Positions 1 to 64,000 of a stretch of 64,000 nt of DNA are shown piece by piece. The stretch covers positions 55,808 to 119,807 of the forward strand of contig NIVC01002215.1 of assembly GCA_002269645.1 (NCBI GenBank). The letters run 5' to 3'. The DNA is from Macrostomum lignano (Eukaryota). Both the position numbers and the translations under genes were made by a program. The notes beneath the pieces are model-generated. The model searched no databases, was not told the origin of the DNA, and saw only the letters and a program-made list of their open reading frames with translations. The number at the start of each line of letters is the position of its first letter. Positions within the stretch are counted from its first letter, which is position 1.

Positions 1-2180
1 CTTCACTGCTGCTGATTGTCGTCTAGCCTTACCGAACTGCTCAACTGCATTGCATTTTCGCAGTTATCTATTATCAACATCTAAGAGAGCAAACTCAAAG
101 AGAACAACGCCATCCCTCACATCCCTGGCTAGTGGCTACTCTGTAGTCCGCCTTGATCGCCCATCTCAGGTCGGTTGCTGCGGGCTCGCCACCCTGGCAC
201 ACGAACACCTTTCTGCTTCCTGGCCTTCCGGCACGTTGAACTCCCGCCGAGGACCTCGGCTGTCAGCTGTAAAATTATTTGCGTCCAAATCTTCATCGGC
301 CCCAAAAATCTGTCACCGTTGACAAAATTTACCCCCCCTCCCTTGGCTCACGGCGCTGGCACTACCGTACCTCAAGACTGGAGCTCGCTCCTTGGCAACG
401 CTGATTTTGGGCTGGGCGAATTTAATGCGCACGCTTCGCTCTAGGACCTCGCGGTGAGGCCCTGCTGGACTAGCGGGTCAGCTGCGATCAGGTCCTACTG
501 AACAACAGCTCTTCCACCTGAGTTAACCGCAAGACAGGCGGTCTCAGATCCCCAGAGGTTAGCTGGTGCATCAGCGCCTGGCACTTTAGCGGAATGGGCG
601 GCGATCGCCTCCCCGCTGCGTCTTCGGACTGACATGCAGCGCCTGGCATGAGAAATGTGAATTGTTGACCTCAGATGACCTCGGCTTCGACCACTACTAG
701 ATTATCATCCAAATCTCCTGTCCTGCTCAAAAAATCCACTAGCCGGCCCGCAAACACTCACGTGGAAAAATCTCAGCTAAACGCCCGACCGGCCCGTGGC
801 TCATTCACAACGCTAGGGCGGCTGTCAAGCGCTACAAGCTGCTTCGTCGCCAGCTGCCGGCCAGCGTGCCGAGTGACTTCAGACCTGCATGGTCGCTGCG
901 CTCGCGCTCCAGGGAGGCAAGAATCAACTTTGGAATGAGTTTCTGACGAACGCGGACCTCTGTTAGGACCCTCTAAAGCGTGACGAATCATACGTTCCCT
1001 CAGCTGCTCCCTTGACAGCCAGTCCACCAACGAAGCTTTGATTCATCACCGGCCGGACTCTCTCCGACAATACGGGCATAAGTTCAATTCGGAGGCCTTC
1101 ATCAAGGAATGCACGGCCGTCATTCCTACGACAAGGCGGAGAGAACCGACGTCAGAAAACCAAAAAGCTGCTTCGCTCCCCCAGTGTCGATGGTGAGAGT
1201 TGCTCTCCGATCTCCTTTGACGAGCTCAAGCAAGCCAATGGGGCCGAAGGTCTGGGTGATAGTTCGCTTCGCTTCCTGAAGGATACTCGTACCTTGGCAC
1301 TCTCGGAGCTGCTCTTAATCTTCAATCTGTCTTTCTACAGTGGTAGCGTTGGTATCTGCGCCGCGCCATCATCCTTTCCCTGCTCAAACGCGAAAAACCT
1401 GCTAAAAACTCCTATCAGCCGGTAGTTTAGCCTCATGCATGGCTTAGCTCTTGGAACGGATTCTAGTGGCCCGCTTCAGCTACCTCTCAGAGTCCCCTGG
1501 AGGATCGCCCTCCAACAGGCAGGCTTCCGTACTCTCCGGTCGAGGACCACATTGTCGCATTCGTCCTGGGCATCAGTGATACATTCCAGCTCTCCGCCAT
1601 GCAATAATCGGTCATGGCCATCCCTACTAGTCTAAGACCTACGACAAGGTCTGGCGTGAGCGCCTTTTCTGTACTATGATCTCCAAGAACGTTTCCATGT
1701 AGGTCGTTCGATGGCGCTACAGCTTTCTCCAGAATGAACGACAAGCCTGCGTCCGCCTTAAAGGCGCCTCCATCAGCTAAATTAAGGCTGCTGAACTGAG
1801 GCCTTCCTCAGGGTTCGGTGCTGACTCCTCCCAGCTGTTTCTGTTCTTCATTGATACTATTATCAAGTCGATCTTGATGGATCGGGCACTCACGTGTATG
1901 CCGAAGACGTCGCAATTCTCAGCCAAGGAGAACAACCCAGAGCCGTGCGTAAGCGCCTGGGGCGGGGCCGTCTTCGCTGTTGCTACCTGGAGCAATGCCA
2001 ATAAGAGGGTCCTCAGTCGAACGAGCCTTCGGTTGAGCGCCTTCTCCACTGCTACTGCCGAGGCCTGGTTCCAATCACGCATCAACATCAACAATCAAGT
2101 TCTGTCGTGTAACGACTCGCCATGCTTCCTGGTAGTGCACCTGGAGCGCACCATAGCTTTCTCCGCCAAGTTATTGTAGT
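1..2180 (+). mobile_element. Decayed non-LTR retrotransposon (LINE) ORF2 relic: APE endonuclease and RT fragments, many frameshifts
   Basis: Endonuclease-like VRLDRPSQVGCCGLATL near 150. RT-block fragments in shifting frames: LLERILVARFSYLSES (~1448-1495), QQAGFRTLRS (~1515), KTYDKVWR (~1634-1657). Boundaries approximate. Confidence 0.7.
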
Positions 2181-2952
2181 TGGGTGTCGCTTGGCTCGCC
2201 GCCCGCTCATTTGGAAGTTTTTTTTATGAAAATCACAATCAACTCTTAGCCGACAAAAAGCAGAAATAACTGAAGAACAAACGTTTCAAATACGAGAAAT
2301 GACTAGTTGAGATCTTCACGCACTGCCACTGAAGTTACCATGAAGCTACTTGTTATGCCCTGAAAAATCGCTCCCCCACCGTTGCACGTTCTTTCAACGT
2401 TTGCCTTGATTTTTAACAGTTACACATATGATCTTACATGTAACTTCCAACCAACGTTACTAAAGACCTCAGCTTTCCTTTTCTTTCTTTAAGACTCGCA
2501 ATGCATATGCCAAATTAAATACGAATAGATCAAATAAATTATGACAATAAGGTTCATTCCACAGCACTACTTAAGCTACTTAGCTACAGCTCACGCTCTG
2601 AGGTGAAGTCTAGCCGCGAAATACACGGGCACGCTTCTGTCAAACCCGCACCTCAGCAACGGCACTCTCAGGATCAACAGTTCCGGTTTTTCCAGTTCTT
2701 CCGGCTGGTCGTGCTTGCTTTCAATTGCTTCAAAGACACGTTCATTTGAATACCGAATGCAGCCCAGTTGCCCTTCATTTCAGGTCCTCATACGGTCCGG
2801 CTTAGGAAAAAAACTTGAAACGAACCGGACTGAAGCCCGGGTGCAGTTTTATAAGCACTTCCCCGAAACTTCACAGAAGGTTAATTTCTAACAAAAGTTT
2901 TTACGAGCGTTGTACATGTGTACATTGACCCGCATGCAATCCGAGTGATATA

Positions 2953-3028
2953 CTAAACCTAACCCTAACCCTAACCCTAACCCTAACCCTAACCCTAACC
3001 CTAACCCTAACCCTAACCCTAACCCTAG
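2953..3028. repeat. Interstitial telomeric repeat (CCCTAA)10 plus degenerate flanking units
   Basis: Ten perfect CCCTAA units at 2963-3022, preceded by CTAAA/CCTAA and followed by CCCTAG. Confidence 0.95.
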
Positions 3029-3324
3029 TACATGTAGATGTATACACTCACCTACATATAATAATCCGATGACGTAAGTTAGTTCTTCAGCGCTAAAACG
3101 TTTTGGTCAACCGATTCTGTATTCGCACTACTATGGAATGCGTGGATAATCCAGCATATTTTTCAGCCTGTGACTTATGCGTTCTACTCACAAATAAAAC
3201 AAGGTGATGTAGGAAAATTCAAAAATATATGATCGCACCTGCAGCGTTTAAAGCTGCTTAGCATTGCAACTCGTACTCGTGTTTATTTATTAGAACACAG
3301 CATGCAGCACATTGCACCATAGGC

Positions 3325-4119
3325 TCAGCCCATGAGCCCGCGGATGAAGCTCAGATTGTCGTACACGTTGCCGTAGATGGCCTGGTTGTTGGTGAAGTCG
3401 CCGCCGGACACGACACCGACTTGGCGGGGCTGGCTGCTCACGGTGACGAACAGCGGGCCACCGCTGTCACCGTAGTACGGGCTGTTCGGGCTCATCGACT
3501 GGCAGACGGCACCAGTGAAACGCCTGCAGGCAGCCACGGTGTTACTGGCGTACTTCAGTACGCCGGACCGCCTGTTCTCGTCCTGGCCGTAGCCAGCGAT
3601 GGTGATGCTCTGGCCGACGGAGGTGGCGGATGTGTGCAAAGTGATTGCGCCGATGACAGAATTGAAGGAGATCGCCGTGGTGGTCTTCAGGATGGCGATG
3701 TCGTCCCTGTGGGTCAGAGGTATTTTGCCAATGAGTTTTTATCTAGTGATAACACCTAAAGCGGCAGAACTAACCAGCAAAACAGCGTCTGTGTGGAGTA
3801 CTCACTTGCCAATGGTGCCGCAGCTAGTGTAGCGTGGATGAATGACCTGCCGGCTGGTGTCCAGACTGTACCTCCGGGAGCCCGACTCCGGGTTGTTGCC
3901 CTGCACTGCGCCGAACAGAACGGAGGTCGGCTTGGAGCGGCACACGCAGTGACCGGCGGTGAGGACGGTGCGGCTGTCCAGGATGGAGGCGGAGCAGGAA
4001 CCGAGCCACGCGGCGAACGGAAACTGGCCCTGACTGGCAGTCCTACCGTACAGGACGTACGGGTCAGGCATGGCCGACGCCAGGCCGAGGGCGCAGGCGA
4101 CAATGAGCAGCTTCAGCAT
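3325..4119 (-). CDS. Secreted S1A (trypsin-fold) serine protease, copy 1, 231 aa, 2 exons
   Basis: Exons 4119-3806 and 3706-3325; intron GTGAGT...CCCACAG joins in frame (GK|DDIAILK). Signal peptide MLKLLIVACALGLASA, mature N-terminus VLYG. Catalytic triad motifs TAGHC, DDIAIL and GDSGGP. Confidence 0.9.
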
Positions 4120-4171
4120 GGTTTGTGCTGGTCTTCACTAAGGCTTGCTTTGTCTTCCTCAATGCTCACGA

Positions 4172-4178
4172 ATTTATG
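4172..4178 (-). promoter_or_regulatory. TATA-like element CATAAAT upstream of protease copy 1
   Basis: About 55 nt upstream of the ATG. The same motif is kept upstream of copy 2 (~22977-22983) and of the metallothionein-like gene. Confidence 0.4.
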
Positions 4179-4699
4179 CTGCCAAGGGCTCAAAGTCAAG
4201 CTGGATGGGAAGATCGGCATGTGTTGACAGCTTTGTTTGCATGCGAGATCGCTTTTGCTACGGTAAAATTGCTTTAATCGTGCTTTTCACGGTGTTTTTG
4301 GATCGGCTGCGACCGTGCAAGACACGCAGAAATCGGTGTTCTGAGATAATTCAGTACAGCTTACACTTCAACCAGTTCAAACCGCTTTTCGATTAATGAA
4401 TCGTGCGTTATTGGCGTTATAATTTAGCGAATTGTTATTTTTTTACTTTTTTTGCATGTTGCGCGTTGTGTCTCCAATTGCACGTACGAGTATCTGTTTA
4501 AGAGGTTTCTTCCTATGCATTATGGATGGTCGTTTTTTGGAGTTGACGACGAGTCAATGGAAGTCGTCGGCTGATATCCTGACAGATTTGCTATTTTTAT
4601 CAGAGATCTGCTACGTGTTACCGGTTCATAAATTTGAAAGAAGCTGATGGGCGACTAATGTGCTTGATTGCGCATTCGCATCCGAACATGGAAAATTTG

Positions 4700-5760
4700 C
4701 ATTGCTAATACAAGAATGCAAAATACGACGCAAGTCTGACACTGGGCTTCTGTTTATTGATAAGCGCAAGTGCATTTGAGTTGGCTCACACTCTGGGGTG
4801 AAGACAGGTTGCCTGGAATGCCTGCACGCTTAGGTCATGGTGCTCGGACACTCACACCTTCCGAACTCGTATCGACTGCACGATGCCTCCACTTCAGCTC
4901 ACTCTGTATTGACGCAAAAGACCAAGGTGCTCTCTAGCAGGCAGCTATTAGCCATATAATATGATCTTAGATGTCTAGTACGAGCACATAGTGAACAGAC
5001 ATTTAGTCTCCTTGCTCAGCATTCAGCCCGTTATTCAGGGACACAGAGCTCACAGAATTTAGTTGGGAAAAACACGAAAAATCAGGACCTTTCCTACTAT
5101 GCCAAGCCAGTTACTCCGCACTATATGGCTTCTGCTAACGGAGCGCTAGTCAAAAGCTGGTCTCGAAGAGCATGCTCAGGTGTGACCTACATGTAACGGA
5201 CTTTTTTGGCGGACTGCCCTCAGCCTCATCTGACTCTTAAGGGTAACGCATCGCGGAGACAAGCGCCGCCGCGCTGTCAACTGCCGCACCATCACGCCGT
5301 TGGCTCTGCAGTCCCATCATCGACTCCTCGTCTGCAATTTTTGTCTTTGCGACTCTACGCTCGTACTACCTCACGCTTAGAGAAGCCGACATTCACAGTC
5401 GTTTTGCCAGCGCTTTCACCACTGCGCTCTGCGGTAACCGTGAAGGTGCTCGAGTACGTGGACGTGTGAGCTCCCCGAGAACGACCCCGCATTTCGGCAA
5501 GCGAAGGAAAAGCTTGAGGGGCTCCGTTTGACCAGGCGACCAACCCACGGGGGACAGGAACCCATGGCAGCTGTTTATCTGCAGCGCCAGCCGGCTGTTT
5601 TTGACTACGTCATTCGGACCATTTCTGCCGCTGAACCCGATGCCAGAGGTCGCGTGGCCTGGTCAGCTATCAACGCTCTAACGGAGTGAAAGAGGCGTCT
5701 TCCACTAAACCTGCATGGCAGGCGACTCTGCAGACGAGCGCAGGAGCTGCGTGAGTTTCT
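4700..5760 (+). mobile_element. Highly decayed LINE relic (RTE-like)
   Basis: Short RT-like remnants: LFDYVIRT (~5597-5620, cf. QGDTLAP..DYVLR block) and RGRVAWSAINAL (~5646-5680, cf. RRxxAWxAF). No long ORF remains. Confidence 0.4.
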
Positions 5761-6006
5761 CCTCGCCTCGCCGCCATTCCCACTGTCAGACAATCCGACG
5801 CTACCGGCGGAGACGCCTTTCCCGGAAGAGGAGAGTTTTAGCGTTGTACCAGTCAGAAGAGCCGACGTTGTGAGGCGTCCAACAGTCACTGGTCGGGCAA
5901 GCGCTGGGTCCGGACGAGGTGCCATTGCGCATAGCGCATACAGCATTGCGCATACATTGTGTGGCCAGTGACTTATAAAATAAAGACCCTGACTGTGTAT
6001 TTTGTC

Positions 6007-6044
6007 GTTGTTGTTGTTGTTTTTGCTGCTGCTGCTGCTTCGTG

Positions 6045-6090
<46 letters not shown>

Positions 6091-6338
6091 GACTGCGGAC
6101 CGAGCTTGAAATAACCGGACCAGGTGCCAAACCCCTACCGCTGACAGAGCCAGCGACAAAGGCTAAGCACAGAGGGCCGGACCGAGCCACACTCACCGCC
6201 CCTGAGCCAGGAGCGGTGACCGATTCCCGGCGCTCTTCGCCGCCCGAAGAAAGGGCGTTGCCTCCCCCCCGCGACAAAGACGCGGCGCCGGATAGGGCCT
6301 GCTGGTTACCCAGCAGGCTGGGAGTAAATCCCAGGGGG
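6007..6338 (-). mobile_element. Probable 5'-truncated LINE 3' end with (AAC)n tail (unit B)
   Basis: About 250 bp of unique sequence (6092-6338) followed on the minus strand by an (AAC)n/(AGC)n tract (6091-6007). Same layout as units C and D, but protein similarity is weak. Confidence 0.4.
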
Positions 6339-6632
6339 TGTTGTTGTTGTTGTTGCTGTTGTTGTTGCTGCAGCTGCTGTTGTGTGTGTTGCGTGTGTGC
6401 CTAGCAATTCCGAGAAGCTACTAGTGACTTCCATTCAAGCGGATCATCCTCCAGAAATTAAACACGTTCTCAGGTCTCCTGCAAAAATCTCGCATCTCAT
6501 GCAGGTCCAGCTTCTCCTGAAGGCTGCGCGTGGCGGGGCACTCCATGACATGCTCCAACGTCTCGGCACCATCCCTCCTCTTGCCTACCAATGCGCTTCC
6601 TGAACTCCGCCAGATTAAAAGGGTGGCCACTC
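6339..6632 (-). mobile_element. 5'-truncated LINE 3' end (ORF2 C-terminal zinc knuckle) with (AAC)n tail (unit C)
   Basis: Minus strand encodes SGHPFNLAEFRKRIGRQEEGWCR and, after a frameshift, ETLEHVMECPA. A stop codon and an (AC)/(AAC)n tail follow. Confidence 0.7.
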
Positions 6633-6658
6633 CTGCTGTTGCTGTTGTTGATGCTTTT

Positions 6659-6950
6659 TGTTAGTCTAGGAAAACTGAGTCAAGTCATGTTTGCAAGCGA
6701 AGGAGAATACAATTGAAAGATCTCTACCGAAGTGACGAAAGTATTTATTTGACTACATAACACGAAACCACGTACATTAGTAGACAAACGCCATCCGATT
6801 GGCTGGGGGTTAAAACCATGCACACTGGCGAGCACAAATGTACACAGGTAGGGGTAAAACGATAGCGCGCAAGAATTATCAGTCACGGGAGAGAGAGAGA
6901 GAGAGAGAGACAAGTGAAACAACATGAAAAACCAAAGTACAACCCCAACA
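6659..6950 (-). repeat. 3' LTR (292 bp) of Gypsy element 1
   Basis: Direct repeat of 10874-11169, preceded on the minus strand by the PPT GGGGGAAGCAG (6961-6951). Confidence 0.95.
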
Positions 6951-7281
6951 CTGCTTCCCCCAAAAGCAGCAAAACAAAAAACAAAAGAAACCAAGACCTG
7001 TCCTTAGACCTTATAACAAACAGGTTTACGAGGCCGCAAATCATACGAGCTTTGGGGCTGGAGAGTCTCATCTCCAGAACTCAGCGGGGAGTCACAGTCA
7101 GTCACCTCAGGTTCACGCAGCTCCGAGTCAGAGCCAGCCTTGGCACCCTGAATCGATAGCCCAGCCTGATCCTCGGATCCAGCCGCCTCGGTCAGCCGCC
7201 GATCGGCCTCCGCCTCCGGGCGGCAGCTCCATTGGTTTGCGTGCGCCATCCGCAGTCCACCGTCTGGTAGGTCAGCTGAGG

Positions 7282-10200
7282 TCACCAGAGCTGTGTTCCG
7301 GCCGTGCTGCACGATGAACTTGGCCGGAACCGGAGCCGTGCCAGGCCGTGCCGGCGTCCCCACATGAGAATGTCCGGCGAGCTGGAACGATTCCCGCTAG
7401 GCCTGCTGGTGCGAATGGTTAGGAGCAATTTCTGCAGGAACTGGTCAAATGGGACCACTTTCGTCCACGTCTTCAGCCCGCCTTTGAGACTCCTCGCCAA
7501 CCGCTCAGCCTGCCCGTTCGATGCCGGATGGTACGGTGGGGTGTGCATCTCCTGGCAGCCGACACTGTTCAGCCACTGCGAGACTCTTTCCGACCTGAAC
7601 TCGGGCGCATTATCCGACACTAGCGTCCGAGGCACTCCATTTCTGGCGAACACCGCTCTCAGCACTCTCAGCACACTGCCCGCAGACCTGTCTGGGACCT
7701 GGACAGCTTCTGGCCAACCCGAGTATGCATCAGACAGCAACAGTAGCAAGCCCACTCCTGGCACCTCACAGTGGTCCATGTGGACCCGGGACCACGGCTC
7801 GCTCTCGGATGGCCAGATGTCAATTTTCCGCTGAACCACCGGCCGTCTTTCAGCGCACAGCTGACACCGCTCAACAAACTGACGGACATCGCGATCCAGT
7901 CCAGGCCACCAGAACTCCTTAGACACATGGGCCTTCGTATTTTCCGCGCTCGGGTGCACCTCATCATGCGCGGTCTCCACAATGCGCCGCCGGAGAATGG
8001 TCGGAGGCACCACCCTGGTACCGTGGATGACCAGCCCGTTCTCCACAGACAACGCTTCCCGACACGCTTTGTACGGCCGCTCCAGCTGAGAGACCTGACC
8101 CCACCGGCCTGTCCTGATTCTCTGCTGGAGTCTTTGAAGCAGTGAACACCGGGAAGTACTTTCTCTCAGCTCCTCCACGGTAACCAAGCCTCCGTCAGTG
8201 ATCAACTCAGTCTGATGAACAGACTCCGTCTCAGGATCGAGGTTTTCAAAGCTCAGCCTTGATAGAGCGTCAGCATCCTGCATCTTCTTTCCCGGCACAT
8301 ATTCAATCTCGTAATCATAAGCCGATAGCCGCAGAGCCCACCGGGTTAGTCTGGCAGAAACAGTCTTTGGAAGATTCTTGCAAGGATTCAGAATAAACTT
8401 CAAAGGCTCGTGATCGGTCTGCAGAATGAATTTCTTCCCTAGCAACATTTTCCGAGCTCGTTCAACCGCCCAAACAATAGCCAGCGCTTCTCTCTCGATG
8501 TTTGAGTAGTTGGTTTCTGCCTGTGTGAGCGCCCTGGACATGAATATGACGGGATGTCCAGACTGGACCAGCACCGCGCCCAAGGATTTCTCGCTCGCAT
8601 CAACTCGAAGACAGACAGGCGCGGAAACATCAAACGGCTTGATGCACGGGTTTGAGGCCAGACTCCTTTTGACCTCCGAAAATGCCGCCTCAGCCACCGC
8701 GTTCCATTCAAAGACCCGGTCACCGCGGCGAAGCTCCTGAAGAGGCCGACATTTCTCAGAAAAGTTTGGAACCAGCCGTCCATAAAATTGAGCCAGTCCT
8801 AGAAATCTCTCCAAATCTTTCTTGGTCTTCGGCACCTCGACATCCATCACACGTTTCACCATGCCCGGATCGGGTTTTATTCCTTCATCATCAATAATGT
8901 GACCAAGAAACTTCAGGCTGTTGGCTTCCATCACGCACTTCGCCTCGTTGATCTTGACATTTGCGGCCTTTAACTTGTTGAGCACCTGCTCCCTAATTTT
9001 CTGCAACTCTGCCCGGCTCGCAGCACCGATCAGCACATCGTCCTGATATACTATGACACATGGATGGTCTCCCAGGAGCTTTTCCATCACACGTTGAAAA
9101 ACAGATGGCGACACCTTAATGCCATACGGCAACCGGTCAAACCTGTAGCAACCAAACGGAGTGTTTATGGTGGTCACCGCTTTCGATTCCTCATCCAGGG
9201 AAACCTGATAGTACGCATCCGATAGGTCCAACCGACAGAACAGCTTCTTGTTGGCCATTTTCGAAAAGGCTGTCTCAATCGAGGGAGTGAGGAAGGTCTG
9301 GTCTTGAACCAACCGATTAACAGCCGAATAATCTCCACAAATTCTCACGGATGCCCGATCTGACTTCACCGTCACCACAATTGGACTGCCCCATTCCGAC
9401 GACATCACCTTCTCAACGATTCCAGCACTTTCCATCAGGTCCAGCTCCTTCTTAACCAAGTGCTTCAGCGCTAAGGGCAGTTCTCTGGCTGCCTGGAAAA
9501 TTGGCCTAGCTCCAGCACAAAGACGGATTTCTCCCGTAGCACCAGATATTCCCAACAAGCTCTCATACCTGTTGCTGGCGGCTGACTCATCAGAACTGGC
9601 ATGGTGCACCGGTGCGAGGACCAGCAGATTCCGGCCGAGCAGCCCAAACTCCTGTTGGCAGTCGATGACGGGCAGCTCTGCCGCCTTGAAGCGGCCGATG
9701 TTGCCAGTGGTCTCCACCAGGCATTCCAGAACGCCCATCTGTCTCATAACGTGTCCGTCATACGCCAGCATGCGCGACTTCGCCGACTTCAGCGGGGGCC
9801 TTCCGAGCTCATTCCAGATCCTTCGTGAGATTAACGAGCAGGAGGCACCGCTGTCCTTCTCCATCAGTACTTCTCTGTGATTGATTTTCACAGTGCAGAA
9901 CTCGGCAGGCTTTCCTTCTCCACAGTAGAAAACGGGCTCATCACGATAGGAGTCTTCTGGACTCAGCTGAGTGCCGACTGCTTCACCTGGGGCAGCGAAG
10001 TGGGTCCTGGCACCGCGGCACACACGGGCAAAGTGGCCAGCCTTTCCACATTGATTGCAGGAGGCTCTCAGGGCTCGGCAGTCAGCGGGCTTCTGGTGCG
10101 ATCTCAACCCGCAACGCTGACAGCGCTGGTGTCCGAAGTTCTGCTTCTGCCTCATAACCGAATTAACGTTGACAGAGCCGGAGCCATCCGGATGGCAGTG

Positions 10201-10851
10201 AGCTTCATCAGCCGTAGTCAGACCCGCGGTCGACAGCGACCTAGCCTGGTGCACCACCGAATCCACGAGAGTCGAGTGAGCAGCAGCCTGGGACCCAGCT
10301 GAAAAGTTGCTGACCATCAGCAGCTGCTGAACATATTCTGTGACCTGATCGACCGTCAGTTCTTGAGTCACTTCACGCTCGAGCACCTTGTTCCTGATGT
10401 TCGAGTTGGCCAGACCGGCAATGAGCCGCATCTTGATGAGCGCTTCGGCGGGGTCCGCTCCTTCCTTTTTCAGGCTCTCGAACTCGCATACGACGGCTTG
10501 CTCCCTGAGACGAGCGGCATAGCTGGTGACGGTTTCGCCTTCGGCCTGGCGCATAGACATGAAGGCTGTCCTCTCAGCGATCTGCAGTTTCTTCTTGGGC
10601 TCCACAAACGCCAGTAGGCATTGCTTGATTTCAGACCATTTCATCGCAGACGGGGTTTTTGGAGCAACCAGCTGCTTGACTTTTATGAGCTCAGCGACCC
10701 CGAGGCAGCCCATGAAAGCGTCGGTCAGCGCTCGTCTCTCGTCGGTATCTTCGACTCCTTTGGATCTGGCCTGGGCGTCAAATACTTCAACCCAGGCGCG
10801 AAGCTCATCTATGTTGCTCAACGGCAGCGTCTCTCTCAATTTGATGCTCAT
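7282..10851 (-). CDS. Gag-Pol polyprotein (CCHC gag, protease, RT, RNase H, integrase), 1189 aa; C-terminal tail frameshifted
   Basis: CNQCGKAGHFARVC zinc knuckle; KDSGAS protease; YQDD RT; DAS..YSNIEREALA RNase H; H..H..CQLC plus D/SDN/AE integrase. The true C-terminus (KFIVQHGRNTALV...LRPRKPVCYKV) lies in the 7004-7363 frame. Confidence 0.92.
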   Translation of the reverse strand: MSIKLRETLPLSNIDELRAWVEVFDAQARSKGVEDTDERRALTDAFMGCLGVAELIKVKQLVAPKTPSAMKWSEIKQCLLAFVEPKKKLQIAERTAFMSMRQAEGETVTSYAARLREQAVVCEFESLKKEGADPAEALIKMRLIAGLANSNIRNKVLEREVTQELTVDQVTEYVQQLLMVSNFSAGSQAAAHSTLVDSVVHQARSLSTAGLTTADEAHCHPDGSGSVNVNSVMRQKQNFGHQRCQRCGLRSHQKPADCRALRASCNQCGKAGHFARVCRGARTHFAAPGEAVGTQLSPEDSYRDEPVFYCGEGKPAEFCTVKINHREVLMEKDSGASCSLISRRIWNELGRPPLKSAKSRMLAYDGHVMRQMGVLECLVETTGNIGRFKAAELPVIDCQQEFGLLGRNLLVLAPVHHASSDESAASNRYESLLGISGATGEIRLCAGARPIFQAARELPLALKHLVKKELDLMESAGIVEKVMSSEWGSPIVVTVKSDRASVRICGDYSAVNRLVQDQTFLTPSIETAFSKMANKKLFCRLDLSDAYYQVSLDEESKAVTTINTPFGCYRFDRLPYGIKVSPSVFQRVMEKLLGDHPCVIVYQDDVLIGAASRAELQKIREQVLNKLKAANVKINEAKCVMEANSLKFLGHIIDDEGIKPDPGMVKRVMDVEVPKTKKDLERFLGLAQFYGRLVPNFSEKCRPLQELRRGDRVFEWNAVAEAAFSEVKRSLASNPCIKPFDVSAPVCLRVDASEKSLGAVLVQSGHPVIFMSRALTQAETNYSNIEREALAIVWAVERARKMLLGKKFILQTDHEPLKFILNPCKNLPKTVSARLTRWALRLSAYDYEIEYVPGKKMQDADALSRLSFENLDPETESVHQTELITDGGLVTVEELRESTSRCSLLQRLQQRIRTGRWGQVSQLERPYKACREALSVENGLVIHGTRVVPPTILRRRIVETAHDEVHPSAENTKAHVSKEFWWPGLDRDVRQFVERCQLCAERRPVVQRKIDIWPSESEPWSRVHMDHCEVPGVGLLLLLSDAYSGWPEAVQVPDRSAGSVLRVLRAVFARNGVPRTLVSDNAPEFRSERVSQWLNSVGCQEMHTPPYHPASNGQAERLARSLKGGLKTWTKVVPFDQFLQKLLLTIRTSRPSGNRSSSPDILMWGRRHGLARLRFRPSSSCSTAGTQLW

Positions 10852-10852
10852 G

Positions 10853-10870
10853 ATCCTGCTTGCGACGCCA
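10853..10870 (-). promoter_or_regulatory. Primer-binding site TGGCGTCGCAAGCAGGAT (probably tRNA-Ser)
   Basis: 18 nt starting TGG, 3 nt inside the 5' LTR. Complementary to a tRNA end ...ATCCTGCTTGCGACGCCA, which resembles tRNA-Ser 3' ends (tRNA identity is an inference). Confidence 0.75.
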
Positions 10871-10873
10871 AAA

Positions 10874-11169
10874 TGTTAGTCTAGGAAAACTGAGTCAAGT
10901 CATGTTTGCAAGCGAAGGAGAATACAATTGAAAGATCTCTACCGAAGTGACGAAAGTATTTATTTGACTACATAACACGAAACCACGTACATTAGTAGAC
11001 AAACGCCATCCGATTGGCTGGGGGTTAAAACCATGCACACTGGCGAGCACAAATGTACACAGGTAGGGGTAAAACGATAGCGCGCAAGAATTATCAGTCA
11101 CGGGAGAGAGAGAGAGAGAGAGAGAGAGACAAGTGAAACAACATGAAAAACCAAAGTACAACCCCAACA
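10874..11169 (-). repeat. 5' LTR (296 bp) of Gypsy element 1
   Basis: Direct repeat of 6659-6950. Contains CCAAT and AATAAA on the minus strand and an (AG)n tract. Confidence 0.95.
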
Positions 11170-11174
11170 CTTTT

Positions 11175-11197
11175 GTTTTTGTTGTTGTTGTTTTTGC

Positions 11198-11271
<74 letters not shown>

Positions 11272-11690
11272 TTGTCTGCGGTGAGCAACTCACAGGGGCC
11301 GCCAGTCGACGGCTCCCAGGAGCTGCGCCACCAAGTCACCACGTGCAAAGTCACTCAGACTAGTGACGCCGATGTTGCGCCGATTAGCTTCGAGCTTAGG
11401 GCAGGTCCAGAGGTGAAATTGGTCCGGAACATCCAGGCAAAGTCGGCAGGGGCCGCCTTCGGTGATGCCGGTGCGGTTACGATAATAGTTGGAGACAGGG
11501 CAGTGGCCTGCTCTGACCTGCGCCACGAGGATTTGTTTGCGACGAGGTCCCTGATGGAAGGAGATCGTTTTACCATAGACCTCGGCCGGCGACGGCTGGT
11601 GCCATCATGGTCGAGGAGGATCCAAGCGGCTCCGCCGTTTTCGACCCCTCCGGTGGCCGAGCCATCGGTGTAGTAGGTGCAGGATCCTGG
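11175..11690 (-). mobile_element. Internally deleted, 5'-truncated RNase H-bearing LINE fragment with (AAC)n tail (unit D)
   Basis: Minus strand YYTDGSATGG...NGGAAW (RNase H start, ~11675-11625), then AQVRAGHC...CRLC...HLWTCP zinc knuckle (ORF 11290-11526), stop, and (AAC)n tail 11275-11175. Confidence 0.75.
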
Positions 11691-11732
11691 GTGCTGTTGC
11701 TGTTGTTGTTGTTGTTGTTGTTGTAGTTGCTT

Positions 11733-11767
<35 letters not shown>

Positions 11768-11780
11768 TTCGTTGTTGTTT
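11691..11780. repeat. (GTT)n/(AAC)n microsatellite
   Basis: Imperfect GTT run directly upstream (minus sense) of unit D. Confidence 0.9.
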
Positions 11781-12221
11781 TTAATGCCCAAAAGGCACCT
11801 CGAGGTAAAAAGTCATCCCGTTCGGCATCGAAACCGCCCCAACAACTATTTATGCTATTGATCCATAGACAGAAAAGAATGAACGCCCTTACTATAGTAT
11901 GAAATAGAATATCAATTTTCCAAAATTGAATGCTGATTGCTGAAATTGAATGGGTTCTTGCCGAATTCAAATGACGGTTGAAGTAGCTAAATATAGAATG
12001 ATGAAATGAATGTCCGCCTGCCGAAACAGAATGCGAGTTTTCTTAATATTGAACGGAAGAGGTGTAGTTAAATGCTTTAAAAAAGCTGAAGCCAGGCGCT
12101 AAGGCGCTAATAAAGATTAAACTATTATCTACTACAACACTTACCCTTCACGAATTTTCACCAACTGCTTAGTCCTTCATCTTGGGCTGCTGAAGAGTTC
12201 GCCTTTGGTGCACTTGAGAAT

Positions 12222-12224
<3 letters not shown>

Positions 12225-12268
<44 letters not shown>

Positions 12269-12641
12269 GAGACAGAGAGAGAGACAGAGAGAGAGACAGA
12301 GAGAGAGACAGAGAGAGAGACAGAGAGAGAGACAGAGAGAGAGACAGAGAGAGACAGAGAGAGAGACAGAGAGAGAGACAGAGAGAGAGACAGAGAGAGA
12401 GACAGAGAGAGAGACAGAGAGAGAGACAGAGAGAGAGACAGAGAGAGAGACAGAGAGAGAGACAGAGAGAGAGACAGAGAGAGAGACAGAGAGAGAGACA
12501 GAGAGAGAGACAGAGAGAGAGACAGAGAGAGAGACAGAGAGAGAGACAGAGAGAGAGACAGAGAGAGAGACAGAGAGAGAGACAGAGAGAGAGACAGAGA
12601 GAGAGACAGAGAGAGAGACAGAGAGAGAGACAGAGAGAGAG
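12225..12641. repeat. (GA)n / (GAGAGAGACA)n microsatellite
   Basis: Directly visible. Source of the spurious SLSL/RER ORFs. Confidence 0.97.
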
Positions 12642-13319
12642 GAGAATTGGGTCTGGTGTCTAAAGGCCACCGCCTGCTATTCTGGGATATCGCAATCAGC
12701 GTCAATCAATGATCAATCAATGAACGTCTTAGGGTATTCGAATCGTTCCAAAGGATCCTATCCGATACATGAGAAATATGGAGGCCTTTAACTAAAAAAT
12801 TCAACGTAATTCGGTTTCTCAATCAACAGCCAACAACTCTGCTCTCGGTAATCAAATAACAGACTGGCAATGCTTACCGAATGTTATGATTTCGCTCAGA
12901 GATGAAGACCCAGGTGTTCCTTTCTTTTCAAGTCTTTTTTGGGACCGCTCCGAGTTAGAGGTTTTGAGGCTCCCAGAGTGCTTGTATCTTCTATACTCTT
13001 TTTATGCAAGAACCGGTTATTTCCAGTTGAGTTTGATGGGATGAAGAGGTCAATTCTTAGGAATTTGACCCTTTTACAGTTGAATTGAATTTTAGTGAAC
13101 AAAATAGAAATGGAGACACTGTGTTACCTTATGTGGTGTTCAAAAGTTGCAATGGGCTCATGATTACGAGTAAATGGTAACATAATTAATTGTTTTAGTT
13201 TGACTGCGAGTGTTCCCACTATTATACTTATAGTAGCATTTCATGAATGAACGATAATCTACACTGCGACAGCTCTCTAGCTGTCTTGTCCCAACAAGGT
13301 GATCGTCAGCAAAATGATC

Positions 13320-15435
13320 AACGTAGTGATCATGCTCGAGAACTTCCGAGTTTATTTTCTTGAACGCCCCTTCGTCTTGAGCACTGAAGCTGCAGCGCTG
13401 AAGTGGTGTTTCACGCCAAGAGGCATGTCATGAGCACTTGGTTGGCCGCGATCGAAGCCTAGCTTAGGCGGAGAGCAATGAACCATGATTTAAAATCCAA
13501 AAACAGGGAGGCTGAGACTCAGACTTCCCAGCAGCTGGAAGTGCTTTCTTGGAATAGCTCGTGCTGAACTGAAGCTGACAGAAACTGGACAGCCAACGCC
13601 AGCCGAAACTCCGCAATCCGAGTAGTAAATAAAAACTCATGCCATGGGAATCTTCGGATGCTCCGCATCTCCGCATCTCGGGAATCTCCGCAATTATTAG
13701 GGAACCGATGTGATCCTGACACTTGTGCCCGGGCAAAGATAGATTGCCGCAAATATTAGGGAACCGATGTGATCCTGACACTTGTGCCCGGGCAAAGATA
13801 GATGGCCGCAAATATTAGGGAACCGATGTGATCCTGACACTTGTGCCCGGGCAAAGATAGATTGCCGCAAATATTAGGGAACCGATGCGGTCCTGACACT
13901 TGTGCCCGGGCAAAGATAGATTGCCGCAAATATTAGGGAACCGATGCGGTCCTGACACTTGTGCCCGGGCAAAGATAGATGGCCGCAAATATTAGGGAAC
14001 CGATGCGGTCCTGACACTTGTGCCCGGGCAAAGATAGATTGCCGCAAATATTAGGGAACCGATGCGGTCCTGACACTTGTGCCCGGGCAAAGATAAATTG
14101 CCGCAAATATTAGGGAACCGATGCGGTCCTGACACTTGTGCCCGGGCAAAGATAGATGGCCGCAAATATTAGGGAACCGATGCGGTCCTGACACTTGTGC
14201 CCGGGCAAAGATAGATGGCCGCAAATATTAGGGAACCGATGTGGTCCTGACACTTGTGTCCGGGCAAAGATAGATTGCCGCAAATATTAGGGAACCGATG
14301 CGGTCCTGACACTTGTGCCCGGGCAAAGATAGATGGCCGCAAATATTAGGGAACCGATGTGGTCCTGACACTTGTGTCCGGGCAAAGATAGATTGCCGCA
14401 AATATTAGGGAACCGATGCGGTCCTGACACTTGTGCCCGGGCAAAGATAGATGGCCGCAAATATTAGGGAACCGATGTGGTCCTGACACTTGTGCCCGGG
14501 CAAAGATAGATGGCCGCAAATATTAGGGAACCGATGCGGTCCTGACACTTGTGCCCGGGCAAAGATAGATGGCCGCAAATATTAGGGAACCGATGCGGTC
14601 CTGACACTTGTGCCCGGGCAAAGATAGATGGCCGCAAATATTAGGGAACCGATGTGGTCCTGACACTTGTGCCCGGGCAAAGATAGATGGCCGCAAATAT
14701 TAGGGAACCGATGCAGTCCACCCGTGCTGGCTATCCAGACCAGGCAGTGCACGTTTACCATGTGTGTCTATTTCCAGGAAATAAGGCAACAGGAATTTGT
14801 TTTTTTATTGACGGCTTCACAGGTTCGAAATTATTCCTGTAACTGCTCAAACCACTTCTCAAACGGTTCTGACTGAGTGGATCATCAGGTACGGGGGGGC
14901 GATGGTAGCGATCGTGTCAAACAATGGCACAGCTTTCAATAATCATGTTGTAACAGCGTCGTCATTGTGGTCCTTATCGTTTTCATTTTTAATTTCAATA
15001 CGAATCTAGATATTTAAATTGGTTTGTAAGTCAAGCAAGAACTTTTTATTTAAAGATTGATTTTATGCAACTAAATAAAAAAAAATAATTTTATTTCTTT
15101 AACCCAAGTCTTTTGGGTTGTTCTTATTTTTCTTAGTCAGTTTCGGTTTTTGATGAACTGGTTTTTCCCGCCAATTTAAGTTTTGTTTTTCACGCGTTCG
15201 TGTTTTTAATCCTTGCCAGACGTCTTGTTGTTGTTGGTTAATAAAACTAATAAATTAAAAGCTAATTCGCACTGCAACAGATAAAATCGAACTCAACCCA
15301 ACACCACCAGAAACGCTACTACTACCGAGGCACTCCAGCATTCGGTATTCAAGGAAGCTGGGCTCGTGCGGGTCTTGAATCTGGACCACAAGGGCCTTGA
15401 CACGGCGGTGTGGGTTGGGCCCTACAAGATCGCGT
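13320..15435 (+). mobile_element. Old Gypsy pol relic (RNase H, integrase core, GPY/F motif) interrupted by a 59-bp minisatellite
   Basis: ENFRVYFLERPFVLSTEAAALKW (~13340-13410, RNase H), FIDGF/RFEIIPV..EWIIRYGG..IVSNNGTAFN (~14805-14945, integrase core) and VWVGPYKI (~15409-15432, GPY/F), in canonical order. Confidence 0.6.
13688..14715. repeat. 59-bp tandem minisatellite, ~17 copies
   Basis: Unit AATATTAGGGAACCGATGCGGTCCTGACACTTGTGCCCGGGCAAAGATAGATGGCCGCA, head-to-tail with no spacers. Confidence 0.97.
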
Positions 15436-15448
15436 AAAAGATGTAAAT

Positions 15449-15570
15449 GCTGAGATGTCAAGGCTCACGCGGGGGGGGGGAATCGCTGAGATGTCAAGGC
15501 TCACGGGGGGGGAATCGCTGAGATGTCAAGGCTCACGGGGGGGGGGGGAATCGCTGAGATGTCAAGGCTG
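15449..15570. repeat. ~33-bp tandem repeat with variable poly-G, ~4 copies
   Basis: GCTGAGATGTCAAGGCTCAC(G)nAATC repeated. Confidence 0.85.
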
Positions 15571-16670
15571 AGGTCAGGAGCTACATGTAGTTTATTAAAA
15601 AATTGTACTCCATTCTTTGTTGGCTCCGTGTTGATTGCTACAGGGTAAAAAAGTGTGTGAGAAGACCAGTGTACACCGATCTAATCGACAGGGAGAGCCC
15701 GGTGGATCAGCAGCCTCCTCGATTGACGACGGATCTTTCCCTGTGGTCTGCTCAGCAGAAGGCATTCTCTGGAGCTGGACTGGGAGGAATCGGAGGAGGA
15801 AAGTTCGATTCCCGTTTGAAGCAAGGGGTGCCCAGAATCGGAAGATGTCCCTCCGAGTGCTCATAGTGTCACGTCTATTTTTTTGCTGTGTGCACCCTGG
15901 CGCACTATAAGCGACATTGTCGCACAACCGGCGAGAGGCGTTACTACCCATTCCGCCGGCTCCCCTGAGCAGGCACACAAGGGCGCGGATACGTACGCAG
16001 TTATTCGCACAGACACACACTCAGCACGTACAGCGGCCCTAACTTTATTTATCGTCAGGCAAGTACACTTCACTCTGCCTTGAGGGTTGGCCTTCAAGGG
16101 TGTTAATTGCACGAACAGACCCAAAGCGAACGTATGCTGCTAGCACATACCGGTAAGAGCGTCGTGCTAGACCACTTGGCTACGCCCCCCTCTAGGGAGG
16201 GTTTCGAGTTCGGTCAGTCAGTCTCAGAAGTCGACGAGAGCTGTGGCAAGACAGTGAGGAGGTCGAGTTCAAGCAGCAGGTCTGGAGTACCGATTTGGAC
16301 CACTCGCAGCCAGGTCAGTCGCCAAGTGAGGAACTTGCTGACATCAAACTGGACCTGTTAGAAGACAGTTGGGGGGGGGGGCTCCCAGTCTCAGTCCTCT
16401 AAAGCGGTGGCTGTACTGACCGTGACCACTAGGTTCGTTTCGAGTTATTTGCAAGCCAGCCATCCAAGTTTCTTTCTGCCATCTTCAATCTGTGCGCTCA
16501 GAAGAGACGCACCGAGAGCCGCTGCTAGGGGGGATTGGTAAGGGGAAACGGTTAGGGTATTGTCTGTCTGATGTCTGTTGGTGCTGTTGCGCTGCTTTTG
16601 AGGGGTTTTGTATTCTTTGTGCCGTTTTGTGCCGTGCTGTACTGTGTTTGCATGCAGGCTAGCTGGTCCT

Positions 16671-17033
16671 CTGCAGATAACATCCTTGTCGCATCCCGCT
16701 GCAGACAACATCCTTGTCGCATCCCACTGCAAGAAACATCCTTGTCGCATCCCACTGCAGGAAACATCCTTGTCGCATCCCACTGCAGGAAACATCCTTG
16801 TCGCATCCCGCTGCAGACAACATCCTTGTCGCATCCCACTGCAGGAAACATCCTTGTCGAATCCCGCTGCAGACAACATCCTTGTCGCATCCCACTGCAG
16901 GAAACATCCTTGTCGAATCCCGCTGCAGGAAACATCCTTGTCGCATCCCGCTGCAGACAACATCCTTGTCGCATCCCACTGCAGGAAACATCCTTGTCGC
17001 ATCCCGCTGCAGACAACATCCTTGTCGCATCCT
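16671..17033. repeat. 28-bp minisatellite with two largely alternating variants, ~13 copies
   Basis: ACATCCTTGTCGCATCCC(A/G)CTGCAG(GA/AC)A units. Confidence 0.95.
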
Positions 17034-17221
17034 GCTGTCTGACTGCTGATTTCACAACTAATATTGCTATTAAATATTGCCGGATTCTGGTTTTTTCGTG
17101 CTATTCGCAGGCATGGTTGAGTGAACATTTTCATCATCCTTGTTTTAACGCCCAAATATTGCAATATGTTTCTTGGCAATAGCTCGGTTACCTCTTCATA
17201 TGCTTGGTCCTATTTCATTCC

Positions 17222-20200
17222 TGTAGCCATATGACGCCTTCTATGTTTTAGCAGTGCTATCAATAGATTGATGTTGTCTATGGAAACACAATCCTGTAAT
17301 TGTTGTTTTAAACTGCGATGACTAAAGAGAGCCGCAGATAATATACGCTCGTAAGAATTTGGTTGCACGCTCTAAGAGAGAGCTGAAATCTCAAATCCCC
17401 AAAGCAGCATTTTGTTTCCTAAGTTACCCAATTGGATAAGAAGACTAACAATGGCAACGAGGCTACCAACCATCGAACCACTGGAAGACGGCGAGGACCC
17501 AAATAGATCGATCCAGCGCTTCGAGATCAGTGCCAAACTTAACGGCTGGAAGGACGACAATAAACGAGACGCCTTCCTGGCTCTAATCGGCGAGAGGATG
17601 TTCAACCTTCTTGCAGATGCAACACTACCTGCTAAAGTGGAAACAAAATCATTTGATGATTTGGTGCTGCTAATCAAAAAAGAAGTGAAAGGCGAGAAAT
17701 CAGTAATCGCCTGCAGATACGAGTTTCACAAGGCGAAGCAAGAAAGCAGCGAAGACATCCTGACCTACAGTCGCACGCTAAAGCAGCTAGCAGAGGACTG
17801 CGAGTTCGCCGATAACTCGGACCGACTCCGTGACCAGTTCATATTCGGCCTAAAGAGCAAGGAAATCCTAAGAAAACTACTCTCCGAAAAGTTAAAGGAT
17901 CTCACCTGGGAGAATGTCACTGCTGTCGCCGCAGCGTGCGAGGCTGTCCAAAGAGGAGAGAAGGACATGAGCGGCTCAAATGTTCTGCACATGCGACAAA
18001 AAAGCAGCCGACCTCAGCACACGAGAGAGTCGTGGAAGCGCTACGCAAAGGCGCCGGCCGAACGAAACCAGGGTAAGGCACATGCTTCTGCTGCGGAAAA
18101 CCTGGACACACCAAAACTGAGTGTCGACACAAAGCGCTCACATGCGACAGCTGTGGCAAAGCAGGTCATCTGAAAGCGGTGTGTAAAGCCGCAAAGTCCC
18201 AAACAAGTGGACGCCGAGCAACATCAAGAGTTCGACTCCTGCAGCAACATCCTTTACTCGATGGTGAAGCAGAGGATGGAGAACAGCACGGTCAGATTTT
18301 TTCGCTATCATCCCGGCAAAGGATCGCCCGTGAAGTCTGCATAAACGGAACTACAGTTGATATGGTGTTCGACACGGGAGCGGATGTCTCTCTCATATCG
18401 AAAACTAACATTCGAGTGCCTGTCAGTCATCCCCGAAGTATTGCCGACGAACAAGAGACCCAATGAGTTCCAAGGTCATGCTGTTCCAATTCTAGGCGAG
18501 GCAATGGTCACTGTGAAATACGATGTCAACTCTAAGAAACTACCAGTATATATTGTGGACAAGTCAGATGCTCCCAACATCTATGGACTGCAGTGGATGC
18601 ATGCTTTTTTGAAACCTGGTCTGAAAATCTATCGGGTGAAGCAAAACCAAGCTCATCTAACTTTGAGGGAGGGAACAATACCCGTGTTCCTCAAGCCCAG
18701 ACCGTACGGTCTTCGAGACAGTGTGAAGGAAGAACTGGATAAGCTCGTGAATGATGGAGTCCTGCGGAAGGTGAATCAGAGTGACTGGGCTACACCTATC
18801 GTCGTTGTCAGAAAGCAGAATGGTAAGATCAGGCTGTGTGGTGATTATAAAGTTACGGTTAACAGATCGTTGTGCGACATGATCTCCACTACACCGAGCA
18901 TCGAGAACGTGTTGAGCCAACTTGGAGGAGCCAAGACCTTTTCTGTCCTGGATCTAACGAATGCTTATCTGCAGCTTCCTGTGGACAAGGCATCGGCGAG
19001 TGTTCTAACACTGAGCACGCCATTTGGACTCACAAGCCCCAGTCGTTGTCTTAGGGGGTCAAACAGGCACCGGCCATATTCCAAAACTATATGGACAAGT
19101 TGCTAGCGTCGCAGAAAAATGCCGTTAGCTACCAGGACGACATCCTGATTTTTGGCCGAAAAGAGCGCGAGCACGACGACCAGCTGGAGACTGTAAAAAG
19201 CATCCTGAAAGAGAACAACGTAGAGGTCAACTACCAGAAAAGTTTTATCAAGAGTAAGCGAGTGAAATTCCCGGGTTTGGATATCACCGAAGAGGGAATA
19301 TGCCCAGCCATTGACAAGATGGACGTCATTAGAGGACTAAAAGAACCAACGTCTCCAAAGGAACTTCGATCTTTCCTGGGACTTCCGAGTTCTACTGCAG
19401 GTTCATCCAGAGCCTCGCTACCATAAAGGAACCGTTGGCAAAGTTAATCCGACAGGACGAGAAGTGGCATTGGGACGTGCAAGAGCAATCTGCCTTGAAC
19501 AAAATCAAGAATAATATCCTTAAATCGAAAGTAATAAAGCCGTTCGACCCTTGTGACCCGGTGACCAGGCTTACCACCGACGCATCCCCATATGGAATCG
19601 GGGCTGTGCTTGAGCAATCTAATGGACCTGTACTCTTCATCTCAAAAACTCTGAGCAAGACTGAGAGAAACTACGGGAGGCCTTAGCTATCATCTGGGCC
19701 GTTAAGCGCCTCCACAAATACCTGTACGGACGCAAGTTCACACTGGTGACAGACCATCATCCGTTGAAATTCATATTCGATCCGTCAAAAAGCATCACCA
19801 GTTTGGCTTCAACCCGGATTCAGCGATGGGCTATTGCTCTCATGCAGTACAACTATAAAGTCGAGTGCCGCCGCTCGGAAGAGATCCCGGTCGCCGACGC
19901 TCTATCAAGGCTGAAGTCAACGCACACTGAATCAGAACAATTTGACGTGAGTTCTGTTCAAGACACCATTTTGGATTTCCCAATTGACAAAGAAAAGGTT
20001 TGACAGGAGTCTCTGAAAGATCCACTGATGCGGAAAGTTTTCGCACAGGTGAAGTATGGATGGACTAGAATTGGTAGAGCTATGGTACGGGAGTATTCCA
20101 GGATACAAGAGGAACTGTCTATCGAGAGCGGAATCCTGTTCAGAGGACTTCGAATTGTGGTACCAGATACGCTACGGAGCTACGTACTGAGGACCCTGCA

Positions 20201-21343
20201 CAATTATGGACACCTGGGTGCTGATAAGATGAAATCTATCGCCCGACAGTGTGTGTGGTGGCCTTCAATCGATAAGGAAATCGAACTCCAGGCAAAGACG
20301 TGTAAAAACTGTCAGACGCAAAAGGATTATTCAGTAGGCGGGTGGACCTCCTGGCCTCAGGAGACAGAGAAGTGGAGCCGGGTTCACATAGACTTTGCCG
20401 GCCCCTTCAAGAATGGGAAGTTCTGTCTCATCATGATCGACGCCTACAGCAAGTGGGCCGAAGTCCACCTGATGAACTCAATCACTACGGAGGACACAAT
20501 CCGTCAACTCCGGCGCACTTTCGCACAAGAGGGTGTGCCACCTGTCCTCGTTTCGGATAACGGACCCCAGCTAGTCTCAAAGGAGATGGAAAGCTGGCTC
20601 CGAGGGATCGGTTGCAAACATCTCCTGACACCTCCATATCATCCTCGCTCAAATGGGATCGCCGAGAGATTCGTTCGGGACCTTAAAAACCATCTTCGTG
20701 CAGCACAAGATTCGAGCGACATGCAAGCCAGTATCGACAGGTTTTTGCTGCAGTATCGAAACGCAAAGCACTCCACAACAGGTCAAGCGCCAGCTGAACT
20801 CATGAGAGGACATCTACTGCGCTGCCCGATCATTCAACTAGCGAGACAACCTGTGTGGGCCAGAGTCTACAACGATCACAGCAAGAATGGGCCCCTGGCG
20901 TGATTATCGGATCTGAAGGAAAAGTCATTGTCAACGTCGAAGAAGATGGAAAAGTGTTAAGAAAGCACATTGGACAGACGAAACCCAGGATCCCAGAAAC
21001 CGGCGAGACACATCATCAAATAGCGCAGCCGGCTACTGAACTGCAAGATGCCAAGGAGACCAGTGAGACTGAGTCGATGGCAGCATCGCGGCCAGTCACC
21101 AATAACCAGTATCCCAAACGCCATAGACAACCGCCTGACAGACTGAAATACGATCAACTGGGACAACCTATGTGATGTGAAAGTGTTATTACTCAATAAG
21201 TGGTTATTGTGACAAAATTGCTGTCTGAAAACAGCATTCCTTTTTATTAATCATTATCCTGCCGCTGGACAGTAAAACTAAAAAAGGAGGAGTGTAGCCA
21301 TATGACGCCTTCTATGTTTTAGCAGTGCTATCAATAGATTGAT
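17222..21343 (+). mobile_element. Ty3/Gypsy (Mag-like) LTR retrotransposon 2, frameshifted, 3' LTR truncated
   Basis: 5' LTR 17222-17450 (TGTAG...AACA), PBS-like TGGCAACGAGG at 17452. PPT AAAAAAGGAGGAG, then a 51-bp exact copy of the LTR start at 21293-21343. Confidence 0.9.
17451..21175 (+). pseudogene. Gag-Pol of element 2, split by several frameshifts and a stop
   Basis: Gag MATRLPTIEPL (17451-18173), protease FDTG (18357 frame), RT WATPIVVV/YQDD, RNase H TTDASPYG and TDHHPL, integrase HIDFAGP/SDNGPQ/AERF (20028-20903), basic tail PKRHRQPPDRL. Stop TGA at ~20001. Confidence 0.88.
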
Positions 21344-22128
21344 CACTGAATTAATAAAATTCAATGTTGCAGATGGAAATTTAGATAGACACTTTCATAG
21401 TTTAAAAATTTGCAACATTATTTTCCATTGTTTAGTGGCCGTTTCTTCCGTTCAAGATTGTTTTCAAATAATCTCTGAGGTTTTAGCTAAAAGTATACAG
21501 GTATTTATGGCTGCAAAATGCGATAATTGGAAGGAAGCAAAACTTTTGACTACGTTGTACAAGTTTGCCTACGAACCTGGACCCCAATTATGGCCGAACA
21601 CTAAGTATTCATTCGTAAATTCGAACACCTGCTGTCGGAAGTTGCATACACAGTTTGATGAGCCCGTCATTCAATATGAAGATTAGCCATTTCAGTTCTG
21701 TTTATTGCTGCCACCACTGTGACTTGGCTGGATCCGCACTAATCATCAGGCTCAAAACAAGGTTCCGGTCGAGTTCCGGTTTTTCCAGCTTTTCGGTCTC
21801 CAGCACTGCCCTGACATTTAACGAAAGCTCACTTCTAACACTTAGAGGCAAACCTATGCGCATGCGGGTAGCAGAATTCCAGTGAATGCGGCTGACAGCT
21901 GAGAGCCAGGCTATGAAGTTTTTGTCAACCCAAGCATTCCGCATGCATACTAAATGTAAAATGCACATGCAGACACTCGACCGCATCTATTACCATGCGA
22001 CCCGATGCTCGAAAAGAAATCATAAGGAAATATCGGCACATACGATCGCACCTGCAGCGTTTAGAGCTGCTAACTCATACTCGTGTCTATTTATTAGAGC
22101 AAAACTTGCACTACATTCCACCATAGGC

Positions 22129-22924
22129 TCAGCCCATGTTCCCGCGGATGAAGCTCAGGCTGCCGTATACGTTGCCGTAGATGGCCTGGTTGTTGGTGAA
22201 GTCACCGCCGGATACGACACCGACTTGGCGGGGCTGGCCGCTCACGGAGATGAACAGCGGGCCACCGCTGTCACCGTAGTACGGGCTGTTCGGGCTCATC
22301 GACTGGCAGACGGCACCAGTGAAGCGCCTGCAGGCAGCCACGGTGTTAGTGGCGTACTTCAGCACGCCGGACCGCCTGTTCTCGTCTTGGCCGTAGCCAG
22401 CGATGGTGATGCTCTGGCCGACAGAGGTGGCGGAGGTGTGCAGAGTGATGGGCTTGATGACGGAGGTGAAGGAGATCGCCGAGGTGGTCTTCAGGATGGC
22501 GATGTCGTCCCTGTGGGTCAGATCGGTATTTTTCCAATGAATCTGGTTCAAACAATAACACCTAAAGCGGCAGAACTAACCAGCAAAACAGCGTCTTTGT
22601 GGAATACTCACTTGCCAATGGTGCCACACCTGGTGTAGCCCGGGTGGATGACCTGCCGGCTGGTAGACAGGCTGTACCTCCGGGAGCCGGACTCCGGGTT
22701 GTTGCCCTGAACGGCGCCGAACAGAACGGAGGTCGGCTTGGAGCGGCACACGCAGTGACCGGCGGTGAGGACGGTGCGGCTGTCCAGGATGGAGGCGGAG
22801 CAGGAACCGAGCCACGCGGCGAACGGGAACTGGCCCTGACTGGCAGTCCTACCGTACAGGACGTACGGGTCGGCATGGCCGAGGCCAGGCCGAGGGCGCA
22901 GGCGACAATGAGCAGCTTCAGCAT
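22129..22924 (-). pseudogene. S1A serine protease copy 2, with 1-nt deletion just after the signal peptide (pseudogene or assembly error)
   Basis: Exons 22924-22612 and 22510-22129 align with copy 1. Copy 1 reads ATG CCT GAC CCG and copy 2 reads ATG CC- GAC CCG (~22872), which shifts the frame. Triad motifs are intact downstream. Confidence 0.8.
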
Positions 22925-23539
22925 GGTTTGTGCTGGTCTTCACTTAGGCTTGTTTCGTCTTCCTCAGTGCTCACGAATTTATGCAGTCAAAATCGTCATG
23001 CTGGATGGGAAGATCGGCATGTGGTGACGCTTATCTGCACGCGAATACGCTTTTGCTGCGGAAAATTGCTTTGAATAGCGATCGTGCTTTTTACGAAGTT
23101 TTGGATCTGCTGCAATTGTGTAAGGCTCGTAGAATTCGGTCTCTGTGAGAGAAATGGGTGCAGCCAACTTTGAAAAGTGCTGAACTCGCTTTTCGGTGAC
23201 TGATTCATGCGCTTAAGCTGGCATGATTTAGCAAACTGTTATTTTTACACTGAGAGTATTTTTAATTTAGTGTTCATGCCATGAAGATATGAAGATATGA
23301 AGATACAGAGTATTTTGGTGTTTATAATGATCACTGACCATCTGACCAGCTTGCAGACTGGCTTGCTGACGTAGTTCAGAGGAGGATCCAGGATTTCTCC
23401 AAGGTTCAACTGATCCCCCCTTGAAATGGAAAGATAATTTTTCATTTAAATACATCTAGGTCTCTATTAAGCGATAGAACTACAACAAAATACGCTGTCA
23501 GTTGATACAATCATCAGCGTTTTGCCTCAAGGCCCCTCA

Positions 23540-23900
23540 AAGGGACGCGTCAAGGCTCAGCAGGAACATAGGCCGCGTCGCCAACTAAATCCTGGTCGCC
23601 CGTGTCAGTGGACGAAACGCCGATTGCGCGACTGACCACGACGGTTGCAGCAGTCTCTTGCATCGGCTGCGGACAGAGCGACGACTCGGCGCGAATGATG
23701 TGGCCTGCCAGCAACACCATCGGCATTCGGACCAGGCCATGCACCACACCGCCTCAACTTGCTGTTTGGGCTTTGGACTGCAGCTAGGGCTCGCTCTCAC
23801 AGAGCGAAATTACATCCCGAGCAAGCCTGCGGCGATGCAGCGGGTCCTGGCAGACGTCGGCCAGCCCTACCACCGAGGTAGAACGAACAGCTGGCATCGC
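23540..23900 (-). mobile_element. LINE (RTE-like) 3'-end relic
   Basis: LAGHIIRAESSLCPQPMQE motif (ORF 23550-23747), typical of the post-RT C-terminus of RTE-like LINEs. Confidence 0.5.
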
Positions 23901-26710
23901 CTTATAGTTCCGTTGCTTGACAGTCAGCGAATTTCTGTAGATATAAGTTTTCGACTCTCAAATTCATTTCCGTGGAGAGTTTAACTGTTCTTTAGCGGCC
24001 CTTAAAGTAGTTTAAATGTATTTTGGGAGTATATATAACTTTCATTAAATTATGGTCTCATTCTAAAGCCAGAAATGCTCCACCGAGACCATGCATATGT
24101 TTTGTGCACGAAATTTGTTCATATACCTTAAATGCGTTCATAAGGCACTGTCTCTTAGATCACTGTCTTCCACTGCTGTCAAGAATTAGGTTAGTTTGTA
24201 AATGTTAAGGTGGTATCAGTTTTTGTCTGGCTAACTCACTTTACTATACTTGTACTGAGTTGTACGAATTCATTCGATTGAAACCTTTCCCAACTCATTC
24301 ATTGCTCAATTCTACACTTGCCACTGCTCATCGGCGCAAAGGGTCTTCAGGACATATTGTGCCAAAATTAATGACAAAATTTACTGTTTATACTGATTTG
24401 ATGCACATAAATAATGGGAACTAATATAAGCTATATCTTTAAAAAATTAGTTGTGAATAACATATTTTAAAAGCGTGGCTTTTGTTCTACCCGTGATTTT
24501 TAAGTTGATTTCGACCAGTTTATTTTCTAAGAAATTTGTCGGTCGACTTCAGCCAACTGAGATTTAATCCAACATGTCGTTATATTATACCCAACTTGAT
24601 TTCAACTAGACTGTCAGAAGACAGTCATAAGCAGTATTGATCATTGGTACAACCAAGGAGGAGACTCGGTAAACATGAAAAAATGTTAATCAGACCCCCA
24701 AGCCCCTTACCCAAAGCCAAATGTCTTGATTTAGTATATAGGTTTCTTTAAGCCTTTGGCCTCACCGATTTTTTGGTTGCGCCTCTGGTGCCATGAGAAC
24801 CAACTCTATGTGCCTAAGCACAAGCTTATGAATAAACAATAAATATATAAAATAGTAAATAAAAGATATGATAAGAGAATAAATGAGAATAAAATGGTTA
24901 AACTAAACAAAATGTTAAATGATTTTATTTGCCAACAATAGCTATAGAGTATAGTTATTAGTTATTACTAGTTATACTTATACTACGAGGCAATAGGTTT
25001 ATTTATTCTATAGCTAAAAAGCAAAAAGCCAATGTAAAGCAAGATATAAAATAAGAAACTAATATATAAATTATATATTAATAATATAATATCTATTTTT
25101 AGCTATTGTTATGTCTTAAGGCAATGGGCCATGGCATGAAAGTATGACTTTTTCCATTCAAAAATGAGCCATGACAAGATCATATTCATATGATAAACAA
25201 AAAATTGAGCTATTAATAAAAAAACTTAAACTCTCAATAGCTAGTGGCCACTAGACAAAAGGCAAGTACCAAGAAAAAACAAGTATAAGCAAAGATGACC
25301 AATAGTTATAAGTAAAAAAATAGACAAGATAGGCCTAGGCAAAAGAGTAAACAACATGGTGACAAGAAGGCTAGGCTACACATAAGTGCCATATAAGACA
25401 GGCATATAATAAAAGGAGCTATACCTAGTGGCAAATAGTAAGTCAAACTTAAAAGCAAAGGCAAAAGAATTTGCTAACTGGGAGAGTAGTAGATCTAATA
25501 ACTAAAACTAATTTAGTAGTTCACTATAAAACAATTGAATTAAAATTGCATAAAAGCTTAGGCCTATGTTTACTTTTTTCAGAGTTATAAAAGTTTAAAA
25601 GTTAAGATAATTATAAAAATATATTTCTTTAGGACTAGCCCTAATTTTATAGCTATGCACCTAGGATCCAAGTTTTCTTATACTATTGTATAGGCCTATT
25701 TAATAAGGTTTCCACATCTTTTTTTATTTGCTCTTATATAGGCACTGGCAAATCAATAAAAGCTTATCAAAGTGATATATTTTCTTACTTTGTTTCTATT
25801 TCATAATTCTTTTTTAATAATCCAATATTTTTCTTGATATTTGCCTTGTCTTTAGGCCTATACACTTGTGCCATTTCTCTAGATGCCTAGCAAGAATATT
25901 TATAGCTTTTAAAGTTTGTTCCATAAGTGTTTTAAATTGATTATTTAAAAAACCCCAAAATAGCAATTGATATATATTTCATTAATGCCTATATTATTCA
26001 TATAACTTACTTTTTTAAATAGTATATATGAAGCATTTTGCTGTTTTATTTCTAGTATATGGGAAAAATGACCAGATCTTATTAAAGTATTTTTTGGAAA
26101 CCTATAAACATGCACTAAATTCTAGATATTGGTTGACTTAGAGCATTGAGTTGGAAAATGTATATTTTTATATTTACCACAATTGCTAATAGCATATAAT
26201 TTGTCAAATGTATTTCAATGTATCCTAATATCATTAAAAAACAAATTCAATTGACAACTAGTCTAGAGCATGTTAGGCAATTTGCAGGATCTCAAAGAAA
26301 GTGCTGAGGTGGCCTAAACAGTCATTGGTATACCCAAGGTTGATCTTGAGTAATGAGTATAAATGGCATGGGCCAGAAAGGATATGCCATTTATACTCTT
26401 ATACTCAATTAAAGCCAATGTGGTAACATGTCTTTTGCTTGTTGATTGTTGAAATGGTTCACACCTTTAATTGGTAGCTTGATATTCTGGTTATCTATAA
26501 AATTTAACATAAATAGTTATTATTTTAGAGTCAGATGCTATTTGTTCCTGGTTTCCAGAATTTTATAGGCTTAGTGCATTTTTTGCTCTAACTGATCCCA
26601 TTTTAACCAAGATTTGCACAAGTTTTCAACTGCTAAGGGCTACTCTCAGCCCTGGACATGCACTCTTGACTCTTGTGCCACAACTGTGCGTGCTTCTTCA
26701 TGCCTCCAAT

Positions 26711-27290
26711 TGGGCTTGCCATCGAGTCATTGGGGTTGCCATCGAGTCATTGGGGTTGCCATCGAGTCATTGGGGTAGCCATCGAGTCATTGGGGTTGCC
26801 ATCGAGTCATTGGGGTAGCCATCGAGTCATTGGGGTTGCCATCGAGTCATTGGGGTTGCCATCGAGTCATTGGGGTAGCCATCGAGTCATTGGGGTTGCC
26901 ATCGAGTCATTGGGGTTGCCATCGAGTCATTGGGGTTGCCATCGAGTCATTGGGGTTGCCATCGAGTCATTGGGGTTGCCATCGAGTCATTGGGGTTGCC
27001 ATCGAGTCATTGGGGTTGCCATCGAGTCATTGGGGTTGCCATCGAGTCATTGGGGTTGCCATCGAGTCATTGGGGTAGCCATCGAGTCATTGGGGTAGCC
27101 ATCGAGTCATTGGGGTTGCCATCGAGTCATTGGGTTGCCATTGAGTTGCCATTTGGGTTTGGGGTTGCCATCGAGTCATTGGGCTTGCCATTGAGTTGCC
27201 ATTTGGTTTGGGGTTGCCATCGAGTCATTGGGCTTGCCATTGAGTTGCCATTTGAGTTTAGGCTTTCCACTTTGGTTGCCATTGGGGTTG
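26711..27290. repeat. 20-bp minisatellite (~21 near-perfect copies, degenerate tail) directly upstream of CAMLG-like gene
   Basis: Unit GCCATCGAGTCATTGGGGT(T/A). Confidence 0.97.
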
Positions 27291-27355
27291 GCGCTGACGT
27301 TAAGTTTGTATATTGGAATTATAATTTTTCCGATATCCTCACCGCCCCAGCTGTA

Positions 27356-28024
27356 ATGAGTGCTACTAGTCAACCAGTGAGCAGCCAATCAGCAGCTGAT
27401 CAGGCAGCGGCGGAGGCAGCCGACCAATCAGAGGCCGAGCTGCGCCGGCGCAGGCGGGCCGAGCGCATCCTGTCCGGCGCTGAGAGCCGCTTGCGCCGCA
27501 TCGAAGGCGTTGAGGCCAAGCGCGGCGACCCCTCCGACCTGCCGAGCTTAACCGAACACTCGGAACAGTCGCCACCGTCAGCGCAGCCGCCGCCGCCGCC
27601 ACTATCGTCTTTGGCGTCTTCGACTGCGCCGTCGATGTCGCTAGTCGCCAGCTTCTCGGCCTCGCCGCGCCGCGTCCACGTGGGCTTCACTGTGGTCACG
27701 CTGGTTGCCGGGCTGTTGCTGTGGGCTGATAAGCGCTACGTGGGCGTGACGCCGCTGGCCGACTCGCTGTGGCCGGCCTTCCTAGCCGTGAACCTGCTGC
27801 ACATCGCCGTCACCATGACCTGCCACCTGGCCTCGCTGGAGTGCTTCTGCCCCGGCCTGCTCAGCCAGGTGCTGTACTTCCTGGCCTGGCTGCGCCCGGA
27901 TCTCCGGCCCTACGCTGTACTGCTGGCCCGCATGCTTGGCTGCCTGTGCTTTGTGGTCTGCCTGGGCGCCGCCTACGTGCTGACCCTGCTGGCCGCTGAT
28001 TGGCTGAGCCCTGCTGGCCGCTGA
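27356..28024 (+). CDS. CAMLG: CAML/GET2-like ER tail-anchored-protein insertase subunit, 222 aa, intronless
   Basis: N-terminal AELRRRRRAERILSGAESRLRRIEG matches the Get3/TRC40-binding motif of GET2/CAML. It is followed by a low-complexity linker and three hydrophobic segments. ATG follows acceptor CCCCAG at 27350. Confidence 0.75.
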   Translation: MSATSQPVSSQSAADQAAAEAADQSEAELRRRRRAERILSGAESRLRRIEGVEAKRGDPSDLPSLTEHSEQSPPSAQPPPPPLSSLASSTAPSMSLVASFSASPRRVHVGFTVVTLVAGLLLWADKRYVGVTPLADSLWPAFLAVNLLHIAVTMTCHLASLECFCPGLLSQVLYFLAWLRPDLRPYAVLLARMLGCLCFVVCLGAAYVLTLLAADWLSPAGR

Positions 28025-28138
28025 TTGGCTGAGCGCTGCTGATCGCTAATTGGCTGAGCGCTGCCGCCGGTCTGGCCGCCTTGGACAGCCGCTCAAGCTA
28101 GCTGGAGAGCTCGTGATGCATTCAAGCTTTTTTTGTTG

Positions 28139-28344
28139 ACCGGAAGTGCCTGTGAATTTTCTGACCTGTGTAGTGAGATACCGGAAGTATCCAGCTTAGT
28201 CTGTGTAGTAAGATACTGGAAGTAGTGTATTTCCCAGTCTGTAGTGAAGATACCGGAAGTAGTCAGTGGTTCCAAGTCTGTAGTGAGATACCGGAAGTAG
28301 TCAGTTGATTCCCAACATAGTTTTCCATTATGATTACCGGAAGT
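28139..28344 (+). promoter_or_regulatory. Cluster of ETS-type motifs (ACCGGAAGT x5 plus one variant)
   Basis: Perfect copies at 28139, 28180, 28252, 28290 and 28336; ACTGGAAGT at 28215. Spacing ~35-46 bp. Confidence 0.45.
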
Positions 28345-28885
28345 AGCATGTTTACTATGCGATTTATCTCCGTTAAACTGATTCACAGGTAACACTTGAA
28401 GGTGTTGTGGTGTTTCGGGGAAACTCGTCCACTAGTCAATTTGGAACGGTCTCACCTGCTCCAATTAGTCGAACATTTTGTTATGCTTATTTCTGAAATG
28501 TCATGAATATTAAAATGTAGTATTATTCAATATTTTTGGTGAGCTGTTAAGCAACTTATATCATGCTAAGTACCGGTAGTTGCCTTTTAATATTTTGGCC
28601 AGGTTGTTACTTTTGCACTCACTTTCCTGCACTTGTACATTTCCCACGGTTTCCTAGCCTATCTGTTGTACTCATTTGTAATATGAAAAATGCCATCGTT
28701 GCTACTTGCAGTAGGCTATTCAGTGAATAAATTAACAATTACGTAGTGTGCTATCTAAGCGGTCTGGTCTTGTTTATTTTCAATCACGACGAACCCATTG
28801 GAGGGTGGAGGCTCGGGGATCTCCCGCAGATATCTGAATGCTGATATTGAGTTATAACTGCTGCTTTTTCATTCCTTGCAGCAGC

Positions 28886-31800
28886 ATGTCTTCCGCCAAC
28901 TCGGCATCTACCGCTTCGGCTGCTGCGGCGGCTGCTGCCTCGTGCGGCATCCTCCGCTCCGAGGAGTACCTGGGCTTCCGCAGCGCCGTCGCGCACCGCC
29001 GCGTGGTGGTGGACGATGACGACTCGCTGGAGTGGAGCATGTACGATGCCGGGCCGCGGCACGTGCGCTGCCCGCTGGTGTGCCTGCCGCCCTGCTCCGG
29101 CACCGCCGAGGTACCTCATGGTCTCTTAGGTCTCTCGTGAGCCTCCCGAAATTGTAATAAACCCTAACCCTAACCCTAATAATTGCAGCTTAAAATCCTA
29201 CTTGAAAAACTGGTCTGAATTGCCCCAACCAGCTGTGAGAATCGCCCCTAGACAGCTGTGAGAATCGCTTCTAGACAGCTGTGAGAATCGCCCCTAGACA
29301 GCTGTGAGAATCGCCCCTAGACAGCTGTGAGAATCGCCCCTAGACAGCTGTGAGAATCGCCCCTAGACAGCTGTGAGAATCGCCCCTAGACAGCTGTGAG
29401 AATCGCTTCTAGACAGCTGTGAGAATCGCCCCTAGACAGCTGTGAGAATCGCCCCTAGACAGCTGTGAGAATCGCCCCTAGACAGCTGTGAGAATCGCCC
29501 CTAGACAGCTGTGAGAATCGCCCCTAGACAGCTGTGAGAATCGCCCCTAGACAGCTGTGAGAATCGCCCCTAGACAGCTGTGAGAATCGCCCCTAGACAG
29601 CTGTGAGAATCGCCCCTAGACAGCTGTGAGAATCGCCCCAGACAGCTGTGAGAATCGCCCCTAGACAGCTGTGAGAATCGCCCCTAGACAGCTGTGAAAA
29701 TCGCCCCTAGACAGCTGTGAGAATCGCCCCAGACAGCTGTGAGAATCGCCCCAGACAGCTGTGATATTTACTCGTACTGCTGAAGTGTTTGAGAGATGAA
29801 GTTTGACGCTCAAAACTAGGCCTGCATCGGAGGCTGCCCTGCAGTTGCTACCCATCCCAGCTCAACATGAACTCATTCTCGTTCCGCCGCAGGTCTTCTT
29901 TCGCCAGGTGCTTTACCTCACTAGTTTTGGCTTTCGCGTCATCGCCCTGGACTACCCGGTGGTGTGGAGCCTCGGGGACTGGTGTCTCAGCTTCCAGCGG
30001 CTGCTGGACCACCTGAGCCTGGCGCGAGTCCACATCTTCGGCGCCAGCCTGGGCGGCTTCCTGGCGCAGAAGTTCGCCGAACAGGAACACGGCCGGGCCA
30101 GGCGGGTTGCCTCCCTGGTGCTCTGCAACTCCTTCGTGGAGACGTCAATCTTTCAGCAGACTAATTCCGTTAAGTCGTGAGTAGGGTTGAGTAGGCTCTA
30201 CAGCGCTGCTGGGGGGAATCAGCTGCTCCACAGTGCTGCTGCTGCTGGGGGGGGAATCAGCTGCTCCACAGTGCCGCTGCTGCTGGGGGGGGGAATCAGC
30301 TGCTCCACAGTGCTGCTGCTGCTGGGGGGGGGGGGGGAATCAGCTGCTCCACAGTGCCGCTGCTGCTGGGGGGGGAATCAGCTGCTCCACAGTGCTGCTG
30401 CTGCTGGGGGGGGGGGAATCAGCTGCTCCACAGTGCCGCTGCTGCTGGGGGGGGAATCAGCTGCTCCACAGTGCTGCTGCTGCTGGGGGGGGGAATCAGC
30501 TGCTCCACAGTGCCGCTGCTGCTGGGGGGGAATCAGCTGCTCCACAGTGCTGCTGCTGCTGGGGGGGAATCAGCTGCTCCACAGTGCTGCTGCTGCTGGG
30601 GGGGGGGAATCAGCTGCTCCACAGTGCTGCTGCTGCTGGGGGGGGGAATCAGCTGCTCCACAGTGCTGCTGCTGCTGGGGGGGGAATCAGCTGCTCCACA
30701 GTGCTGCTGCTGCTGGTGGGGGGAATCAGCTGCTCCACAGTGCTGCTGCTGCTGGGGGGGGGGGAATCAGCTGCTCCACAGTGCTGCTGCTGCTGGGGGG
30801 GGGAATCAGCTGCTCCACAGTGCTGCTGCTGCTGGGGGGGGGAATCAGCTGCTCCACAGTGCTGCTGCTGCTGGGGGGGGGGGGAATCAGCTGCTCCACA
30901 GTGCTGCTGCTGCTGGGGGGGGGGAATCAGCTGCTCCACAGTGCTGCTGCTGCTGGGGAGGGGGAATCAGCTGCTCCACAGTGCTGCTGCTGCTGGGGGG
31001 GAATCAGCTGCTCCACAGTGCTGCTGCTGCTGGGGGGGGAATCAGCTGCTCCACAGTGCTGCTGCTGCTGGGGGGAATCAGCTGCTCCACAGTGCTGCTG
31101 CTGCTGGGGGGGAATCAGCTGCTCCACAGTGCTGCTGCTGCTGGGGGGAATCAGCTGCTCCACAGTGCTGCTGCTGCTGGGGGGGGGGAATCAGCTGCCC
31201 CACAGTGCTGCTGCTGCTGGGGAGGGGGAATCAGCTGCTCCACAGTACTGCGGAGGCAGTAAGCCTTCTGTTGTTATCCCCAATCCCACAGCTTCTGGCT
31301 GCTGCCAGCTGTAGTGCTCCGCTCAACGGTGATGCACAATCTTGACAGCATCAGCTCTCGGGACCGGGAGATCGCGGACTCCATGCTGTTCCTGAACCAC
31401 TCGCTGCACAGCCTGAGCCAGCAGCAGCTGGCCAGCCGGCTCACCCTCAACTGCCAGGATGACTATGTTGAGCCGCACAAGCTGCAGGGCTTGCCCGTGA
31501 CTCTGATTGATGTGAGAGACAGGGCGGGCTTATTCTTTGCTTACTACTAACAAGTTTATTAGTAGCATGACTTGTGCACATCTGAGCATCAAAATGTCGT
31601 TTGCTTTGCTAGGTGTTCGACGACAACGCGCTGACATCCCGGGTACGCGAGGAGACCTACAAGTGCTACCCGGATGCCAAGCGGGCCCATCTCAAGAGTG
31701 GGGGGAATTTTCCCTACCTTAGCCGGGCTAGCGAGGTTAACCTGCACCTACAGGTGGGTACAGTGCGTCACTCATTCAGTGTCAGTTCATCGTGTGTGTG

Positions 31801-32454
31801 TGTGTGTGTGTCACTCATTCAGCGTCAGTTCATCGTGTGTGTGTGTCACTCATTCAGTGTCAGTTCATCGTGTGTGTGTGTGTGTGTCACTCATTCAGCG
31901 TCAGTTCATCGTGTGTGTGTGTCACTCATTCAGTGTCAGTTCATCGTGTGTGTGTGTCACTCATTCAGTGTCAGTTCATCGTGTGTGTGTGTGTCACTCA
32001 TTCAGTGTCAGTTCATCGTGTGTGTGTGTCACTCATTCAGCGTCAGTTCATCGTGTGTGTGTGTCACTCATTCAGTGTCAGTTCATCGTGTGTGTGTGTC
32101 ACTCATTCAGTGTCAGTTCATCGTGTGTGTGTGTGTCACTCATTCAGTGTCAGTTCATCGTGTGTGTGTGTGTGTCACTCATTCAGTGTCAGTTCATCGT
32201 GTGTGTGTGTGTGTGTGTGTGTGTGTCACTCATTCAGTGTCAGTTCATCGTGTGTGTGTGTGTGTGTGTGTGTCACTCATTCAGTGTCACTCAGTTAAAT
32301 GCGTCGCCCCTGTCCCCCGCACTCGCAGATCCACCTGCAGCCGTTCCTGAACTCCCCGCTGTCCCCCGCCGACGACTCGGTCAATCCGACCGCCTGCGCC
32401 TGTGTTGAGACGCCCGTCACCTCCGCGGCAGCAACGGCCGCCTCTGCGCACTGA
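28886..32454 (+). CDS. SPG21: Maspardin (alpha/beta-hydrolase fold), ~331 aa, 5 exons
   Basis: Exons 28886-29110, 29893-30176, 31292-31511, 31613-31753 and 32329-32454, all GT-AG with consistent phases. Motifs [42 protein letters not shown] and [12 protein letters not shown] match maspardin. Confidence 0.96.
29162..29179. repeat. Short telomeric-type (CCCTAA)3 in SPG21 intron 1
   Basis: Three perfect units. Confidence 0.7.
29230..29763. repeat. 23-bp minisatellite, SPG21 intron 1
   Basis: Unit GACAGCTGTGAGAATCGCCCCTA, ~23 copies. Confidence 0.97.
30204..31250. repeat. ~35-40-bp minisatellite with variable poly-G, SPG21 intron 2
   Basis: Unit AATCAGCTGCTCCACAGTGCTGCTGCTGCT(G)n. Confidence 0.97.
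31768..32292. repeat. Minisatellite with variable (GT)n, SPG21 intron 4
   Basis: Unit CACTCATTCAGTGTCAGTTCATC(GT)n. Confidence 0.95.
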
Positions 32455-33009
32455 GCCCGGCAGTGATGGGATTTGTGAATGTTAAAGTTATGACGGCTCT
32501 CTGATCACCCTTGGCAGTCCTGTTGTTATTCAGATTCTGTATTGATTTTTACACTCAGATACGAGTATGCGACCCATCGATCTGCCATTGACTGCCAAAC
32601 CTGTGGCTTCACTCACTACTATGAGTCATAGTAGCGGATTCGCGTGACTTTTTTTATAACTGTGATTAATTAAAAACATAATTTCTATCAGCGCGATCTG
32701 CAATAAGTCCCATGTAGTCGCGAGGGCTTCCACCGAGGTCTCTATTGCTATCGATTTGATTGATCCTGCCTTCATCTGCACTTCATCGCATTGATTTTCC
32801 ATTCCGTTTTTACTGGCTATGGATAAATTAATTGACCGGCCGTCTTTTCTCTGTTCCTTTTTCTCTTAGCGAGAAGCTCCTCTTTCATTTTTGTATGCTT
32901 ATTCCAGACTACTGTCTCTGCATCTTCGATTCCAGCCTCATATCTCTATTGATCCTGTTCAGTGCGCTTTCCGCTTCTGTTGTAGAGGCCTACGTATTAG
33001 GTTGACACA

Positions 33010-33670
33010 TCTGCTCCCTGTTGACCCACCTGCTCCCTGTTGACCCACCTGTTCCCTGTTGACCCACCAGTTCCTGTTGACCCACCTGTTCCCTGTTGAC
33101 CCACCTGCTCCTTGTTGACCCACCTGCTCCCTGTTGACCCACCAGCTCCTGGTTGACCTACCTGTTGTTGACCCACCAGCTCCTGGTTGATCCACCTGCT
33201 CCCTGTTGACCCACCTGCTCCCTGTTGACCCACCTGCTCCTTGTTGACCCACCTGCTCCTTGTTGACCCACCTGCTCCCTGTTGACCCACCAGCTCCTGG
33301 TTGACCTACCTGTTGTTGACCCACCTGCTCCTGGTTGATCCACCTGCTCCCTGTTGACCCACCTGCTCCCTGTTGATCCACCTGCTCCTTGTTGACCCAC
33401 CTGCTCCCTGTTGACCCACCAGCTCCTGGTTGACCCACCTGCTCCCTGTTGATCCACCTGCTCCCTGTTGACCCACCTGCTCCCTGTTGACCCACCAGCT
33501 CCTGGTTGACCTACCTGTTGTTGACCCACCTGCTCCTGGTTGATCCACCTGCTCCCTGTTGACCCACCTGCTCCCTGTTGACCCACCTGCTCCTTGTTGA
33601 CCCACCTGCTCCCTGTTGATCCACCTGCTCCCTGTTGATCCACCTGCTCCCTGTTGACCCACCTGTTCCC
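33010..33670. repeat. ~19-bp minisatellite between SPG21 and DCAF7
   Basis: Unit CTGCTCCCTGTTGACCCAC with variants. Confidence 0.95.
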
Positions 33671-33987
33671 GTTGACCTATTAAGCTAATAATCTAGCAAG
33701 TACATCAGCAATCAGCTTCCTTCTACTCTTGTCTCTGTCGACTGCATGTGCTGCGACATTCTCGATTAGCTAATTTTTGTATTGAATTGAAAAATGCGCA
33801 GATTTCTCCACTAATTCGAGGGATTAGCGTTCTGTTCTGTGAACGGAAAAGTTGAGATTTTACTCGTACCTTTGCAACAGTTTCTTAATATAAATATAAC
33901 CTGTGAAGTTGAAGCTTGAGTGCTGCTTGTATTATGAGTAAAATTACTTTAACTGTATGCCTTTCAGTCGTACTTGGGATTCGCATC

Positions 33988-34420
33988 CAGTGTCCTCAGA
34001 TAACCCCATATCTCATCTCATGTCCCCAGATAACCCCATATCTCATTCAATGTCCTGAGATAACCCCATGTCTCATCTCATGTCCCTAGATAACCCCATA
34101 TCTCATCCAGTGTCCCTAGATAACCCCATATCTCATCCAGTGTCCCTAGATAACCATATCTCATTCAGTGTCCTCAGATAACCATATCTCATTCGGTGTC
34201 CTCACATAACCCCATATCTCATTCAGTGTCCTCAGATAACCATATCTCATTCGGTGTCCTCACATAACCCCACATCTCATTCAGTGTCCTCACATAACCC
34301 CATATCTCATTCAGTGTCCTCAGATAACCATATCTCATTCAGTGTCCCCAGATAACCATATCTCATTCAGTGTCCTCAGATGACCCCATATCTCATCCTG
34401 TGTCCTCACATAACCCACAT
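33988..34420. repeat. ~28-30-bp minisatellite upstream of DCAF7
   Basis: Unit CAGTGTCCTCAGATAACC(CC)ATATCTCATT. Confidence 0.93.
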
Positions 34421-34528
34421 GTATCATCTTATGCCATCTATTTGAATCACCGCAACATGAATCCTTCGCCATTCAATGCGGTGCTAACCGCCCGCGCCAT
34501 CTCGGCAGCAGGAGCAGAAGCAGCAGCT

Positions 34529-37500
34529 ATGCAAGGCCACCATCTCTCTGGGCAGGCCGGTGGCGGAGGCGGTCACAAGAAGAAGGAGATTTACAAGTAC
34601 GAGGCGCCCTGGCCGGTGTACAGCATGAACTGGTCCGTGCGGCCGGACAAAGGCTTTCGGCTGGCGCTCGGCTCCTTTGTTGAGGAGTACAATAACAAGT
34701 TGCAGGTGGGTCTCTGCTGGCTGCTGAGTTTGACTGAGTATGGGCGGAGTGTGTGTGAACCAGTGAGTGACTGGGACGGAGTGTGTGTGAACCAGTGAGT
34801 GACCGGGACGGAGTGTGAACCAGTGAGTGACCGGGACGGAGTGTGTGTGAACCAGTGAGTGACCGGGACGGAGTGTGTGTGAACCAGTGAGTGACCGGGA
34901 CGGAGTGTGTGTGAACCAGTGAGTGACTGGGACGGAGTGTGTGTGAACCAGTGAGTGACCGAGACGGAGTGTGTGTGAACCAGTGAGTGACTGGGACGGA
35001 GTGTGTGTGAACCAGTGAGTGACCGGGACGAAGTGTGTGTGAACCAGTGAGTGACCGGGACGGAGTGTGTGTGAACTAGTGAGTGACCGGGACGGAGTGT
35101 GTGTGAACCAGTGAGTGACCGGGGCGGAGTGTGTGTGAACCAGTGAGTGACCGGGACTGTGTGTGAACCAGTGAGTGACCGGGACGGAGTGTGTGTGAAC
35201 TAGTGGTTGACTGGGACTGTGTGTGAACCAGTGAGTGACTGGGACTGTGTGTGAACCAGTGAGTGACTGGGACTGTGTGTGAACCAGTGAGTGACTGGGA
35301 CTGTGTGTGAACCAGTGAGTGACCGGGACTGTGTGTGAACCAGTGAGTGACTGGGACTCTGTGTGAACCAGTGAGTGACTGGGACTGTGTGTGAACCAGT
35401 GAGTGACCGGGGCGGAGTGTGTGTGAACCAGTGAGTGACAGGGACGGAGTGTGTGTGAACCAGTGAGTGACCGGGACTGTGTGTGAACCAGTGAGTGACC
35501 GGGACTGTGTGTGAACCAGTGAGTGACCGGGACTGAGTGTGTGTGAACGAGTGAGTGACCGGGACGAAGTGTGTGTGAACCAGTGAGTGACCGGGACGAA
35601 GTGTGTGTGAACCAGTGAGTGACCGGGGCGGAGTGTGTGTGAACCAGTGAGTGACCGGGACGAAGTGTGAACCAGTGAGCGACCGGGACTGTGTGTGAAC
35701 CAGTGAGTGACCGGGACGGAGTGTGTGTGAACTAGTGGTTGACTGGGACAGTGTGTGAACCAGTGAGTGACTGGGACAGTGTGTGAACCAGTGAGTGACT
35801 GGGACTGTGTGTGAACCAGTGAGCGACCGGGACTGTGTGTGAACCAGTGAGTGACCGGGACGGAGTGTGTGTGAACTAGTGGTTGACTGGGACAGTGTGT
35901 GAACCAGTGAGTGACTGGGACAGTGTGTGAACCAGTGAGTGACTGGGACTGTGTGTGAACCAGTGAGTGACTGGGACTGTGTGTGAACCAGTGAGTGCCC
36001 GGGACTGTGTGAACCAGTGAGTGACTGGGACTGTGTGTGAACCAGTGAGTGACTGGGACTGTGTGTGAACCAGTGAGTGACCGGGACGGAGTGTGTGTGA
36101 ACCAGTGAGTGACTGGGACGGAGTGTGTGTGAACCAGTGAGTGACCGAGACGGAGTGTGTGTGAACCAGTGAGTGACCGAGACGGAGTGTGTGTGAACCA
36201 GTGAGTGACTGGGACTGTGTGTGAACCAGTGAGTGTCCGGGAATCGGTCAGAATGTGTGAATCAGTGAGTGTCCGAGAATCGGACAGAATGTGAATCAGT
36301 GAGTGTCCGGGAATCGGACAGAGTGTGTGAATCAGTGAGTGTCCGAGAATCGGACAGAATGTGTGAACCAGTGAGTGTCCGAGAATCGGACAGAATGTGA
36401 ATCAGTGAGTGTCCGAGAATCGGTCAGAATGTGAATCAGTGAGTGTCCGAGAATCGGACAGAATGTGAATCAATGAGTGTCCGGGAATCGGACAGAATGT
36501 GTGAATCAGTGAGTGTCCGAGAATCGGACAGAATGTGTGAACCAGTGAGTGTCCGGGAATCGGACAGACCTGGCACAGAAGCTGGCGAGAGCGTGTTCCA
36601 GAGTACAGTAAAGTATATTAAAGGGACATTAAAGAACATCAAAATCCCACACCCGCCGCAGATCGTCGCTTTGGACGACGAGCGTGGAGAGCTGACCTGC
36701 CGCAGCACCTTCGACCACCCGTACCCGACCACGCGCATTATGTGGATGCCCGACAGCAAGGGCTCCGCCGGCTCGGCCGACCTGCTGGCCACCAGCGGCG
36801 ACTACCTGCGGGTCTGGCGGGTCGTCTCCGACACCGAGACCAAGCTGGAGTGCCTGCTTAACAACAACAAGAACTCCGACTTCTGCGCTCCGCTCACCTC
36901 CTTCGATTGGAACGAAGTCGACCCGAACATACTCGGCACCTCCAGCATCGACACCACCTGCACCATCTGGGGACTCGAGGTGCGAGCCGACAACTGACTC
37001 AGTCTTGACAGTTCGGACTGACCCAGTCTTGACCCACTTGAACGATCAGCCTTGACCCACCAGACTGACCCAGCATTGACCCATCAGACTGACCCAGCAT
37101 TGACCCACCAGACTGACCCAGTATTGATTCACCAGACTGACCCAGCCTTGACTCATCGGAATGACCAGCCCTGACATACTTGAACGACCAGTCTGGACCC
37201 ACAATATTGACCCGGCATTGGCCCGCTTGAACGACCAGTCTGGACCCACAGGACTGACCCAGCCTTCACCCACCAGACTGACCCAGCATTGACCCACCAG
37301 ACTGACCAGCATTGACCCACCAGACTGACCCAGCCTTGACCCACCAGACTGACTAGCCTTGACCCACCAGACTGACCAGCCTTGACCCACCAGGCTGACC
37401 AGCATTGACCCACCAGACTGACTAGCCTTGACCCACCAAACTGACCAGCCTTGACCCACCAGACTGCCCAGCCTTGACCCACCAGACTGACCAGCCTTGA

Positions 37501-38955
37501 CCCACCAGACTGCCCAGCCTTGACCCACCAGACTGACCAGCCTTGACCCACCAGACTGACCAGCACTGACCCAACCTATCCAATTAACGATAGTTGCTCT
37601 TACAGACTGGCAATCCGCTCTCAAAGTTGACCCAAAGCTATTCTCCGTTATTCTGTGCGACGAGCCTCTGAACTCATGAACTCTGCCACATTCCGCGCCA
37701 ACAGACTGGCCAGGTGGTGGGGCGCGTGGTCAGCGGCCACGTGAAGACCCAGCTGATTGCGCACGACAAAGAAGTTTACGACATCGCCTTCAGCCGACAG
37801 GGCGGCGGTCGGGACATGTTCGCTAGCGTCGGCGCCGACGGCTCCGTGCGGATGTTCGACCTGCGCCACCTGGAGCACTCCACCATCATCTACGAGGACC
37901 CCGGCCACAGCCCGCTGCTGCGGCTCGCCTGGAACCGGCAGGACCCCAACTACCTGGCCACCTTCGCCATGGACGCCTCCGAGGTGATCGTCCTTGACAC
38001 CCGCGTGCCCTGCACCCCCGTGGCGCGCCTCACCAACCACAGAGCCTGCGTTAACGGGCTGGCCTGGGCGCCACACTCCGCCTGTCACATCTGCACTGCG
38101 GGTAAGGCTGCGAATTTTGGTGAACTGTGGTCTGTGAATGGGTGATTGGTGAACTTTTGTTCTGTGAATGGGTGATTGGTGAACTTTAGTTCTGTGAATG
38201 GGTCATTGATGAAATTTTGTTCTGTGAATGGGTGATCGGTGAACTGTGGTCTGTGAATGGGTGATTGGTGAACTTTTGTTCTGTGAATGGGTGATTGGTG
38301 AACTTTAGTTCTGTGAATGGGTCATTGATGAAATTTTGTTCTGTGAATGGGTGATCGGTGAACTGTGGTCTGTGAATGGGTGATTGGTGAACTTTTGTTC
38401 TGTGAATGGGTGATTGGTGAACTTTAGTTCTGTGAATGGGTCATTGATGAAATTTTGTTCTGTGAATGGGTGATCGGTGAACTGTGGTCTGTGAATGGGT
38501 GATTGGTGAACTTTTGTTCTGTGAATGGGTCATTGATGAAATTTTGTTCTGTGAATGGGTGATCGGTGAACTGTGGTCTGTGAATGGGTGATTGGTGAAA
38601 TTTTGTTCTGTGAATGGGTGATTGGTGAAATTTTGTTCTGTGAATGGGTGATTGATGAACTTTTTTTCTGTGAGTGGGTGATTGGTGAACTGTGGTCTGT
38701 GAATGGGTGATGGGTGGGATCGGACCCGAGTGTAATGATTCGATACCGATTAGAAATTCGCATGCTCTGCTTGGCTCCGCAGCGGACGACTTCCAGGCGC
38801 TGATCTGGGACCTGCAGCAAATGCCGCGGGCCGTGGAGGACCCGATCCTGGCCTACACCGCGGCCGGCGAGATCAACCAGATCCAGTGGAGCAGCGCCCA
38901 CAACGGCTGGATTGGCATCTGCTACGGCAACTGCCTGGAGATCCTGCGGGTCTGA
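34529..38955 (+). CDS. DCAF7: DDB1- and CUL4-associated factor 7 (WDR68/HAN11), 354 aa, 4 exons
   Basis: Exons 34529-34705, 36662-36979, 37705-38101 and 38783-38955 with consistent phases. Near-verbatim DCAF7 motifs [47 protein letters not shown] and [11 protein letters not shown]. Confidence 0.98.
34750..36568. repeat. ~28-32-bp minisatellite filling DCAF7 intron 1
   Basis: Unit GAACCAGTGAGTGACCGGGAC(GGAG)TGTGTGT, grading into a GTCCGAGAATCGGACAGAAT variant at the 3' end. Confidence 0.97.
37010..37575. repeat. ~22-bp minisatellite, DCAF7 intron 2
   Basis: Unit CCAGCCTTGACCCACCAGACTGA. Confidence 0.93.
38115..38710. repeat. ~29-30-bp minisatellite with higher-order period, DCAF7 intron 3
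   Basis: Unit TCTGTGAATGGGTGATTGGTGAACTTTTGT in a recurring order of variants. Confidence 0.95.
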
Positions 38956-38987
38956 GCTGCTGCTGTTGACTCTGTTGCTGCGTCCCC

Positions 38988-39545
38988 TTCACTCATCTGC
39001 GAGTCTGAGCACTCACTCATCTGTGAGTCTGAGCACTCCTCATCTGCGAGTCTGAGCACTCACTCATCTGTGAGTCTGAGCACTCCTCATCTGCGAGTCT
39101 GAGCACTCACTCATCTGTGAGTCTGCGCACTCACTCATCTGTGAGTCTGAGCACTCACTCATCTGTGAGTCTGAGCACTCACTCATCTGTGAGTCTGCGC
39201 ACTCACTCATCTGTGAGTCTGAGCACTCACTCATCTGTGAGTCTGAGCACTCACTCATCTGTGAATCTGAGCACTCACTCATCTGTGAGTCTGAGCACTC
39301 CTCATCTGCGAGTCTGAGCACTCACTCATCTGTGAGTCTGAGCACTCACTCATCTGTGAGTCTGAGCACTCCTCATCTGCGAGTCTGAGCACTCACTCAT
39401 CTGTGAGTCTGCGCACTCACTCATCTGTGAGTCTGAGCACTCACTCATCTGTGAGTCTGAGCACTCACTCATCTGTGAATCTGAGCACTCACTCATCTGT
39501 GAGTCTGAGCACTCACTCATCTGTGAATCTGAGCACTCACTCATA
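38988..39545. repeat. 24-bp minisatellite just after the DCAF7 stop (3' UTR region)
   Basis: Unit CACTCACTCATCTGTGAGTCTGAG. AATAAA follows at 39608. Confidence 0.95.
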
Positions 39546-40147
39546 TGTTTGCGTCATTTTGGCACTCCCTCAGCTGCGTCTGCGTGTGTAAAATTTCTGT
39601 ACATTTAAATAAATATTATGTTTAATACATTGTTTTCTATTTACTTTATGCGGTAGGGAAGTTCACAGTGGACCCCCTTATTTATGAGTTTGGTTGATGC
39701 TTTGTGGCAATCGTTTGTTTATTCACAGTTTTCCAGCTGTTCATATTCAATTTGTCTCTGGCTAGCTGGTTTTCAGCTCTTGCTCCCTCCCCTTCCCCTC
39801 TGCCTTCCCCTCTCCCTTCCCGTCTGCTTCTCCTCCCTCTCCCTTCTCCTCTTCGCTTAGCAGCAATGCAAATTCCGCTGGATCTCAGAGGGCTCCTCGC
39901 TTGCGAATAATTTCTTTTAATTTTTCGCAGAGTTTATTCGACGTATAAATGTTATGCACTACTGTCAGTACTGCTGCTGCTGCAGATTTCTTCGCTTTCC
40001 TTGCTGTGTTTTGGGCAGACGCCTGTTGTTAAACTGATGAAGATTCGTACACTTATTGAGATAAAGCTGTTTTTATTTAAATACACAACTCTGCTATTGC
40101 TCTTCTGTGGAGTCACCGTGACCTCCTGGTGCGTTAATTGAGTCCTT

Positions 40148-40300
40148 TCTGAATATCCCAACATCCCATTGTGGATGTCCCAACACCCCATTCTGAATGT
40201 CCCAACATCCCATTCTGAATGTCCCAACATCCCATTCTGAATGTCCCAACGTCCCATTCTGAATGTCCCAACATCCCATTCTGAATGTCCCAACATCCCA
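40148..40300. repeat. 22-bp minisatellite upstream of the RNF5-like gene
   Basis: Unit AATGTCCCAACATCCCATTCTG. Confidence 0.9.
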
Positions 40301-40354
40301 TCATCATGCTGAACCTGCCGCAGCTTGCAGCCCCCGGGCCCCGGATGCCCGAGG

Positions 40355-40881
40355 ATGGCTAAAGCAGCTCACGAAGGTCACGAGTTCGAATGCAACATCT
40401 GTCTGGAGCCGGTGACGGAGCCGGTGGTCAGCCTGTGCGGCCACCTGTTCTGCTGGCCCTGCGTGCACCGCTGGCTCACCGCCAGGCCGCAGGCGCCCAG
40501 CTGCCCGGTGTGCAAGGGCCCCATCAGCGAAGACGCGCTGGTCCCCGTGTATGGTCGTTCCGCCCGATCCGGCCCCGAGCTCGGGCCGCCCGTGCCGCCG
40601 AGGCCCAGCGGCCACCGGCTGAGAGAGCAGAGCGGCCAGCGGCACCTCCTGCTGGGCGGCCTGCGCATTTCCGTCGGAATCGACACGGCGTCGGACAACG
40701 GCGGCCTTGGACTGTCCCTGACAGGTGCGTGTGTGTGTCTGTCTGTGTGTTTTGTGTTTGTCTGTCTGTCTGTCTGTCTGCCTGTGTGTGTGTTTTGTGT
40801 GTCTGTCTGTCTGTCTGTCTGCCTGTCTGTGTGTTTTGTGTTTGTCTGTCTGTCTGCCTGCCTGTCTGTGTGTTTTGTGTT

Positions 40882-40928
<47 letters not shown>

Positions 40929-41045
40929 GTGTTTTGTGTTTGTCTGTCTGTCTATCTGTCTGTCTGTCTGTGTGTTTTGTGTTTGTCTGTCTGTCTGTCT
41001 GTCTGTGTGTTTTGTGTTTGTCTGTCTGTCTGTCTGTGTGTTTTG

Positions 41046-41076
<31 letters not shown>

Positions 41077-41084
41077 GTGTTTTG

Positions 41085-41115
<31 letters not shown>

Positions 41116-41125
41116 GTGTTTTGTG

Positions 41126-41172
<47 letters not shown>

Positions 41173-41182
41173 GTGTTTTGTG

Positions 41183-41221
<39 letters not shown>

Positions 41222-41231
41222 GTGTTTTGTG

Positions 41232-41262
<31 letters not shown>

Positions 41263-41272
41263 GTGTTTTGTG

Positions 41273-41323
<51 letters not shown>

Positions 41324-41334
41324 GTGTTTTGTGT

Positions 41335-41369
<35 letters not shown>

Positions 41370-41609
41370 TGTATGTCTGTCTGTCTGTTTTGTGTCTGTC
41401 TGTCTGTCTGTTTTGTGTCTGTCTGTCTGTCTGTCTTAGTGCCTGTACAATAAAACGCAGCCCTTCCCCCCGCTGATCCGCCAGACCTGGCGCTGGAGCT
41501 GCAGGAGTCCCTGGAGGAGCTGGAGGTGGCCCACCTGCTCGGGCCGCTGGCCAGCCGCCTCTTCCTGTGGATCGCCGCCGTATTCGGCCTGTGGCTGCTG
41601 ATTGTGTGA
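40355..41609 (+). CDS. RNF5: RNF5/RNF185-family membrane-anchored C3HC4 RING E3 ligase, ~164 aa, 2 exons
   Basis: Exons 40355-40724 and 41485-41609. [37 protein letters not shown]; C-terminal anchor [19 protein letters not shown] resembles the RNF185/RNF5 tail. RNF5 and RNF185 cannot be distinguished; start codon is the best guess. Confidence 0.85.
40725..41437. repeat. Compound (GTCT)n/(GT)n microsatellite filling the RNF5-like intron
   Basis: Starts at the splice donor. Source of the CVCLS/TDRQ ORFs. Confidence 0.97.
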
Positions 41610-42027
41610 CCGCCGCCGTGCCATGACAGGCTGTCCCTGCAGTGCCCTCTCCGCACCGCTGCATCTCCAAGCCATGACAGGCGGACAGCCAGCAGTCTTT
41701 TTCTGCACAAGTCCAGGTTGTCTAGCACAGATGAATATCGCTATTTTATTGCACGATGCAAGCATCACTGAGTTGCAAGGCTAATATTTATTTACTGAGA
41801 TATATTTGTACAGCCGCTATCTACTCTTGTACCTATTCAAGTACACACAGTACTTTTGAATGAACAATAAACGATGGGTTCAAGCAGTTTGTCAGCACCG
41901 AGGTGCAAATCAACTCTGAGATGGCAGTTTATTGTTTAATTTATTCGGGCGCTGGCATTGGCAAAGCTGATTTCACACAGTTACGGCTATGACGCAGAGT
42001 TTGAGCATCCGAGGACAAGCAGATCCT

Positions 42028-42225
42028 TCACTTGCTTCCGCAGCAGCCGTTCTGCTTGCAGCATTCTCCGCCTGGGTTGCAGTCGGCGCCGCACTTGCAG
42101 TCCTGGCACTGCGGGCTGCTGCACTTGCCTGCGGGTCAGGCAGGGTGGCAGCGGTTAAAGCCTGGAAGCGAGGCGATGCGACTTTATTGAAAGTGGCAGC
42201 ACCTGACAACGCACTCACCGTCCAT
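42028..42225 (-). CDS. Metallothionein-like peptide, 35 aa, 9 Cys, 2 exons (not in ORF track)
   Basis: Exon 1 42225-42219 (ATG GAC G), 90-nt intron GTGAGT...CCCGCAG, exon 2 42128-42028. Product MDGKCSSPQCQDCKCGADCNPGGECCKQNGCCGSK. Upstream CATAAATA at 42321-42314; downstream AATAAA at 41945-41940 and 41933-41928. Confidence 0.82.
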
Positions 42226-42313
42226 TCTGATTACGGGGCTGGCTCTGTAAGCTGGTGAATGCTTTGATGGATTCTGGGCAGAGGTTGGCGTGGCTCCGGC
42301 AGCGGGGCGGCCC

Positions 42314-42427
42314 TATTTATGCTGCTGTTTTTATCGCTGCCACCCCAAGTACTGGCCACGCCACCTCAGCCAGGTGAGTCGGTCATGTGACTGACCCTGA
42401 GCATGCTTGTTTATAAAGCAGAGATAA
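42314..42427 (-). promoter_or_regulatory. Candidate promoter of the metallothionein-like gene
   Basis: TATA-like CATAAATA (42314-42321), AP-1-like TGAGTC (42375-42380), M-box/CLEAR-like GTCATGTGAC (42382-42391) and GATA site AGATAA (42422-42427). Motif matches only. Confidence 0.4.
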
Positions 42428-43596
42428 AGCAGAGCAATTCGGGTGACAATTGTGTCTTCTCTCTGGTTTCCGCACCAGCCTGTTTTGGCTCGGGCTGAGC
42501 TGATTTGCAGTGGCGCATTTGATTTGCCAAGCCCCATTGATTTTTATTAAGCTGTAAAATTTTTGTCGCAATACTGTACGAGTTGGGACCAATCTTGAAG
42601 GACTCAAGTAACTTATGTAGTTCAAAGCTGGCATGAAACAGGCGCAGACTGGCAGACAGGCAGATATACAGCCAGAGCTGACAGAGAGACAGACAAGCAG
42701 ACAGACAGGTAGGCAGACAGATCCCACTATCCTCCCCCAATATCCGCCCACACCCACTAGACAGGCAGGCAGACAGGGCAGGCAGGCAGGCAGACAGACA
42801 CACAGAAAGGCCCGTATGACTGACGCCAAACTGAAGCAAAGACCTGCTAAACTCACAGGCATACGCAGAAGTCAATAAATAAGACCAATCAAGCAACTCC
42901 CTGCTTCTTTGCCAGCGCATTGGCTGAGCAGTCGGGTTCACTCAATAAATCAAACTTGGAGATTTGAGCGGCCAGGCCGCGCCAGGTAGCTGCACAATTC
43001 ATTTATTGCTCAGAGTCTGCAGTGCCAGGCAGTTAAACTCGCCGGGGGGGGGGGCTGTAGAGGGCAGGAGATCCACAGGTGGCGAGCAGCAGTACGGTGA
43101 AACAGTTAGTGATTAATAATTAACACATGCTGCAGTGAGCCTCACTGCTAGGAAAATAAATATTGAAAACACTGGAATTGCTTAGAATCAAAAATATGCT
43201 CATAAGGTATTGCTCAAGACTTGTAAATACTATATAATAAATAGCTTTAGGTATAAGCTGCTGATCAATGCTTAGAATATGCGTATGCGGCATGAAAATT
43301 CTTTATAAATCGGACAGCTACTATGAGTAATATTCGATTGACATTAAAATTAAGATTCAACAAAACAAAAGACAAACAGATGTGACAAGCGTGAGATAAT
43401 TTTTTGTCTGTGAATTCAGAGTGCATTGGTGCTTCAACAGCAGCCAGCGGGGTGATGCGAAAAACTTTGTTACGAGGGCTGTTAAACAATGAACAAGAAA
43501 GCCAAAAAAATTAGAAATTTACATTGCGAGATCTTCAGTTCTGAGGCAGATCGAAGGGCTTGCAGAACGTCAATTACATTGAGCTGTCGCTCTCCA

Positions 43597-46500
43597 TCAC
43601 TTCATGTACTTCTGCCGCACCTGGTCCAGCAGGTCGTTCAGAGCCGGCTCCGACAGGGCGTCGTTGAAGTTGTTCAGGCAGGCCAGCAGCTCCGGGTTCA
43701 GCGCGAAAGGGTAGTGCCTGCGGGCGGGGAGCAGTCAGCGCTGAGTGGCCAAGCACTGTCTATGGCCCTATCTGTGGCACTATGGCACTGTCCATGGCCC
43801 TATCTGTGGCACCGTCTATGGCACTGTCCATGGCTCTGTCTATGGCCCTGTCTATGACCCTGTCTATACCACTGTCAATGGCCCTGTCTATGGCCCTAAA
43901 GGCGGAGTAGCCAAGCCCTGCGTGGTCAAGCCCACTCACATAGCCTTAGCCGAGTACCGCTTGAACCGAATGCAGAAGTCCAGGCAATTAAAGGACACCC
44001 AGTACTTCCAGTAGTTGATGACGGGCATGAGGCCCAGCTGCTTGGCCCGGCTGACCGGATAGTCGGGTGGGAGGCTGGACACCTCATCGCCGCCGACAGC
44101 GCCCTCGTGGATGCGCGTGAGATACTTGAGCACCTCGCCTACGTGCGGCACCAGCGGCGGCTCGGTGGAGCCCATGTTGCGGAAGTAGTCCCTGGCAAAG
44201 GCGGCCTGGTCGCCAAGGCAGCTGGTGAGGGCACGCAGCCGCTGGCGCACGGAGCGGCCGGGCCAGGGCAGCTGGTCCAGACTGATGAGGCTGAACACGA
44301 TGGCCAGGTGCGAGTTGAAGTTGTGCAGCCGCTTGAGCTCGTCCGCCACCTTCAGGAAATAGCTGAGCAGCCGCTGCCGCTCCTTCATTTTGGTGGTCTT
44401 TGAGCCCAGCACCAGGGTCTTCACCCAGAAGCCCAGCCGGTTGAAGGAGTTGATGAAGGCCTGCAGGTTGGCGAACTGCTCCCGGCTGCGGCCGCGCACG
44501 AAGGCCAGGTACTCCTGGGGTAGGGAGTGTTCAGGAGGATGTGAGAGTGTTCAGGAGGATGTGGAAGTGTTCAGGAGGATGTGAAAGTGTTCAGGAGGAT
44601 GTGAGAGTGTTCAGGAGGATGTGGAAGTGTTCAGGAGGATGTCAGAGTGTTCAGGAGGATGTGGGAGTGCTCAGGACATGGGAGTGCTCAGGACATGGGA
44701 GTGCTCAGGACATGGGAGTGCTCAGGACATGGGAGTGCTCAGGACATGGGAGTGCTCAGGACATGGGAGTGCTCAGGACATGGGAGTGCTCAGGACATGG
44801 GAGTGCTCAGGACATGGGAGTGCTCAGGACATGGGAGTGCTCAGGACATGGGAGTGCTCAGGACATGGGAGTGCTCAGGATATGGGAGTGCTCAGGATAT
44901 GGGAGTGTTCAAATGAATGTGGGTGTGCTTAATAAGCAGGAATAATTTTCGGGAAGATAATGTTTAGGATGTTGATGTTTGCGTACAAGCAAGCAAGATT
45001 TTCATTTTTAGTATATAGGAAGGTAATGTTCATGAAGCTGGGATAATGTTCAAAAGCTGGGACAATGTAAAAGATGCGAACCTGAATCTCGATCCGCCTG
45101 TACAGGCGCGAGTCCATGAGGGTGATCTGCTCGGCCAGCTGACGCGGCGTGAAGTCGGTGATGCTACGCCGTTGTGCCGCCAAGGCGGAGGCGGCGGCTG
45201 CCGCAGCGGGGTCGGGCTGGGCGGCCTCGGCCTGGCGCTGCCGCACGCCGGCGAGCGCGGTGGCGAGGATCTGCGCCTCCGGCAGGCGGCCCTCGCCGAC
45301 AAGGCGCTGCTTAAGCAGGCCGAGGTCGTCCAGCATCTCCTGGTCGCATTCGGAGCTGACCTGATGGGGATGAAAAGAAAGAGCTGGTCTGCCTACTGCC
45401 AGAGGAGATTTGCTCAATGGAGATCTGCTCAATGGAGATCTGCTTAATGGAGATCTGCTTAATGGAGATCAGCTTAATGGAGATCTGCTTAATGGAGATC
45501 TGCTTAATGGAGATATGCTCAATGGAGATTTGCTCAATGGAGATTTGCTCAATGGAGATCTGCTCAATTGAGATTCGCGATCCGGGCAGTCCCCACCCCC
45601 GCCAGCGCCCCAAGCCGCACCTCGTCCAGCACGCGGACCAGGAAGGCGAAGGCCGGCTTCCACAGCAGGTCGCGGCCGGCCGCCAGGAAGAAGATCGCCC
45701 GCGACACGATGCGGCCGACCAGCTCGTGCGAGCTGGCGAAGCAGCGGTAGGTGGCCGCCAGGCTCTCGCAGAACAGCAGGTGCTGCCTGGCGCCCTCGGT
45801 GGCGGGGCAGCAGGCGTGCACCAGCAGGGCGTCCAGCGGCCCCGCCCGCACCCGGATTCGGTCCTCGGCCTCCGCCACGGCCGGGTCAGTGGCCGGGTCC
45901 CACACCAGGAACTCCTCCAGCTGGTCGTAGAAGTACGCCTCCAGCGGCTCCTCCGACGAGGCATCAGCCGCCGCCGCTGCCGCCGTCTCGGAAGTCGCCG
46001 ACAACAGCGGCTTCGTGGTCGGTGGGGTTGGCGGCAGCTGCTCGTACAGCGAGTCCTCGCCGCCTGGCATCGCTGAGGGCGCCGCCGCCGCCGCCGGTGC
46101 TGCTCCGGCGTCCTCGTCGCTGCCGAGGTCGTCAGCCATGGGGATCGGCGGCTGCTGGGCGGCCGAGGCGGCGGGCACGTGGCGGACCCGAGCGGTGTGG
46201 CTGATGGTGGTGTTGCGGTGCACGATGAGTCCCGCCCTCGGCTGCCGGCACTCGTGCGTCACCAGCGAGATTGTCTTGCTGCGCTCGTGCGGCGCGTCGC
46301 TGGAGACCAGCTTGTGCCAGCGCGAATGGAACATGTTGAAGGAGTCCATGGAGTGCCTGCTGAAGTCCGTCAGCTCGCGGTCGTAGCCAGCCAGCATCTG
46401 CATGTACTGGTTCACTGCAATGAGTGACAATGGATGAACTGGTTCACTGCAATGAGTGACAATGGATGAACTGGTTCACTGCAATGAGTGACAATGGGTG

Positions 46501-49500
46501 AACTGGTTCACTGCAATGAGTGACAATGGGTGAACCAGTTCACCAGTAAGTGTGGCACTGAGTGAACCAGTGAGTGTGGAATGTGAGTGAACCAGTGAGT
46601 GAGGCACTGAGTGAACAAGTGAGTGTGGAATGTGAGTGAACCAGTGAGTGAGGCACTGTGTGAACCTGTGAGTGTGATAATGAGTGAACCAGTGACAGTT
46701 TCATTGCCGATGACCCAGTTTCCCCTAATTTGCATGCTCAAAGAAAGAAAAAAACTGGGTCGCCATAGCAACAACAGAGAAAAATATCGAAAAGCCGAGT
46801 AGAAACGAATGGAGAGTGGAAAAGTGTTCACGCGGTCGCTGCGCAGAACAAGAGCCAGTCAGCCAGCCAAGTTCCCTGTGCAGTCCAGGCTGGTTACAAT
46901 AAGCAGCCGCTAATAGGCCTGGCCAGGCACAGCAGGGCTAAGCGGGAGTTGCCGCCTCGCTGCCCCCTTTGCTTATCGCTCCGCCGGCGCCGCGGGGCAC
47001 GCAGCCGCAGGGAGGCTCGGGTTGCACACTCCCAGCCCCCCCCCCAAATTCCAAAATTCCAGCCGATTCCAAAGCCGGCTGCGCCCCGAGCGGCCCTGGC
47101 CCGATTCTCTGACAGGCCTCGCTTTAAACTGCCTCGGCTGCAGCGAGTCGCCTGAGAGTTGCGGCGGCTCCGCTGACTCAGCCAGCCGCGGGGCTGTCCT
47201 TCGAATCCTTGGTGGCTGCCCCCTGCATGCATGGCGGCGCAGCTGCCGCCTCCATCGCGGCTTTCAGATCCCGCCGGGCCAGCGATACGGAGATGACGAA
47301 TCGGTGGGTGGGGGATTGGGAAGACAAGCCGCTGCTTCTGCGCATTTGCCGCTCGATTCCCCTCCGATCCCCTGAGGATCTTTTGCGTCCGAGACACTCC
47401 AGCAACTTAGCGATTGACCCTCGGCAACTGCGCGCCGCCCCGGCCTCTCCCGGAATTTTGTTTACGACAATCGCGTGACGCCCCGCCCGCCCCTCAGCCG
47501 CTCGTGCGGAAGCCGCGCGAGACTTTTCTGCCGGCAATCCGAGCGGAGCCTCCTCGGCAGCGCACGCCACTGCCGGGGCGAGTCTGCGGCGAGTAAAAAG
47601 CCGCCAGTCCCAGCCTCCTTTGCTTCATCTCTAATTAAACGCCGCTTCCGGCGAACGCTGGCCGCCCGAGGCCGCAGGCTGAGAAAAATGAGAGACGGAG
47701 CCCGGGGGGGGGCAGGCGGATGCTGAGCGGAGCGGGCCGCTGATGAAGACAAAATAGGAGAATAAGACGGAGCAGCTTGGGCGACCGGGATGCGGATGCC
47801 CCGGGCTTCCCATTCACCGGGATAATTGGCGTGGGACTTCAATTTTCAGGGGGGAGGGCGGCAGCCTCCCGAATCCCCACCTGCGGGCGGCACAACTCCC
47901 TCAACGCCGCAGTCAATCAGCTGGCAGCTTCATCAGCTCAGCTCAGCCCATCTTTACAATCTTATTATTGACAGCCAGTTGTTTAGCAGCTCTGAACTGC
48001 CAGCTGAGATTAATTTGTGAGCGGTGAAAACCTTGCGTCCGCTCTCCTGCCCGTTGCTATGGAGCTCTGGCTCGCTGACTGACTCAATTTCTCCTTCGGA
48101 CACTGCCTGACACTGAATCTCTGATTCTGAATCTCTGACTGAATCTCTGACTCTGAATCTCTGACTCTGAATCTCTGACTCTGAATCTCTGACTGAATCT
48201 CTGACTCTGAATCTCTGACTCTGAATCTCTGACTCTGAATCTCTGACTCTCTGAACCCTAGCAGGACTCACCCAGACGTTGCGAAGGTTCCTCCGGCTTT
48301 CGCAGCGACACGACTGACTCGGACATCGGGTCGGACACGCTGCCGGGCGGCGGCGGCTTTGGCGGTGGCGACCCATCGGGCTGCGATGCCGGTGACGGCT
48401 GCTGCTTCTGCTGCTGCGGAGGCGGGGGAGGCGGCGGCGGCGGAAAGTCGCTGGCGCCGGACATGATGGAGTGGTAGCCGGACGTCGCATCCGACCGAAA
48501 GCTGGCGTCCCGGCCAGCCTCTGAGGAGGCGGCCAGCTGCTGCTGCTGCTGCTGCTCCTGGAGATGCGGCGGCAGTGGAAGCTGCGGCTGCGCCGGACCG
48601 AGCGCCAAACAGTCGGTGGCGGTGAGGGCCAGCGGCGGCCCAGAGGACATCACGACAGTCCGCGTGCGCACCACCTTCTGCCGGCGCCGCTTGCGAACCT
48701 TCCGCTTGTACAGCACGCCGTTGACGCTGACGAGGTCCTCGGTGAACTCCTCCTCGCTCTGCGTGGAGTCCTCGGAGCCGCCCGACTCCACCGAGGAGCC
48801 GATGCTGTCGGTCGAGCCGACGCTGCTGCCATTGTCGGTGCCAGCGGCCAGGAAGGAGGCGGAGGCGCCGGCCGCCGGGTCGTCAGCGGAGGGGCCCTGC
48901 AGGGATTTGAGCCGCTGGGAGACGGTGAGGATGCTCTGCATCATTTTCTCATCATCCAGGCAGCGGTCCAGCTCGGAGGCGGTGGGCAGCGAGTTCCTGG
49001 CCGGGGCGCTGGCGCTGCGGTGGGCGATACGGCGTTTCGGGTTTCGAGTGCTTGCCAAGAGCGGTATGGACAATATGAGAAAGTAAGAGCTGGTTTTCCC
49101 GGACCCCCCCCCTGCTTCCACCAGCTTCAGCCAGCGGGCACCAGTCGGTGACCCAAAAGTGCAGCCGGAGCCTCCGTCACCCCTGGGGCCGGGCGGCCAG
49201 CGCAGAGTTGAAGGGCGGCACAGGTGGGCCGGCAAGAAACCGGGCTAACAGGCTGCGAGTGGAACAGCTGGGGAATTGCAGCCGATCGCTACTTGGGTTT
49301 GCGGTGCCCTGGGAGGAGGAGTAGCGAATCCAGAATTGCCTTGAAAGGAAGAGAGAATCGAGATGCAACAAAAATACAAAAAAGAAAAGAAAGACATCGA
49401 TACTCACCAATCCAGCGAGTCCATTGGCAGTCCTTGGCAGGTCGCAATCAGAGCCTGAAACAGTTGGGGCAGGGCAAGACGGCTGTGTCTGAGAGACGGC

Positions 49501-52500
49501 AGGCAGTTAAATGCAACTTTCGCTTTCGCCTGGTTGGCTGGGCGCGGGGGGGGGGGGCGGGCAGCCACCAACCGGCAAAATCTGCAGCAAAAACCAAAGC
49601 AACAGGTTTTACAATCGTCTGAACTTGTTTATAAAGCGTTATGATATGTTTGTTATTCGGAAATGCTCTGCACTGCGCTTCACGCTTGGCCGTGCGAACT
49701 GGCTCAGTTTTTATGATGACGCATGACTTCAGGATAAACCGAAAGCCTGGGGTTTTCACACTGACTGCGCCTTCAGTTCACTTGTCTCACACAGCTCTGC
49801 CTGCCCTCGCCGACAGACCCCAGCTCCCGGACGCTTCTGCTCCCAACCCTTCTCATTTTCTCGCCACCCAGGATGGGCTGTGATAGCGGCCGAATCCAAT
49901 TTTGGAATTTGCACCGAGGGAGATCCCATAAGGCTGCCGAGCTGGGTGGGCGTGCATGCCAGCTGCCTGGACATCTAAGCAATCTGTACTGGGCGCGGAA
50001 TGGCAGAATTCAAAATCGAATCAATTTGTAATGGTATATTGGACTGATTGGCACACAGAGCAGTATTGGCAAGATACAGAGCGGGATTGGTGAGATACAG
50101 AGCGGGATTGGTGAGATACAGAGCGGGATTGGTGAGATACAGAGCGGGATTGTTGAGATGCAGAGCGGGATTGGTGAGATACAGAGCGGGATTGGTGAGA
50201 TACAGAGCGGGATTGGTGAGATACAGAGCGGGATTGGTGAGATACAGAGCGGGATTGGTAAGATACAGAGCGGGATTGGTGAGATACAGAGCGGGATTGG
50301 TGAGATACAGAGCGGGATTGGTGAGATACAGAGCGGGATTGGTGAGATACAGAGCGGGATTGGTGAGATACAGAGCGGGATTGGTGAGATACAGAGCGGG
50401 ATTGGTAAGATACAAAACGGGATTAGTAAGATACAGAGCGGGATTGGTGAGATACAGAGCGGGATTTGTGAGATACAGAGCGGGATTGGTGAGATACAGA
50501 GCGGGATTGGTGAGATACATGCAGAGTGGGATTGGCAAGATACAGAGCGGGATTCGTGAGATACAGAGCGGGATTGGTGAGATACATGCAGAGTGGGATT
50601 GGTGAGATACAGAGCGGGATTGGTGAGATACAGAGCAGGATTGGTGAGATACAGAGCGGGATTGGTGAGATACAGAGCGGGATTGGTGAGATACAGAGCG
50701 GGATTGGTGAGATACAGAGCGGGATTGGTAAGATACAGAGCGGGATTGGTGAGATACAGAGCGGGATTGGTGAGATACAGAGCGGGATTGGTAAGATACA
50801 AAACGGGATTAGTAAGATACAGAGCGGGATTGGTGAGATACAGAGCGGGATTTGTGAGATACAGAGCGGGATTGGTGAGATACAGAGCGGGATTGGTGAG
50901 ATACATGCAGAGTGGGATTGGCAAGATACAGAGCGGGATTCGTGAGATACAGAGCGGGATTGGTGAGATACATGCAGAGTGGGATTGGTGAGATACAGAG
51001 CGGGATTGGTGAGATACAGAGCAGGATTGGTGAGATACAGAGCGGGATTGGTGAGATACAGAGCGGGATTGGTGAGATACAGAGCGGGATTGGTGAGATA
51101 CAGAGCGGGATTGGTAAGATACAGAGCGGGATTGGTGAGATACAGAGCGGGATTGGTGAGATACAGAGCGGGATTGGTGAGATACAGAGCGGGATTGGCA
51201 AGATGAGAAAGAATTCTCACTCACTGCCAGAATTATTTATGACATTAAAGTGCAGAATTATTTGACTGTTTGCACATATTGCGCTACTATAAGTAGGCCA
51301 ATCTTGGTTAATAATTCAGAAAAGATCAGGCAAAAAGTCAATCGGGTAAAATTATGCTGAGCTGAATCTGACAATCAATATTGATAAGTTTCTGATCAAT
51401 CTCGTACTGTCAAGTTTGATTGGATTAATGCCACAACTAGAAACCAGCTTAAAGGCTTTACCTTCTGCGCCATGGCCGACAATCGCCAATGGAAAGCTGC
51501 AGTGCGCGGAAACCGCGGGCCAAGAGTTGCGTCAGAGCCCGGAGATAACAGCAGCGCAGGTTTTAAAATACGACCGCTCGGCGCCCCGCCCACGCAAACA
51601 CAGACAAGTTAGATGGGCTCAGATGATCAAAATTAAACAGACCTGAGTCACCCAGTTAAACAATGTCAGCACAAGTTGGAGCGGCTCAAAGCCGAGAATC
51701 CGATTTCCGATTCGGGAATGCGCTGAGAATTTCTGCTTTCGCTTGTGCCTTAAATAGGCCGGCAGTGCCCAGGCTGGGTGCTGCACGGGCACTCTCCTTA
51801 CCTCACCCTCGGACTGGGGGCCTCAGTGGGGGGGGGCAACCAGTTTAAAACAATAAACGCAGCACGCTTTGGTTGGCGCTGTTTGCACAGGCAGGCGGCC
51901 CCCCGCTGTGCCAGGAGGGGTGGGGGCGCAGGAGAGCCCGCCAGTTCTCACTGCAGCAGGGCAGGAGTGAAGCGCCTGCAGGTCTCCGTGCGGAAAGCCC
52001 GGCGGCGGGGGAAGGGCTTGGGGGTGGGTAGCGGGTCACGTGATAAGCCAGCAAAGCGCATGCATTTAACTTAATACATTTTGCCACAAATATTGAATAT
52101 TAACAAAAACTAATAATTTAATGACTGAAATAGTTACTAATCCAACGCATTGATTTCGCAATCAATACCAAATTGGACTTTGATCAGCAGTCCCCAGCCC
52201 CCTCTATCCCTCAGCAGTCCCCAGCCCCCTCTGTCCCTCAGCAGTCCCCAGCCCCCTCTGTCCCTCAGCAGTCCCCAGCCCCTCTGTCCCTCAGCGGTCT
52301 CCAGTCCCTGAGTACACCATAGCCCACCTCAATCTTTCCCTGGTAGCCGCTGATCAAGCCGTTGCCGGCGATGTGGTTGAAGGCGTCAGAGGACAGCAGC
52401 GCCTTGTCCAGCCAGCAACAGAGCACCGCCAGAGTGCCGTTGGCCGCTGACATCAGGCTGTTGAACTCCTGGCGCTGCCTGCGGGAAAGTGCGGCAATCG

Positions 52501-52881
52501 TTACGTACTACTGATGACAACTAGTACTGCAACACTGTGAATGGCATCAGCTTCGCTGTCGCGAGCACTTCGGCGTGTCATGCTCATTGTACATTCGCTA
52601 GCGTTACATCTCGCTTAGCTTTAGCCACTTCGTGCTCTCTTGGACTAGCTCAAACATGGCATTCTGCCAAGTTTACAGGACAATTCGATCTCGAGGACTT
52701 ACTTCTGCAGGAGCTCGTGGCACACGGCATTTACAGCGTGGATGATCTCCTGGTGCTGACCCAGCAGCAGAAACTGCAGCGCCTCCAGCTGCGACAGAGC
52801 CTCCTTGCGGAGGAAGATGCGCCGCAGGTAGGCAATGGTGGCCAGCACTGCTCGGCACTTCTCATGGATGCGTCTGATCAC
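43597..52881 (-). CDS. RAPGEF1: Rap guanine nucleotide exchange factor 1 (C3G)-like, at least 956 aa, 8 exons found, 5' exon(s) not located
   Basis: Exons 52881-52703, 52478-52328, 49454-49408, 49014-48272, 46414-45621, 45360-45082, 44514-43958 and 43717-43597; all phases compatible. C3G-type N-terminal helix LAVLCCWLDKALL, QYMQMLAGY, REM domain RAGPLDALLVHA..TYRCF..LVRVLDE, CDC25 domain FNRLGFWV..LHNFNSHLAI..PPLVPHVG. Confidence 0.88.
44522..44910. repeat. 20-bp and 17-bp minisatellites in a RAPGEF1 intron
   Basis: GAGTGTTCAGGAGGATGTG(A/G) units followed by GGGAGTGCTCAGGACAT units. Confidence 0.95.
45410..45570. repeat. 15-bp minisatellite in a RAPGEF1 intron
   Basis: Unit AATGGAGATCTGCT(C/T). 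Confidence 0.92.
46409..46536 (-). repeat. 32-bp tandem repeat (4 copies) containing the RAPGEF1 splice acceptor
   Basis: Units start at 46409, 46441, 46473 and 46505; each reads CACTCATTGCAG|TGAACC on the minus strand. Confidence 0.9.
48110..48250. repeat. 14-bp minisatellite in a RAPGEF1 intron
   Basis: Unit GACTCTGAATCTCT. Confidence 0.92.
50055..51205. repeat. 21-bp minisatellite (~1.15 kb) with internal higher-order duplication, RAPGEF1 intron
   Basis: Unit AGATACAGAGCGGGATTGGTG. The variant block (ACAAAACGGGATTAGTAAG...ACATGCAGAGTGGG) recurs ~386 bp apart. Confidence 0.97.
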
Positions 52882-52884
52882 CTG

Positions 52885-53630
52885 CGATTGGTTGGGTGGG
52901 TCAGGTTGCTTGTGACTGGTTGGGTTGGGTTGGGGCGCCTGTGATTGGTCGGGTTTGGGGCACCTCTGATTGGTTAGGTCGGGACACCTGTGATTGGTCG
53001 GGTGGGTTGGGGGGCCTGTAATTGAGTGGGTGGGTTGGGGTACCTGTGATTGGTTAGGTGAGTTGGGGTGCCCATGATTGGTTGGGTAGGTTGGGGCACC
53101 TGTGATTGGTTGGGTGGGTTGGGGCACTTGTGATTGGTTGGGTGGGTTGGGGCATCTGTGATTGATTAGGTGGTTTGAGGCATCTATGATTGGATGGGTT
53201 GGGGTGCCTGTGGTTGGGTGGGTTAGGGCGCCTGTGATTGGTTGGGTGGGTTGGGGCACATGTGATTGGTTGGGTGAGTCTGGGCACCTGTGATTGATTG
53301 GGTGGGTTGGGGCACCTGTGATTGGTTAGGTGAGTTGGGGTGCCTATGATTGGTTGGGTAGGTTTGGGTACCTATGATTGGTTGGATAGGTTGGGGTGCC
53401 TATGATTGGTTGGGTAGGTTGGGGTGCCTGTGATTGGTTGGGTGGGTTAGTAGGGTGCCTATGATTGGTTGGATGGGTTGGGGTACCTATGATTATTTGG
53501 GTGGGTTGGGATGCCTAGGATTCGTTAGATAAGTTGAGATGCATGTGATTGGATAGATAGGTTAGGATGCCTATGATTGGTTAAGTAGGTTAGGATGCCT
53601 ATGATTGGTTGAGTGGGTTGGGACACTGGT
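52885..53630 (-). repeat. ~28-bp minisatellite abutting and copying the RAPGEF1 acceptor
   Basis: Minus-strand unit AACCCACCCAACCAATCACAGGTGCCCC versus the real junction CCCACCCAACCAATCGCAG|GTG. Confidence 0.9.
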
Positions 53631-55549
53631 TGGTGTTAAGTGGGTCAGATCACTTATAAATAGTAGGTATCTCAAGTCATTTGCAATTTGATTGGGACAA
53701 TTAGGTAGGTCAAGTAAATAGATAATGTCAATATAGCAATCTGATTTATATTTTTTGCAAGGTGGGACAATTATAATTGGCAGTCAAATATAAATATAGA
53801 GGTCAAAACCAATGTAATTAAGAAAGAGGCTATAACTTACATATAAATACTCTATCTAATTTTCTTCAAAAGTAAAAGTAAAACTTACATAATATATAAT
53901 AGAATATTTCTAATAAATAACAATAATAACATTTACCAAATTTGTATCATCAGTAGCCTGGCTAAAGTTTGTTTTAACAACAAGTTGTGATGTCATTGCT
54001 GATTTTTAAAGCATGCAAAAATTGTAAATGCATTTATAATATACAAAAATGTATTTAACCAATTCATATAAATAAAACAATGATAAAACTAGGTTTTCTT
54101 AGAGGTACTTTAATAAACAATAAAACTCCTTTCGTCTAGGATAGAAAGAGTAAATTCTAGGCAAATTATGTGACAACAATTTACTGTTTAAAAATTAATT
54201 TACAATAATAGAATACATTATAAAAAATCTGAGTTCAACAAAAAGCAGAAGAAACATTATATCAAATTAAATTTTGGATTTGTTACTAGAATTATAAATA
54301 AAAGGGGCCTATGAAGTTTCTAAATTAAATAAAAAATCGACTTCTTCGATAATTATATTATTAAAATATCATTTAAAACTTCTTTCAACAAAAAAACACG
54401 GTAAAACTGAAATTGCAGAGCAAAATTACTGACGGCTATGTTAAACGGTGATTTTAGTGTTAAACGGTTTAATAAAGGAGCATGTTTTTCATGCATAATT
54501 TGACACACAATGACTATGAGTAAATGAAAGTTCGTCGGCTGTCCTATCGAGCTCAATCGTGAATTCAAACATTTTAGTAATAAATTTCAAAATAATTTAA
54601 AAGGCAAATTTCGTACAAAATTATGATGCTAACATTTTTTATCTAAGTTAATATGCACTTAACGCTATTAATTATACTTTAAAAATTCCTGCTTACTAAA
54701 TTTAAAAAACAAAAGATAAGGATTTAGTATATTTTTAGTAGGCTTTGTTTTTCTTTAACAACGAGGACGTCCGGATTGTTTTGTCTCATTTTTACAACCG
54801 CATGCGTAGAAACGTTCGAGTTCCGGGACCGGAAGTGGCACTTACCAATTAGTTTTAGGTCCTGTTTTTTAACTAAAATTCCTTAAATTCTTTAATTATT
54901 GTGCTAAAATATAGCAACTACAACTTAAATGTTCAAGCCCAGCTTAAATTCCGTCTGAGTGAAGGCTTAAATAAGATATTTCCACGAAACCAATTGTACG
55001 GTTGAGACAATTTCCTGGAATTGTAATTCCTGGAATCGTTATTAAAAGGCAGTGCTTATTGTCACAGTACCGTAAGTATAGTGGCCAAATTATTCCCACG
55101 GTACCGTGAGAATAACTTTGAACTTATTGTCACGGTACACTACAAAGATATATTATACTCCTAGCATAGTGTAGGCCTAAGGGCAATCAATATGCATCAT
55201 TGCATGAAACCGCCTAAAAATTTAATAAGTTTTAAGTTGCAAAATTGAATGTAAAACTAAACGAAATTGGAGTAGTATGGCTTATCAGTATATATACATT
55301 TTTAGGCTTATATTGTTGTTACAATTCTATATATATATATATGTTAGTCATCTTTTGTGCATATAATTTTTATGGTATAAACAATATCAATAGGACTAAA
55401 CCTTGAAGTTTCAAATTATGTTTCTTGAAAGCAATTAAAAAACAAACTAATTAACTAGGCCTATCTCATTACATTATAAACTTGTATTTAATAAATATTT
55501 GATTTCTTATTTTATCATCCTGATTCATCCATTATGTTTTTATATGCAC

Positions 55550-58500
55550 CAGGCGCGTAACCAGGATTTTGTTTCGGGGGGGGATGCAAAAGTACTTTTG
55601 AAAACGATTGCACTCTATTTTCGTTTTTCTTTTATCCTTATTGTACTCGTATAAAACAAAATTGATGAGGACCGGACCTCTCCAAGTTTAACTCAATTAG
55701 GCCTAAATGTTGCTACTAAGGATGAGACATCAACATCAATCATTGTTTATTTTATTGAGCGTGTAAAAAGTCAACCAGCTATGCATTATATTCCAGTTAA
55801 TTAGCTAATCAGATAAGCAAATTCAAACTTGGATAAGTAGGATAATAATTTGGATAAACTATTAAGTATTAAACTATGAGTATGAATAATTCACCAGACA
55901 TTCACCACTACAATTTTATATTTACATGTACATGTAAATCAGAAATAACAAGTAGTACAATAGGCCATAGAAATTAAAAAATAGAAATATGATTGATACA
56001 AGATGGCAAGTTAGAAAATTTTTAGTAAAATTTAAATTCAAATTACAATATTACATTACTTTTGCATGATTATGAGTCATTGAGTCCATGGCTTAAAGTA
56101 GACGGAGCTGCGGGTCAAACCTCCGTGAGTACTCCTCGACTACTCGATTGTAGTCAAGCAGGATATCTTTGTGAGCAGCCAGTAGGGCAAGTCCATTAAG
56201 CCGGCATTCGCCCATGGTTGATTGGGTATACGTCTTCAAAAGGCGCAAGGTGCTGAATGACCTTTCAGCAGTGCATGTTGTGACTAGAGTCGTAAGGAAG
56301 ATTGTCAGCAGTTTGCAAACATTTGGCCACAAGCTAGGATTGCACCGCTTGATTGCTTGTGAGATGGTCATATCATTTCGCTCAGTTTCTGGCAAATCGC
56401 AACAGAATGCTTGCCAGCGTTCAAATTCTGCCAGGCAAACTGCAGGCATATCTAAAAATGCCGCATACTCCTCGAATGCTTTGGCTGCTGCTAGAGTAGA
56501 CTCAGCTGAGTCAGGGCCTGCACAAAAAGCCGGTAGCAGCTTTGCCATTTGCATGGCAACCTTGGCCGACTTAGAAAAGCACTCGCTGAGTTCAATAATT
56601 ATTAGATCAAGGGCTGGATACCAGATGTTCAGCTTGAATGTATCAGAAACACTAGCGCCTTGGGCATTGCTACGATGTTGGCTGCGATGGGATGCTGATG
56701 CCCGATACTTATCTGGAATTGGCTGATCTCCGTGGTGCTTCTTGTGAAGTTCCTCAGCTGCGGCAAAGACTTCCTTGAATTTGGCAACTTCACAGTCACT
56801 ACGCCAAGCCTTCAAGAGACGGAGAATGCGATCGGCCTCCTCACTGGCAGCAATAAGATCCATTGCCTTTCCCTGAAATAAAGATGCATAGACAAAGCAT
56901 ATATAATTTAGTATTTGCTTGTTTGCTGTACCTTGAATATACCATTGTAAGTACCTCAAATATGTACATGTTATGTACTGCTACTACGTAATCAACACTC
57001 TCATGTAAAATATACACCATACATACTGGTATTATATAAGCTAGATATTGATAGGTGAGGAAACCAGTACTTTATATTTGATATTGTTATTGATACACAT
57101 AGCACATACATGTATTTTATCTGTAAAATTATATTTTTATTGCATTTGTTGTAGGTGCCTCTTACCTGAAGCACAACTGCAAGACCGCGTATTGCACCAA
57201 GCAAGGCCTGAAGAACGTGCAGTGCCACAATTGTCACCGGATTGACAATGTTATTGTACACTGACTGGTCAGCATCATTGAAGTACTCTACTGCTGCATC
57301 AAAGAGTTCGAGAAAGTTAAACACACTATCCAGGCCATCAATGAAGCGCGTGGGACAGAACCGCTTTAGTCGTGTTTTGTTTGTTGAGTTATTCTGACTT
57401 CTTGCCACAACTTCAGAAAATTTCTGCGTTCTTACGGAAGAATGTGAGAAGTGATTTGATGCAGCATCAATTGTTGCAAATGCAGCCTTGAGTTCTCGAA
57501 TGCCGTGCCGGCCATCCACTGCAGCCTTAATGCACAGGTTCAGGCAGTGACTGAAGCAATGTACATAGACTGCATTTGGACAAGTTCTTCGTATCCAGCC
57601 CTGAACTCCTCCTTCAGCACTCATGACAGAGGCACCATCATAGCCTTGGGCAACAAGCCGATCTTTGTCAAGCTGAAGAATATCGAGCTTCTGGTTAATG
57701 GCATCGACAATTGCCACTGAATCTTGCTTCTTGAGTTCAACGAAACCAATAAAGCGTTCTTGGACATTTCCACTTTTGTCAACATAGCGTATGTTAATCG
57801 ACAGCTGCTCCTTACGGGATATATCGCTAGTTCCATCAGCAATTATGGCGTAGAATGACTTGATTGGCTTAACTACGTCATGAATAACTACAGCTTCAAT
57901 ACACTCAATCATCCTGTTCTGTACAACAGGTGACAGACCAGTAGAGTTTAAAGGCCTATTTTGGAGCAGTGTAGCCAGCTTGCTATCCTTTAGAGCATCT
58001 CTCTGCAAAAGGGCATGTAGATTACCTTGTGTGTAATCAACAAGTTCGGGTGCGTCTGGAAGCCTAAGCCGCCCAACATCTTCTCGATGGCTACGAAGAC
58101 CCTGGTTTGTGCGACCAAGGTACTCAATAGCATGTAGAACAGCCTTGAAGATGTACCTGTTGTCCTGAAGAGCTGCATGGGCAGTTGTCTTTAGCTGTGC
58201 CGATATATCACCAGATTCTTCTTGCTGCAGAACTTTTTGGAATGCGTCACATGCTTGCGCATGGTACTGGCAGTCTCGATGCTTAGAGTAGAAGTCAGTG
58301 ATCATCTTAAAGTTAGTAACTAGAATAGTGACCAGTCTGCCTAACTCTTGATTGTTCTTCTGGCCTGCGCCAGTCGATGGTGCAAAAAGAACACACGGCA
58401 GGCAGTAAACACCTTGTTTCCTTGGCGAAAAGTAGAAGCAGCTGTTTGCCCCATTAAGGTGATGGTGATTCAGTCTAAATTTCTGCTTTGCTCCCTCTGT

Positions 58501-59402
58501 GAAAGGTAGCTCGTATTCCACAGAAACCTTTAATGTTTCTTTCATGAAGAGCCATCGAATTTCGGCAGTCAGCTTGCCTTGGATGCGCAGTTGTACAGCA
58601 TCATCAATATCACGAGAGGCAATTCCAGCTAATCCTGTAGCTGTAGGCTCTATAGCTGCTGCTGCTGGTGGTTGTGCTGGTAGGTCTTGGCATTGAGGTT
58701 CTGCAGTTGCAGTCGCAGAAGTAGAACTTCTATTAGTACTGTCAGTGTCACTATTAGGATGGCAGTCACTGTCATTGTTGTCATTGAGAATAATCTCTTC
58801 AGGAACAGGAGCTGATTCATGTTGGTCCTCGTTTTGTAATTGTTGTTGCTGCATAGGAGCCGGAGGAGTACAAGCTCTAAAGAACTGATCAAGCTTCAGT
58901 TGTTTGCTTGGAGGTGGAGCCATATTGGTTAGCTTTTTAATTCATGGTTTGTGCTAGGCCTGGGCTGGGGCAGGGCCTTTAAAACATGTTAACCACAGCT
59001 AAGCTAGCCCACAGATTGGAAGGAAATGTTAATGTACATACATAGTATGATAGTACATATAATCTATAAGACAGGGTAGGAATTGAAAAATAGCTAGCTT
59101 CCTTCCTTCAACCCTCCCCCGCCCGTCCCCCTTGCCCCTCCCCCCGGCAAGGAACTTAGAGTTGAGGAACTTAACTCTAAATGAAGGGCAAGGGTCTTTT
59201 CAAATCTCATTATGCCATCTGTATTCTCACTATTCTGTAATCTGCTCATACATTTACTGGCAGTGGCACTTGGCAGGCAGGCTCCCGTCACTCCAGTCAC
59301 TGATAAAATAAGCAAAAGTGTAAAAAATTCATTACCTAAATTTTTTTTCTTCAGCCCTTTGGGGGGGATGTATCCCCCTATCCCCCCTTGGATACGCCAC
59401 TG
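55550..59402 (-). mobile_element. Intact autonomous hAT DNA transposon, 3853 bp
   Basis: 8-bp TSD ATATGCAC (55542-55549 and 59403-59410). Imperfect TIRs CAGGCGCGTAACCA / CAGTGGCGTATCCA. Encodes a complete transposase. Confidence 0.95.
56093..58923 (-). CDS. hAT transposase (ZMYM1/THAP12-related type), 845 aa, 2 exons
   Basis: Exons 58923-57166 and 56872-56093, phase-0 GTAAGA...TTTCAG intron. TTF-like Zn finger (VYCLPC), IADGTSD, QGYDGA, HCFSHCLNL, PTRF and the C-terminal dimerisation motif TCTAERSFSTLR. Confidence 0.93.
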
Positions 59403-59721
59403 ATATGCACATGATCAAAGAGATATTATAAATACAAGTACAATTATAAATAAATAGCTGAGAAATATATTCTTTCTTATTATAGGGGCCTAGTCTCTAT
59501 TTAGTTAGTTTATAGTTGGAATCACTTCATTTCCACTACTATGGCCTACTATTGAGCTATCTAAAAACTGCAGACTAATAGAATACATTCCTTTCTTAGA
59601 GCAACTGCTTTTGTCTAAGGTAAAGAAACCAATATGCTTATTAAAAATAGCTTTATACCAAGAAAAACAATATATAATAAATTGTGTTTTTGTATTTCCA
59701 CCAGTTTAGCCTACTATAGAG

Positions 59722-61321
59722 TAGGGAGAACAACTTCGAGACTTCACGATCTCGAAAAAATGTTGAGATTCAAGATAAAAATTAAATGTTCAAAAAAACA
59801 TTTCAATCTATAAGAAGCATGTAGCATCATATCATAGAGCCTGATGGTGTCAATGTCAATATTTTGTTTAAATTTTGCATGCTACGAAGAATGTATAGTT
59901 TATATATAGCTGGCATACAGATGCCGATGGTCATGGCTTGCATTAGAGAATGCGCACTATTTTGAGCAATATATTTGTCGTAGGGCTCTTAATTATTCCT
60001 TTTGCTAGCCTTACTAGCTGCCACCAAAGTTGTTACAGGCCTTTTGGCTCTCTATAAGAATTCCACCGTTATGCCACCAAGTTGTGCTAGGGGTTTCCCG
60101 TACGATACAAAATCCTACCGCTGTAACCAAGTTGTCACAGTGCTCTTCCCTGTACACTGAGAATCCTAAATGCCACCCAAAGTTGTAATAAAGCTATTTC
60201 TCCTTAATAATTCTACTGGTTATTAATTGTCTTTCTACTGGTAGCGCATGTACTTCTATCGGTAGCGTATGTACTTCTATTGTACTTTCTAGCCTGAGCG
60301 GTCTAATAGCACTGTCTATTCTATTCCTATGCTTCCCCTAATATTATTATCTCAGTCCTGGGCGTTCCCTGGATCAGAGGGTCACAGCTTATGCTCTTTC
60401 TCTGCCCTGAGGCGATCTTCTCTCGTTATGAGGCGGTTCTCCTGCCCTGAGGCAAATTTACAATTTACTGCCCTGAGGCGGTTTCTCGCTTGTAGTGGTT
60501 TCTGATACTCCCAATTGGGGTTCTTATACTCTAAGAAATGATTAAGTCTTTAAGCGATTTCAATATTTAGAACGAACTAAATTTGCTTATCGAAAACCGA
60601 GAGGCAGCAAACGGTTGCTTCCTCAAGTCTGCTCAGCGTGTCTATTTATACCCAAAATTCGTTATAGTTTAAACAAAATAATAATTGCAGAAATATTTTT
60701 GCAAACCACAAAATTCAAACAAATATTTCGCGCAGATTTGAATAAAGGTTTTTCTAAGAAAGGCAAACATAAAACGAGTAAAATTTAAAAGTATTAGAGC
60801 TATTATTAATGCCTGTCTCATATTTACTATTTTTAATTTATTTGTAATGTAATGCATTTCTGCTTCAAACAATTAATGTTCTAGCAATTCATCGGCTACT
60901 TGAAGTTGACGTCCAAGATCAACACTCAACACGTGTTAAACATGTGGCGTTGATAGTTTCTTTTGTCTCGCTAGTTCGTCAGTTAGGTACCTCGTATCCG
61001 CATAGGAATATTTAATGTGTAATCTGGTTATTTCAATGAGTTGTATTTTTGTTTGCTAATGATGGTTAGCAATACTTTGTTTTACTAGGTTGGCAAAATT
61101 TTATTTAACATTTTGAATTCTGTGCCTTCGGAGACGGTTCTTGGGATCCCGGGAGCTTGTCTAATAGACCTACCACCAGTAGTGGATTTAGAGGATTTAC
61201 TTTATTTCGCATATTAAATATTTTTTGTTGTTCCACTATATGTCTCGAATCTCAATCGAATCTCGAATATCTCGAAGAGGCCAATCTCGAATCTCGAAAA
61301 TTCAATATCGTCCGACCCCTA
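59722..61321. mobile_element. Non-autonomous hAT-like element, 1600 bp
   Basis: TAGGG...CCCCTA termini, 8-bp TSD CTATAGAG (59714-59721 and 61322-61329), subterminal TCGAGA/TCTCGA clusters at both ends. No coding capacity. Confidence 0.75.
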
Positions 61322-61439
61322 CTATAGAGCTATCTAGAAATTGTAGATTAAAAGAATATATTCATTTTTCAAAGCAACTGGTTCTATCTAAATAAAAGAA
61401 ACCAATATGCTTATTAGAAATAGCTTTACACTGAGCTTT

Positions 61440-62800
61440 ACATGCTCTAGCTTTTAGGCAACCCATTGGCATTGGACTTAAATCTTGTGCCAATTTCTGC
61501 AGTAATAGTGCTGTAGTTGTGTGTTGGCAACAATGCAAAATTGATTGAAGAATGTGATATAAGTGTCTTCATCTTTCATGTAAATCATCTTCCTAAGCAA
61601 ACTCAGTGTGTCCTCTTTATACTTTTCATCCCTTGTCCATCTGAAAAGTTGCATAACATGAAAAAGACAGATTTCAAGCGTCATATTGTTCATTTCATTG
61701 CAGAAAATGTCTTGCTCAATACAGTCCTTGTCTAAAATGACTATTCAAATACAATCTACTTTGGTAACAGCCATTTCAGTAATAGCCAATTAACATCTCA
61801 AATATCTTATTGCATATATTGTTAAACTTTCTAGTTAAACTGTATTATACTTTGTTTAAACTTGCGCAGTAACTTTGTGAAAAATTTAAAGGCAAAGAAA
61901 ATTAAGCAAAGTAAGCTCCCATACATTTATGGAAAAAATTTAAATAATTAATGAAAAAAGTAGATTCTGTAATTTAAGTCACTATTTGCTAACTATATCA
62001 GAGATTCCAATGTACACAATACACAAAATTTGGTCAATTATAGGATGTCTTGGCGGCATATAGTCTGACTCATCCAGAAATTGAAATAGATCAATTAAAA
62101 CACTTTAAAACAAGTTAAGCACATGGAGCTACGCATGTGTTTCATCGTTCTTTCTTTAAAGTTTGTTTGCACATTCTTTCAGAGCATATCAATTAATGCA
62201 TATTATATTACTCACTTGTTACCAAAATGGCTATTACCAAAATGGCTGTTACTGAAGTGGACTGTTACCGACTATTCTGTGCGCACCAATGAAGGGTTTC
62301 TTGCTTTGAATTACTCCACAAAGGGGCCTCAAAGGTTGCCTTGTTTTCATTCTTAACAATCCAAATAGCTACAATCTTGCTCTCTATTCACATCTTCTAC
62401 AACAATTAAACAGATAAGCATTCACAATTTATTCAGTTTGTACATGGCATCTACAAACAAGGCTTTAGAAAAATGATCAAACATGAGGTTTACTAAACCA
62501 TTTTGAAATAAGATTGCTTCAACAACATGACCATCATCAACATTGGAAGAAAAGACACTGACATTAGCACCTAGCTAACTTTTTAACAGTTTAACAACTT
62601 CCTCAACTTCATTGCTGTCCTCACATCAACTGAACTGCTTCAACTTCAAAGAAAGGTTGTGATGATCCTACAAAATCACAGTTTTGCCCTGCTGTAACAA
62701 ATGTGCTTGCAGAAGTTTTTTGTTGCAACTAAGCCTCAACATGTGTTCAATGTCCTTTTTCTCCTTGTGTGACAACTGTCTTTGTTGAGGCAAATGAGCA
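61440..62800 (-). mobile_element. Decayed Mutator-like (MULE) transposase relic
   Basis: Minus strand: AILFQNG..MFDHFSKALFVDAMYKLN (~62510-62432, first catalytic D), KIVAIWIVKNE (~62375-62345) and ICLFHVMQLFR...YYCRNWHKI (ORF 61478-61693). Several stops and frameshifts. Confidence 0.7.
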
Positions 62801-64000
62801 AAGGCCTCCTAAAGTGACAAGAGAAGCATGAAGAGGTTTTAAAACACCCTCTGAAGTATTATTAATTAAATTATATTTATTGCTAGGGTGTTACTAGGGT
62901 TTCATAGGCCATTTAAAGTAGGCCTAGTTTTTTATGAAAACACTCAGCTGGTGGCCTAAAACACATACAAGCTAGCTGACAATCTTTTTACTAGGCAAAA
63001 GCAGCTTTTTACTAGGCAAAAGTAGTACTAAGTAGATAATGAGGCATTTTGCCTTAATAAGACAGTCATAGTTACTCCTGCCGTTTACCCAAAGTTAAGT
63101 TAATTTTGCTTTAGGGTTTCTTTTACATGTAAGTCACATTTTTGGCCATTTTTTAAACTAAGTCGCATAGCCAAACAAATTTTTGAGGTTGTGCATGTAC
63201 GCTCAGTCTTGTTTCTCTCTCATTCTTTCTCTCACTTACTCATTGTCAGTCTCACCTTTGACCAGGGTCTCTCTATCCCCTTGTTTATTTATTAGGGAAT
63301 TGTCTCTTTGATTTATGCTACTACAATGTATTTATACTATACAATTTTTAAAAAATGTTAAATAAATATCCAACAACCTGAAGATACCTAATATTAGACA
63401 AAACATGTCATTTGAATGAGAAAAGATGCTTACAATTTCCTTCCTTAAAAACATTGCTTTTTGAATATTTGATGCAGTTTAAATTGGTACAAATTTTATA
63501 TATGAATTTTGCCAAATGAATCTAAGTTATAATTGGGCCTATTTACTATTGCACCCATCTGCATCTGAACTATATTATTGTACCTTCTGTGTTAAATAAC
63601 AAAAACAAGATTATAACAATGCAAGGATTAATAAAAGGCTTATTTCATTCACACACATTGCATTTCAAGGCCAACTTATATCCCGCTTTATTTCATTACT
63701 CATCCATTAGACTGGTTGGTAAATGATAAAATTCAAGATGAAATAGGCCTATTACAAATTGCAAGTCTATCATACAAGGGGCCATAAAGCTTTTAGTTTT
63801 ATTGTGAACATACATTCTATACTGTATACTTGATAAACAAATAAAGTGAATAAAGTTGACTAATATAATATTAATATAAATATTATTAGGCCTATCTCTT
63901 AGGCTATATAAAAAATTATATGTCTATTATTATTATATCTACCATTTTATTAATATGCTCTATATACCAATAAATAATAATAAACACATTAATAATTATA

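What the first reader, a model, noticed from the sequence alone, without database searches (positions are those of the whole stretch)
42028..42225. Hidden 35-aa, 9-Cys single-domain metallothionein-like gene
Seen: a two-exon minus-strand gene below the ORF-track cutoff, with a 7-nt first coding exon, a perfect GTGAGT donor, a CCCGCAG acceptor, a TATA-like box ~90 nt upstream and two AATAAA signals downstream. It encodes MDGKCSSPQCQDCKCGADCNPGGECCKQNGCCGSK (C-x4-C-x2-C-x-C-x3-C-x5-CC-x4-CC), with no aromatic residues or His. Established: metallothioneins are small, Cys-rich, aromatic-free, and often begin with a tiny first exon; nine Cys is the ligand count of an M3-Cys9 cluster. Inference: this is one of the smallest single-domain animal MTs, with a Cys spacing I do not recognise from named MT families, and it is likely unannotated in this lineage.
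Basis: partly seen in the sequence, partly recalled or inferred. Interest (0 to 1): 0.85.

Follow-up and report, generated by a model that had tools for sequence, protein, structure and literature searches.

The report
Unannotated flatworm metallothionein-like mini-gene
A real but unannotated two-exon gene in the flatworm Macrostomum lignano encodes a 35-residue, 9-cysteine peptide that looks like a small metal-binding metallothionein, has one annotated but unnamed relative in the same species, and matches no named metallothionein family.

Summary
On the minus strand, ATGGACG (42225-42219) is followed by a GTGAGT donor and a 90-nt intron ending in CCCGCAG. Exon 2 (42128-42028) then completes MDGKCSSPQCQDCKCGADCNPGGECCKQNGCCGSK.

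The window is Macrostomum lignano. The reading frame is not a chance ORF. A HMMER search of 1.84 billion proteins gave one hit, M. lignano PAA92471.1, an 83-aa "hypothetical protein" with 18 Cys. It carries the same CKCGxxC[TN]PGG[DE]CCKxN core twice. Between the two genes, synonymous sites are near saturation and replacement sites are conserved (pS 0.61-0.92, pN 0.12-0.15). Third-position GC (0.89) equals that of the neighbouring genes. The paralogue's MDCK start matches MDGK only under the proposed splice.

The exact peptide is absent from a 15-billion-protein collection. Neither protein hits Pfam; the peptide and the module profile hit nothing in the PDB.

The metallothionein reading fits the composition: 26% Cys, one hydrophobic residue (the initiator Met), no signal peptide, and a 9-Cys module doubled in the paralogue. 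Metal binding and expression remain untested, and no MRE lies upstream. The likeness to the mollusc beta1 domain is suggestive for the paralogue and not significant for this peptide.

Verdict: a new lineage-specific metallothionein-like family, of moderate interest.

The parts
42383..42390 (-). Palindrome-like E-box TCACATGA, 165 nt upstream of the ATG. Possible regulatory element; function untested.
Evidence: TCACRTGA also occurs 308 nt upstream of the paralogue's ATG in L001. About 0.03 occurrences are expected per 600 nt in each locus.
42313..42321 (-). TATA-like box CATAAATAG, about 95 nt upstream of the ATG
   Evidence: No other ATG lies between it and 42225. The paralogue has AATAAAT at -71.
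42219..42225 (-). Coding part of exon 1: ATGGACG (Met, Asp and the first base of Gly). The transcription start is unknown.
   Evidence: The context is ATCAGAATGG. The resulting M-D-G-K start parallels the M-D-C-K start of paralogue PAA92471.1.
42129..42218 (-). 90-nt phase-1 intron, GTGAGT...CCCGCAG. An internal alternative acceptor CTTCCAG has its AG at 42163-42162.
   Evidence: The last intron of the neighbouring RasGEF gene (43939-43718) uses the same GTGAGTG donor and CCCGCAG|G acceptor. Intron GC is 0.59, against GC3 of 0.89 in the CDS.
42028..42128 (-). Exon 2 coding part, (G)GKCSSPQCQDCKCGADCNPGGECCKQNGCCGSK plus the stop TGA (42030-42028). It holds the whole 9-Cys module.
   Evidence: HMMER hit to PAA92471.1 at E 3.8e-4 in 1.84e9 proteins. 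tblastn to both modules of L001 gives E 3e-13 and 1e-10 in that locus. pS is 0.61-0.92 against pN 0.12-0.15. GC3 is 0.89, like the neighbouring genes.
41928..41945 (-). Two AATAAA polyadenylation signals (41945-41940 and 41933-41928), 82-100 nt after the stop
   Evidence: The convergent RNF5/185-like gene on the + strand has its last coding exon at 41553-41606, so the two genes lie tail to tail.

Best explanation
This is an independent, compact two-exon gene of Macrostomum lignano. It has its own TATA-like promoter, a 7-nt coding first exon, a 90-nt intron and AATAAA signals. It encodes a 3.5-kDa cytosolic peptide whose only possible structural principle is its nine cysteines.

The most likely function is that of a single-module metallothionein-like protein. 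The nine thiolates would wrap a small metal-thiolate cluster, by analogy a beta-type M(II)3Cys9 cluster or a Cu(I) cluster, and so buffer or sequester Zn, Cu or Cd.

It belongs to a small, so far unnamed flatworm family. The other known member, PAA92471.1, carries the same 9-Cys module twice, joined by an Ala/Ser-rich linker.

Shown: the gene structure in the DNA, homology to the paralogue, purifying selection on the reading frame, and codon bias like that of neighbouring genes.

Inferred: transcription, use of the 42219/42128 junction, metal binding, stoichiometry and physiological role.
For: Gene structure:
- All features were verified.

The frame is coding:
- There is one hit in 1.84 billion proteins, M. 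lignano PAA92471.1 / A0A267H2E1 (E 3.8e-4, 62% identity).
- Thirteen columns are invariant across the three modules: CKCG..C.PGG.CCK.N.C.
- Against the N-module, pS is 0.61 and pN 0.12 (Fisher p 0.003). Against the C-module, pS is 0.92 and pN 0.15 (p 4e-6).
- GC3 is 0.89, against 0.84-0.91 in the DCAF7, RNF5/185-like and RasGEF exons and 0.46-0.59 in the intron and UTRs.

The splice is needed and plausible:
- The exon 2 frame has no ATG and is closed by a TGA two codons upstream.
- The spliced N-terminus MDGK matches the paralogue's MDCK.
- The neighbouring RasGEF intron uses the same donor and acceptor type.

Metallothionein-like character:
- Cys makes up 25.7% of the peptide, arranged as CxC and CC motifs flanked by Lys.
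- There are no aromatic residues and no His. The only hydrophobic residue is the initiator Met, so there is no signal peptide.
- The paralogue has exactly 18 Cys, twice the 9-Cys module.
- AlphaFold2 finds no confident autonomous fold (pLDDT 63, pTM 0.32).

It is a separate gene:
- It lies between the polyadenylation region of the RasGEF gene and the convergent RNF5/185-like gene.
Against: - No RNA evidence could be obtained with these tools.
- The alternative CTTCCAG acceptor has the better pyrimidine tract and would give a 10-residue product.
- No Pfam family, metallothionein or other, matches this peptide or the paralogue even at E <= 10. No PDB chain matches the peptide or the module profile.
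- No MRE core (TGCRCNC) lies in the 600 nt upstream (0 found, 0.66 expected), so nothing points to MTF-1-type metal induction.
- Homologues are known only within one species. No relatives were found by word search or in JGI metagenomes.
- The selection signal rests on 19 codons, and it shows constraint since the duplication, not present-day function.
Confidence: 0.55

Rival explanations
1. It is a real, expressed Cys-rich peptide gene, but not a metal-storage or detoxification protein. The cysteines might instead serve as a redox buffer, a cross-linked structural component (for example of sperm or other specialised cells), or a zinc-dependent interaction module.
For: The evidence that the frame is coding is the same as for the best explanation. 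No named metallothionein family matches. No MRE lies upstream. Metallothionein status is defined by chemistry that was not tested.
Against: There is no signal peptide and no hydrophobic residue beyond the initiator Met, so a secreted, disulfide-knotted peptide is unlikely. The composition, the CxC/CC motifs with flanking Lys, and the 9 to 18 Cys modular doubling are what metallothioneins typically show (module logic as in PMC7826182 and PMC8476144).
Confidence: 0.25
2. It is a silent or decaying duplicate of the Mlig008448.g3-type gene. It was once coding but is no longer transcribed or correctly spliced.
For: No expression data are available here. The peptide is not in any protein collection searched. 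The M. lignano genome is highly duplicated (my own knowledge). The dN/dS signal dates from after the duplication, not from the present.
Against: The ORF, the start context, both splice sites, the TATA-like box and two polyadenylation signals are all intact. GC3 of 0.89 has been kept at the level of the neighbouring active-looking genes, although the paralogue has GC3 of 0.61. The presence of an intron rules out a processed pseudogene.
Confidence: 0.12
3. It is a chance open reading frame in GC-rich, repeat-rich DNA, or an untranslated part of the neighbouring RasGEF or RNF5/185-like transcripts.
For: The window is full of micro- and minisatellites that produce long Cys-rich pseudo-ORFs, for example at 40.7-41.4 kb and 12.2-12.7 kb.
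Against: It is the only non-repetitive Cys-rich ORF in the window, and TRF finds no repeat in it. It has a significant homologue with a coding-type substitution pattern. RasGEF has its own stop (43599-43597) and a downstream AATAAA. The RNF5/185-like gene is on the other strand and its coding sequence ends at about 41606.
Confidence: 0.02

Closest known systems
Macrostomum lignano hypothetical protein BOX15_Mlig008448g3 (PAA92471.1 / UniProt A0A267H2E1), 83 aa
   Same: Same species. Both modules carry the same core, CKCGxxC[TN]PGG[DE]CCK[KRQ]N[GN]C. The MD-x-K start is the same. Neither protein has aromatic residues. There are 9 Cys per module.
   Different: It has two modules joined by an Ala/Ser-rich linker, giving 18 Cys and one His. 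Its CDS is intronless (L001:5001-5252). Its GC3 is 0.61 against 0.89. The positions of the first two Cys and of the last pair differ (CxC against CC). It is annotated, but without a function.
Mollusc metallothionein beta1 domain (9 Cys, [CxC]x3-6[CxC]x3Cx5[CxC]x3[CxC]; Helix pomatia CdMT PDB 6QK5, Littorina littorea MT PDB 5ML1)
   Same: It is a 9-Cys C-terminal module with the identical central spacing CxC-x3-C-x5-C. It has a CKCG..C[T/N] stretch and a Lys-rich, aromatic-free composition. Both lineages are spiralian. The paralogue's N-module puts 7 of 9 Cys in ungapped register with beta1 (shuffle p 0.004), and its best BLASTP segment falls at the start of beta1 (motif from PMC7826182).
   Different: This peptide puts only 5 of 9 Cys in register (p 0.45). 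CC doublets replace the last two CxC pairs. The CTGxxxCxCxxxCxCK signature is absent. BLASTP gives E 0.087, and phmmer or profile searches of the PDB find nothing. Other mollusc domain motifs (alpha, delta, beta2) score about as well. Homology is therefore not shown.
Mono-modular ascidian/thaliacean metallothioneins (38-45 aa, single 12-Cys domain binding 4 M(II); PMC8476144)
   Same: They are single-module animal metallothioneins of about 40 residues, and the same module is multiplied in paralogues. That is the same architectural logic as the 35-aa and 83-aa pair here.
   Different: They have 12 Cys with a different motif ([CxC]x5[CxC]x2Cx2Cx2[CxC]x4[CxC]x3-6CC). They come from a different phylum. 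No sequence similarity was detected.
Crustacean and vertebrate beta-domains (M(II)3Cys9 clusters; my own knowledge, not tested here)
   Same: Nine cysteines per domain, which is the ligand count of a three-metal cluster.
   Different: The Cys spacing is different. These domains occur only within two-domain proteins. No Pfam hit.

Membership tests
Metallothionein (operational class) | Low molecular mass (below about 10 kDa) | tested here: met
   35 aa, 3.5 kDa.
Metallothionein (operational class) | High Cys content (about 15-30%) in CxC, CC and CxxC motifs | tested here: met
   9 of 35 residues are Cys (25.7%). The pattern is C-x4-C-x2-C-x-C-x3-C-x5-CC-x4-CC.
Metallothionein (operational class) | No or very few aromatic residues or His, and no hydrophobic core or signal peptide | tested here: met
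   No F, W, Y or H. The only hydrophobic residue is the initiator Met.
Metallothionein (operational class) | High metal content bound in metal-thiolate clusters | not testable with these tools
   This needs recombinant or native protein with ICP-AES, ESI-MS and CD. AlphaFold2 without metal gives no confident fold (pLDDT 63), which is compatible but not diagnostic.
Metallothionein (operational class) | Metal-responsive expression (common, not obligatory), e.g. MRE TGCRCNC in the promoter | tested here: not met
   No MRE cores in the 600 nt upstream, against 0.66 expected by chance. The paralogue has 1, about as expected. Expression itself is not testable here.
Any Pfam metallothionein family | A match to the family HMM | tested here: not met
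   No Pfam family of any kind matches at E <= 10. This holds for the peptide, a doubled peptide and the paralogue.
Mollusc metallothionein beta1 domain | Cys motif [CxC]x3-6[CxC]x3Cx5[CxC]x3[CxC] (PMC7826182, Table 1) | tested here: not met
   Only the central CxC-x3-C-x5-C is shared. 5 of 9 Cys are in register (shuffle p 0.45). The paralogue's N-module has 7 of 9 (p 0.004).
Mollusc metallothionein beta1 domain | Significant sequence similarity to solved mollusc metallothioneins (6QK5, 5ML1) | tested here: not met
   BLASTP gives E 0.087 for this peptide and 0.009 for the paralogue, each in a single pairwise comparison. phmmer and profile searches of the PDB give no hit at E <= 10.
Unnamed M. 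lignano Mlig008448.g3 family | Core CKCGxxC[TN]PGG[DE]CCKxN[GN]C within a 9-Cys module, with an MD-x-K start | tested here: met
   E 3.8e-4 against 1.84e9 proteins, and the only hit. Thirteen invariant columns. Coding-type divergence.

The most novel reading that the evidence does not exclude
The 9-Cys module may be the flatworm descendant of an ancestral spiralian beta1-type metallothionein domain. Platyhelminthes would then have had metallothioneins ancestrally, free-living Macrostomorpha would have kept them as mono- and bi-modular forms, and the parasitic lineages reported to lack metallothionein genes (PMC3561135) would have lost them. The window's gene would then be the shortest functional animal metallothionein, binding three divalent ions with a single module.
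Probability: 0.2. Interest if true: 0.6.

Novelty: new variant of a known kind. Interest (0 to 1): 0.45.

Why it matters
Parasitic flatworms have been reported to have no recognisable metallothionein genes, with phytochelatin synthase proposed as their main metal defence (PMC3561135). A 2024 review of M. lignano as a toxicology model never mentions metallothionein, although it reports lethality only above 330 uM Cd (PMC11641670).

A verified flatworm metallothionein-like family would give this genetically tractable model a candidate metal-handling gene and a candidate biomarker. At 35 residues it would fall below the 38-45 residues reported for most ascidian metallothioneins, which are mono-modular (PMC8476144). 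The natural one-module and two-module pair would also let the modular evolution described for mollusc and tunicate metallothioneins be tested. The case also shows that functional genes below the usual ORF cut-offs escape annotation.

Tried and rejected
- Exact look-up of the peptide in the 15-billion-protein collection: absent.
- Word-indexed homologue search with the peptide doubled to reach the 40-aa minimum: no candidates.
- Pfam on the peptide, the doubled peptide and the paralogue: nothing at E <= 10.
- PDB sequence search with the peptide and with a three-module profile: nothing at E <= 10.
- JGI metagenome scan with family patterns: 140 pattern matches, none confirmed.
- Organism identification through the RasGEF ORF and an exact look-up of the Gypsy ORF: no result. 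The hAT transposase ORF then gave M. lignano.
- A search for a second copy in the window or near the paralogue: none.
- Fungal origin (short intron, AT-rich blocks): considered at first, then rejected because of long repeat-filled introns, the animal gene content and the M. lignano match.
- Trans-splicing of exon 2 to a leader ending in AUG: this would put the AUG out of frame with the conserved ORF. Flatworm leader sequences are known to me only from memory, so this was not pursued.
- Promoter comparison: no MRE, ARE, AP-1 or HSE motif, and shared k-mers not above the shuffle expectation. Only the TCACRTGA E-box is shared.
- AlphaFold2 of exon 2: low confidence, so no fold search was run.
- Literature searches for flatworm, planarian or Macrostomum metallothionein genes and for Mlig008448: no description found.

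Full report
**1. What is in the sequence**

- ATGGACG (42225-42219) is followed by GTGAGT and a 90-nt intron ending in CCCGCAG (42218-42129).
- Exon 2 runs 42128-42028 and ends in TGA.
- The 108-nt CDS encodes MDGKCSSPQCQDCKCGADCNPGGECCKQNGCCGSK. It has nine Cys and no F, W, Y or H, and its only hydrophobic residue is the initiator Met.
- The ATG is the first one after a TATA-like CATAAATAG (42321-42313) and sits in the context ATCAGAATGG.
- Two AATAAA signals follow the stop, at 41945-41940 and 41933-41928.
- The alternative acceptor (AG at 42163-42162) gives MDGFNRCHPA*. Intron retention would give a 13-residue product.
- The genomic frame of exon 2 contains no ATG and is closed by a TGA two codons upstream. 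The conserved ORF can therefore be translated only after a phase-1 splice.

**2. Whose genome**

The window mixes 50-60% GC gene-rich DNA with about 30% GC blocks. It holds many micro- and minisatellites, Gypsy-type retroelements and a hAT/DUF4371 transposase.

The transposase ORF at 57004-58923 matches a UniRef protein of Macrostomum lignano (A0A1I8J6V9) at 100% identity over 88 residues and 97.6% over 208. The only homologue of the finding is also from M. lignano.

**3. Is it a gene or a chance ORF?**

- In all six frames of the window, only five stretches have at least 9 Cys in 33 residues without F, W, Y or H. Four are simple tandem repeats (distinct 6-mer fraction <= 0.24). The fifth is this exon, at 0.89. 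TRF finds no repeat inside the gene.
- A full HMMER scan of 1.84 billion representative proteins with exon 2 returned one protein at E <= 0.001: P0108 (E 3.8e-4, 62% identity). This is PAA92471.1 / A0A267H2E1, "hypothetical protein BOX15_Mlig008448g3" of M. lignano. It is encoded without an intron on contig NIVC01000051.1 of assembly GCA_002269645.1.
- That protein has 83 residues and carries the module twice. Thirteen columns are invariant among the three modules: CKCG..C.PGG.CCK.N.C.
- Over the 19 alignable core codons, differences concentrate at synonymous sites. Against the N-module, pS is 0.61 and pN 0.12 (Fisher p 0.003). Against the C-module, pS is 0.92 and pN 0.15 (p 4e-6).
- In the proposed frame GC3 is 0.89. 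This equals the DCAF7 (0.89), RNF5/185-like (0.84) and RasGEF (0.91) exons nearby. The intron and UTR-like flanks are at 0.46-0.59.
- Together these results exclude a chance ORF.

**4. The splice model**

No RNA data could be reached, so the junction is inferred. Three things support it.
- The conserved frame needs an upstream start in phase 1.
- The predicted N-terminus MDGK parallels the paralogue's MDCK.
- The last intron of the neighbouring RasGEF gene (43939-43718) uses the same GTGAGTG donor and CCCGCAG|G acceptor. The DCAF7 introns are ordinary GT-AG as well.

The alternative CTTCCAG acceptor cannot be excluded as a minor or regulatory isoform.

**5. Context**

- On the + strand, a DCAF7 orthologue lies at about 36.4-38.9 kb.
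- An RNF5/185-like RING gene follows, with exon 1 at 40385-40681 and a C-terminal membrane exon at 41553-41606.
- On the minus strand, a RasGEF-domain gene ends with an exon at 43717-43597 and has an AATAAA near 43005.
- The small gene lies between them. It is tail to tail with the RING gene and about 0.7 kb downstream of the likely RasGEF polyadenylation site, and it has its own TATA-like box. It is not part of either neighbour.

**6. What it most likely does**

The peptide cannot form a hydrophobic core and has no signal peptide, so it should stay in the reducing cytosol. There, nine thiols are expected to organise around metal ions rather than form disulfides.
- Cys content (25.7%), CxC and CC motifs flanked by Lys, the absence of aromatic residues and a mass of 3.5 kDa meet every sequence-level criterion of the metallothionein class.
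- The paralogue has exactly 18 Cys, so the unit of evolution is a 9-Cys module.
- This is the same modular logic documented for mollusc and tunicate metallothioneins (PMC7826182, PMC8476144).
- AlphaFold2 finds no confident metal-free fold (pLDDT 63). That is compatible but not diagnostic.
- Nine Cys is the ligand count of a beta-type M(II)3 cluster. This is an analogy from established metallothionein chemistry, not a result.
- Against inducibility of the MTF-1 type, no MRE core lies in the 600 nt upstream.
- Both paralogues carry a TCACRTGA E-box upstream, where about 0.03 would be expected in each. This is a post hoc lead only.

**7. Comparison with what is known**

- No Pfam family of any kind, metallothionein or other, matches either protein even at E <= 10.
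- No PDB chain matches the peptide or the module profile.
- The closest pattern is the mollusc beta1 domain, [CxC]x3-6[CxC]x3Cx5[CxC]x3[CxC] (PMC7826182, Table 1). I checked it against real sequences from PDB 6QK5 and 5ML1.
- The paralogue's N-module places 7 of 9 Cys in ungapped register with beta1 (shuffle p 0.004), and its best BLASTP segment falls at the start of beta1 (E 0.009).
- The window's peptide places only 5 of 9 Cys in register (p 0.45; BLASTP E 0.087). Other mollusc domain motifs score about as well.
- It therefore works like a metallothionein beta-domain on paper, but membership of the mollusc family, or of any named family, is not supported.

**8. Novelty**

- The exact peptide is absent from the 15-billion-protein collection.
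- The paralogue is annotated only as hypothetical.
- The open literature searched contains no described flatworm metallothionein gene.
- Parasitic flatworms are stated to lack such genes (PMC3561135).
- The 2024 M. lignano toxicology review does not mention metallothionein.
- At 35 residues this peptide would be shorter than the 38-45-residue mono-modular ascidian forms.
- I rate it a new, lineage-specific variant of a known kind of protein. It is of moderate interest to metallothionein and flatworm biologists, and that interest depends on expression and metal-binding tests.

Noticed in passing
L001:5001-5252 (M. lignano contig NIVC01000051.1): The annotated "hypothetical protein" PAA92471.1 is a two-module, 18-Cys, aromatic-free protein with an Ala/Ser-rich linker. 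It is itself an unrecognised metallothionein-like candidate. Its N-module fits the mollusc beta1 Cys pattern in 7 of 9 positions.
   Followed up: partly
window 42383-42390 and L001 4693-4700: A TCACRTGA E-box lies upstream of both paralogues, at -165 and -308 from the ATG. About 0.03 occurrences are expected per 600 nt in each.
   Followed up: partly
window 7282-10851 (-): An uninterrupted 1189-aa retrotransposon ORF. By eye it carries a gag-like region with a zinc knuckle, a reverse-transcriptase YQDD motif and an integrase-like C-terminus, which suggests Ty3/Gypsy type and possibly recent activity. The exact protein is not on record in the collection.
   Followed up: partly
window 17412-20903 (+): A second retroelement whose gag-like, RT-like and integrase-like parts lie in three separate ORFs. 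It is probably a degraded copy.
   Followed up: no
window 56093-58923 (-): A hAT-superfamily / DUF4371 transposase in two ORFs of 640 and 288 aa. Its homologues carry PF14291 and PF05699. It is 97.6-100% identical over two stretches (296 of 357 residues; a third stretch is 80% identical) to UniRef A0A1I8J6V9 of M. lignano. That entry is named "FAT domain-containing protein", which looks like a misnomer for a transposon-derived model.
   Followed up: partly
window 40700-41450, 12150-12700, 30190-31350, 49975-51225, 37050-37620: Long micro- and minisatellite arrays produce ORFs of 170-430 codons in several frames, among them Cys-rich CVCLSV-type repeats. Several lie inside introns: one in DCAF7 and one between the two RNF5/185-like exons. 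All these ORFs are artefacts.
   Followed up: partly
window 24001-26000, 54001-56000, 60001-64000: Sharp AT-rich blocks (GC 0.29-0.35) are embedded in DNA of 0.50-0.61 GC. Their origin was not examined.
   Followed up: no
window 43597-49235 (-): A multi-exon RasGEF-domain gene, with a Pfam RasGEF hit on ORF 43936-44499. The upstream ORFs at 44929-46430 and 48258-49235 have no Pfam match and are rich in low-complexity sequence. Whether they belong to this gene, and where it ends, was not worked out.
   Followed up: partly
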